Source of the DNA: Octopus sinensis
Lineage: Eukaryota
NCBI RefSeq assembly: GCF_006345805.1
Contig: NC_043004.1
Location: 5,394,001-5,458,000 of the forward strand
Reading direction: 5' to 3'
DNA: 64,000 nt
The position numbers and the translations under genes are program-made. Below are positions 1-64,000 of the stretch, piece after piece. The stretch's first letter is position 1. Every line of letters begins with the position of its first letter. Below the pieces are notes generated by a model, which searched no databases, was not told the DNA's origin, and worked only from the letters and a program-made list of their open reading frames with translations.

Positions 1-539
1 GGCTTGCAAAGAATAAGTCCTGGGGTCGATTTGCTTGACTAAAGGCGGTGCTCCAGCATGGCCACAGTCAAATAACTGAAACAAGTAAAAGAGAGACATC
101 TATAAAGTAAATAGATGTCATCGTTTTTGAGAGAAATTTATTTCTAGAAGCAAAATAATATCCTTTGATGCATTTAAATCTGTCACCAAGTATTTAGTAA
201 ACATACCTTGTGCAGTTTTTCATGATTTAACCTGCCTAGGCATTGTGCTAAAGAGTAGTGTCCACATAATTAAAAAGGTATAATGTGGGGGTGTCTATAC
301 ATATGTTTCTCTATATTTTTTGCATTGTTTTTCTCTATTACTAAACCTTATATGAACTCCTTCATTTTCTCAACATTTCTAATCAAGAAACTATTCTATT
401 CATTGTTTAATTACTTAGCATTTAGACTAGCCATATCAAATATTCTCTCTGCTTTATGTTCAAACCAGCTAGATCTGACCTTTCACATCTAACCTACAAT
501 GTCATTCGAATAATAAAGAATTACATCATTGAAATCTTG

Positions 540-1010
540 ACTCTACAAGATCACTCAGGATTAACTGAAAATGATGTGAATTAATAAGCGTTACATTTGA
601 TGGGATAATCAGAATACTAACTCTGAACAATAACTCTGAGCACCTTTTCAAACTCCACCTGTCTAACACCCGTGGACATGTTTTCAAAGTCAGAAAACAG
701 CACAGCTCCCATGACTTTCGGAAACATTTTTTCACGCTAAGAGTTGCTGAAGCATGGAACAGACTACCAGCATCAGTTGTTAGTTGTCGGAGCACTGCAT
801 CCTTCAAAACTTCCATGCTTCCTGAGATTCGCCAACACTACACCTGATTTTCTCCCTTCCATACACATGCAAGCATGTATCTGACTCATACACTGTTCAC
901 TTTCCAGACATTTGTACATTACTGCATATGCTTTATATGCAGTTTTTGACAAGTTGTGGTGCACCTGAGCACTGTATACAATAATTTCATTATTATTATT
1001 TAAAAGATTA
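540..1010 (-). mobile_element. CR1/L2-group LINE 3' fragment
   Basis: Degenerate RT C-terminus ([33 protein letters not shown]) plus a 3' UTR shared with the copies at 16.6 kb and 61.2 kb. Confidence 0.8.
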
Positions 1011-1045
1011 ATTAAACTGGATATTGTTTGGTTTCTGTTCTTCAG

Positions 1046-3905
1046 CTGCTCCCTTTCTAAAATTAGACTAATGTCTTGCACTCTTGATGAACTTGAGAAA
1101 ATTCCTCCATATTCCGAAGGGAAAATGACTGTGGAATATTATCATAAAATTGCAAGTTATCTCTCAAAGGTATGTAAAATATTTTATTGAATTAATCCAG
1201 TTTGGTTATTCATTGGTAGATATATAAAAGAAAAAAAATCAGTGTGTTTATTGGTGTATTTTGTCTAATGTGCTAATGGTTTTGCCAGCTCATCACCTTA
1301 CCTTGTACCTATACTAGAAACAGTAGTAGTAGTAGTAGTAGAAGCAGCAGTATTTGCTGCTATTGTTATTGTTGTTGTTGTTAGAAGAAGTAGCAGTAGT
1401 AGGGCAGAAAGCTAGCAGAACTGTTAGCATGCCAAACAAAATGCTAAGTGATATTTTTTCCAGGCATTACATTTTGAGTCCAAATTGCACCAAGGTCAAC
1501 TTTGCCTTTCATCCTTTCAGTTCCAATAAGTACCAGTCAAATACCCCCACCCCTACCCCCAAATTTCAGGCCTTATACTCTCTTTACTCTCTCTTTTTAC
1601 TTGTTTCAGTCATGTGACTGTGGCCATGATGGAGCACCGCCTTTAGTTGACTCATAAGGCTTTGGTTGGCCCAAGGCTATAGTAGAAAACACTTGCCCAA
1701 GGTGCCATGCAGTGGGACTGAACCCAGAACCATGTGGTTGATAAGCAAGCTACTTACCACACAGCCACTCCTGCACCTACAGTAGAAAGGATTATTGTTG
1801 TTGTTATTATCGTATCTTTTCCTGAGTTATCTATGTCATGTCTCAGAACCATCCAGCAGCTTAGAGAGATGCAACACTTTTCTCAACACATGAGCTGTTC
1901 CAAGTATTGTTGTCGATTGAGTACTTCTTATGAAGTTTGGCATTTGCAGCTTTTGATGCCAGAATATTGCTTTCTTTGAGTTGGCCCCAAGTGCAGCAAT
2001 CACAATAAGTGCTACACTCACTTTTGAGGATCTATGGATGCATTTCACTTCCAATGCTAGGTCTTGGTATTTCTCGACTTTCTTGTCCTCTGTCTTCACA
2101 ATATTCTGGTCTGTCACAATTGTTATTGAGTGAGAGAGCAGCACACCATCAAAGTGATGTGGGGGTACAAATATACAGAACCCAATATACCCATTGTGAC
2201 TGGTGTACAAATGCACAAAGCCCAATTTACCCATCATGACTACCTTGTCTGATAAGAGTACACCAGGCACATGCATCACAACCATACGTGCATGACATGG
2301 TGACCTCATATCAAAATAAATCTTCATGAACTTGCAGGTGGGGTCCAGTTAGAATTTTCTTTGGGTCAAGTAGCCCATCCTGCTCAAAAGGTTGCTGAAT
2401 AAGAGTTGTTTAAGGATGATGAAGAAAACACCCATGTTTCTAGAGGTAAATTATTCAAACCCCAAAGAATTCCTCTCAATACATGGCTATGATGCTTCTC
2501 CACTACTCCTTCTCATGAGCAGAGATGCACATATCGTCAGCCACCAAGGAACATGCTCAGCTGGTTAAAGTCAAACAACTGACGAGTAAATCTGTGATAT
2601 TGAGCAGCATATCTGCTGTAACCCATCTTTTACACTAAGACAAAACATGTACATGATAACACTTCCAATCAGTTAAGATCAAAAGCCATGAGAGTCACTG
2701 ACTGGTATTGTATGAGAACAACTTGTTATTATTAAGGCGGCGAGCTGGCAGAATCGTTAGCACGCCGGGTGAAATGCTTAGCGGTATTTCGTCTGCCATT
2801 ACATTCTGAGTTCAAATTCCGCCGAGGTCAACTTTTCCTTTCATCCTTTCGGGGTCGATTAAATAAGTACCAGTTACGCACTGGGGTCGATATAATCGAC
2901 TTAATCCATTTGTCTGTCCTTGTTTGTCCCCTCTGTGTGTAGCCCCTTGTGGGTAGTAAAGAAATAGGTATTTTGTCCGTCGCTGCATTCTGAGTTCAAA
3001 TTCTGCCGAGGTTGACTTTGCTTTTCATCCTTTCAGGGTCGATAAATTAAGTACTAGTTACACATTGGGGTCGATGTAATCGACTTAATTGTTTGTCTGT
3101 CCTTGTTTGTCTCCTCTATTTTTAGCCCCTTGTGGGCAATAAAGAAATAAGAATGGTTAGCATGCCAGGCAAAATGCTTAGCAGCATTTTGTCTTGTCTT
3201 AATGTTCTGAGTTCAAATTCCACCAAAGTCGACTTTGCTTTTCATCTTTTCAGGTTTGATAAATTAAGTACCAGTGAAACACTGGGGTTGATGTAATCGA
3301 CTAGTCCCCTTCCCCAGAATCTCATGCCATGTGCCTTTAGTAGAAATTATTATTAAGGTGGTGAGCTGGCAGAATCATTAGCATGATGGACGAAAAACTT
3401 AGCAGTATTTTGCCCCTTGCTACATTCTGAGTTCAAATTCCGCCAAGGTCAACTTTGCCTTTCATCCTTTCAGGGTCAATAAATTAAGTACCAGTTGAGT
3501 ACTGGGGTTGATGTAATTGACTGTCTCCCTCCCCCAAATTTCAGGCCTTTACCTATCGTAGAAAGGATTATTTGTAGTAGTAGTAGTATAAGCAATGCTA
3601 TAATTTCCTAAATGTGTTAATCATTTGTCTGTACATAGGTTATTATCTGATATTCTGTCCAAAAAAAAAAAAAAGTGTGTTCAATTTGACTCTTCTCTTC
3701 TTCATTTAGGCTTTTGACACAAAATTCCACCCCATTGGAAAGCTCATAGATGGGTTGGTGGAAGTATTCAGGGCTGCCTACATTGGTATTGGAGCCCATC
3801 CCAGACTGTTGCTGCATGCTGTTCAAGAAATCAAATCTTACGTTAAGAAAGTCTACAGGGTTATCAGGTAAGCAATGTCTGATATTAGTACTACTGCTCA
3901 GTACA

Positions 3906-3973
<68 letters not shown>

Positions 3974-5387
3974 TGTGTGTGTGATTGAGAGAGAGAGAGA
4001 GAAAGATAGAAGTATATGTATGTGTGTATTGGTTTTTATGGATGGATGTGTGTTGACACTGATCATCACTAGTTTACTTCATGATAGAGATATCTTCTGT
4101 ATACATGTTTGAGAGAGAGAGAGATAGTGGGACATGCTAGAGTAGCTGTGTTTGTGTGTTAGCACTAATTGATAGCTTTGTGTATAAGCTGCATATGCAT
4201 GTAATGTGTGTGTGTGTGTGTGTGTAGGAGATCAACAATGGCTACAATGTGGATTTTGTGAGAAAAACATGTGAGGTTTCAAAAACTGCTAACAGGAAAG
4301 ATTAATTTCATTTATTTCAATTTATTTACCCTTTGCTTATTGCAAGACTAAATCATCTTAAAATATCTGAAACTTGTTGCATGTTTTGATAAAAAGGTAA
4401 ATATTTTCCTAATTCTAAAGCATTTTCTCCTTTTGTTTTTTGAAAGTACACTCAAAATAGATCGTGTTTTCAGGAAGTGATATAAGAAGAAAAACATAAG
4501 CAAGGATAGAAAATAGTGTCCAGAAGAAATTGTGAGAAGAACTTCCTAGCAAGAAGCAAGCATTGTGGGAATCAAAATGATGATTAAATTAAATGGAGAA
4601 GCTATTGATGAACTCTCTAAACTATCACTTGGCCTACTAGAAACATTTGCGGTCAAATCTCCCTTAAATCACTGAAAAAATGTCACATTGGATAATGTAG
4701 TCCAAGATATACAAAAGCTGAAACAAAAAAAAAATGAAACAATCTGGGGCTGAACGTCATCTGCTAGACTCTAATTAGAGTAGAAGATGGGTGGCAAGCT
4801 GTCAGAATCGTTAGCACACTGTGCAAAATGCTTAGAGGTATTTCGTCTGCTGTTGTGTTCTGAGTTCATATTCCACCGAGGTTGATTGTGCCTTTCATCC
4901 TTTTAGGGTCAATTAAATAAGTACAGTTACGCACTGGGGTTGATGTAAATGACTTAATCCCTTTGTCTGTCCTTCTAAATGACTCAATCCCTTTGTTTGT
5001 CCCCTCTATGTTTAGCCCCCTGTGGGTAATAAAGAAATTTTTAAAAAATCAGAGCAGAAGACATTACAAGTTGTATGTCCTCTCTCATGGCACTGTAATA
5101 ATTATTTCAAATTTTGGCACGAGGTCAGCAATTTTAAGCGAATTTGAATACATTGACCCCAGTGTTTGACTGGTATTTCTTTTATCAACCCCCGAAAGGA
5201 TAAAAGGCAAAGTTGACTTTGGCAGGATTTGAACTCAGAACCTAAAGCTAGAAGAAATACTTCATAGCATTTTGTTTGATGTATGTGCTGTGTACATGGT
5301 AGAACACCTGACTGGATATCTCACTAGCTTTAGTCTTTTAAAAAGCTTTCAAATGAAAGCAAGCTACAATTTTTAGAATTTTATTAT

Positions 5388-5419
<32 letters not shown>

Positions 5420-8400
5420 TTAGCGTCTGCTTTCCATGCTGACATAGGTTAGTTAGTTTGACTGAAGACTGGTATACTGTAGGGCTACACCATGTTCCAA
5501 TCTGATTTGGCATGGTTTCCATGGCTGGATGCCCTTCCTGACACCAAACTTCTATAAGAGTGTAATGGGTGCTTTTTATGTGGCACTGTCACAGGTGCCA
5601 TTGACGTGACACCAGCATTGGCCATGTCTATGATTTCACTTGGCAAGTCATACAGTATTTCACTCTGCAGTTCTTTCCTTTAATTTTCAACACTCTTCGA
5701 TGTTTCCCTTCCTCCATGCCAATTTTTCTCTTTCTTTTTGTCTAATTTCTATCTCTCTACCTATCAATTATATTCTGTAGGATTTTATTTCCTGATCTGC
5801 CCTCCTCTTCAAAACCAGTAAGAATCTACAGCTGCAACAGAGTCCCACCTGCTGAGGATAGTGAACTAAAAAGTGAACAAGACTTTATGGTTAGTGACAA
5901 TCCAGATGAGAGGTTAGTTGTAGCAATATTTCACAACTTATTTATTTCTGCAACACTTAAAAAATGCCATTAAATCTTTATATATTGAATGGCTCTCTCG
6001 TTGAACTTCTCAGTTATTCAGTTACCACAACAACCTGATTACTCTTTTACTTGTTTCAGTCATTTGACTGCGGCCGTGCTGGAACACCGCCTTTATTTGA
6101 TCAAATCAACCCCAGGACTCATTCTTTGCAAGCCTAGTACTTATTCTATCAGTCTCTTTTGCTGAACTGCTAAGTTACAGGGACATAAACACACCACCAT
6201 TGGTTGTCACGCAATGTTGTGGGGACAAACACAGACACACAAACATATACACACACACACACATATATATAAACATATATATGATGGGCTTCTTTCAGTT
6301 TCCATCTGCCAAATCCACACACAAGGATTTGGTCGGCCCAAGGCTATAATAGAAGACACTTACCCAAGGTGCCACACAGTGAGGCTGAACCCGGAACCAT
6401 GTTGTTGGTAAGCAAGCTACTTACCATACAGCCACTCCTGCGCCTGTTTGAATTATAGTGAAGTACCATATCTGAAGGCATATAAGGCATGTTTTCCCCC
6501 AAAAATGCCTAAAAAAAATCAGTTTGCATTTCATCAGTATCAAAACTAGTAAAAAAATATAAAAGAAAATATAATGGAATATATTCTATCCTCCACTTGG
6601 CTGCTAACTTTATTTAGATGTACATCAAGGGACCTGGTAATTGTATGAGACTTCAGGCTATGTCTAATTACTTGCAGAGACTCACTTGAGGGAACCAATC
6701 TTCATTAAAATAAACTCCAAATATTATTCAATGTGTTATCTAATTTCTTGCTCCTTACTTCATCATCATCATTCTCATTTATTGAACTTTGATATTGATT
6801 TCAGTGAAGTTGTTACGCCAGCTCGTCTTCTACATCCTCTGTTGCTTCCCAAAATATACCCACCACTTTTTGATCTGTATGCTCTCTACAATGACAAGGA
6901 AGATGAAAAATATTGGGAGCGCGTTTGGAAATTGAATCGCCAAGGAGATATGGCACTGATGGCTTATCTCGGCATTGACCAGTAAGTAAATCACACATAA
7001 ATACATACAGTTTAGACAGTGTCTCAGTTTTTATTTTTTCAATGTTTTCTCAATTTCCTGTGAACAATTAAAATGATCGAATAAAAGTTGAATTATGCAG
7101 TAGAAGCAAATCTAGAATAAAATCTTCATTTATATAACATGTTTAATGTATGTGCGTTGTTGAAAAGCAAGAAGCTGCAGTTTTATGAAAAAAATCCCTT
7201 TATAGACATACTGTATAAAAAAAAAACACAATATGCTTCAGAGCTAGGCAAAACGAAAAATCACCCTTTAAGTGATTACAAGAGCTTCTTCTCTTCTTCT
7301 TAATCCTTTTTGTTCCCTGTGGAGCATAGGGCCTCAACAGTTGCTTTCCACTTTTTGTGGTCATTGGCGTGTTTCTTGGCTACTTCCCATGTCAGGCCGG
7401 TGGTCCTGAGTTTGTCCAAAATGCTCCGCTTCCATGTCTGCTTCGGGCCTCCTCGCTTCCTTTTCCCCTGCAGGTTCCAGTCAAGTGCTTGTCGTGTCAC
7501 ATTTGAGGGTTCTTTTCGCAGTGTGTCCCCGATCCATCTCCATTTCCTTGTCTAATCTGAACATGTATGGGCTCCTGGTTGGCCCTTTCCCACAGTTTGG
7601 TGTTTGGCACTCTGTCAAACCACTTCAGATGGAGGATCTGCTGGAGACATTTGTTGATGAAGGTCTGGATCTTCTTGTAGTTGCTGCAGGTGGCTCTCCA
7701 TGTTTCAGAGCCATACAAAAGCACAGATTTTACGTTTGAACTAAATAAGCAGAGTTTGATTACAAGAGCTACAGATATGTATTTCTTCATTGTTGCAGCT
7801 TGTCAATGTCGCATCTTTGTGTCACTTCTGAAACAAGATCAAATCTGCTAGTCTCAAGTATACAGATAGAAATTTGACATGTATTGTGGAACAGTTATGA
7901 TGTTGGTGAAAAGTGTTATGATAGCGAAGATGTTACGATGTTGCTGTTTAGTTTCAAGGCAGAAATTTTGAAGAAAGGTGGTTAACCAATACCATTGACC
8001 CTAGAGAGATGAAAGGCAAAGCTGATCCTAGCAGGATTTGAACTCAGAGTGTAAAAAGTTGAAGCTAATACTATAAAGCATTTTCCAAGGCTATAATAAG
8101 CCTGCCAGCTCATCACCTTAATAATACTTGTTTCAAATTTTTACACAAGGCTAGCAATTTTTGGAGAGGGGTTAGTTAATTATATTGCCCCCAGTGTGCA
8201 ACTGGTACTTACAATACATTAATTAAATAGATGTTAGAATTACTTTTGATATTTAATTCAGTTTGTTTTTCCTATTTCTTACTTTTTACTCCATAAAGGG
8301 AATTATAATCCTTTTCATTTTACTTCTTCTTCCAGGAAGTTTTGGTTAATTGAAGATAAAATCTTTCAAGGTAACAGACAGGTAAGATTATAACATAATT

Positions 8401-9569
8401 TCTTTCATATTTCTTTCTTTTTGCACACCAGACTTTTTGGCTGACTTTTTGGAAAGGTGGTGGGGGTGCCGTGCCCATGACCTTTGCAGATAGGGGAGAG
8501 GTTGATGTGGTTGATGGTTACTCTGAACCTCTGTACATGTAGGGGAACTGTTGGGGAAACATTGAGGAAATGTTGAGAAAGTGTTGGTGAAAATATGAGC
8601 ATGGCAGGGAAGAGATCAAAAGAGTTGCAGATCTAAAGAAAAAGAATTAGATGAAATGTAAAATGGTTTGTTTGGAGTCTGGTGAATGAAAGATAGTAAA
8701 AAAGGTTGAGATGTTACAAGCAAAACAACAAAACAAAAGCAAAGCAAAAAAAAAAACTAGTAAAGCATTAACTCCATGAAGACATTGTTAACCCCAGTTG
8801 AACTTCATTAACACCACACCAATAACCATGTAAAATAAGAGAGGTATTTCTGTCGCACACTGTACTACTTAAGAGGAGGCACAGTTCCACAGACCTGTAC
8901 ATAGTCTCCATCTCTTTAATTTCAGTCACATGGCTTGGGTTGACTTATGACTGTGGTGGATGGAACTAACTTGTCTAAGGTGACACACAGTAGGGTCAAA
9001 CTCAGGATCATATGACCGTGAAGTGAACTGTTTAACCACAAGGCCTTGCCTTCAGTCTGCTTTTTCAGGTCTCAGATGATTTCAGTGATAACCTAAATAT
9101 TCCTCAGTTTGTATTTGGTCAGCTTTGTTGTCTATGGATTATTATTTGTATGGCTTATCTGTTGCAGAAACTGTCTGAGATCCGAGATCAGTGTTATGCT
9201 GCTGCTGTTGATATGCTGCAGCAAATAAGGTAGGTGCATTTGCTTTCATTCAAAATCCTTTTTATTTCTTTTCTTTTCTTTTCCTTATTTCGCCTTTCTC
9301 CCCCCACATACAAACGACATTCATTCTCCCAATGATATGTATGTGTATATATAGAGGCAGTGAACTGGTAGAATCATTAACATGCCAGGTAAAATGCGTA
9401 GCAGTATTTTGTTCATCTTTATGTTCTAAGTTCAAATCTGTCGAGGTCGACTTTGCCTTTCATCCTTTCAAGGTTGATGCAATAAGTACCAGTTGAGTAC
9501 TGTGGGTTGATGTAATCGACTTACCCCCTCTCCTGTAATTGCTGGCTCTGTGCCAAAATTTGAAATCTA

Positions 9570-9634
<65 letters not shown>

Positions 9635-12600
9635 GAGAGACGACTATATATATATATATGTGCAAGAGAGACGACTGCGCTGGTATGGCCATGTGGTGAG
9701 AATGGATGTGGATAGCTGTGTGAAGAAGTGCTACACCCTAGCGGTTGAGGGAACCTGTGGATGAGGTAGACTCAGGAAGACCTGGGATGAGGTGGTGAAG
9801 CATGATCTTCGAACATTGGGCCTCACCAAAGCAATGACTAGTGACCAGGACCTTTGGAAATATGCTGTGTTTGAGAAGACTTGGCAAGCTCAAATGAGAC
9901 CATAACCTTGTGGCCTATTCTAGGGGTGTAACCAGCCCACTTATACGTACCTTTCCTTCTTTGGACACTAAACTCTGCTTGTGAAGACCTGTTGAGGCAA
10001 GTGAAATCGAAATCAAAATCAAATTCAATGACTGGCATCTGTGCTAGTGGAGCGCTAAGAGTACCATACGAGCGTGATTGTTGCCAGAGCAACAAGCTGG
10101 ACTCCGTGCTGGTGGCACGTAAAAGGCACCATTTGAGCGTGATCATTACCTGTGTCGCCTTACTGGCACTTGTGCTGGTGACATGTGAAAAAACATTCGA
10201 ATGAGGTCGTTGCCAGTGCCGCTGGACTGGCTCCTGTGCAGGTGGCACATAAAAAGCACCATTTGAGCATGGCTGCTGCCAGTACCACCAAACTGGCCCT
10301 TGTGCCAGTGGCACGTAAAAGCACCCACTACACTCTCAGAGTGGTTGGCGTTAAGAAGGGCATCAAGCTGTAGAAACTCTGCCAGATCAGATTGGAGTCT
10401 GGTACAGTCATCTGATTCGCCAGACCTCAATCAAATTGTCCAACCTATGCTAGCAGGGAAAGCAGATGTTAAATGATGATGATATATATATATATATATA
10501 TGTATGAAGGTTACAATGGACACAGGTTTGTGTGTCACATAGATTGCTATGTTCAGAGTTTCACATAGATTTATTAGAATCCAGCTTGCTTCTTTCTTGT
10601 ATTAGTTGTCAAGTAACTACTATACTGAGTAGTATTACAAGTTATGAACCATAGAGCAAATGTAAGAGAAATAAGGATAAACATGAGTTTATACTATGAT
10701 TCCTACACATATTCACCATTATGATTGTCTAAATTCCAGTGCATGTGCACATACGCGCATATGTGTACATACATACGTATATGGTAATTAAATGAAAAGC
10801 TTCAAAAAACAGGCATCTCTTTGCTTCTGTTAATCATTACAATATATTCTATATCTTACAGCACTGCATTCAGTCCATGTGAAAAGCTGGCCGTGATACA
10901 AAGAACTTTCTTGGAAATTACAAAGGTAAGTTGGAACTAATCTTCTTCAGATTATCCTAAACCAGCTATAGGTAAACTGTGGCCTGCAGGTCACATGCAG
11001 CCTTTGGGACTTTCTGAATGTCACATCTAACAAAAAAATTACCTTGTTTTTTTTGTGTATTTTAGTGGTGCAGCTCGCCTGATGATGAGCCATGTCTCAT
11101 GCTGCCTGCTTCTCAAAAACAAGTCACCTATGCCTGTCCTAAGCCAACTTTACTAAACGATTTAATCTGTTGTCCTCTAATGTTATTCTTTTCCGCTGAG
11201 GCTGTTGCTCAACATAATACTATTTGCAGGTTCCCTCTGGCTCAATATCAAAATCACACCATGTTGTTGTCTCCCTTCAATGATTGTCTCTCCCCATCTT
11301 ATCATTTTGTTTTTTACTGTAACTGTTTTAATGTTAAACTGTCTACCTTCTCTTGCTCTTGATGGCAGGTATATCCTGTTTTGGTAAGTACCACTGCTTG
11401 ATTCAGCAACACTGAAACTATTTTGAACACTGGTTCTATTTGGTATATTGGCCTATTATTATTTCTTTAGTAATTAGCAGTTGTCATTATCTTTAGAAAT
11501 AATCTTTAGTTAAACTATCGCTCGTGGTTATAAGGTGAACTGAGTCTCCGGTGTATTCATCCTTTACTATCTCATTATCGACTGTCAGCAGCCTTTACTT
11601 TTAGCTAAACTAGTCTAAAATATCACTAGCAGTTTATAAGTTAAAATAACTTTTGATCTCTTCTGTTGCAAGTCTTACACTGTCTCTGGGCAGAACACTG
11701 TATTCTGCATACCTTAGTTCTTAAAATTTTCAGAAAGTATGTACAGGATCTGGGAATGTTATGTATTGTACACTACTATCCTATCCAAAGAGAGCATTTA
11801 GCTTGCAACCACATAATATTACTAACACTACCAAGTTTGGAGCTAAGTACCAATTCTTTGAGCCCTTGTAACTTGTCAAGAGATTTCCTGTCATAAAGCA
11901 CTGTTACATATTTATTAATTATTTGCTAAGAAACATTGTGAAAATCTTTCATAATTCCATTTGCACCTAGGATGGTTTATATTGTGTGGTTCAATATTTA
12001 GTCTTTGTCTAACAGTTAGTCCCATGCAGCTGGCTTACACACCAAGCAGCAAGGCATGTCTCCAATCATCTCAGTTTTGAACATAGTCTCCTGCATCTTC
12101 CCAGACAATGCCAAGTTGCTTCAGATTTTCTTTGAAGGTGGTGCACCATATCTCCTTGAGTCTCCTTCTTGTGGCATTTATTGTATAAGATGACTTGGAC
12201 CTCCATTATTTTCTGAAAATCAGAAAACATGACCTGCAAGCCTCACTCTTCTTTTTGCCACAGTCTCCTTCAAGCTGCACAGATTGGTTCTTCTCAGGAC
12301 TTCAGAGTTTGTGATTCTGTCCTTGTAAGTGATCTTGAGTATTCTGCGTCAGTACCAATGATAGAATACATTAAATAACTGAGTGATCTTAGTAGTCATT
12401 TTCCAAGTTTCTCCTACACAGGTTTGCTGTTGGCAAGAGAACATACTCTACCCCTTTGGCATTCAGATTATGCTGCTAAATGTAATGTTTATTTTATTCA
12501 CATTGTTGGTGTTAGGAAGAGCATCCAGGCGTAAAAACCATGTAGCCTTGTGTAGTCTCCTGCCAGGCTGACTCCTGTCAAACCATCCAGTTCTTGCCAG

Positions 12601-15600
12601 CATGGAAGGCAAACGTTAAACGATGATGATGATGATGGTGGTTGTGATATCTTGTAGCTTATGATGTGATTGTTTATTTTTAGAATGACATTGTAGGATA
12701 GGTGTGAGAGGCTGGATCTGGCTGGCTTGAACATAAAACATGGTAGAATATTTGAGCTGGATGTGGCCAATTTAAATGCTAAAGGGTTAAAGGGAGGTTT
12801 TTTTGTGGGTTGGGTATTAAATGAATTAGTGACATTAAGTAACCAGGTTCAACTCGTTGCAATTACGCGAAAGTGTCGTAAGTCCAAAGCATTGCTTTTT
12901 CAGAAAAGGAAGAAATAGTTTCACCATTCCATTTCTTTTTACATTAGCAACAGTTTCATCTTAACAATAATACTTTGTTGGTTGCATAAAATCATGACTC
13001 CATGCATGATATTTTCAGTCAGAAATATTTTTGCAAAACTGTCATATGTGGGACTTACTACAATTAAAAAAAAAGCTAAACTGTTGTACTACACCATGAC
13101 AATTTCATATCTTGGCATCTAAAGCAACTGGAGATATGATAGTTTGACCAAAAGAACTAGCTATTGCAAGCAAAATTAAATATTGAAAAAAAAAATGCAT
13201 TTGGTCAAATTTGGACATACAATAGTTTAACATAATAGCAATGAGCTGTATTTTACAACTGCCAACAAATGAAGACTAGCTAAAAGGATTGTGAATACAT
13301 CTTATTGAGTCAAAGTAAAATCCTTTAATTTGGTTCACACCCACAGTGAACTTTATATTGAATATTTTGTCACTTGGACTCATCTTCTCTAAAACTAGCA
13401 TTGGTTTTTCTTCAAGGAATATTCAGATTTTAATTTGAGATATTTTACGGAGCAGTTGTTTGGCAGAATCATTAGAGGGTCAAGCAAATTCCTTGCAGTA
13501 ATTGTTCTGGGTCTTTGCATTCTGAGTTCACATCCTGTTAAGGTTAACTTTGCCTTTCATCCTACCAAGCATCTCTAAATAAAGTACCAGTGAAATGATA
13601 GGATTGATTCTCTCTCTCATTGCCCCAAATCCATTTCCAGTGTTCCCAATGATAGATAAAGTACCAAGTTAGATGGAGTACATTGGAGTATCAGTGAAAT
13701 ACTAGGGCTGATTCTCTCTTTCTTCTCTCTCTCTCTCATTCAGCTTCCCCACTCAATGGTCCCACTGGTAGATAAAGTACCAAGTTAGATGGAGTACACT
13801 ACCATCACATCAATGAAATAAGTGGACCTTCATTGATGGGAGTGGGGTTTTTTTTTGGTCTTTTCTTTTTGTAGCTCTTTAGATATGTCTTCTACTATGG
13901 CCACAAACTGACCAGTGCCATTTGAGTGAAATTTGGTCGATGAAAGACCACTGTGTGTATATAAGCATGTGCATGTATGTACATATTTACATGGAGTAAA
14001 GATTTTTGCAACATAACATGGCAGTTCTGGTTTAGGATGAATGTTGCTGTAATTTAGCCCCAGGAGACATCATCCCCAGCTGGCTATACGACATGATCTG
14101 TGTCCTTATATTTTCATACAGCCAGCTGGAGACGATCTAGATTACAGCAACATTCGTCCTAAACCAGGACTGCCATGTTATGTTGGAAAAAATCTTTACT
14201 CCAAAGTACTGTTGCTGAATATTTCTCGTTGTGAGGTTTAAAAATAATAATTTTCTAACATACTTACATATATCATCACCATTTTAACATCCTCGTTTCC
14301 ATACTTGCATGGGTCAGATGAAATTTGTTGAGGCAGATTTTCTATAGCCTGTTGGACTTCCAGTTGCTAACCTTCACCTGTTTCCAAGCAAGCTAATATT
14401 TCCTCAGACATGTTTTCCATGGAAGACTGGAAACGTACAGCATCGCTTGAATGGCAATGATGCTCATTTATAATCATCACATAATGCCAAGACAAGGACA
14501 CACACACACACAAATGCATACATGTGTGTGGTGTGTGTGTGTGTGTGTGATATTTAAAGGTATAAAAGCTACATGGGTATATTAAATACACCCTGAATTT
14601 CAGCAGTGCATATTCAAGAAAATGTGTCAGCAACAAAATTAGCTTATGGGAGGCCCAGATTCACATCTTTTATCTTTTAACTGTCTCAGTTAACTGGGGT
14701 ACAGAAACAATATGGAAGCCTGTGGCATGTGTGTGTGTGTGTGTCCTCTAATCTGTCTTTATATGGTTTATGTATGAGAAACAATATCGCTATTTATGCG
14801 GCAGTGTCATTGTTTGCATATAGCATAAAAACATGTTTGGCTGCTGAGCAGTTTATCTTGTAAAAGACTTGAGGAATAAATACCTTACTTGGAAACAAGG
14901 AAGAATTGACAAACAGGAAGTGTATTCAGCCATTGAATACTACCCCAACAAGTTTGATCTAAACCATATTAGCATGGAAGAAACAGACGTAAAAATTTGT
15001 TTTGTAACCTTGGTAGACTGCCTTACGCTTGGAAGATGTGGAGAGTATGGTCAAAAGAATTAACCTAGTACCTGACTGGATCTTGTTCCATCTCTGGAAG
15101 AATGAAAGTCAAAGTTGATCGTCAAAGGATTTGAACTCAAAGAGATAATACTAAATACTGAAAAGCACTTTATGTTGTACTACACTATTATTGACAACCA
15201 ATTTTTTTTTTATTATTAATTAAAGGAGTAGTAAATGAATTCTTGCATTTGTGAGACAGGTGTACTTGTTGCTTGGTGGACTTTTGGAATAACTACCACT
15301 GCCTCAAGGAAATGGAAAAGGCAAGGAATTGGGTGATTGGTTAACCTTTTAGCATTTAAATCGACCAAATATGAGACAAATATTCCACCTGTTTTATGTT
15401 CAAACTGGTTAGTTTCAGCCTTTCACATCGACCTTACAATGTCATTCTGAAAATATACTATCATCATCATCAACACCATCAACATTTAACATCCAAAATC
15501 TGAAAGCTACAAGATAATACCTGATTAATTCAAAACAATGGGAATAAATAAGCGTTACATTTGACAGAGTAATCTGAATGCTAAAGGTGTAATAGTTTAT

Positions 15601-17674
15601 TTACTAATCTTTTAGTAAATAAAAGAATTGGCTGTCCATAAGAGAAAAGTACTTTTATGTTTTGCAGTATTTAACCATGTCTACTTATTCTATCAATAAA
15701 TCTTTTGAATTAATTTAACAAAGCCAGTATTTATACTAACAGGAATATCTACAGTTGCACCCAATTAATAAGAATATGATGCAAAAGTAACCAGAGTTCA
15801 AATCCTAGTTCTGCTGCTTTTACTCTGACCATGTACAATAGATGATTGCACAAAATCCGTTTATTTAGCTTGGATTACCTAACAGTTAGTAATAAAATCT
15901 CTTCTTAATAAATCTCCTTACCCCTGTATCAAAATCCTGTATATTATTGCTGCTTCCTATATCATGAGTCTCCAGGAATTATTTTCCATGCTGGCACTAC
16001 ATTATTGACATTCTCCCTAAATGCTTTCAATTCTTTCTTTTAACTCTTAGTGCTGCTTACATTTACCGACTTATAGCTTTGGTCACTCAATTAACTTCTT
16101 TTGTTTGATGTGTCTTACCTTCTCTTACTTAAAAATTTTTCATTTCACCTGGATTTAAAACTAAAACTGCTACATATGTAACAATAAGGTGCTTCTTTTT
16201 AAATCTCTGTTTGAAGAAATGTTTGATGCGTTCCTATTATGTTGTTGTTATTTAGCCCTAGGCTGGCCTTCTGACTGAATCCATCCATGATGTAGGTTGT
16301 TCAATGTGTAGTATATCCAGGGAGATTTCACTGCTATTTCTAGCAGGTTGAGCTAGTACATAGAACCACCTCCCTCCTATGTGCTATTTTTACTTGATGT
16401 TAGAACTGTAGTAGAATTAAGAAAGGTTTACTAGTATCTTTGGTTGTTGTTGTAGTTGTTAGGTAAATTTCATCCAATTAGTGCAAGCATAGAAAAGTGG
16501 ATGTTAAAACAATGTTGATAATGATGATGATGATGCCTATTGTGATAATTGGTAACACTGGATGTTAGTGAATGCATGCTTGTAACAGAAATTTTATTTG
16601 GCATTAGGTATGTAATATAATAATAATAATAATAATAATAATTGTGTACAGTGCTCAGGTGAACTACAACTCATCTAAAGTGTATATATAATCAGGTGTA
16701 GTTTCGGCGGATTTCGGAAAGCATGAGGGCCTTAAAAGATGCAGTGTCATGGCAGTCAACAACTGACGCAGGCAGTTTATTCCATGCTTCAGCAACTCTG
16801 AGCGTGAAAAAATGTTTCCGAAAGTCATGGGAGCTGTATTGTTTTCTGACTTTGTAGGCATGTCCACGTGTGTTAGACACATGGAGATCAAAAAGGTGTT
16901 CAGTGTTGTTGTTGGTGAGGTGGTTGATAACTTTGTGGGTGTTTACCAAGTCCGTCGCCAAACGCCGGAGCTTCAGTGAATCCATGCCCAGGGAAACAAG
17001 GCGCTCAGAATATGGTAGGTGTCTGATGGAGGGTATGCGTTTGGTTGCACGTCTCTGGACAGATTCCAGGAGGTCAATGTTCTGTGCAAGATAGGGGTTC
17101 CAAACTGATGATGCGAATTCCAAGTGTGGTCGTACCATAGCTGTATACAGTTTTAAATAGATGGCTGGAGAGCGGCTAACAAAAGACCTGCTGAGTGATG
17201 CCAAGACACCCTCGGCCTTCCTGACAATCTTAGAGATATGCTTTGACCAACGCAAATCACTGCTGACAGTGATGCCTAGGTCACGCTCGCAAGAGGATTT
17301 CTTGATATCAGTGTTGTGGAGGGAGTTTTAGACTGCTTTTACTTAAGGCAATTAATGGAAGATTATTGTGTATTTGTGTGTTGATTTAGACACAGGTACA
17401 GCTGTGTGGTTAAGGAGTTTTATCATCATCATATCACCCTCGCCCACCACCACCACCATCACTACCATCATCATCATCATTAAGTTGGTGAGTTAGCAGA
17501 ATTGTTAGCGGCATTTTGTCCTTCTTTACATTCTGAGTTCAAATTCTGCCAAGGTCGACTTTCCCTTTCATCCTTTCGGGGTCAATAAATTAAGTACCAG
17601 TTGCATACTGAGGTTGATGCAATTGACCAGTCCCCTACCCCAAAATTTCAGGCCTTGTGCTTATAGTAGAAAGG

Positions 17675-17718
<44 letters not shown>

Positions 17719-20700
17719 GGTGGTGAGCTGACAGAGAATCATTAGCATGCTGGACAAATGATTAGCGGTATTTCGCCCATCGCTACATTCTGAGTTCAAA
17801 TTCCACTGAGGTCGACTTCGCCTTTTATCCTTTTGGGGGTCAATAAATTAAGTACCACTGAAACACTGGGGTCAATGTAATCAGTCCCCTCCCCCAAAAT
17901 TTCAGGCCTTGTGCCTTTAGTAGAAAGGATTATTATTATTAGTATTATTGAAAGCAGTTGGTTCTGTATTGCAACGATAAATTTGTTGCAAAAATAGCTT
18001 AATTTTGATTATTAGTACAAACATAATAACCATACGTGTCATTACTACTTTTTGGAAAGACATTAATGCCACAACATCCTGTCTGCTGCCACTTTTGAGC
18101 TTCATGCATATCAAAGCTAATTGCCTCTGATGCTGACTTTTTATTTTGTGGTTCTTTCTCTACTACAGCTTTTTAAATAATTCTTACTTAAATTTTAAAT
18201 GAGTGGCTGTGTGGTAAGTAGCTTGCTTACCAACCTCATGGTTCCGGGTTCAGCCCCACTGCATGGCACCTTGGGCAAGTATCTTCTACTATAGCCTTGG
18301 GCCGACCAAAGTCTTGCGAGTGAATTTGGTAGACAGAAACTGAAAGAAGCTCGTTGTATATATATATGTGTGTATGTGTGTTTGTGTTTGTCCCCCCCAA
18401 CATCGCTTGACAACCGATGCGAGTGTGTTTATGTCCAAGTAGTACAGCATGTTGTTTCCAAATTTTTGGCTGAGTGATTTAGGTCATGGTGCTGTTTTTC
18501 TCACAGACAGTGCCCAACTGATCCTACTATACTGTGTAGTTGACAAAATTAAAAGCAAAAAATGTGCATGCGTGAAATTAAAAATATAAGATGGCAACAA
18601 TTTACCCATCACACCCTGTATATATATGTCTACATATTTGTTTGTGTGTATATATAAATGATGGACTTTTGGTTTCTGTCTTGCAATTCTATTTTGGTCA
18701 GACCAGAATTACAGGAGAAGTGACTTGCTCAAGGTACCATGCAGTGGGACTGAACCCAAGACCACATGGTCGGGAAGCAAGCTTCTTAGAACCACACAAT
18801 CACACCTGCACCCATGTATACATCTGTTAAATACACTTACAGAGCTCTGTTGGTTAGATTAGACTATTTGTGGCAGATGAGAGCAAGGAGTAAGAGAGAA
18901 TAAGAAAGAAAGAAGGAAGGAAGAAAGGAAAGGAAGGAAGGAAGGAACCTTACTGCTCTCTTGAAACTGCATTTAATTTTCATTTGTCAGTTTTGAGTTA
19001 AAAGACATAAAAGAAAGCTTGTCTCTTTTTCTGCTCTCTCTCTCTCTCAACCAATATACAACAAGTAACTAAGTTGTCAGAAGATTTTTCTATAACCATC
19101 CTCAATGTTGAAATTTTGAAAGACAATCTCTGCTATTATACTTATACTTTTATTATACTTAACATTTATCTTCAATGCAAATCAAGATCACCTCATAGTA
19201 ATGTTACTCAGTTGGAAATAATTTTTTTCTTCGGACGATTTTTATTTTTCCTTCCTTAATTCAGAAATGAATTGAATCTTATTTTGATTTTATCTATTGG
19301 AATACTCTCTCACCAGTTCCTTAAAAAAAACAAAGGAAATCAGAACTAACCTAGTCAAGTATGTCATATTTACTTGTGTATAAGTTGCACCCTTAATTTA
19401 CAGTTAAATCTTTTTTCTGTTTTTTTTTCTTCTTTTCACTTGTTTCAATCATTTGAAGGGTTTTAATTAAACAAATAGACCACAGGACATACGATGGGCT
19501 TCTTTCAGTTTCTGTCTACCAAATCCACTTGTAAAGCTTTGGTTGGCCCGAAGCTACGCAAGGTGTGACACAGTGGTACTGAACCTGGAACCATGTGATT
19601 GGGAAGCAAGCATCTTACCACACAGCCATGCCTGCACCCATGTACAAATTTTTTTCCTTTCGTATTCAAACTTGATATCAGCTTTGCCCCATGTATAAGT
19701 TACAACCTAGTTTTTACAGTTAAAATTAAATATTAAAATGGTATGAATTATGCATAAGTAAATACAATAGTGAAATGAATTTTTAAATTCACTCTAAATT
19801 ATTTAGATAACCATTAGGGAAAAACACCAAACTCAAAATCACATTTAATTAAACACTAAATTTTGTCCACTTTGAAAGACACATTTATATATTTTTTACA
19901 TCTGTCTGTCTGTCTACATTACAGTAATTCCTCACCATATCGCAGCTCACCGATCACAGTTTATTATTTAAGCTTACATCGATTCCTCCATGGTGTTGTT
20001 TTGCATTTATAATAAAATAAATATATACAAATTATAAAAATAATAATAAAAATATACAGTACAGTACTGTTTCTACTTTGTGGATTTTCACCAATCAGAG
20101 GGGGTTTTGAAACGAACACCCACGATAGTTGAGGGATTACTGCATTTTCATTCAGTTTTTTCTTATTGGATAAAAAAAAAAAAGAAAACTATGTGCTTGG
20201 GTTTAAGACAATGATTAAATTGTTTGTGGTTTGGACATTTGGTCTTGTTTGGGTGTTTTGTTTTGGACATGATTCTTTGATATTGCTGGTAAGTAGCCAT
20301 CATCCATCTACAAAAACTCATTGTCATCATCATCTAACATCCATTTTTCCATGCTTACATGGGTCAGGTGGAATTTGTTGGGGTAAATTTCCTATGACCA
20401 GATACCCTTCCTGTTGCCAACCCTCACCTTTTCCCAAACAAGGTTATATTTCCTCATGGCCAGATAAGCTTTTCATGGAAGACTGGAAACAAACAGCACC
20501 ACTTGTATGACAGTGATGCTTGTTTACAACCATCAATGATGGCACGGCAAAAGTACAAACACATACACACTCATATAAAAGAACCCAGATGGGGTTTAAA
20601 ATTTATGACAGGCCCTTTCAGTACAAGTTTATTTATGTATTCATAGATCACATCATAGCATGTAACCATTGCTGATACAATCTATAGTCTATGAAGACAT

Positions 20701-23700
20701 CAATAAAATTCTACAAAAACAGCTGTTGTATATTATAAACCCCATTTGTGTTTCTTTATACCTACACATTAGATTTGGTACTTACATATTTGCAGTATCC
20801 TACCAGCAACTGATACCTTCATGGTTGTCTTACCTCACTGTGAACCTTATGTTATTGTACCTAGCCATTTCTGGCATCCTACATGTTGGTGTGCCTAGAT
20901 TCTATTAAATCCTGTATCTATATATACACACACTTACACAATGGGCTTCTTTCACTTACTGTCTACCTAATCCACTTACAAGGCTTGGGTGGGCCCAGGG
21001 TTACAAAAGACTCTTTCCCAAGGTGCCACACAGTAGGACCAGACTCTTGTCCTTCATTCAGTTTCCATCTATCAATTTCTTTCATAAGGCTTTGATCAGC
21101 TTAGGGTTGTTGTACAAGACACCCAATATGCATTAGATATTTTGACAGAGAAAATTTTGCTTTTAATGTTCATAACAACTGGTTTATACCAGTTGGGTAT
21201 GAATCATTGCAGAAACTAAAACATAGAAATTCAAATAGAAAAATATATGACACAGTTCTTAATTTTAAATACATTGTTGTGATCAAATATCAGAGGCTTC
21301 ATACTTATAATCTACCAATTGAAAATTAAATGAAGCAAACGTTTTAATGAATCTGTATAATAGCTATGTTAAGGAAGATAAATCCATACTTTAACTAAAT
21401 TTTCATTTTCTTTGACTCGCTCTTTTGTTTATGTGAATGAGATGTGTTTGTATTAATGAGGTTTGTTTCCAATATATTTTAATGTCTTTTTACTTTTGTG
21501 TGTATGTATAATATTCTAATATTAAGGTGGCGAGCTGGCAGAATCATTAGCACGCCGGGCGAAATGCTTAGCGGTATTTTGTCTGCCATTATGTTCTGAG
21601 TTCAAATTCCGCCGAGGTCAACTTTGCCTTTCGTCCTTTCGGGGGTTGATTAAATAAGTACCAGTTACGCACTGGGGTCGATATAATCAACTTCATCCGT
21701 TTTTCTGTCCTTGTTTGTCCTCTCTGTGTTTAGCCCCTTGTGGGTAGTAAAGAAATAGGTATTTCGTCTGTCTTTACGTTCTGAGTTCAAATTCCACTAA
21801 GGTCAACTTTACCTTTCATCATTTTGGGGTCGATAAAATAAATACCGGTTACGCACTGGGGTCGATGCAATCGACTTAATCCCTTTGTTTGTCCCCTCTG
21901 TGTTTTGCCCCTTGTGGGCAATAAAGAAATAAGTATTCTAATCTGTCTGTCTATCTCTGTGTTCTTCTATGCAAATGTGTTTGTGTGTTCAATGCTAAGT
22001 TGTTCATAACGTAAAGAGCACTGGTAACACAGTAGGGTGTGGTGTTGACTCATAAACACAATATACTTTATCGTATATTAGGTGTTGCATAATGAAATTC
22101 CATGTGCTCACAAGTCTTTAATATTAAGTCTTTCATTGGCAAAAAGGCCATTGGCACAACAGGTCAGGTGCCAAAATGATCACACCAAATGGATGGCACC
22201 AAAACAAATGCACTGTAATCCCTTTCCAAAGGTCCTGAGTTTTATGGTAGCAACCTAATTTTATATTAAAATCCCGTTTTTTGTAGTTGTGCTCCAGCTG
22301 GACAATAACATTGGAAAATCCAACCTAAATTATGAAGTGAATTAGTTGCTTAGTAATTGCTTTATCTTACCATTTTATCTTTTACATGTTTCAGTCATTG
22401 GTCTGTGACCATGCTGGGGCACTGCTCTGAAGAGTTTAGTCAAATTAACCTCAGTACTTATTTTTTTAAAGTCTGGCAGTTAATCTATCAGTCTCATTTG
22501 CTGCTCTGCAACGATGTGATTTCAGGTTCAGTTCCACAGTGTGGCACCTTGGACAAGTGTCTTCTACTATAGCTCCAGGTTGATCAATGCTTTGTGAGTG
22601 AAATTGGTCAACAAAAAACATGTGGAAGCCCATCACTCATATATACGTTTGTATCTTTGTGTTTGTCCCCTACCACTACTTCACAAGTGTTGGTTTGTTT
22701 ACATCCCTGTAACTTAGTGATTCAGCAAACAAGACCAATGGACATGTAAAGCACCCAGTACACTCTGTAGAGTGGTTGGTGATAGGAAGGGCATCCAGTC
22801 ATAGAAACCATGCCAAAACAAACAACTGAAGCCTAGATAACACTCTGGCTGGCCATCTCCTGTCAAACCATCCAACCTATGCCAGCATGGAAAATGGATG
22901 TTAAATGATGATGATAACGACAACTGACAGCATGGAGAGTGTAGAAGCCTTATATGCCATCTAAGAGGCATGAAGTACAAAGAAGAACAGACAGTCAATC
23001 ATTGAATAACATTCTTTTAGAACAGGAAATAAACCTCAATTGTGCCTTATTTATTCACATATATTTATTCTATCCTCTAGTACCATTCCTATAATGTGTT
23101 TCTCTTCTAAATTTGCAGGCAGTCCAAGTTACCCTTGATGAAGACTACATATGGTGCATGGATGATCTATTTCCTATATTTCAATATGTGGTTGTGAGAT
23201 CCAAGATTCGACATTTAGGAGCTGAGATACATTTGATTGATGACTTGATGGAACAACACTTGGAATATGGAGAATTGGGTATCATGTTTACAACACTCAA
23301 GGTAACACACCCTTCATTAGTAAGCTGTATATTCATTAGTTCACTGAAGGTTTTATTAGTAAACTATGTTCATTTTAATTAATAACAGAAATGCAAATAT
23401 CTACAATAATAAAAAAAATGAAGCAACTACTTTCTAACTGTAGAACTAGAAGCAAATAAAGCTATAATTAGCATGTAAATATTGGGTTAAAAAACACATA
23501 GGACAGAAAGAGTCACATGTTATCCATGGGACTTGAACCCACATCTGTGAAAAAGACAGATGTTTTACCATTGAACCAAAGCATTCATTCGAATTTATTC
23601 ATTTTATATGTTTTGTTTTTACCAGTGAGAATTGCAGGTTAGTTATGTCATAAGAATTTGGAAATTTCAATGTAATAATTCATTTTTAACTTGAAGTAGA

Positions 23701-23854
23701 GAAAGCTACAAATAATAGCAATAATAGATATTGAATTATAAAACCCTTTTGAGATTTCTGTTTGTTTTTACCTTAAATATACTGATACCATTTTTTCTCA
23801 TTGGTTTTTCAGGCATGTTATTTTCAAATACAGCATGAAAAGATGCCAGGTTGA
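1046..23854 (+). CDS. ALS2: Alsin (Rab5 GEF), C-terminal part with VPS9 domain; 5' exons lie upstream of the window
   Basis: Exons 1046-1169, 3710-3867, 5781-5912, 6805-6981, 8336-8381, 9168-9229, 10862-10925, 23119-23301, 23813-23854 (TGA). All introns GT-AG with matching phases. Peptides [121 protein letters not shown] match the alsin C-terminus as I recall it. Confidence 0.95.
1795..2125 (-). mobile_element. R4/Dong-like non-LTR retrotransposon 3' fragment (restriction-like endonuclease end)
   Basis: ORF tail [13 protein letters not shown]...IVIAALG...[13 protein letters not shown] is typical of RLE C-termini; short 3' UTR ending in a TAA/CAA tail. Confidence 0.7.
2120..2715 (-). mobile_element. 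Non-coding TAA-tailed retroposon; second copy at about 28665-29095
   Basis: Both copies begin on + after (TTA)n with ttgagtgagag and are colinear over several hundred bp. Confidence 0.65.
2735..3570 (+). mobile_element. Tandem cluster of tRNA-derived SINE family B (ggcggcgagctggcagaa head)
   Basis: Repeated B-box-like ctgagttcaaattcc and a shared ~180-bp body. Other copies near 4790-5040, 9355-9570, 17480-17935, 21525-21935, 29760-29995 (-), 35560-35780, 49095-49300 (-), 58535-59118 (-), 60240-60405 (-). Confidence 0.85.
3907..4005. repeat. (TG)n/(AG)n microsatellite; one of many (TA, TG, CAT, TAT, GATA, CTA) in the window
   Basis: Directly visible; others at 17677-17717, 24600-24632, 43310-43460, 47341-47385, 54140-54345. 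Confidence 0.98.
7300..7760 (-). mobile_element. RTE-clade LINE 3' fragment
   Basis: [12 protein letters not shown]...[21 protein letters not shown] with a frameshift, followed by an AAG-rich tail. Confidence 0.85.
9660..10482 (+). mobile_element. RTE-like LINE 3' end with long 3' UTR and (GAT)n tail
   Basis: [15 protein letters not shown]...[17 protein letters not shown] then modular 3' UTR. Same family at 24900-25840 (-) and 61886-62630 (+), with many tail-only copies (e.g. 30825-31210, 43440-44085, 53290-53670). Confidence 0.85.
11060..11480 (-). mobile_element. Possible decayed Penelope-like element (GIY-YIG remnant)
   Basis: Minus-strand frameshifted peptide GTCK*YYVEQ...RKRITL..QQIK resembles the PLE endonuclease motif; heavily degraded. 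Confidence 0.35.
12030..12360 (-). mobile_element. Old RTE-like RT fragment
   Basis: Minus-strand peptide [41 protein letters not shown] with nearby stops. Confidence 0.7.
13992..14204. mobile_element. MITE-like long foldback element
   Basis: Arms 14011-14057 and 14137-14183 are reverse complements with 3 mismatches; outer (tggagtaaagattttt) and inner (ccagctggct) stems also pair. Confidence 0.8.
15341..15592. mobile_element. piggyBac-like non-autonomous element (TTAA-CCCTTT-type ends)
   Basis: Ends ttaacc(c)tttagcatt ... aatgctaaagg(g)ttaa. Partial copies near 400-520, 12640-12790, 27258-27480, 32290-32522. Confidence 0.6.
16620..17320 (-). mobile_element. CR1/L2-group LINE 3' fragment
   Basis: 187-aa ORF 17255-16692 ([19 protein letters not shown]...[10 protein letters not shown]...VAEAWNKLP) ending at a (TAA)n tail. 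Confidence 0.9.
19920..20145. mobile_element. Tigger/pogo-like MITE
   Basis: Terminal inverted repeats cagtaattcctca ... tgagggattactg. Confidence 0.6.
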
Positions 23855-24597
23855 AAAGCAGCAATTCTGATGAATACTAAAACTAAATTAATACAGTGTT
23901 TAAACTGACAAGACTGAAAAGAGGTTGCTGACATCTAATACACAAACACACACACACACACATATATACACTTGCACATACACACATATTGAACCTAAAG
24001 CAGCCTATTTTAATTTTGTTTGTAAAAATTGATAGCTAAATCTTTCAGCTTTTGCTGACGTTGCTACCTCGCTATCTTGTGGAGAAAGACCGTTCTTCTT
24101 TCACATTAACATAAATTCTCTTCCAGTCATTCGTGTATATTGTTGTTAATCAACAGTTGGCAATTATTTCTGAAATATTCAGACCCTCCCCCAAAAAGTT
24201 TTACAAAAAAATTATTACTATTTTGACAGAATTTAACTTCATAGAAGACATTACTCTTGTGGGATTTTTTTCTTTTTGTTCTTGTGTCTTCTAAAGTCTA
24301 TACCTCAGCTATTATCAAACCTTTGTCCACTTATAATGGTAGTCTTCCTGGTCTGTAACATTTGTGAAAAGAAAATCAAAGAAAATTCTAACAATCCTTA
24401 GGATTTGAGGAGTTATCAAACCAGCCATATTGGTATTATAAATCTTTTAAATCCAGTTAATTAACAGCTGTTTCTAATTACTAAAAGTAATTAATTTATA
24501 TAAATTATATGATTTTTAGTCTGACTAACAGGCATTATATGAAAAAAAACCCCACCTTAACTCTGCTCCAAGCTAACTTGCTGCCACATTAAAATTG

Positions 24598-24635
<38 letters not shown>

Positions 24636-24687
24636 TGTAATCTGTTTGCATATTTTTGTAATTCTAATTCCATAAATGTTTCTCTGA

Positions 24688-24871
24688 AATAAATACTTCC
24701 TTCATCAACTAAGGAACACCCATGTAGATATCAACTATAATTTCTCATTTTGTGTTAATTTCATTCTCTAAAAACTTATTTATTTGAGATCATTTAAAAC
24801 TATTCACTTCGGTTTTTCTTTCACAATGCATAAAATCCTTTCTCTACATCATCCATCCATTGCTCAATAAA
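24688..24871 (+). terminator. Candidate ALS2 polyadenylation signals
   Basis: AATAAA at 24688-24693 and 24866-24871 at the end of a unique AT-rich 3' UTR-like stretch. Confidence 0.4.
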
Positions 24872-25889
24872 ATGAAATGAAAAAAATGTTATGTGTTCTT
24901 GTTTTATTCATCATCATCATCATCATTTAACGTCCATTTTCCGTGCTAGCACAGGTTGGACGGTTCGACCGGTGTCTGGGAAGCCAGGAGACTGCACCAG
25001 GATCCAGTCTGATCTAGCAGGGTTTTTACAGTTGGATGCCCTTCCTAACGCCAACTACTCCGTGAGTGTAGTGGGTGCTTTTTACGTGCCACCGGCACAG
25101 GTGCCAGGGGAGGCTGACAGCGGCCATGATCAGTTGATGCTTTTTACGTGCCACCGGCACAGTAGCCAGTCAAGGAAGCACTGGCATCGGCCACGTTTGG
25201 ATGGTACTTTTTACGTGCCGCCGGCACAGGTATCACAACCACAATTTCCATATGATATTTATTTTGATGTTGATGTACTTGACTCAATAGAACTCCTCAA
25301 GAACAGCAGGTCACCCTACGATCCAAGGTAAGCACAGCAGGTCGTTCTGCAATCCAAGGTACTTTGGATGGGCTGGGCTATGCGAAACTGGTGCAGGAAG
25401 CAGCCATGAACTCATTATTTGTCAGGTCTTTGCAGTCACAGCATATCTCCAGAGATCTTGGTCTTTCGTCATTGCCTCTGTGAGGCCCAACGTTCGAAGG
25501 TCATGCTTGACTACCTCATCCCATGTCTTCCTGGGTCTACCTCTCACCCGGATACCTTGAACTGTTTGGGAGTGGCACTTCTTCACACATCTCTCCTCAT
25601 CCATCCGCAGTATATAACCATACCAGCGTAAACGTCTCTCTTGCACACCACATCTGATGCTTCTTGTGTCCAGCATTTCTCTTAGGGCGCTTACACTCTG
25701 TTGTATGTGCACACTGACATTACACATCCAGCAGATCATGCAAGCTTCATTTCTTTCAAGCCTACAGATGTCCTCTGCAGTGACTGTCCATGTTTCATTA
25801 CCGAGAAGCATAGCAGTTCGCATACGTGCATCATACAATCTAGCCCTTCATGTGTGTGTATGTGAGCATAATATATTTATAAATATGCT

Positions 25890-26650
25890 TATGTGTACCC
25901 CACCATCATACATTCTGAACCAAAATAGCACTGGAATCATCTAGCTTTCTATGGCTATAAGTCCTCAGCATCAACTGGAGTTAATTCAGTCCATTAAACT
26001 CCATCACCTCCTCTCCAATATTTTTAAGACTAGTGTCCCAAAAACATGTACCGAGAGTGATAAAAGTTAAACATCCAGTCAACATCATGGTGTCTGCACT
26101 AATCATTAGTGATGGCGACGTTATGCTTCCATTCATCTTCTCACACAGCCTCAGACTCAACACAGAGGCTTACATCAAGTGCCTGCAGGAGGTAGTGCTG
26201 CCCTGGGTCAAGAAGGTGACTGCTGACCCTGTGACTGGTAACAGAACTCTTGCACCATGCCGCACAGGCAGAACCCAGTCATGGCTGTCAGACAATTTTT
26301 GTGACCACATCACACCTAACTCACCAGACTGCAACCGCAACCCCCTTGATTATTATGTGTGGGGTGCAGTTGAACAAGAGACCAACAAAACTCCTTGTAA
26401 CACCAAAGATGAACTGAAGGCAAGGATTATGGCAGCATTCACCAACTTAAACAACGAAAGAGTTGCAGGAGATTCCAAAGTCGTCTGAAGGCCATGGTTG
26501 AAGCCAATAGCAATTTTATTGAATAAATTTACTTTTAGTATTTCAAGATATTTTTATGTAATTTTGGTAAATATATGTTAAAATGAGATGTCTTTTTTAT
26601 TTTCATTTTTGCTTAACTTAGACGACAATATATTCATCGCACCCTGTATA
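25890..26650 (+). mobile_element. Tc1/mariner (maT-like) transposase pseudogene, 3' half with right TIR
   Basis: Peptides HPVNIMV...YIKCLQEVVLPW...NSPDC(N)PLDYYVWGAVE with frameshifts; end caccctgta followed by TA. A related terminus is near 18440-18620. Confidence 0.85.
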
Positions 26651-26684
26651 TCATTAGATAATATTCTAAGTATAATTAAATTGA

Positions 26685-26951
26685 TTTATTTTCTTTCTTC
26701 TACTTACCATCTTTTTGGGCATATAAGTCAACGTAGTATGTAGCATAAACATTCAAACATTGTCACTAGCTTTCCAAATTCTGCTGCATTTCACATAGAA
26801 GTTTTGGTCCTTGGCTTACGTTTTTTTGCTAAATTTTGGTCTGAAAAATTCAACTCGTATACTTAAATATACAGTAAATTTCTGAAATATGGAATTGTAT
26901 TTAAGTAAAACAGCACTAAATACATTAGTAGAAAATATGTGATGTTTTATT
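26685..26951 (-). terminator. Candidate RNPC3 polyadenylation signals
   Basis: TTTATT on + (AATAAA on -) at 26946-26951 and 26685-26690, downstream of the stop codon. Confidence 0.4.
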
Positions 26952-26988
26952 TACAATTAATTATTTTCAAGTAATGAAAATATAGTTT

Positions 26989-27725
26989 CTATTTTTTCTC
27001 CCCTTCTTTCTGTTTCGCAGACCTGGCAAATTGCTGGAAACAAGTTAAGGATTATTTTACATTTAAAAAGAAATTAAATGCATCAAAAATCACTTTGCTT
27101 TACAAAATAAACTAAACTCAGACAATGCCTTCTCTCTTCATTATCAAATGATGCTTACCATTTTTGATGGCATATAACACATACTTATTTAAAAAAAAAA
27201 AAGTTTCAAACAAATTACCCAGGGTCCAATATGCTAATTTGGGCCTATATTACATGCTTTAATCCTTTAACATGCTGATTACTCTGTCTAAATGTAACAG
27301 TTATTTGTTCTCATTGTTTTGAATGAATCGTGCATTATTTTGAAGCTTTGAGATTTTGATGAGGTGATTGTATATTTTTAGAATGACATTGCAGGATGGG
27401 TGTGAGAGGTCAGATTTTGATAGCTTGAATGTAGTTTATTTAGGCCAGATATGGCGAGTTTAAATGTACTTAATGCACTAAAAATTGTTTCTCCCTAAAT
27501 ATACTCTTTACTCTTTTACTTGTTTCAGTCATTTGATTGCAGCCATGCTGGAGCACTGCCTTTAGTCGAGCAAATCGACCCCAGGACTTATTCTTTGTAA
27601 GCCTAGTACTTATTCTATTGGTCTCTTTTGCCGAACTGTTAAGTTACGGGGACGTAAACACACCAGCATTGGTTGACAAGCGATGTTGGGGAAAAAAACA
27701 CAGACATACAAACACAGACATACAA

Positions 27726-27768
<43 letters not shown>

Positions 27769-28631
27769 CACACGATGGGTGTCTTTCAGTTTCTGTCTAC
27801 CAAATCCATTCACAAGGCTTTCGTTGACCTAAGGCTATAGTAGAAGACACTTGCCCAAGGTGCCACGCAGTGGGACTGAACCCGGAACCATGTGGTTCAT
27901 AAGCAAGCTACATGCTGAAATTAGAATGTGTCTAATATCCCCATGTGTTTTTTATACCATCAAATGCAGTAGATATGAGAATAGACCAGTATTTCTTAAT
28001 CTAAGAACATATTGTAGACCAAACAAAAAATTACTGACAAAGCTGAGAATGTTAAAAAAATTGTTAGAAGTAAAAAATTTAGAAAAAAAAAATCACAGAA
28101 AAAACTACTACTTACCTTGTTTTATTAATCATACTTCATTTTCATCCTTTTAACGTCCACTTTTTCATGCTTGCAGAATTTATTGAAGCAGATTTTCTCT
28201 AAAGATTTTGTTTGGGGACAATTATAGGTTAGCAACAGGAAGAGCATCCAGCTGCAGAAAAATCTGCCTCAACAAATTCTGTCAGACCCATGAAAGTATG
28301 GACATTAAAAACTATTATTGAGAGAATAGCAAATGCCATCTAAGTGACACTGGGGTACAAATATATGAAGCCCATAATACCCATCATGGCCACCCATGAT
28401 AAAACTTATTATTATTATTATTCAGTAACCTTATTTTTATCACATGCTTTCACTGCACTACTGAGCGCAGCTCTGTGTGCCTTGGGTATGTGCTGTGGTT
28501 TGTTGTGATGCTCTTATTTTTACTGTATTTAAAGTGTTTTATACAGGATGTGTGCGGTGCCTAATAGTGTTATGTCCTGGTGTTTTTGCTATGTATTTGT
28601 CTGAATATTTTTTTATCATTTCTAATGTGTC

Positions 28632-28662
<31 letters not shown>

Positions 28663-31600
28663 GAGTGAGAGTGCATGGGGTAAAATATACGAAGCCCAGT
28701 ATTCCCATCATGACTACCCGTCTGGTAAGGTACATGCATCACAACCATATGTGCACGACATGGTGATCTCATATCAAGATGAAACAGCACATGACCTTGC
28801 AGGTAGAGCCCAGTTAGAATTTTCTTTTGGTCGAGTAGCCCATCCCATTTAAAAGGTCCCTGAATAAGGATTGTTTAAGGATGCTGAACGAACTGCCCAT
28901 GTTTTCAAAGGTGAATTATTCAAACCTCTAAGAATTCCTTTCAACACATGGCTATGATGCTCCCCAACTACTTCTGCTCGTAATCAGAGATGCATATATC
29001 GTCAGCCACTAAGGGACATGGTCAACTGGTTATGGTCAAACAACTGACAGGCAAATCTGTGGTATTGAGCAGAATATTTGCTGTAGCCCTTTATTATTAT
29101 TATTATTATGATGATGATGATGATGAAAAGGATACTACTACCATAGGTCTGTTGTAGAGAACAAAGCCATTAGTATCTTCCAAAGCTACTTTGGCTACTT
29201 TTTCATTTGGAAGCGTTATAAAAGCCTGTCCTCGAATCCGTCCTTCTTGCATGAGTCTGATGTAAAACCTGAAATCAATTGAGATGTAAAGTTTGCAATC
29301 AAATGAAACATCTAAGGTTTGAGAGAGTAGATAGCAGACAATCCACAATGATAAATTCCATCCTAATCATTTGAATTTTTTTGTTACCATTCACAAAATT
29401 CTTTCAAACATAACATCTCAGTTCTCACCTCTTTTATTGTCTTCATAATAGGTTCTGCTCTCCAAGACTTTCTGGTTACATTTCATCTCTCATTTCAACA
29501 ACTGATATCTTTTATCTTCTACTTGTTTTACTTATTTCAATCATTAGACCGTGGCCATACTGGGGCACTGCCTTAAACTTTTAGTTGAACGAATCAACTT
29601 CAGGGCTTATTTTTTTTTAAAGCCTGGTACTTGTTCCATTGGTCTCTTTTGCTAAACTGCTAAGTTACTGAGATGTAAACACACCAACACCAGTTGTCAA
29701 GCAGTCGTGGGGGACAGACACAGACACACACATATAAGCATTTATATATCAGTTTCTATCTTATTTTTTTATTGCCCACAAGGGGCTAAACATAGAGCGG
29801 ACAAACAAGGACAGACAAAAGGATTAAGCTGATTACATCGACCCCAGTGTGTAACTGGTACTTATTTAATCGACCCCGAAAGGATGAAAGGCAAAGTCGA
29901 CCTCGGCGGAATTTGAACTTAGAATGTAGCGGCAAACGAAATACCGCTAAGCATTTCGCTCGGCGCGCCAACGTTTCTGCCAGCTTGCTGCTTTTATCAG
30001 TTTCTATCTACCAAATCTATCACAATGCCTGGGGCTATACTAGAAGACACTTGCTCAAGGAGCCATGCAGTGAAGCTGAATCCAAAACCACATCTCTCTC
30101 TCTCTCTCTCTTTGATGCTGTATGAGTGAGTGAGATTACAACCCTCCCCACTGAACAGGACACCAGTCCATCACAGGGTTAACGTCCTGGCTATTGCAGG
30201 ATTTCTCATTTACGGCCAAGTGGACTGAAGCAACATGAAATTAAGTGTTCTACTCAAAATTACAATGGACTGTCTAGTCCAAGAATTGAAACCACACTCT
30301 TACGATTATGTTTAATACTCAACCTTATTTGGTCTTATTGTTAATTTCAGTAGAATAAACTAGAGCGAGAGAACATGTTAAGAATTAAGGATTCAGTTTT
30401 AGACAATTATTTCAGTAATACTTACATGTTCCTTTCATCTTCATTTTTGGAATTGATGTAGAAACCAAATATCTTCCACAAGTCCTGAAAGAGGGAAAAG
30501 AAATGGTTTTGTTATTTTATTCATCATCGTCATCATCATCATTCAATGTCCACTTTTCCATGCTTGTATTGGTTAAACAAGGTTTATTGAAGCAGAGTTT
30601 TTTTATTATAGCTGGATGCCCTTCTTGCCACCAACTCTTACCTGTTTCTAAGCAAGGTGTTATTTTTCCATAGCTAGACATCTTATTCACAGAAGACAGG
30701 AAACAAACAACCTCGCTTGTATGATGATCGTGTTCTGCTCATTTACAACCATCAGGTGATGTCTAGACAAAGGTACACACACACACACGCGCGCACATAT
30801 GCCTGGCTTCTTTCAGTTTCATCATCATCATCGTTTAACGTCCGCTTTCCATGCTAGCATGGGTTGGACAATTTGACTGAGGACTGGTGAACCAGATGGC
30901 TGCACCAGGCTCCAGTCTGATCTGGCAGAGTTTCTACAGCTGGATGCCCTTTCTAATGCCAACCACTCTGAGAGTGTAGTGGGTGCTTTTACGTGCCACC
31001 AGCACGAGGCTGGTCAGGTGGTACTGGCAACGGTCACGCCCAAATGGTGTTTATTACGTGCCACCTGCACAGGAACCAGTCCAGCAGCACAGGCAACAAC
31101 CTCGCTCGAATGTTTTTTCATGTGCTATCAGCACAAGTGCCAGTAAGGCACGGAAGCCAGTTAGCTGCTCTGGCAACGATCACGCTCGGATGGTGCTCTT
31201 AGTGCTCCACTAGCACAGATGCCAGTCATCAAATTTAATTTCGCACAAGACATTGGTCAGCCCAGGGCTACAGAAGAGCACATTTGTTCAAGATGCTGTG
31301 CTGTGGAACTGAACCTAAAATCACGTGGTTGCAAAGCATGCTTCTTCACCACACAGTCATGCTTGCACCTAAATACATTTCTATAAAAAAGTAATATAAT
31401 ACTCAATACGCAAACTTTTACTTATATTAATACTGGCAAAGGGAAAAACGAAATAAAAAAAATATAGAAATAGTAAACTTACATCCTCAGTGACATGTCT
31501 GGAAAGATTTTTTATATAAAGTCGACTTGATGGTTCACCAGGTTGATAATTTTTGAAGACTGAAAGTTCTTTCATGTCTGTAATTAAAATAATTAAATAT

Positions 31601-31870
31601 CAAAATGGTGTGTTATAATACTATTCCACAAATACAAACAGCTATACCAACAATCCAACATACCTTCATCATCAGCTGCCCCACGGATATCATTATGGTT
31701 TTGACACCTGGGCAGTACCATTCAATTCGTTAGGAAGGGCATCTAGCTGTAGAAACCTTGCTAGATCAGATTGGAGCCTGGTGCAACCTCCTGGCTTGCC
31801 AGTTTTCAATCAAACCGTCCACCCCATGGAAAGCAGATATTGAACGATGATGATGAAACACAAACACACA

Positions 31871-31911
<41 letters not shown>

Positions 31912-34900
31912 TCTGTCTACCACATCCACTCACAAGGCTTTGGTTGGCCCACAGCTATAGTAGAAGACATTTGCCCATGGTGCTGCACAGTGGGACTGAA
32001 CCCAGAACAATGTGGTTGGGAAGCAAGCTTCTTAAACACACAACTACCCCTGTGCCTACAGTCTTAAAGAAAAAACCGGAGAACACATTGGAAAAATAGT
32101 TACAGCTGAATGCATTTGGCCACAGGTATACTCAACAGAAGCCGAGTTTTTGTATTTAGTCAGAGTAGGAAAGGTAGGGTCCGTGATCTACTTCAGGGCC
32201 TCTGAAACTGATGAGCGGAAGGGAAAAGAATGTGGAGTCAGCTTGAATCCTTACAATAAGGTACTCAAGGGCCAGGTGGTGGTATTTAATCAGGGACAGA
32301 TCAGCTTTGAAACTGGCCATATCTGGCCAAAATATTCTACCTGTTTTATGTTCAGACCAGACAGATCCAGCCTCCCACACCTATCTTACAAAGTGATTCT
32401 GAAAATAAGCAATCACATCATTGAAATCCCAAAGCTACAAGTTAATATATGATTAATTCAAAATCAATGTGAATAAATAAGCATTTCATGCTGAAAGAGG
32501 AATCTGAATGCTAATGGGTTAAGTCATCCAAGAACAGCAATGGTTTCTTCAATGAGCTTCTCTACAGTTTCCATCACCATTATTGTTTTAATGTCCATTT
32601 TACCATGCTTGTATGGGTCAGACAGAATTTGTTGAGGCAGATTTTCTATGGCCAAATTTCACTCACGAGTCTTTGACTGGTCCATCACAATGAAACTAGA
32701 GCTAAACACCAACATCTTCATGGAAAACAACTTGAATATTAAGACACATTATATTTCATGTTTTGAGTTATAAGTTATCAAAGACAAAACTCTTTGGCTT
32801 TCTTTTATGTAATGAATTCAATGAATTGACTATATAAAAAAAATGACTAAATCTGTTATGAAACACTAAAAACCCTTACCTTTCGATGATATCCTTCCTT
32901 GTCGGAGTTTCTCAGTTGATACAAACTGAATGTTTTTGAATTTATCATCTTCTTCTTCTTCCACAGGTAAATTAGGCTGAAAATAAAAATACAGGTATCG
33001 AAGGTAAAAGGGGAAAAAAGCAAAGATCTTTCTATATATTTATATAGATAATCATCATTATCATGGGTCAGACAGAACTTACTGATGCAGATTTTCTATG
33101 GCTGGATGCCTTTCCTGTTGCCAACCCCCACCAGTTTCCAAGCAAGGTAATATTTCCCCATGACCAGTTATGTTTATGCAGAATATTGGAAATGAATGAC
33201 ATTGATTTACAACAATCATACAATGTCAAGACAAGGAGAAACAAACATACACTCACGTATATACATCATCATCTAACGTCCACTTTCCATGCTGGCATGG
33301 GTTGGACAGTTTGACTGGAACTAGTAAGCTGGAGAGCTGTACCAGGTTCCAGTCTGATTTTGCATGGCTTCTACAGCTGGATGCCCTTCATAATGCCAAC
33401 CACTCCAAGAGTGTAATGGGTGCATTTTGTGTGCCATTTACATCAGTGCTTCTCAAACCATCTGATGTGGTGTACTGGCAGTTTTTTTTTCCAATGTGCC
33501 AGGTAACCGGTAATATTTCTTAGTAATATCAATTTACACCAGAAACAATATATAAACACCTTCCAGGCTGCAACAGTTTTTTTTTCAGCACATGGTCTCA
33601 GATCAAGTCACTTGCTATGCAAGTATATCTCCATAATATATATAATGAATATAATAAAAGTTGACAATTTTTAAAATCTTATATTCATTTTGTAAACAAA
33701 TAATACAATATCACATAAGCTGATAAGTTGCTTACTGCAGTGCATAAGGCAAAATCATTAAAATTCTGCTATCGTTTCTTTCTTTTCTGGAAACTTGCCG
33801 CATACTGGCTCACGAACCGGCACTGGTCCGCAGACCACCTCTTGGAGTAGCACCCTTTTACATGACACTGACAACAGCCACAACTATAATTTCATTCGGT
33901 TTGATGAGTCTTCTCAAGCACAACATATCGCCAAAGTCTCGGTCATAGACTCATTTCAGTTTCTGTCTATCAAGGTTTTGGTTGGCCTGGAGCTCTAGTA
34001 AAAGACACTTGCCCAAGATGCCATCAGGTGGAACTGAACCCAAAACCACGTGGTTGGGAAGCAAACTTCTGAACCACACATCTATACCTGCACCTAAATA
34101 ATAATAATATATTTTCAAAAGGTTCAAAATGATGATGATGATGATGATGATGATAACTCCACTGTCTCCATTTGCTTCCCTTGTTTCTTTATTATAGCAA
34201 TTGTCAATTGTCCAACATATGTAAATCTATAAAACAATTTCGGTCCAAATATAAGAGGGAAAAACTATTCATGAGGAAAGTAGCTCATAAAAAGGACCCA
34301 TGCTGGCACCACATACAAAATACCCAGTACACTCTGTAAAGTGGTTGGTATTAGGAAGGGCATCTGGCCACAAAAGCCATGCCAAAACACACGAATGGAG
34401 CCAGGTGCAGCCCTCCAGCTTACTAACTCCTGTAAAACCGTCCAAGTCATGCCAGCATACAGAACGGACAGTAGATAATGATGATGACTATGGACTACAA
34501 AGAAATTGGTGATATGCAGAAACACAGATAACAAATGGCGGATGAAGAAAACAAATAGGCAAAAGAGAAAAAAATAAGAATAAAAAATATGAAGAAAAAT
34601 ATTTACCTTTTCTAAAGGCGCAATCTTACCAAAACCTGAAGAATTCTGTTCCAGGTCTGTAGGTTCATTTGTTTTAAGTGTCTCTGATACAAAAGAAATA
34701 GTAATTTTAAATAATGTAGCAAAATGCAGATAAAACATCAAAAACAAGAGAAACATAGTAACAGAATTACTTAATGATAAAGTTGGATCATCAAAATCAC
34801 AGACTCTAAGAATATTACATCTTCAAGTTTCCTAACCATTTGGTCTTGGGATTCACTCACACTGTGTGGCACCTTGGGCAAGTGTCTTCTACTATAGCCC

Positions 34901-37900
34901 CAGGCTGATGAAGGCCTTGTGAATGGCTTTGGTAGATGGAAACTGAAAGAAGCCTGCTGTGTGTGTATGTGTGTGAGTGCATGAATATATCCTTGTCTTG
35001 GCATCATGCGATGGTTGTAAATTAGCCTCTCCATCATACAAGTGATGTTGTCCATTGAAAACATTTCTGGCCATGGATAAATACTACCTTACTTGGAAAC
35101 CAGTGGAAGTTGGTAACAGGGAAGGGCATTTGGCCATAGAAAATGAGCCTCATCAAATTCAGTCTGACCCATGCCAGCAACTAAAAGTGGACATTAAATG
35201 ATGATGGAATTTGCCATATGCAAGCTGGTTTAGCTCTGTGTCATCATCACCATTTAACGCACACCTTTCATGTTGGCATGGGCTGGATGGATTGGCAGGA
35301 TCAGACAAGCGCTGAAAAAGTGCATCATGTTCCAGTTGCCTTCTTTGACATTGTTTCTAAAATTCGACATTGTTCTAATTCCAGCCATTTTAAAAAGCTG
35401 GCTGAGTGTTTTTTTACCGTGATACCAGGACTAACAAGTCCCCTTAACTGAATGAGAATGTAATAGAGAGGGAAGCAGTTTTATGCTAGGTGTTGAGAAG
35501 TTAAAGTATGATAGAAGAGACAAAGTTTATTGGTTGCAGAGACGAAACACAGCAACCCTGCAAGGCAGTGAGCCCATGGAATCGTTACTGCACCAGGCAA
35601 AATGCTTAACAGCATTTCATCTGTCTTTACATTCTGAACTGAAATTCCACTGAGGGCGACATTGCTTTTCATTCTTTTGAGGGTTAATAAAGTAAGTACC
35701 AGATGAGCACAGGGGTCGATGTAATTGACTTACTTCCTCCTCTCAAATTGCTGGCTTTGTGCCAAAATTTGAAACCAATTATATAAGGGTGGGTGAGAGT
35801 AATTGGAAACAGATAAAAATGGCAGTACTAAAGTACCAGAGCAGACACTCAAGGAATAGCAAGGTGAATACAAGAGGGAGTAGGAACCTAAGAACAGGAA
35901 AAGTAGATAAAGGCTGCAAGAGCGGGGGTAGGGGGTTAGGATGAATGTAGTGAATGGTGAACTAGGGTGAAGGAGTGGATGGTGGTAAATATAATGAATG
36001 GATGTCAAGAGAATCGGCTCAGGGGAGAGGAGGTGATGACAGTCAGTAGAGAAAGGGTGAAATGTAGCAAATTACTAATAGCACAGTAAATAGGGGAAGG
36101 ATGAGAGATAGGGAGGTGATGGGTGGAGGAGGATGGGTAAAGATTACAAGAGTGTGGGGGGAGGGGAGTGAAAGATATCTAGTGATGGGGGTGAAAGTGG
36201 TTACATAAGGGTGGATGTAGTGAACGGCAAACAAAGTTGGTGGGGATGGTTGATGATTGAGACAGTGTTCAGAATACGGTATGGATGTCAATAGGAAGTG
36301 GTTCAAAGGAAGAAGGAGAAATAATTGCTGGTAAAGGAATGAAGATCAATGGACAGAAAGCAGTCTTGTGATTTACTTTGTCTTTGGTGACAATGAAACT
36401 TTGTAAAAGAATGGTTTATTGTCAAAAGGTCAAGCAACATTATGTCTACCTGTATCCATATTTGTTGTTAAGTCCCCAGAAGGTTCTTCAACAGCAACTG
36501 TGTCAGGTAACTTGATGGAGATTTTCTTTGATTGTAGATTTGCCTGGTCAAAAACATCACGAGCAGAATACGCAGGTAGGGTTGAGGGTAATTTAATAGA
36601 TTCTGTCATACTCTGCTTCAAAGCATTCCAGTCTTGTTTTAGCTTCTTCCTCTTCTTTAGAACTCGCTTTCTTGAGGGCTCCACTGCATGAGTTAGTCTG
36701 TAAAGAAACAACCGGAAAGATGTTGCAAAATTGGTTTCATACTATTGTAATAGTCAACTATTTGATTCAATAGAGTTATAGAAATAGCTACAATAGGTAT
36801 GGGTCTAGTAAAGACATGACGAAATTAAAAGAATAATTATTGCTAAAACCGTACTTCATAATGATGTAAAGCAAGAATTTGCTTACATAAGCATTTCAGG
36901 CGTCGAACTACGGGGATATGCAAGAGTGTTTGTACATGTATTAGGTATGATAAAATATACAAATAGGCTATGAGTAAATCATCATCATCATAACACTCAT
37001 TGTCCATGTTGGACAGTTTGACTAGGCTGGCATGCTGGAAGGCTGCGCCAGACTCCAGTCTGATTTGGCATAGCTTTCTATGGCTGGACACCCTTCTTAA
37101 TGCCAACCACTTTGAGAGTGTAACGGGTGCCTTTATGTGCCACCGGCACAGGTGCCATTTGTGTGACACCTGGGTGCATCTATGTGCTACCGGCATGGGT
37201 GCCACTTTGCTTGACACCAGTATCTGCTATGACTGCCATTTTGCTCGCCTTGATGAGTCTTATTCTCAAGCATGACATAATGCCAAAGGTCTCGGTCATT
37301 GCCTCCATGAGGCCCGACAATCAAAAGGAACTCAGCCACTTTGCCTCTATGAAGCCATAAAAAGGAAAAAAGTGGACCATTATGAAAACAAGTTGCTGAT
37401 CCTTAACCCAAAGTAAAGTACTTCAGGCCATCATCATCATCATTGTTGTTTAACATCCATTTTCCATGCTGGCATAGGTTGGACTTCATAAACTGAGAAT
37501 ACTAGAAGAATAAGCTGGACTTCATAAACTGAGAATACTAGAAGAATAAGCTGGACTTCATAAACTGAGAATACTAGAAGAATAAGACTAAGTACTCAGA
37601 GTAACATAAACAAATAAAGGTTTATCAATTATTATACAACATAAATCCTTGATTTATTAAAATCATCACAGCCTCTAGAGGGTATGTCATAATTACCAAA
37701 TTGCAATTAAGAGTAATTCTCATGAGGAGGGGAGATAATCTCAAGAATCAAGATCTGTCCGAAGTCAATGTGCCACTAAGGAAAAGGACAAGCTTGCTGT
37801 CTGGAGATAAGAGGACACCATGGACACATGTCTCTGGCTCAATGGGCATCATCAACATGGCAATTGTCCAACCTTATCTCCAGTAGATGAAAGGACTTAT

Positions 37901-40900
37901 ACAAAAATAACACATTTATGGCCTGGGTATTTTACATAAATTAAACAAAATGAGTTATTAGAGTAAAATGGATAAGATGAACATTAAATAATAACAATGA
38001 TGCATTATATTGGAACAAAGCCACAATTTTACAGAGTTAATCATTTGTAGTTAATTCAAAGTGATTGCCAGTACACAAGTAAAAATAATTTTGTTGATCT
38101 TTCATGGTGGTGATGATGATGATGAACAATAATGACAGCAATGACACTGAAGATGATTACAACAATAAAGACAACAACCATAATAAATAAAAAAGACCAA
38201 ACCTTTGGCCTTCAGAATCTGATTCTAACTCAGATTCTTCAGTTGTTGAAACTTCCATTTCTTCCATACTTAAATTATCTGTCTCTTGGGGTCCACTGTC
38301 ATTTGGCTGAAAATCATAACATACACCTGTAAAGTCTGTGATATTTATATTAAGTTAATTTTATAGTGCAAAACATTTTATATGAACTTAAGTTAATTAT
38401 AACAAGTTGGGAAGGCACATGGCTCAGTGGTTAGCACGTCGACCTTACGATCATGAAGTTGTGAGTTCGAATCCTGGACCAGGCTGCGTGTTGTGTTCTT
38501 GAGCAAGACACTTTATTTCACGTTACTCCAGTTCACTCAGTTGTAGAAATGAGTTGTGATGTCACAGGTGCCAAGCTGTATCGGCCTTTGCCTTTCCCTT
38601 GGATAACATTGGTGGTGTGGAGAGGGGAGGCCGGGATGCGTGGGCGACTGCTGGTCTTCCATAAACAACCTTGCCCGGATTTGGGCCTGGGAGGGTAACT
38701 TTCTAGGTGCAATCCCACGGTCAGTCATGACCAAAGGGGGTCTCAATTATATCAAGTTAATTCCACCACTACCACCTTACTCTGTTTGCATGAACCGGTA
38801 AAAGCAGCCTTTTTTGACCTACTAAATATAGCAGTCAAATTCCTTCAAATAAAACTCTACAGTCTTAAAAGGGAAGAACAGTGTATTTTGTGTCCCAGAT
38901 ATACAAAAATAAAAGATAATCATAACTAGAATGCCTTTGGTCACATATTGACTTGGTCAGCTGACCAGGGGCTAAAACATAAACACATTCTTATATTGAG
39001 TTTATTATGGACAAAATAACGAGAATATTTTTCTTAGAATATTCATATACATTATAATGTGGTGCAGGCATGGCTGCGTGGTAAAGAAGTTTGTTTCCTA
39101 ATCAATTGCATGGTCTTAGGTTCAGTCACACTGTGTGACACCTTGGGTGTCTTCTACTCTAACCCAGGGCTAACCTAAGCCTTGTGAGTGAATTTGATAG
39201 ATGGAAACTGAAAGAAGCCTGTGATATGTATATGTGTGTGCATGAAAATTTATGTTTGCATCTTCTTGTCATGACATCGTGTGACAGTTGTAAATGAGTG
39301 TCACTGGCCTACAAGCAGTGTCATTCATTTTCAATATTCTGTGAAATCATGTCTGGCCACAGACAAATATTGCCTTGCTTGGAAATAGGTGAAGGTTGGT
39401 GAAAGGAAGGGCATAAAGCTGTAGGGAACAAAAATGCAAGCAACAAAAATGATGACAACAACGATGATGATGGATACAATGTCATGCAGTGAGACTGAAC
39501 CCAGAGCATCACTACAACGAAAACTTTTCAACTATTCAGCCATTTGTTTTGTATTTTTATCTTGTTTAGTCAGGAGAGAAGGCAGTGCCTGTCACCCTTA
39601 ATAAGACTTCCAAGACTATAGGGAAGAAGGAAGAGAGTATCTTCAACCCAGAGACTTGACCTGAGTGGACTCTACTGAAGGCATCCAAGGTATCAGATCA
39701 TCGTCATCATCATCATCATCGTTGTCATCGTCATTGTCATCACCACCATCATCGTCGTCGTCATCATCATCAGCATTGTTTAATGTCTGCTTTCCATTTT
39801 GACATGGGTTGGATGGTTTGACTGAGAACTGGCAAGCCAGGTGGCTGCACCAGGCTCCAATCTGATCTGGCAAGGTTTCTACAGCTAGATGCCCTTCTTA
39901 ACACCAACCACTCTGAGAGTGTAGTGGGTGCTTTTTATGTGTCACTGGCATGGGAGCCAGTCAGGAGGCACTAGCATTGACTATGCAGTCAGGTGGAACT
40001 AGCCATGGTAGGATCTGAACTCAGAACACAGAGAGGCAGAACAAATACTGCAAAGTATCCAGTCTTATGTTCTTACATCTCTGCCACAAATTGGTTCTTT
40101 TATATTTTTTCATCAACCCTGAAACAATGAAAGGCAAAGTTGGTTTTGATGGGATTTGAACTCAGACTGCAAAGTGTCAGAACAAACATTGTAAGGCATT
40201 CATCTGATGCGCTTCACTGTAATGCTTGAACCACTTAAGGACAGACTCATACACTAATACACACCCACTCACACACTTTAATACAGGGATAGCCAACCTG
40301 CGGCCCACTTGATACTTTCTTGAACAAGACATTAAAAAATTTTATCAACAGTTAAAGATTGCAATGAAAAGTGAAACATGATAATATTTCATGTTGAATC
40401 AATGATCATTCATTCATTATTTTAATAAGAAAGCAAAATGCTTTCAATTCTGTCAGTATACAAGTGACCCTCAAAAGACTTCCTGTGATTAAAGTGGCCT
40501 GCAATGTAATACAAGTTGGCCAGGCCTGTTCTAATACATGTACATTGCAGAAACTCACATAACCAAACGTGCCAAGACAAACACAAACAAACTTCAGAAA
40601 GATCTATTTTTCAGATTTTGTATACTTTTTTACTTGTTCAATCAGTTGACTGTGACCATGCAAGAGCACCGCCTTTAGTCAAGCAAATTGACCTGAGAAC
40701 TTATTCTTTGTAAGCCTAGTACTTATTCTATCGGTCTCTTTTGCCGAACCGCTAAGATACAGGGTTGTCAAGTGATGTTGGTGGGAGAAACACAGACATA
40801 CAAACATATACACACACTTACATATATATATATATATATATAATACATATATATATATATATCACGTCACGTCATCACATCACGTGACCGACCAGTCCAT

Positions 40901-42275
40901 CAGATGTAGTTACACATCGCTGGTCACAATGTGTTCGCATTGTTTTAGCCTTCGAATGATGCTGGCTAAGCGAGCAGGCCAACAGAAGAAAGAGTGGGAG
41001 AAAGAGTGGTGATAGAGTACAGCAGGGATCACCACCCCCTGCCGGATCCTCGTGGAGCTTTTTAGGTGTTTTCGCTCAATAAACACTCACAACGCCCGGT
41101 CTGGGAATCGAAACCGCGATCCTACGATCGCGAGTCCGCTGCCCTAACCACTAGGCCATTGCGCCTCCATATATATATATATATATACATATATACAATG
41201 GGCTTCTTTCAGTTTCCATCTACCAAATCCACTCACAAGGCTTTGGTTGGCCTGAAGCTATAGTAGAAGACACTTGTCCAAGGTGCCATGCAGTGGGACT
41301 GAACCTGGAACCATGTGGTTCATAAGCAAGCTACTTACCACACAGCCACTCCTGCACCTATCGTATTAAAATGATTTACAAAAGAATTTACTTACAATCG
41401 GTGGAGTTTGAGTAACACTTCCAAACGGTGCAGGAATATTCATTTTGTTCATTAAATGAAGAACCTGATGACGAAATAGTTTGTTTTTAGAGAAAATATC
41501 AATTGGAATTTCAAACAAAACATTCTTATAGTAGAAATTTTAAAATCTTTGTAATGTGCAGAAAGAAAAAAAATTATCAAATTGCTTCTGTCTTTTACAT
41601 GTTTTAGTCACCAGAATGCGACCATGCTGAGCACCACCTTGAAGAACTGACTCCAATACTCATTGCTTTTTTTTTTAAAGTCTGGTACTTATTCTATCAG
41701 TCTCTTTTGCCGAATGGCTAAGTTACAGAGACATAAGAACAAACCAACACCAGTTGTCAAGTGGTGGTGGGACAAACACAAACACAGATATTTTATATAT
41801 ATATATAATTAAGAGAAATAACCTCTATTAAGCAATCCAATAGTAAAAGACATTATCTACACCATATAGAAAAAATGCTTATTTAATATAGTGATTTTTG
41901 AATAATATTTATTATAGTATATTTAAATTTTTTCTATATGGTGTAGATAATGTCTTTCACTATTGAGTTACTTAATAGAGGTTATTTCTCTTAATGATAT
42001 ACATATATATTGTGAAATTTTTAGAAGTGCTATATTGAATTTTTCCCTGTAAGTTTGGAATTATATTCCCTATTATTATTATTATATATATAATTTCCAG
42101 GATTTAGGAGAACCAGATACTTAAATAGTCAAGTACCAAGGTTGGGTTGGTGATAGCACTATTGTAGACAAACAGTATTTAAGGACAAATATATACTTAC
42201 TAAAGTAAACGCTTTATCAATAAAAAAACATATCTGAAACAGCTGTAGTGAACAACCCACCTGTTGTTATTTATT

Positions 42276-42342
<67 letters not shown>

Positions 42343-43316
42343 GAGTGAAATCTTCGAAACATGTGTCGGAAGTAAAAGTATTTGAATTATACCTGCGTTA
42401 AACTCCATTTATTTATATATATATATATATACATATATATACATATACATATATACATACATTTACCCAAAGTTCCAGTCAGTAGATTGAGCCCAGAAGC
42501 ATGTGGTTGGAAAACAAGCTTCCTTCCACACACCCATGCCTGCACCTATAAATATGTATATTCTGTGCAGCTACTTTATTGCTCTTTGATTCAAAATTTG
42601 AATTTCTAATCCAGCCATGTGATCGAGAAATGATTATCTCCCTTACAATAACTGACCACCAGGACACACCACATGTTTCAATAATTAGTATTATAAATCA
42701 TTTCATCCGGAGAACTCAAAGGAGATAAAGCTATAAGCAGCTTTATCTACTTATTATACTCAGATCTTCTGTGAATATGATAGATGTGCTACTACAGGTA
42801 ACCTTCCACTTTTTTCTGTCCATGGGGGTTTTTGCATTCAATATTCTACAATGCCATCATTTATACCAATATCTACTTGAGTTCCATAGTTGAAATATTT
42901 CATAGCTCTCAAGCACAGAAAATGGATGTTAAATGACAATAATGATAATGATGATGATGACAATGGTGATCCTATTTATATCAGCATGAAAAAAAAAAGG
43001 TACAAAGCGAAAACCAATTTTCATGTCAAATATTCACAGAGTGGACAAAGAGATGAAGATCAAGAATAGGTTTTTGAACTACATTTCATACCTGGACATA
43101 AAATTTTGGACACGATGCCAAAGCATTGGCAATGTTGGTAAGAATCGATACAGTTGGTGGTGGGTATATGTAACTGAGACGGGGGTTTGCACAGTACTGG
43201 ATTCTGGAAAATAAAACATAAATATTTTACTTGTTTCTAGGGTTGGATTCAGTGTACAAGTTATTTATACAATTCAAAATGTGTTGCACAAACAGTATAA
43301 GTTGTATGTATGTGTG

Positions 43317-43382
<66 letters not shown>

Positions 43383-45145
43383 TAGATAGATAGATAGATA
43401 GATGTACATAGATAGATAGATAGATACATAGATAGATAGATATCATCATCATCATCATCATTGTTTAATGTCTGCTTTCCATCCCGGCATGGGTTGGACA
43501 GTTTTTGACTGAGGACAGGGAAGCCAATAGGCCGCACCAGGCTCCAATCTGATCTGGCAAGGTTTCTACAGCTGGATGCCTTTCCTCATGCCAACCACTC
43601 CAAAAGAGTAGTGAGTGTCTTTTACATGCCACTGGTACAGGTTTACATGCCACTGGCATGAGTTTATGTGCCAGATATATGTTTTATATATATGTATAAC
43701 ATTCAATGTGCCGGTGACACGTAAAAGCACCGTCCGTTCGTGGCCGGTTGCCAGCTCTGTCTGGCCCCGTGTCGGTGGCACGTAAAAGCACCATCCGTTC
43801 ATGTCCGTTGCCAGCATCGCCTGGCCCCGTACCGGTGACACGTAAAAGCACCATCCGTTCGTGGCCATTCGCCAGCTCTGTCTGGCACCTGTGCAGGTGG
43901 CACGTAAAAAACACCCACTACACTCGCGGAGTGGTTGGCGTTAGGAAGGGCATCCAGCCGTAGAAACACTGCCAGATCTGACTGGGCCTGACGAAGCCTT
44001 CCAGCTTCACAGACCCCAGTTGACCCGACCAACCCATGCTAGCATGGAAAACAGACGCTAAACGATGATGATGATGATGATGATTCAATATCATTATGTA
44101 CTACATAAATACTGCATGGCTGTGTGTGTGTGTTTGGACCTTCTTGATGCTTTAATGCATGAAGGGTCAGCTTGACAGCAGAGTCTTGGTTTGCTCAATA
44201 TAATAATATTCATCATTCAAGTCCAATGGCGAATATTGTTGTAATGGGCATGGTTTGTGCAGAACCAATCCCAGTTCCTCATCATCATCATTTAGCATCT
44301 GTTTTCTATGCTGGCATGGGTTGGACATTTTGACAAGAACTAGTAAGCGGGAGAGCTGCACCAGGCTCCAGTCTGTTTTGGCTTGTTTTCTATGGCTGGA
44401 TGCCCTTCCTAATGCCAACCACTTCACAAAGTGTTCCAGGTGCCTTTAATGTGTCACTGGCACAGGTGCCTCTAGCATGTCACCGGAACAGGTGCCCTTA
44501 GCATGTCACTGGCACAGGCGCCTTTTACATGTCACCAACACAAGTGCCTCGTGCCATGAGAAAATGAGCACCAGCCATATAAAGACGTAGCTCCCCACCT
44601 CTCTTTCACTCTCTGTGGCTGTCACATCCTGAATGTGTTGTTGGGTCAAAGGGTAGGAAAGTCAAGAGGATGTCTATTCCTGCTTATAGACTACGAAGAT
44701 TTATGAAAACAGCATGGAACATGTTTCCAACTCCTACCCTTTCACACATGTCTACTGACTCTTTATATGTGGCTGTGGTAAGTAGCTTACTTACCAACCA
44801 CATGGTTCCAGGTTCAGTCCCACTGTGTGGCACTTTGGGCAAGTGTCTTCTACTATAGCCTTGAGCCAACCAAAGCCTTGTGAGTGGATTTGGTAGATGG
44901 AAACTGAAAGAAGCTCGTCGTATATATATGTATGTGTGTGTGTGTGTGTGTTTGTGAGTCTGTGTTTGTCCCCCACCCCCAACATTGCTTGACAACCGAT
45001 ACTGGTGTGTTTGCTTAGTGGTTCGGCAAAAGAGACTGATAGAATAAGTACTAGGCTTACAAAGAATAAGCCCTGGGGTCGATTTGGTCGACTAAAGGCG
45101 GTGCTCCAGCATGGCCGGAGTCAAATGACTGAAACAAGTAAAAGA

Positions 45146-45178
<33 letters not shown>

Positions 45179-47340
45179 CTTTTACTGCTTACTGTCAGTT
45201 TTTCGAAATCAGTGGCAGACGCCACTAGAAAAACTCTTATATATTTGCAAGGAAGCCTTCACTTTCGTCACATCCTGGTGGTTACCGCCCGTTGACAAGG
45301 GACAAATATCCCGAAACTAGTCTGAGCGTATCACTCAGGCTTGCGAGGAAGGGATGGCCTCCCTTTGCAAATACTTCAAGGGCACTGATATGGTGTCTAA
45401 AGCCAGCTAGAGACGACGATCTCTTGGGGCTATAAAGCTACAGTAACACCCCCTCCCCTATGTGGTTAGCCATAAGATGGCTTCTATACTTTATATATAT
45501 ATATATTCCATTTTTCTTGTTTCAGCTCAGAGCTGCGGCCATGCTGATGCACGTTTAAATAGAAGTAAAATGGCCTTATTAAGGGATAAAAAATATCCAA
45601 TGAATTATTGGTTTGTTGCCTACTATTTTTTGTGAATAGCAATATTCCTAAAATAATAGGTTTAAGTATAAATCTTGGTTTATAAATATTCAAATTAAAA
45701 TTCAGAAAATGGAGATGTAACATTAATACAATTTATTAACTGGAAAAATTCAACATGTTCTCTTACAGTTAAAGTAGGAGACAATTGTCCAAGGTGTCAC
45801 ACATCGGGACTGAACCCAAGACCACATGGTTGGCAAGCAAGCTTCTCAACCACACAGCCAAGCATGTGCCTATTGTGATATATGCAATATACAAAACTTG
45901 AATTCATAATAAACACAACAACCAACATCACAGATAAAATATTTCCCACAACCAATACACAGTGCCATATAAATGACAGCCTAAGGGCATCCAGTCGTAG
46001 AAGCCATACCAAAGCAGGAAATGGAACCTGGTGCAGCTCTTTAGCTCACCAGCCCCCATCAAACATCCAACTCATGCCAGTATGACATTAAATAATAATG
46101 ATGATGGTGATGAACATCTGTATAACAAAACAACTTACCCCCATTTCAAATAGCCTTCATCAATGTGAGGTTTTGGTTCAAATGTCTTCTCTTTTGTTCC
46201 TTGTTTAGAATTTCTTTTGTCATCCTTCTGTGGTTTTCTGTCAAACACCAACAATACAAAAATTACCGTTATTAAAATACGTTTCTCATAAATAATTTTT
46301 CTCATTGGCTTTTGTTCTTTGTTTTTTCAGATAAAAATAGCAGTTCAGCAAAAGATACTGATAAAATAAGCAGCTGGCTTAAAAATAAAAGTACTAGGGT
46401 CAATTCATTCCACTAAAATTTCTAAAAGGAAGTGTCCCAGCATGGCTGCAGTCAAATGACTGAAGTAAGATAAAACATCCTTTTGCGTCTGTCCACTTAA
46501 GAAGCTTGCTTCCTAACCATGTGGTCTTAGGTTCAATTCCACTGCACAGCACCTTAAGCAAGTCACTTGTGTTATAACTCCAGGATCACCAAAGCATTGA
46601 GAGTGGATTTGATAGATGCAAACTAAAAGAAGACCATCATATAGACATACACACGTGCACACACAGACACGTGTGTGTGTACGTTTGTCTATGTGTGTGT
46701 GTGTTTGTGTATATATACATACACACACATACTGAGTGAAGTATAATCATTTGACTTAACTACTACTCATTTGTAGAGCAAAATGAAAAACAAAATCTCT
46801 TCCATGAGCAACATGGTGGCTCAACCTACTAGAAATAATAGTTGAATCTCTCTCAAATCAATACTTTACTATTCTAAAAATAGGAAGGACTCACAGGAGA
46901 GTGTAGTCCTGAGTATACAAAAAAGGATGTGATAGTCATGATTGGAACATGTTTGATCATAAATCTGTTCAGTTAGCGCTAGTCAATGACTTAGCAACAA
47001 AAACAACACTTCCTATTACAACTTCCCTACAGCTAAAGTAGGAGACAGTTGTCCAAGGTGTCACACAGCGGGACTGAACCCAAGACCACATGGTTGGCAA
47101 GCAAGCTTCTCAACCACACAGCCAAGCATGTGCCTATTGTGATATATGCAATATACAAAACTTGAATTCACAATAAACACAACAACCAACATCACAGATA
47201 AAATATTTCCCACAACCAATACACAGTCCCATATAAATGACAGCCTAAGGGCATCCAGTCGTAGAAGCCATACCAAAGCAGGAAATGGGACCTGGTGCAG
47301 CTCTTTAGCTCACCAGCCCCCATCAAACATCCAACTCATG

Positions 47341-47386
<46 letters not shown>

Positions 47387-50300
47387 ATTATAGAATATAT
47401 TCCAGAGCTTGCATATAGTTTCAATGTTAAATACCTCTCATTATCAATAAATTTTGGAAAGTGTTCCTGCTGGGATTTTCTGGAAAATTCTATAACAAGT
47501 TTCTTGTCAAACACTTCCAATTGATGGAGTCTTTCTAAAGCCTGCAAGAATGAATGAATGAAACAATTTAGCTAGACCAGAATGTAAATATGAAATACTA
47601 CAAGACAAAACAACTTTCAGTTTAAATGTTGAAACACAATTTCAAGAACAAAATTTGCTAAACAGGTGCAAAACCCAATCCAAAATGTTTTTATCAGGTG
47701 AATGTTCAAAACGTTTTCAATGCCCCAACAAAATTTTAGGGGTTACACTTGCACCCCCTGCACCTGACCCTATGTGTTTAAATGATACAGGCACAGGTGT
47801 GGCTATGTAGTTAAGAAACTTGTTTTGCAACCAGGTAATCAGAGTTCAATCTTGCTATGCAGATCTTTGGGCAAGTGTCTTCTACTATAGCTCCAAGCCA
47901 ACCAAAACCTTAACAGGGGATTTGATGGATAGAAACTGAAAGAAGCTCGTCATACATGTGTGTGTGTATGTTTGTGTGTGTGTGTGCACACCCTTGTTTA
48001 GATATCATGTGATAGTTACAAATGAGCATCATCAAATGAGGTTGTTTGTTTCCAGTCTTCTGTGAAAAACATGACTAGCTGAGGCAAAAATATTACTTTG
48101 CACCAAAGGATGTGGGTTGGTGATAGGAAGTGCATCTGGCCATAGAAAATCTACCTCAACAGATTCCATTTGACCCATACAAACATGAAAATGCAGACAT
48201 TAAAATGATGATAGTGACTGACACACTGGAACACATCATGTCTAACAACCTTTCCAAAGAACATCATCATCATCATCATCGTTTAATGTCCGCCTTCTAT
48301 GCTGGCATGGGTTGGACGATTTGACTGAGGGCTCGCGAACCAGATGGCTGCACCAGGCTCCAATCTTGATCTGGCAGAGTTTCTACAGCTGGATGCCCTT
48401 CCTAATGCCAACCACTCCGAGAGTGTAGTCGGTGCTTTTACGTGTCACTGGCACGAGGGCCAGTCAGGCGGTACCCACAACGGCCACTTATTATTAATAT
48501 CCCAAAATCTACATAAAAACAGATTTAATTTTCATAACTAAGAAATGCTTCAATATTGAAGAGTTCAAGTCTTTTGACAAGATTCAAGTACAACAGCCTA
48601 AGAAGTTGCCACTTTGTATATATGTGATTCCTTGTCTTGATATCATGTGAAATTTGTAAACAAGTGTCAATGTCGTATAAGCAGTGTCTTTCATTTCCAT
48701 TCTTCAATGGGAAAATATTACTTTGCTAGGAAACAAGTGAGGTTTGGTAAGAGGACAGCATCCAACCACAGAAAAATGTGTCCCAACAAATTCCATCTGA
48801 TCTATGTGAGCATGAAAATGGAGACATAAATATGATGATTTGTATATATGATATTTGTATTATTTAATGATGTCAAATGTATGTCATTTCCATTGACTTA
48901 CAAAGCTTTGATCAACTTGAGGCTATAGTAGAAGACACTTGCTCAAGGTGCCATGCAGTAGGACTGAACCTAAAGTGATGGTTGAGTAGGAGACTTCTCA
49001 CCACACAGCCATGCCAGTGCCAATTTGATATATATATATAAGTGAAAGTTTTGTGTAAAAATATCAACATTGTATGATGGATAACATAATAATCTTTTCT
49101 ACTATAGGCACAAGGCCTGAAATTTAGGGGGCAGAGGCCAGTCGATTAGATCCACCCCAATACACAACTGGTACTTAATTTATCAACTCCGAAAGGATGA
49201 ATGGCAAAGTCGACCTCGGTGGAATCAGAACGTAGCGATGGGCAAAATTATGCTAAGCATTTTGTCCAATGTGCTAATGATTCAGCCAGCTCGCTGCCTT
49301 ATTATGGATGATGGATGGATAATATAACAATGACATACAGCATAGATGTAACAAATATCACATAAATGTGACAGGGGAAAATGATATAGAAATGGCTTAA
49401 ATGCATATCATATTTGCTATAGAAAACTAATGTGATAAATATAAAATGCATTAGAATTGCAAAATGGGACTTAAGTGTGACAAAAAACAAAATTAATTCA
49501 TCTAAAATCATCAGCATTTAATTGATAATATTAAAAGTAACAAGGTAAAATCTTGAGCACAAAAGTATATAATTTGATACTTTAAACTTACATTTTTGGC
49601 AGCTTCTTCATCACTAAATGTTGCAAATGCACAATGCTTCTGGAAAAACAAAAAAACATGTGTAAATATTTTTGAGTTTGAGAGGACAGTGTAAAACTAA
49701 GATACAAAAAATATTGTATCTTAGTTAAGATACAAGATAATACAGAGAGAATTTTGTAATCGTAAAAAAAAAAGTTGGAATGTCCATGAAGATAAAATTG
49801 GACAACCAACACATGGGTCATCAGATCATACCAGCTGCAAGAGTTTCATAGAATTTCTAGGTCACTGAAGTGGATGTCATCGACATAGATATACCATGTC
49901 CACCTCCCGGTTGCTTTGGCCCTGATAGTGTTTCTCTGTGGGTATGCTTCATTGAGTGACAAAGGTAACTGGTGCATTCATTGAGAAAAAATTAGAGTCT
50001 ACGCAAGTCAGTGCTCTACTGACTTGCATTCAAAAAGCATGGGATGCTTTTAATTTTATGTTGATTTAGAGGAGTACAAATGGGTTCCAAATCTTCAAGA
50101 TATGGTACCTTTCAAAAAACAGACTGGTTTTCTATCTGGCTAAAGATTAACTCTACAAAGTATGCAGTGAATATTCAGCTTTGTGAGTTCCTGTAATACA
50201 TGAAAAGTAAGGTAAGCACACTTACCTACCCACCCACTGGATCTGGTTAGTATGAATATAAAGCGGGTAGAATGTTTGAGCCAGATACAGCTAGTTTAAA

Positions 50301-50677
50301 TAATGACTGGCTCTGAGGGACTACCCAAGTAAAATAGGCATAAAAGGGGGTCCACAGGTAAAAAAATGGTTGCGAACAAGTGTAATAAAGGGACACAACA
50401 AAATACCTTGTGGTATTTTGTCTGCTGCTGTTCCACTACTTTTGCTGAGAATAACCTAGCTACATATGTCCTGGCCTAGACAAGGCAATGGCTGAGCCTT
50501 TATAATCAAGCTGACAACCTAGAAAAGAGAAATGGAAACAATTCAAGCACTCACCATTGAATTATCTAACACTTTAACTCTGATGGCTCCAAAATGAAAC
50601 AGCAAGTTTTCTTTATCTTCATTGGTGAGCTGGGATGGTAAATGCCGTACCAGCAATGTACTGTTTATATCAGCCAT
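26989..50677 (-). CDS. RNPC3: RNA-binding region-containing protein 3 (U11/U12 snRNP 65K), two RRMs, 471 aa
   Basis: Coding exons in transcript order: 50677-50555, 49639-49592, 47541-47435, 46237-46139, 43203-43092, 41464-41396, 38306-38203, 36697-36450, 34683-34607, 32976-32880, 31577-31483, 30484-30426, 29268-29136, 27033-26989 (TAG); total 1416 nt in one frame. Motifs: [100 protein letters not shown]. Confidence 0.96.
27034..29135 (-). other. U12-type (minor spliceosome) GT-AG intron of RNPC3
   Basis: 5' splice site GTATCCTTTT (29135-29126); branch motif TCCTTAAC (27051-27044) with branch A about 11 nt from the terminal AG (27035-27034); phase 0 between V-V and Q-F-A-R. Confidence 0.95.
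37480..37587. repeat. 36-bp tandem repeat, 3 copies
   Basis: Unit tggacttcataaactgagaatactagaagaataagc repeated head to tail. Confidence 0.95.
38410..38745 (+). mobile_element. tRNA-derived SINE family C
   Basis: Head tggctcagtggttagc (A box) ... gagttcgaatcc (B box) followed by a GC-rich body. Confidence 0.75.
40860..41170 (-). mobile_element. tRNA-derived SINE family D inserted into a family A SINE
   Basis: Minus-strand head ggcgcaatggcctagtggttagggc...ggtttcgattccc; (GTGAT)-like tail; flanked by the two halves of a family A copy (40620-40810, 41190-41360). Confidence 0.75.
41808..41995. repeat. Foldback with 68-bp arms in TA context
   Basis: 41808-41875 and 41928-41995 are reverse complements with a few mismatches. 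Confidence 0.9.
44765..45147 (+). mobile_element. Full-length tRNA-derived SINE family A (ggctgtggtaagtagctt head, internal TA/TG microsatellite)
   Basis: A/B-box head, central (TA/TG)n, 3' end gactgaaacaagtaaaagag. Copies at 1-93, 6040-6445 (-), 18200-18430, 27505-27905 (-), 51165-51490 (-), 52130-52530 (-), 55805-56335, 56715-57065 (-), 57900-58265 and others. Confidence 0.88.
45278..45334 (+). ncRNA. Candidate minimal type I hammerhead ribozyme
   Basis: Core UUGACAA (45292-45298), stem II GGGA-caaata-UCCC, GAAA (45313-45316), palindromic CUAG loop, UC cleavage site at 45321-45322, and imperfect stem I (45278-45291 with 45323-45334). Confidence 0.6.
45761..47339. repeat. ~320-bp direct duplication (about 45761-46078 and 47022-47339)
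   Basis: Near-identical chimeric blocks; they give the twin ORFs 45797-46012 and 47061-47276 in the track. Confidence 0.92.
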
Positions 50678-51507
50678 TTCTTATGTGAAATAAGTTCTGA
50701 AAGTATATAGAGACAAAGTCTTTATTATTGGTTACAGTATAAAATAAAAAAGGTGGGGTTAGCCAAATAATATTTTAAAAAGAGATGACTTTTATTATAT
50801 ATTTTTCATATTAACAATACACAAACTAACCAAGAAAAAAAGAGCACGAAAGAAATAATTCATTTCAAGGGGGATAATTCTTATCCTCGTAAAATAATAT
50901 TGTATGTCAACCGTGCTTGATGGCATAGAAGTCCTTTTTTCTGAAAAAAAAAAAAAACGCTACAAAAATTACCACAGATCCTATATGCAAAGTTGGACTC
51001 ATATCACATGCTTTAATGCACTAAATTTTTTTTTTTTAATTCCTGAATATGAGCTGCTGAAATAGGGATGCGTCTAATATGCCATCAGATACGGTGTTTT
51101 CCTAATGTTAGAATATGTAATTTTAAACACTTGCTCTTTATATATATAGAGAGAGAGATAGATAGATATTCTTTTACTTGTTTCAGTCATTTGACTGCGG
51201 CCATGCTGGAGCACCGCCTTCAGTCGAACAAATCGGCCTCAAGACTTATTCATTGTAAACCTAGTACTTATTCTATCGGTCTCTTTTGCTAAACCATTAA
51301 GTTACAGGGACGTAAACACACCAACATCGGTTGCCAAGCGATGGTGGGGGAGGGAGCAAACACAGAAACACAAATACATACATATAACCAAATCCACTTG
51401 GTCAGTCTGAGGCTACAGAAGACCCTTGGCCAAGGTGCCACGCAGGTGGGACTGAACCTGGAACCATGTGGCTGGTAAGCAAGCTTCTTATATATATATA
51501 TATATAT

Positions 51508-51539
<32 letters not shown>

Positions 51540-52331
51540 TTAGCGTCCGCTTTCCATGCTAGCATGGGTTGGACGGGTCAACTGGGGTCTGTGAAGCTGG
51601 AAGGCTTACGTATATTGCTGGCTATGTATGGCAAATAACTGGTCAAGTGTTACTGACAGTTTTACATCGACAATGACACCTGGCAGTCGAATATTAAGAG
51701 CTGAAGACAAGAAATCTCTAGACCAGTGTTTCTTCTTCTTCTTATTATTATTATTATCATCATCATCATCTAAGGTGGCGAACTGGCAGAATCGTTAGCA
51801 TGCCAGGCGAAATGCTTAGCAGTATTATTTGAAGTAGGACGTGGGGTAAAAATGGTTAAAAAACACTTCTCTCTAGACTATTATATAATTGAAAAAATGG
51901 ACCAATAAGTACAGTTACTTAAATGAGCAAATTATAACTGATCATACTAACACTGTTGGTTTGTGTTGAACAGTCTTATACCAACGATTTGCTTATGCAT
52001 TGGTACCTATCAAGTGCTATACCAGTAGTCTTCAATCATGCTCCATGTGTCTCTTGGGGTACCACATAAGTGTTTGTCATTAAAATTTATCAGCAATAAA
52101 TTGGTTATACATCAACAATACGCAAAATATTTTACTCTCTCTTTTACTTGTTTCAGTCATTTGACTGTGGCCATGCTAGAGCACCACCTTTAGTTGAGCA
52201 AATCAACTTCAGGATTTATTCTTTGTAAGCCTAGTACTTATTCTATCAGTCTCTTTTGCCAAACCGCTAAGTTACCGGGACGTAAACACACCACTATCAG
52301 TTGTCAAGCGATGTTGCGGGGACAAACACGG

Positions 52332-52366
<35 letters not shown>

Positions 52367-54151
52367 CATATATACAATGGGCTTCTTTCAGTTTCTGTCT
52401 ACCAAATCTACTCACAAGGCTTTGGTCGGCCCAAGGCTATAATAGAAGACACTTGCTCAAGGTGCCACGCAGTGGGAACGAACCTGGAACCATGTGGTTG
52501 GGAAGCAAGCTACTTACCACACAGCCACTCTAATAAAATTCCTAATAATATTTAATTCTCAGGGAATCTTTTTAAATATTGAATGACTATGAGGTTCCAC
52601 CTGAGTAAAATAGAGATCCAAAGGGTCCATAGGTAGAAAAAAAAATTGATTGAGAACCACTACCCTACACTTTTGTAGATTAGATGAAATGTCATCATTT
52701 ACACTTGGCTGGCACCACTTCCCACATATCAATTAGGCTGAAGACAAAATATGAAAATAAATTGTAAATAAAATTCAGAAAAAATGGACATTGAATTAGT
52801 GTAGGACAGCATTATTCAAACTGTGGGTCCTGCCCCTTCAGTGAGTCGTGACAAAAAGGAAAGAAAAAATGCAACTGAGTGCAAAGTGCAGAACGTAAAC
52901 AACTCTAAATGTTGCATAGTACTCATAAACCATTGCTAGTTTTACCGATTTCTCCCATGACAATGCAGGCTTTACCAATCAAAACATAATAGTACATATT
53001 ATTATGGATTCCTTGTACGTATACAAAAAGGATGTTATTGTAGTCGAAATAACTTAAACCTTTTGTCCAAGACAATCAACAGTCTCACTTCTCCTTCTCT
53101 TTTTTCCTTGAATTCTTAACTATCAAACAAGTTTGGATAAATTTTAATAACTAGTTATCAACAACTCTAGCAATCGACAAACACACACAGATACACACTC
53201 TCGTGTCTTGAATTGTTAATCATTAAACAAGGTTGTTGCAAACCTGAATGGCTAGTTGTCAACAGTTTTTACAACAAACTGGCCTCAAGTGCTGGTGGTA
53301 CGTAAAAAGCACCATTCGAGTGTGATTGTTACCAGCATCACCTTACTGGCACTTGTGCTGGTGGCATGTGAAAAAACGTTCGAACAAGGTCATTGCCAGT
53401 GCCGCTGGACCGGCTCCTGTGCAGGTGGCACATAAAAACACCATTTGAGCGTGGCTGTTGCCAGTACCGCCTGACCGACCCTTGTGCTGGTGGCACATAA
53501 AAGCACCCACTACACTCTTGGAGTGGTTGGCAATAGGAAGGGTATCCAGCTGTAGAAACTCTACCAGATCAGATTGGAGTCTGGTGTAGCCATCTGGTTT
53601 GCCAGACCTCAGTCAAATCGTCCAACCCATGCCAGCATGGAAAGTAGACATTAAACGATGATGATGATGATGACAATGATGATGATTTAATGTTTTTTAT
53701 CAGTCTTTACTAATTTTACATAGCATAATTTTCCTATTTCTTTTTTTTGATATATTAAATTTAAATGGGATAATATAATCATCATTGTCATCATTTAACA
53801 TTCATGTTCTATGGTACCATAAGAGCTGGCCAGGCCAAAGCCTGCACTAGACTTCTGTGACTGTTTGGCAGAGTTGACTTAGTGCTTTTTATGTGGCACA
53901 AGCACAGGTGAGGTCAGTTTTGGCAAGGTTCTTACAGCTAGATGCCCTTCCGAACACCAACCACTTTACAGTGTGGACTGGGTGCTTTTAAGTGGCACCT
54001 GCACTAACAGGGTTACCAAGTACTTGCAAGATTGGGAAATTAGGAAGAGTAACCCAACATGGATGATGGGCATTTGCTAGTGTTTACCTTCATTTTTTTC
54101 TATATATTTAGTCACATTTCATAAGGTTTTGTACTTATTCTTTGTATATTT

Positions 54152-54203
<52 letters not shown>

Positions 54204-54236
54204 TATATATAGATACATATATATATATATGTGTAC

Positions 54237-54273
<37 letters not shown>

Positions 54274-54481
54274 TATATATAGATACATATATATATATGT
54301 ATATATATACATACACAAACACACACGTATATATATATATAAATATATACAATCGAAAAATAGGATAAAATCTTTATAAGAATTCATCAAGTAGTTAGCA
54401 TGAAAAACCTCATAAGGATAAAATTTATAAATTATTCCTTTTAAATATATTTATTTATACTAAGGTTTAAAATGGAGAAGA

Positions 54482-54541
54482 TGTTAAAATTTAAGAGAAT
54501 TTTAATTCATGCATGAATTAAAATTCTCTTAAATTTTAACA
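54482..54541. repeat. Perfect spacerless 60-bp palindrome
   Basis: tgttaaaatttaagagaattttaattcatg is followed immediately by its exact reverse complement. Confidence 0.97.
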
Positions 54542-54599
54542 AATTTGTTGAGTTTTATGGATTCCTTTCCATATATATATATATATATTTATCAGAAAC

Positions 54600-55487
<888 letters not shown>

Positions 55488-55501
55488 TAGGAAATAATTT
55501 G

Positions 55502-55656
55502 GGCACTCCTTAAATACAGAGGTCCAGATGCATCTACGTAACGATGTGTTTTTACAGTGCACACTTGTTAGGTTAGGTTTAGTTTTAAGGTGGGTTATGG
55601 TTGGTTAGGGTTAGGTTTACGTAGATGCGTTGAGACCTCTGTATTTAAGTAGTACC
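55502..55656. mobile_element. Small inverted-repeat element with a TTAGG(G)-rich core
   Basis: Arms 55509-55540 and 55618-55649 are imperfect reverse complements around ttaggttagg/ttagggttagg repeats. Confidence 0.7.
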
Positions 55657-56546
55657 ATAACTTTTTTTCCATTTTTGTGGTAATAAACAAAATAAAAATG
55701 AATTATTCTACTGAATAATCAGTTTTACATGTGTATAAAGCATGCTTGCCTACTTCAAGTAACCTTTTGATCAAATCAGAACGATGAAACGTTAATCTTA
55801 AATTATGTTTTACGTTTTGCTGTGTGGTTACGAAGCTCGTTTTGCAACCATATAGTTTCGGGTTCAGCCCCACCACGCGACACCTAGGGCACGTGTCTTC
55901 TACTAAAGGCCCGGGTCGAACGTCTTGCGGGTGGATTTGGTAGATAGAAACTTTGTGGAAGCCCCTCGTATGTATGTATATGCGTGTCTTTACATCTGTC
56001 CCCGCATTGCCCAGCAACCGATGTTGGTTTCTTTACTCCCAATGTAACTTGGCCGTTCGGGAAAAGCAACCGATAGAATGATTGTCATCTCATCTTCGCC
56101 CACTTATTTCTGGGCGGGTCGTGGGGGAAGCATGCCTTCAACCGGGCCCTGCCAGAACCAACTATCGCTAATTGATCTGGTTACATCTCAAAGGTGGACC
56201 AATTGAGTTCGTGGTCTACCGCTGTATCAATCAGGCTTGAAAAATAATTGCTGGGATCGATTTATTCGACTAAATCTGTCAAGGCAGTGCCCCAGCACGG
56301 CCGCAGGCCAGTGACTGAAACAAGTAAAACACAAGATAAAGATAAAGACGTAGATAAACTAACCTACCAATCTTTCTTAGAACATACAAATAAATTAAGT
56401 CTTTTGTTTGTCCACCGACGGTCATTTAACAGCCATTTTGTATTACAAATAACAAGCGGCTGTTGACAGACCATTATTTTACATTGACACCCAGTAAGGA
56501 GAAAAATAATTTTGTGTTTGTACAACAGTGAAGTGAAGTGATTTAC

Positions 56547-56620
56547 CTTTGAAGTCTTAATCTGGACGGAGAATCGACAATTTGGGAGATTGTCTTTTAC
56601 TATATAATTTTTTTAATGAA
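56547..56620 (-). other. Possible non-coding first exon of RNPC3
   Basis: RNPC3 ATG exon has an acceptor (tttcag at 50698-50697) only 19 nt upstream of the ATG, so an upstream exon is needed. A unique CpG-containing segment ends in AAG|GTAAAT (GT at 56546-56545). Start position is a guess. Confidence 0.4.
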
Positions 56621-59439
56621 AGTGTTTCAGTTTAAGATATTAATTTTTTAACGGTGAATATATCTTTACACTTTGTAACAGTGAAACGTAATACAAAATA
56701 TACTCATACTTTTCATATTGTGCGTGTTTCAGTCATTAGGCTGTGGCCATACTGGGGCACCGCCTTGAGGAATTTTAGTCAAACGAATCGACACCAGTAC
56801 TTATTTTTTAAAAGCCTGGTACTCATTATATCGTGCTGTTTTGTCGAACCGCTAATTTAGAGACGTAAAAACACCAACACCGGTTGTCAAGTGGCGGGAG
56901 AGGACAACACACACACGACGGGCTTCTTTCACTTTCCCTCTACCAAATTCACTCACAATGCTTTGGTTGGTCGAAAGCTATAATAGCAAACACTTGCTGA
57001 AGGTACCACGTAGTGGGACTGAACCCAGAACCATGTGGCTGGGAAGCAAACGTATTAGCACACAGCGAAGAAAAATTATTTTAATTTTATTCTTTTTCCT
57101 ATGAATATTCGTTGCTTTTCCATATTTCGATTTGTTTAAAAAATAAAAACATATACGAAAGCACACACGGCAAAGACTATTTTAACTAAGGACTATGTGC
57201 AATATAATCAGACCATCTATACATTTATTATTTTGGTTATACTGTTGTTTTAAACCTATGTCATAAATCTTAAAGATAACAAGCAGTTATGGGTTGGAAT
57301 GAGACGACAGGGCGCAGCTGTTTGGGCGCTAATGATTTGGCATAACTGACTGGGCATTCAGTTTGTTTTAGTGTCAGTACTTTTTCGCACTGAAGACAAA
57401 CACTCACGTGCACACACACAGAGGCAAGTATGCACAGAAATATACACATACAGATAGAAAGAGTGAGAGAGAGAGACAAAAAAGAGAGAAACAGACAGAC
57501 AGAAAAAATGAGAGAGAGAAAGAGAGGGAGAGAGACAGAAAGAAACAAACGGAGAGACAGGTAGGTAAGTAGACAATAGACGGACAGACAAACAGAGGGA
57601 GTGGGAAAGAAACATTACATTTTATTAACTGAACACATTTGAAGACGATGAGCAGGCAGAATCGTAAGTAAGCTAGTCAACGTGCTTAACAGCCTCTCTT
57701 ACGACTTCACATTCTGAGTTCAAATTCCACCAAGATCCACTTTGCATTTCATCCTTTTGAGATCGATAAAATAAGCGCCAGTTGGGCACTGAGATCTATG
57801 TATTCAACTAGCCATCTGACCCATGATTTCAGGCCTTGTGCATGATTGATACAGACAGTCTCACTCCTCGGATACACAAAGGAAAAATGTGCTTATACAC
57901 GTAGGCGCAGGCGTAGCTGTGAGGTAAACTGTTTGCTTTCCAACCACATGGCTCTTGGTTCAGCCCCACTGCGTGACACTCTGGGCAAGTATTTTCTACT
58001 ATAGTCTCGTGTTGACCAAAGCCTTGTGAGTGGATTTTGTAAACGGAAACTGAAAGAAGCCCGGTGTGTGTATGTGCGTGTGTGTTTGTGTCTACGTTTG
58101 TCCCCCACTACTGCTTAACAACCGGTTTTGGTTCGTTCACGTCCCCGTAACATAGCGGTTCGGTCAAACAGACCGATAGAATAAGTAAAAAAAATGTAGA
58201 GGAATCGAATCATTCTACAAGGCCACAGCACGGCCACAGTCAAATGACTGAAACAAGTAAAAGAAAGATAAACAAGGAAAGGGAACAGAGGAGGAGAAAC
58301 ATTAAAAGGTCTGATGTCAAATAAGTCAACGTTGAATCAATAACGCCAAATCGACGGCGCCAAAATATTTCAAAACTGAATTACACCTAAATTTCTGAAC
58401 GTATCAGAAGAGTTCTACTCTTCTGATAACGTTCAGAGGAGGTTGGATTATAAGCTACTTGCAAATATATTCTTTCAATCACACCCACCATACACTAAAT
58501 TATTTCAGACCAGAACAAATTCTTTTCTTCTCTAGGCACACGGTCCGAAATTTTTTAGGGGGTGGGGGCAGGCGATTAGATCGACCCAGTACGCAACTGG
58601 TACTTATTTAATCGACCCCGATAGGATGAAAGGCAAAGTCAACCTCGGCGGAATTTGAACTCAGAATGTAAAGACAGACGAAATACCTATTTCTTTACTA
58701 CCCACAAGGGGCTAAACACAGAGAGGACAAACAAGGACAGACAAACTGTTTAAGTCGATTACATCGACCCCAGTGCGTAACTGGTACTTGATTTATCGAC
58801 CCTGAAAGGATGAAAGGCAAAGTCGACCTCGGCGGAATTTGAGCTCAGAACGTATCGTTTCTGCCAGCTCGCCACCTTTAAATTATTTCTCTATTGCCTA
58901 CAGAGGGTCTAAACAGAGAGGGAACAAACAAGGACAGACAAAGGGATAAAGTCGATTACATCGACTCCAGTGTATTACTGGTTCTTTTTTAATCGATCCC
59001 GAAAGGATGAAAGGCAAAGTCGACCTCGGCGGAATGTTAACTCAGAATGTAACGGCAGACGAAATACTGCCAAGCATTTCGCCCGGCGTGCCAAACATTC
59101 TGCCAGCTCGCCGCCCTGACTAGAACAAATTCCGATTGAAGATAACATAGTACCGAGTTTATTGACACATCCAAAAATATTTGAAGGGTACCTATGAACT
59201 ATTGGTTTGCTTAATACTTATATTCCTTTCTGAAATGTTTTATTATATTTAAATATAAAATTAAATTTTTTTTCTTTGGAATGGTGGATATTGAAGTAGT
59301 TAAAGCTATAAATAATAGCATTAGATAGAAAAAAATCGAAGGCTGCCCGTGGGGCATAAACATATATATGTAAACGTGATAGGCGTTCTACCATTAGACC
59401 AAAGTAATCCGAATTTATTGATTTTAGAGAAGAATTTTA

Positions 59440-59696
59440 GCAAGAATTGTATGGTGTTGACGTCATAAGAATTTCGAAATTTCGAGAGAATGAGATACTT
59501 TTTTGGAACGATAAATCTCGAATCTCGAAGATTATAAATTCTTAAGACGTCAGCATTATAACTATTATTTTAATAAACTGCATTACAAAGTGCACTGGGT
59601 GGTTTGTAACTTGATGAAACTATTCCGTTAAACATCCAAGTGACGTCCTTTACCGGTTGGCTGCCACTGTTGTTTAGCATTAGCAGTGACTACAAC
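59440..59696 (+). promoter_or_regulatory. COPS8 proximal promoter region with CRE-like sites
   Basis: CpG-containing sequence directly upstream of the ATG; TGACGTCA at 59458-59465, AGACGTCA at 59545-59552, TGACGTCC at 59641-59648. Confidence 0.45.
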
Positions 59697-62600
59697 ATGG
59701 CTTCTGTCGAGTACGACACGAAAACCGTGGAGAATTTAGAACTTCAAGAGCTGGAGGCAAGTGTCCTTTCTATTTAGCAGATTATTATACATTTTCTATG
59801 AAATCTTACTGAACTACTTCAGCATATGAATCTTTTTCTTATTAATAGAATCTAATAGCATCTCTTTCACGTTGTCATCATGTGTAGTCGTAAAACAAGT
59901 CCTTGTTGATGATTATATATAGATATATATATATATATATATATATATAACATAAAAGAAAAGAAAATGTTTTGAATATTACTTGTATATTATATTTCTA
60001 TATGTTTTCTATATTATGTAGCGGTCTTCAATAGTGAGTGTTTTCCAATAATTTTCCTCAAATACTTTTATATTCTAAAATGTTTTAGTTATCGTCGGTG
60101 CCTACTCACGTTATTAGCTAGTGTTTTAACATCTGCCAGCTTTTAGTGTATTTAGGAAAATGCATTAAAACAACGGATTAATAATTTATTGTACACGGAG
60201 AAAATGCTGATAATAATTCAACAATATTTAATTCATAATAACGGTTTCAAATTTGGCTCAAGGGCAGCCATTTGGGGGGGGGGAGATGAATCGATTTACA
60301 TCGACTCCAGTGTTTCACTGGTACTTAATTTATCGACCCCCCGAAGGATGAAAAACAAAGTCGACCTCGGTGGAATTTGAACTTAGAATGTAGCAGCAGA
60401 CGAAATATTTAATTCATGATAATAATGTCTGATATTGACTCCGTTCGACACTCCAAATGATCAAAGCCGGTGTGAAATAGTAACGATTATTCTCTGAATT
60501 ATAATTACTTACTATTTAAGATTAACGTGAATAAATACATTATTTTCACTGTACATTAACCAAAAGGGGGGTTTGCTTTGGATCAACGACTCACATCGCA
60601 ACAACTTAGACAAGAAATTCCGATTAGTGATTCACATAAACCTATCTTTGTTCTTTCACTCTACATAATGATGTTGAGTACTTGTTTCGCCTCACTGCAA
60701 TTCACAGAAGTGGGAACCTATAATAATCTCTCTCTCACCCTCTCTCTCTCGTGTGTCTGTGTGTGTGTGTGTGTGTAAAATCTAGTTCTGTGGCTATTTT
60801 ACACTTAAATTTTCTTTTCTAAAATGTTTAATTTATTGTTCGTTTCTTTCCAATACTTAAAATCTTTAATGATTTATATTCTTTCTTCAAAATGATTTAT
60901 CAATGTTGACTTTAACTGAAGAATATGGAGTACTGTTTCTAAATCTAGGATGGTGCAACTGTCACACACACACACACACACACGTCCTAGACTGCATCAC
61001 AACAAAGACTACCCGAATAATTGACTTGATGTCATTCACAAGCATACTTCAACCTTTAAGTTCAATTACGTGCTATATTCTTTCTGAGCTTTTTCTACCG
61101 CCTCGAGAATGGCCTCCTCTTTTTGGAGTTGTTTGGTCTGGTTCCACTTTCACTCAATTACTCTGGACTTATTGCCCCTCACCCCACCCCACTCTTCTCA
61201 CTGTATATAGTATAATATAATAATGAAATTATTGTATACAGTGCTCAAGTGCACCACAACTTGTCAGAAAGTGCGTATAAAGTGTATGCAGTAATGTACA
61301 AATGTCTGGAAAGCGAACAGTGTATGAGTCAGATACATGCTTGCGTGTGTATGGAGGGGAGAAAATCAGGTGTAGTGTTGGCAAATCTCAGGAAGCATGG
61401 AAGTTTTGAAGAATGCAGTGCTCCGACAACTAACAACTGATGCCAGCATTTTGTTCCATGCTTCAGCAACTCAGCGTGAAAAAATGTTTCCAAAAGTCAT
61501 GGGAGCTGTGCTGTTTTCTGACTTTGTAAATATGTCCACGGGTGTTAGACAGGTGGAATTTGAAAAGGTGCTCAGAGTTATTGTTTGTAAGATGGTTAAT
61601 AATTTTATGGGTGTCTGCCAAGTCAGCTGTCAGACGTCGGAGTTTCAATGTGTCCATGCCCAGGGAAGTAAGGCGTTCAGAATATGGCAAATGCCTGATG
61701 GAGGGTATTCTTTTGGTTGCACGTCGCTGAACGGCTTCCAGACGATTAATATCCTGGGCAAGATAGGGGATCCAGACCGGTGATGCAAATTCCAGGTGGG
61801 GTCGTACCATAGCTATATAAAGCCGCAGATAGATAGCCGGAGAGCGGCTCACAAAGGACTTGGTGAGTGATGCCAAGACACCCTCAAGCATCAGTTGTGG
61901 TGTGCAAGAGAGACGATTGTGCTGGTATGGTCATGTGGCAAGAATGGATGAAGATAGGTGTGTGAGAAAGTGCCAATTCCTAGCAGTTGAGGGAACCCGT
62001 GGAAGAGGTAGACCCAGGAAAACCTGGGACGAGGTGGTGAAGCACGACCTTCGAACTTTAGGCCTCACTGAGGAAATGACCAGCGACAGAGACCTTTGGA
62101 AATATGCTGTATGTGAGAAGACCAGGCAGGACAAGTGAGCCCAGCCCACTTATGCATGCCTTTCCTCCCTTGGACACAAAGACCTGTTGAGGCAAGCGAA
62201 GTCGATATAGAACCTCATCCGACGACAGGCACCCATGCCAACCCCCCTTTGCTTGCGAAGACATGTTGGGGCAATCGAAATCGAATTGAACCAGCCAGGA
62301 TCCCTGGTCTGGTGGTACGTAAAAAGCACTATCCGACTCGTGGCCGATGCCAGCGCCGTTTCGACTGGCTTCCGTGCTGGTGGCACGTAAAATACACCAA
62401 TCCGACCGTGGCCATTGCCAGCCTCGCCTGGCACCTGTGCAGGTGGCACGTAAAAAGCACCCACTACACTCACGGAGTGGTTGGCGTTAGGAAGGGCATC
62501 CAGCTGTAGAAACATTGCCAGATAAGACTGGAGCCTGGTGCAGTCTTCTGGCTTCCCAGATCCCCGGTCGAACCATCCAACCCATGCTAGCATGGAGAAC

Positions 62601-63771
62601 GGACGTTAAACAATGATGATGATGATGATGAGTGTTTGTCTTTTGACTTTGCACTATTTTTCAGTGAATCTGAGACAGGTGAGTGAAAGATCTATATGTT
62701 GGCAACCAAGTGGTTTCAATAGACCAAAAGGTGGTGCTAGACAATGAAAATATTATATAGATACATAAAATACTAAACACCAGATGAAATAACATGAGAC
62801 TAAGTGAAACTTAACCAAAGATCGGATGAAAGAAAATTTACTGTATTGGAAAGCATTTTGAAGACACATGTACATATTAAATGCAGCGCATATTCATCAA
62901 AGAATGTTTTTTTTAGTGCATTAGAGCATACAATATGCCTGACTCTGCATAGGGGACCTCGGGTGACTTTTTTCTTTCGAAAAAGGTGTCTTATATAGCA
63001 TCAAATACAGTAATTATTTTATGGAAATACATTTGATTAATGACTGAAGGGAAAAAAATTTGTTTTCTTTCTTTCTTAAAGGAGACTTTTCCATCCATTT
63101 CCCTCCAAGACTTTTTCACTCATTTTTGTACCAATTCCTAATATTTGTCTGCTATCCTAATATATTTGTTTTGTTTCTTACAGTCACCTTGTGGAATTGC
63201 TACTCCACAGCTCTACACACGGTTATTAGGAGTCTATCTTCTTAGGAATGATCTGTAAGTTACATTTTATTTCATAGCAGATAATCTTATCATACATCGT
63301 TATCTTTTAACATCCTCCATTCATACTGGCACAGATTGGACAGTTTGACTGAAGCTAGTGAGTCAAATGACTGCACCAAACTTCAGTGTCTGCTTTGGCA
63401 TAGTTTCTCCAGCTGGGAACCTCTCCTAATACCAATCACTTTACAAAGTGCACTGGGTGCTTTTTATGTGGCACTGGCACTAGTGTGATTACCAAGTAAC
63501 TCACAAGACAAATAACCTTCATCTGAGAGGTGTGGTAGGAATGTGTGAGGTGGTTTTTATGCCAGATGATAAGATGTTAAATTACGGTAGAAAGACAGGA
63601 ACAGGTATCTTGCTGTTAAGGAGATAACATGGTTTATTCAGTTGGTGGTGAAGGTGTGTGAGGATGTAAGATATAGTAATTTGATTCAAGTGCACTTTCC
63701 TTTTGTTTTCTTTCTATTTCAGGTGTAATGCCAAATTTTTATGGAAAAGAATCCCTCCGTCAATCAAATCA
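59697..63771 (+). CDS. COPS8: COP9 signalosome subunit 8, first three exons; gene continues past the window
   Basis: Exons 59697-59756, 63184-63254, 63723-63771 give [60 protein letters not shown], matching CSN8 (QELEAPGGIATP...NARYLWKRIPPAIKS). Confidence 0.93.
59757..63183 (+). other. Non-canonical GC-AG first intron of COPS8
   Basis: GAG|GCAAGT donor is the only site near the exon 1 end that keeps frame with the phase-0 exon 2 start (cag|TCA CCT TGT). Confidence 0.85.
61215..61885 (-). mobile_element. CR1/L2-group LINE 3' fragment abutting an RTE fragment
   Basis: ORF 61891-61463 ([19 protein letters not shown]...AVQRRATK); at about 61886 the sequence switches to the + strand RTE family. 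Confidence 0.9.
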
Positions 63772-64000
63772 GTAAGTAAATCAGAGCCACTGAAATTTCT
63801 CTTTATTATTTGTAATGGAAGTCTGTCTTAGAAGTCTCATTAGATTCATATTGAGGCAGGCCATGGCACTGAAATTTCTTCTGGTTTTTTTTCTGTTTTT
63901 CTTTGTTTCTGGCAGTTGTTGAATAGTTTTGGGGAGGACTAATATATAGAGAGTTAACTTTGTGTGTTGAGAAGGGTTTTGAGGTTTTGATCCAGTTTAG

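Follow-up and report, generated by a model that had tools for sequence, protein, structure and literature searches.

The U11/U12-65K protein, encoded by RNPC3, is the bridge of the U11/U12 di-snRNP of the minor spliceosome. The RNPC3 gene of Octopus sinensis carries U12-type splicing signals in its own last coding intron. This raises the question of whether the minor spliceosome is required for the mRNA of one of its own core proteins, and whether such a dependency would be a tuned regulatory device or the legacy of an old intron. We analysed the gene within a stretch of 64,000 nucleotides (hereafter the window), compared its terminal intron with the same site in other organisms, and weighed the readings of its role.

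Gene model and protein identity

The exons were assembled manually into a 471-aa open reading frame that constitutes the gene model (Table 1). The model displays 100% identity over 100% of its length to the NCBI entry 'RNA-binding region-containing protein 3 [Octopus vulgaris]' (P0020), and in full-length searches aligns over 98-100% of its length with orthologous RNPC3 proteins of groups ranging from molluscs to mammals. Its best matches among solved structures are those of the human 65K C-terminal RRM (5obn/3egn, E 2e-27), which outscore the paralogue RBM41 (3e-17). The RNPC3 features present in the model include the N-terminal RRM, the central VLHLMNKMN(L/I)P region and a C-terminal RRM nearer to 65K than to RBM41; Pfam RRM_1 spans aa 381-455. 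The first-pass annotation had taken the gene for the minor-spliceosome 65K, and the identity with the NCBI protein and the ranking of the structures bear this out. No RNA family was detected when the window was scanned against Rfam. Throughout intron 13 the window matches CM016866.1 of GCA_006345805.1 exactly.

Table 1. Coordinates of RNPC3 features in the window
Feature	Position	Strand	Basis or remark
RNPC3 (U11/U12-65K) coding region	26989..50677	-	14 coding exons, stop TAG
Exon 1	50677-50555	-	model
Exon 2	49639-49592	-	model
Exon 3	47541-47435	-	model
Exon 4	46237-46139	-	model
Exon 5	43203-43092	-	model
Exon 6	41464-41396	-	model
Exon 7	38306-38203	-	model
Exon 8	36697-36450	-	model
Exon 9	34683-34607	-	model
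Exon 10	32976-32880	-	model
Exon 11	31577-31483	-	model
Exon 12	30484-30426	-	model
Exon 13, bulk of C-terminal RRM	29268-29136	-	aligns to human 65K C-RRM structures 5obn/3egn
Intron 13, last coding intron, 2102 nt, phase 0, putative U12-type GT-AG subtype	27034..29135	-	signals and orthologues
U12-type 5' splice site GTATCCTTT	29127..29135	-	donor G = 29135
U12-type branch-point box TCCTTAAC; candidate branch adenosines 27046, 27045	27044..27051	-	
3' splice site AG	27034..27035	-	model
Exon 14, coding part: end of beta-4 and basic tail, stop	27033-26989	-	model

Splice signals of intron 13

Intron 13 separates V457 from Q458 in phase 0 (PMVV/QFARSA), with the minus-strand junctions CCT ATG GTA GTA/GTATCCTTTTCA at the donor and AATCCTTAACTTGTTTCCAG/CAA TTT GCC AGG TCT GCG at the acceptor. 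The donor GTATCCTTT agrees with the extended U12-type 5' splice site /RTATCCTTT at 9/9 positions, and the box TCCTTAAC with the U12-type branch-point sequence at 8/8. Counted from the second A in the box (27045), the last intron base is 11 nt away and the first exon base 12 nt away, a distance inside the 11-13 nt published as the optimum distance between branch point and 3' splice site in U12-type introns (PMC3584512). The 9 nt that separate the box from the AG (TTGTTTCC-AG) are pyrimidine-rich and too short a stretch for a long polypyrimidine tract. The other 12 RNPC3 introns start with GTAAGT, GTGAGT or similar U2-type donors. The donor, the box, the distance of ~11 nt and the split of PMVV/QFARSA all stand as they were first described from the sequence. 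We regard intron 13 as very probably orthologous to the minor intron (U12-type, GT-AG) already known in RNPC3; the NCBI annotation and homology point to the use of 29135/27034 in octopus, and the intron is presumably removed by the minor spliceosome.

The interior of the intron is largely repeat-derived. A blastn comparison of intron 13 with the window yields at least 10 repeat copies at 66-92% identity, three of them near full length at 80-82% identity (examples are 6039-6420, 44782-45160 and 52133-52513). The SINE-like interspersed copy inside intron 13 occupies 27496..27911, apart from the splicing signals.

Motif enrichment was considered as a line of evidence and dropped: the 64 kb contain 4 matches to RTATCCTT against 5.4 expected and 5 matches to TCCTTAAC against 2.1 expected, counts at chance level, leaving placement alone as informative.

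The same site in other organisms

A U12-type intron is found at the PMVV/QFARSA boundary in hamster, amphioxus, the scorpion Centruroides, Argonauta, O. vulgaris and four coral-like metagenome contigs. These introns vary in length from 365 to 2897 nt while keeping the motifs throughout, with a GTATCCTT(T) donor and a (T/G)CCTTAA(C/T) box whose distance to the exon is 12-15 nt. The hamster intron, arranged as GTATCCTTT...GCCTTAAT-15 nt-exon, is the 13th coding intron, in agreement with the first-pass statement of a minor intron 13 in vertebrate RNPC3. The zebrafish 'intron 13' mutated in clbn s846 (PMC11347168) may be the same intron. The cnidarian sampling consists of the coral-like contigs, which share 93-96% identity with the Montipora RNPC3 exon and are assigned to Cnidaria on this basis. 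In the comparison of molluscs, vertebrates and cnidarians that had been called for, octopods, hamster and coral-like contigs share the codon boundary. Since the hamster intron has the same boundary and signals, and orthologous U12-type introns occur in other phyla, the octopus intron is ancient rather than new, as had been supposed. The U12-type state of the terminal intron appears to have been kept since at least the cnidarian-bilaterian ancestor.

Beyond these organisms the site is variable. The 20 distant representatives of the octopus protein comprised arthropods, a nematode, a bivalve and two fungi, with no cnidarian or plant among them; a fungal homologue, taken in turn as query, led to plants, cnidarians and an oomycete. 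The glomeromycete Rhizophagus and the oomycete Pythium have a U2-type intron at the site, sharing its position and not its type, and a hemipteran insect and a moss, both possessing 65K, have no intron there.

Spliced and retained transcripts

Full-length cuttlefish transcript proteins carry PMLVQFARSA, the product of the spliced junction, which is also found in coral-like transcript contigs. In one cuttlefish isoform (P0159) the identity extends over 448 aa, after which the sequence continues as VSFLKIF..., corresponding to retention of the orthologous last intron only, with the others removed. This isoform could be a nascent pre-mRNA and need not reflect regulation.

Conceptual read-through of the unspliced octopus intron yields VSFSSSSSS followed by a stop, so that failed splicing would truncate the C-terminal RRM, as the first-pass annotation had proposed. 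The human mutation R502X falls 3 residues downstream of the intron site, and the octopus read-through product loses everything that R502X loses. R502X abolishes the binding of U12 and U6atac in vitro, and the C-terminal tail of human 65K, which is homologous to the octopus last-exon tail, is needed for this binding (PMC5824358). By analogy, the retained octopus form would be expected to have lost its function.

Dependency on minor splicing and its interpretation

In the mechanism we propose, the U11/U12 di-snRNP would recognise intron 13 through U11 at GTATCCTTT and U12 at TCCTTAAC, and the minor spliceosome would excise the intron and join V457 to Q458. As 65K is a part of the machinery removing the intron, a complete 65K mRNA would need pre-existing minor-spliceosome activity, which would make for a built-in positive dependency. 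Retention of the intron would result in a product without the last beta-4 residues and the basic tail, which for this reason should not bind U12 or U6atac snRNA, and the retained RNA would likely stay in the nucleus or be broken down there. The need for minor splicing follows from the anatomy of the gene. A regulatory role of intron 13 is conceivable in addition; in our judgement the gene inherited the dependency with a conserved intron of great age, and tuning for feedback is the less likely account.

Vertebrate 65K is controlled by the USSE, a tandem pair of 5' splice site-like sequences that are unused as donors and activate an upstream U2-type 3' splice site, resulting in negative feedback via nuclear retention (PMC5473595, PMC8329584). 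We scanned the gene strand for exact and 1-mismatch occurrences of the tandem pattern. None is found in or near octopus RNPC3, and the same scans are negative at the Argonauta, amphioxus and scorpion loci. RTATCCTY occurs on the minus strand of the window in a single copy, the intron 13 donor itself. The only tandem near-match pair on the strand is weak, consisting of two 1-mismatch 8-mers at 6347/6330, ~20 kb downstream of RNPC3. The hamster control displays a USSE (GTATCCTTTCTTGTCGTATCCTTTT) ~1.1 kb past the stop. The vertebrate USSE is located just downstream of the same last coding exon.

The strongest competing reading treats the intron as a tuned autoregulatory sensor: the U12 intron would be rate-limiting for 65K and kept in order to couple 65K supply to minor-spliceosome activity, either as positive feedback or as a detained-intron switch, and maybe as the ancestral control in animals lacking the USSE. 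This reading is consistent with the permanence of the U12-type state from coral-like sequences to mammals, with the cuttlefish transcript in which the orthologous U12 intron is retained and all U2 introns are gone, and with the distribution of the USSE, which was found in the hamster control and not in octopus, Argonauta, amphioxus or scorpion. A passage in PMC5473595 reports U12 introns as slow or rate-limiting, and the SRSF10 minor intron offers a precedent of a sensor (PMC7244321). On the other hand, the hemipteran, the moss, Rhizophagus and Pythium keep 65K, and presumably the minor spliceosome too, without a U12-type intron at this site, which argues against a tuned feedback role. Long-lasting type and position are typical of U12 introns generally, and positive feedback is not by itself homeostatic. 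About 3% of human genes are minor-intron-containing genes (MIGs; PMC6865273), and one MIG among the seven specific proteins is not unlikely by chance (~20%, our own estimate). Taken with this evidence on both sides, a tuned sensor seems unlikely to us. A more elaborate form of it, in which the terminal RNPC3 intron of USSE-less animals (cephalopods, amphioxus, chelicerates, corals) would be an ancestral sensor setting minor-spliceosome abundance, with detained transcripts like the cuttlefish isoform as a nuclear reserve released when U11/U12 is active and the USSE as a later negative-feedback addition to an older positive loop, is doubtful.

It is highly improbable that intron 13 is an ordinary U2-type intron that resembles the U12 type by chance, or one removed in vivo by the major spliceosome. 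Its GT-AG termini and the fairly pyrimidine-rich last 11 nt (CTTGTTTCCAG) would suit such an intron, but the donor GTA/GTATCC is by inspection a poor fit to the U2-type consensus, and no other of the 1430 gene-strand GT dinucleotides belongs to a GTATCCTT. That both motifs would occur at their positions by chance has a joint probability of ~1e-7 (for ATCCTT after the donor GT and TCCTTAAC in a 12-position pre-acceptor window, ~9e-8 per intron and ~1e-6 for 13 introns). The motifs are moreover conserved across phyla despite the variation in intron length and the repeat-derived octopus interior. Least probable of all is a USSE-like negative feedback, in which U11 would sit on GTATCCTTT without splicing and switch on a U2-type 3' splice site further upstream, the arrangement of the vertebrate 65K 3'UTR: the U11-binding sequence is the same as in USSE units, but it stands in a single copy rather than a tandem pair, exactly at a frame-preserving exon border matched by the branch box and the AG, and spliced products exist in relatives.

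Our preferred reading, an inherited dependency on minor splicing, does not overturn current views. The underlying observation is confirmed but already known, the same intron being catalogued in vertebrate RNPC3; the gene has been described both as a minor-intron gene and as a minor-spliceosome component, and Octopus sinensis was included in a pan-eukaryotic minor-intron survey. The dependency means that a core minor-spliceosome protein would need the minor spliceosome for its own mRNA, and provides context for minor-spliceosome disease, as mutations in RNPC3 lead to growth-hormone deficiency. It is also relevant to the dispute on whether minor introns owe their retention to regulation or to neutral inertia. 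What is new is modest: the position without the type in a glomeromycete and an oomycete, loss of the intron in an insect and a moss that retain 65K, invertebrate RNPC3 in which no USSE was found, and one cephalopod transcript retaining only the terminal intron.

Comparison with known systems

The closest counterpart of the octopus intron is the minor intron of vertebrate RNPC3, on account of which the gene is listed as minor-intron-containing in a passage of PMC6865273 that cites Olthof et al. 2019. The hamster intron has the same boundary, phase 0, the GT-AG U12 subtype, the GTATCCTTT donor and a branch box within the 12-15 nt range. The two differ in that hamster has the USSE and octopus shows none, and inside the octopus intron the sequence has no relation to the hamster one and derives largely from repeats. 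In human RNPC3 the exon past the minor intron is the penultimate one, because of a further intron in the 3'UTR (PMC5824358).

The USSE of U11/U12-65K and U11-48K (Verbeeren et al. 2010, 2017) resembles the octopus arrangement in that a U12-type 5' splice site sequence links 65K expression to the level of U11/U12. Where the USSE has a tandem pair, octopus has one sequence that is itself a genuine donor, and the coupling would therefore be positive. The autoregulated minor intron of SRSF10 is similar in that the output of a splicing factor tracks minor-spliceosome activity, but there it depends on major and minor splice sites that compete and on the SRSF10 protein binding its own transcript (PMC7244321); in octopus RNPC3 no competing sites or alternative products were identified.

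Human RNPC3 p.R502X is a point nonsense mutation and involves no splicing event, and its mRNA is a target of NMD because a downstream intron exists (PMC5824358). It is alike in removing the C-terminal tail from 3 residues past the intron site, and serves as a protein-level proxy for the retained octopus form.

Structure of RNPC3 and its last coding intron

RNPC3-like pieces were recognised among minus-strand stop-to-stop fragments between 50.7 and 27.0 kb of the window; spliced together at GT-AG borders, they yield a protein of 471 aa encoded by 14 exons. Along its whole length the model has 100% identity with NCBI 'RNA-binding region-containing protein 3 [Octopus vulgaris]' (database protein P0020); identity falls to 81% with the Argonauta protein and to 40-50% with RNPC3 from bivalves, brachiopods, amphioxus and vertebrates. 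Pfam RRM_1 covers residues 381-455, and for the C-terminal part the solved human 65K C-terminal RRM (5obn/3egn, E 2e-27) outscores the paralogue RBM41. Across intron 13, the window is an exact match to record CM016866.1 of assembly GCA_006345805.1.

The minus-strand borders of intron 13 read ...AAC AGA CCT ATG GTA GTA/GTATCCTTTTCATCATC... and ...AAATGTAAAATAATCCTTAACTTGTTTCCAG/CAA TTT GCC AGG TCT GCG AAA CAG AAA GAA GGG GAG AAA AAA TAG. The donor, GTATCCTTT, agrees with the U12-type 5' splice site at 9/9 positions, and the branch box with its U12 counterpart at 8/8. From the second A of that box to the last base of the intron there are 11 nt, within the 11-13 nt optimum of U12-type introns (Turunen et al. 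review, PMC3584512). Re-reading of the minus strand found the coordinates, motifs and branch distance of the first-pass annotation all exact. The other twelve introns have GTAAGT, GTGAGT, GTATGA, GTATTT, GTTTGG, GTAGAC or GTAAAT donors, and none of them contains a U12-like branch box.

Features of the window around the 3' end of RNPC3
Feature	Position	Strand	Description
Intron 13	29135..27034	-	2102 nt, phase 0, directly after V457; donor G at 29135, AG at 27035-27034
Branch box	27051..27044	-	TCCTTAAC
SINE-like interspersed repeat	27496-27911		~410 bp, inside intron 13
Further SINE-like copies (examples)	6039-6420, 44782-45160, 52133-52513
Downstream ORF	26033-26488	+	151 aa
Downstream ORF	25422-25838	-	138 aa
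VPS9-domain ORF	23113-23382	+	Pfam E 4e-10

The interior of intron 13 is mostly repeat or microsatellite, with (TCA)n(TAA)n directly following the donor, (ATA)n at about 28640 and (TA)n(TG)n at about 27720-27780. The SINE-like repeat has at least 10 copies in the window at 66-92% identity, three of them near full length (80-82%). Just downstream of RNPC3, two ORFs resemble by eye the tails of a mariner-type transposase and a LINE reverse transcriptase; neither has a Pfam hit at E 0.01. The VPS9 ORF resembles the 3' terminus of a gene of ALS2 (alsin) type that runs convergently to RNPC3. The corresponding place in Argonauta (comparison DNA L003, 19979-21248) holds an alsin-domain gene, so the neighbourhood is conserved.

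Chance resemblance and conservation

Motif counts alone are insufficient to prove a U12-type intron: RTATCCTT occurs 4 times in the window (expectation 5.4) and TCCTTAAC 5 times (expectation 2.1). Their placement is informative. GTATCCTT stands at just one of 1430 gene-strand GT dinucleotides, the donor of intron 13, and both motifs jointly, at the donor and within 12 positions of the acceptor, are expected at about 9e-8 per intron. The question is settled by conservation in other species.

Each annotated protein was mapped exactly to its own genomic locus, and host contigs from metagenomes served as an additional sample; the site compared was xPMVV/QFARSA in phase 0.

State of the intron 13 site in other lineages
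Lineage	Length	State	Signals
Hamster, coding intron 13	620 nt	U12-type	GTATCCTTT; GCCTTAAT 15 nt before exon
Amphioxus	410 nt	U12-type	GTATCCTTT; TTCCTTAAC 13 nt before exon
Argonauta	936 nt	U12-type	GTATCCTTT; TCCTTAAC 12 nt before exon
O. vulgaris	2122 nt	U12-type	GTATCCTTT; TCCTTAAC 12 nt before exon
Scorpion Centruroides	2897 nt	U12-type	GTATCCTTT; GCCTTAAT 13 nt before exon
Four coral-like contigs (93-96% identity to Montipora RNPC3 exon)		U12-type	GTATCCTT; TTCCTTAAC 15 nt
One mammal-like contig		U12-type	GTATCTTT; TCCTTAAC 12 nt
Rhizophagus irregularis	71 nt	same site, U2-type	MVI/QFS; GTGAGT...ACTAAT...TAG
Pythium oligandrum	64 nt	same site, U2-type	WVV/CFR; GTGTGT...CTGACAG
Hemipteran Homalodisca		no intron
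Moss Physcomitrium		no intron
One compact eukaryote		no intron

The hamster intron bears out the first-pass statement of a vertebrate minor intron 13 at this site. Since coral-like contigs and bilaterians share a U12-type intron here, the U12 state would date back at least to the cnidarian-bilaterian ancestor, given a cnidarian assignment made by sequence identity alone. The position itself may be much older. The Rhizophagus and Pythium introns come from annotated gene models whose flanking codons fit the conserved protein. Several further contigs code through the site uninterrupted. Intron loss, and a type change whichever way it went, have occurred in lineages that still code 65K.

Two side observations come from the comparison DNA. 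In the coral-like contig L020 (3120 nt), the last three coding exons are fused at 2240-2461 (DLKFIFGRY...PMVIQFARSAKAKD-stop) behind a polypyrimidine-AG acceptor, either as partly spliced RNA in a metatranscriptome or as a retrocopy. Hamster intron 4 (L001, ~10250-10294) carries TTCCTTAAT about 22 nt before its acceptor, probably a chance branch-box look-alike; its donor, GTTTGC, is not U12-like.

Predicted consequences of retention

Read-through of the intron 13 donor gives VSFSSSSSS-stop, and in this phase GTA TCC TTT always gives V-S-F. QFA, the end of beta-4, and the 11-residue basic tail are lost. The human nonsense mutation R502X removes the tail, beginning with the R of QFAR, keeping most of the fold but abolishing in vitro binding to the U12 and U6atac hairpins (PMC5824358). 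The octopus product lacks the same region plus three more residues, which makes its predicted loss of function well grounded, if only indirectly. In zebrafish, the clbn s846 allele, a T>A change in rnpc3 'intron 13', generates a 3' splice site 10 nt farther upstream and behaves as a functional null (PMC11347168); it would lie in the orthologue of octopus intron 13 if the numbering equals that of hamster.

In public transcript assemblies, the cuttlefish cluster with Acanthosepion pharaonis RNPC3 contains full-length products with the 18-residue normal ending on many contigs. Another product, P0159 (Logan transcript assemblies, four contigs, cluster of P0022/P0158), is identical to the normal cuttlefish protein over residues 1-448, after which it reads VSFLKIFISAF... 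(PMLV/VSFLKIFISAFKTKF...). Because it matches up to this point and then enters the intron, all twelve U2-type introns have been removed from its RNA and only the U12-type intron retained, as expected of a slowly spliced U12 intron; the RNA may be nascent.

Database proteins P0009, P0179, P0335 and P0248 run straight into the intron (for example KPLVVVSFLF, and KPMVIVSNYLL in a Spizellomyces model), which suggests frequent mishandling of this splice site by gene callers. The chytrid sequence may point to an intron of GTAAGT type in that position.

Regulation of 65K

Intron 13 is the orthologue of an already catalogued minor intron and known in kind; Octopus sinensis is among the species of the Larue and Roy pan-eukaryotic survey (PMC10639083). 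Papers on 65K regulation and disease, searched by keyword, contain no discussion of the consequences of this intron. Added here, and of modest interest, are the pattern across lineages, the lack of a USSE at the invertebrate loci scanned and the selectively retained cuttlefish isoform.

The first-pass reading, that read-through loses the end of the C-terminal RRM and that complete 65K needs minor splicing, is judged correct. That intron 13 is moreover a selected regulator, a tuned sensor, we consider unlikely: 65K is kept without a U12-type intron at the site in the hemipteran, moss, Rhizophagus and Pythium, and U12 introns as a rule keep both position and type over long periods. Nor is one minor-intron-containing gene among seven specific proteins improbable, as such genes make up ~3% of human genes (PMC6865273).

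65K is known to be controlled by the USSE, a pair of U12-type 5' splice-site sequences in tandem within the 3' non-coding region; when U11 binds it, a U2-type 3' splice site lying upstream is activated and a nuclear-retained isoform results, a negative feedback (PMC5473595, PMC8329584). As a positive control, our scan detected the hamster USSE, a perfect tandem GTATCCTTTCTTGTCGTATCCTTTT about 1.1 kb after the RNPC3 stop (L001, 26584-26613). The same scan found no USSE-like element along the gene strand of the octopus window, including 27 kb downstream of RNPC3, or at the loci of Argonauta, amphioxus and scorpion. Octopus RNPC3 has a single U11-type site, the donor of intron 13. Whereas USSE feedback is negative, the octopus coupling would be positive, as imposed by the gene's anatomy: when minor splicing falls, functional 65K should fall with it.
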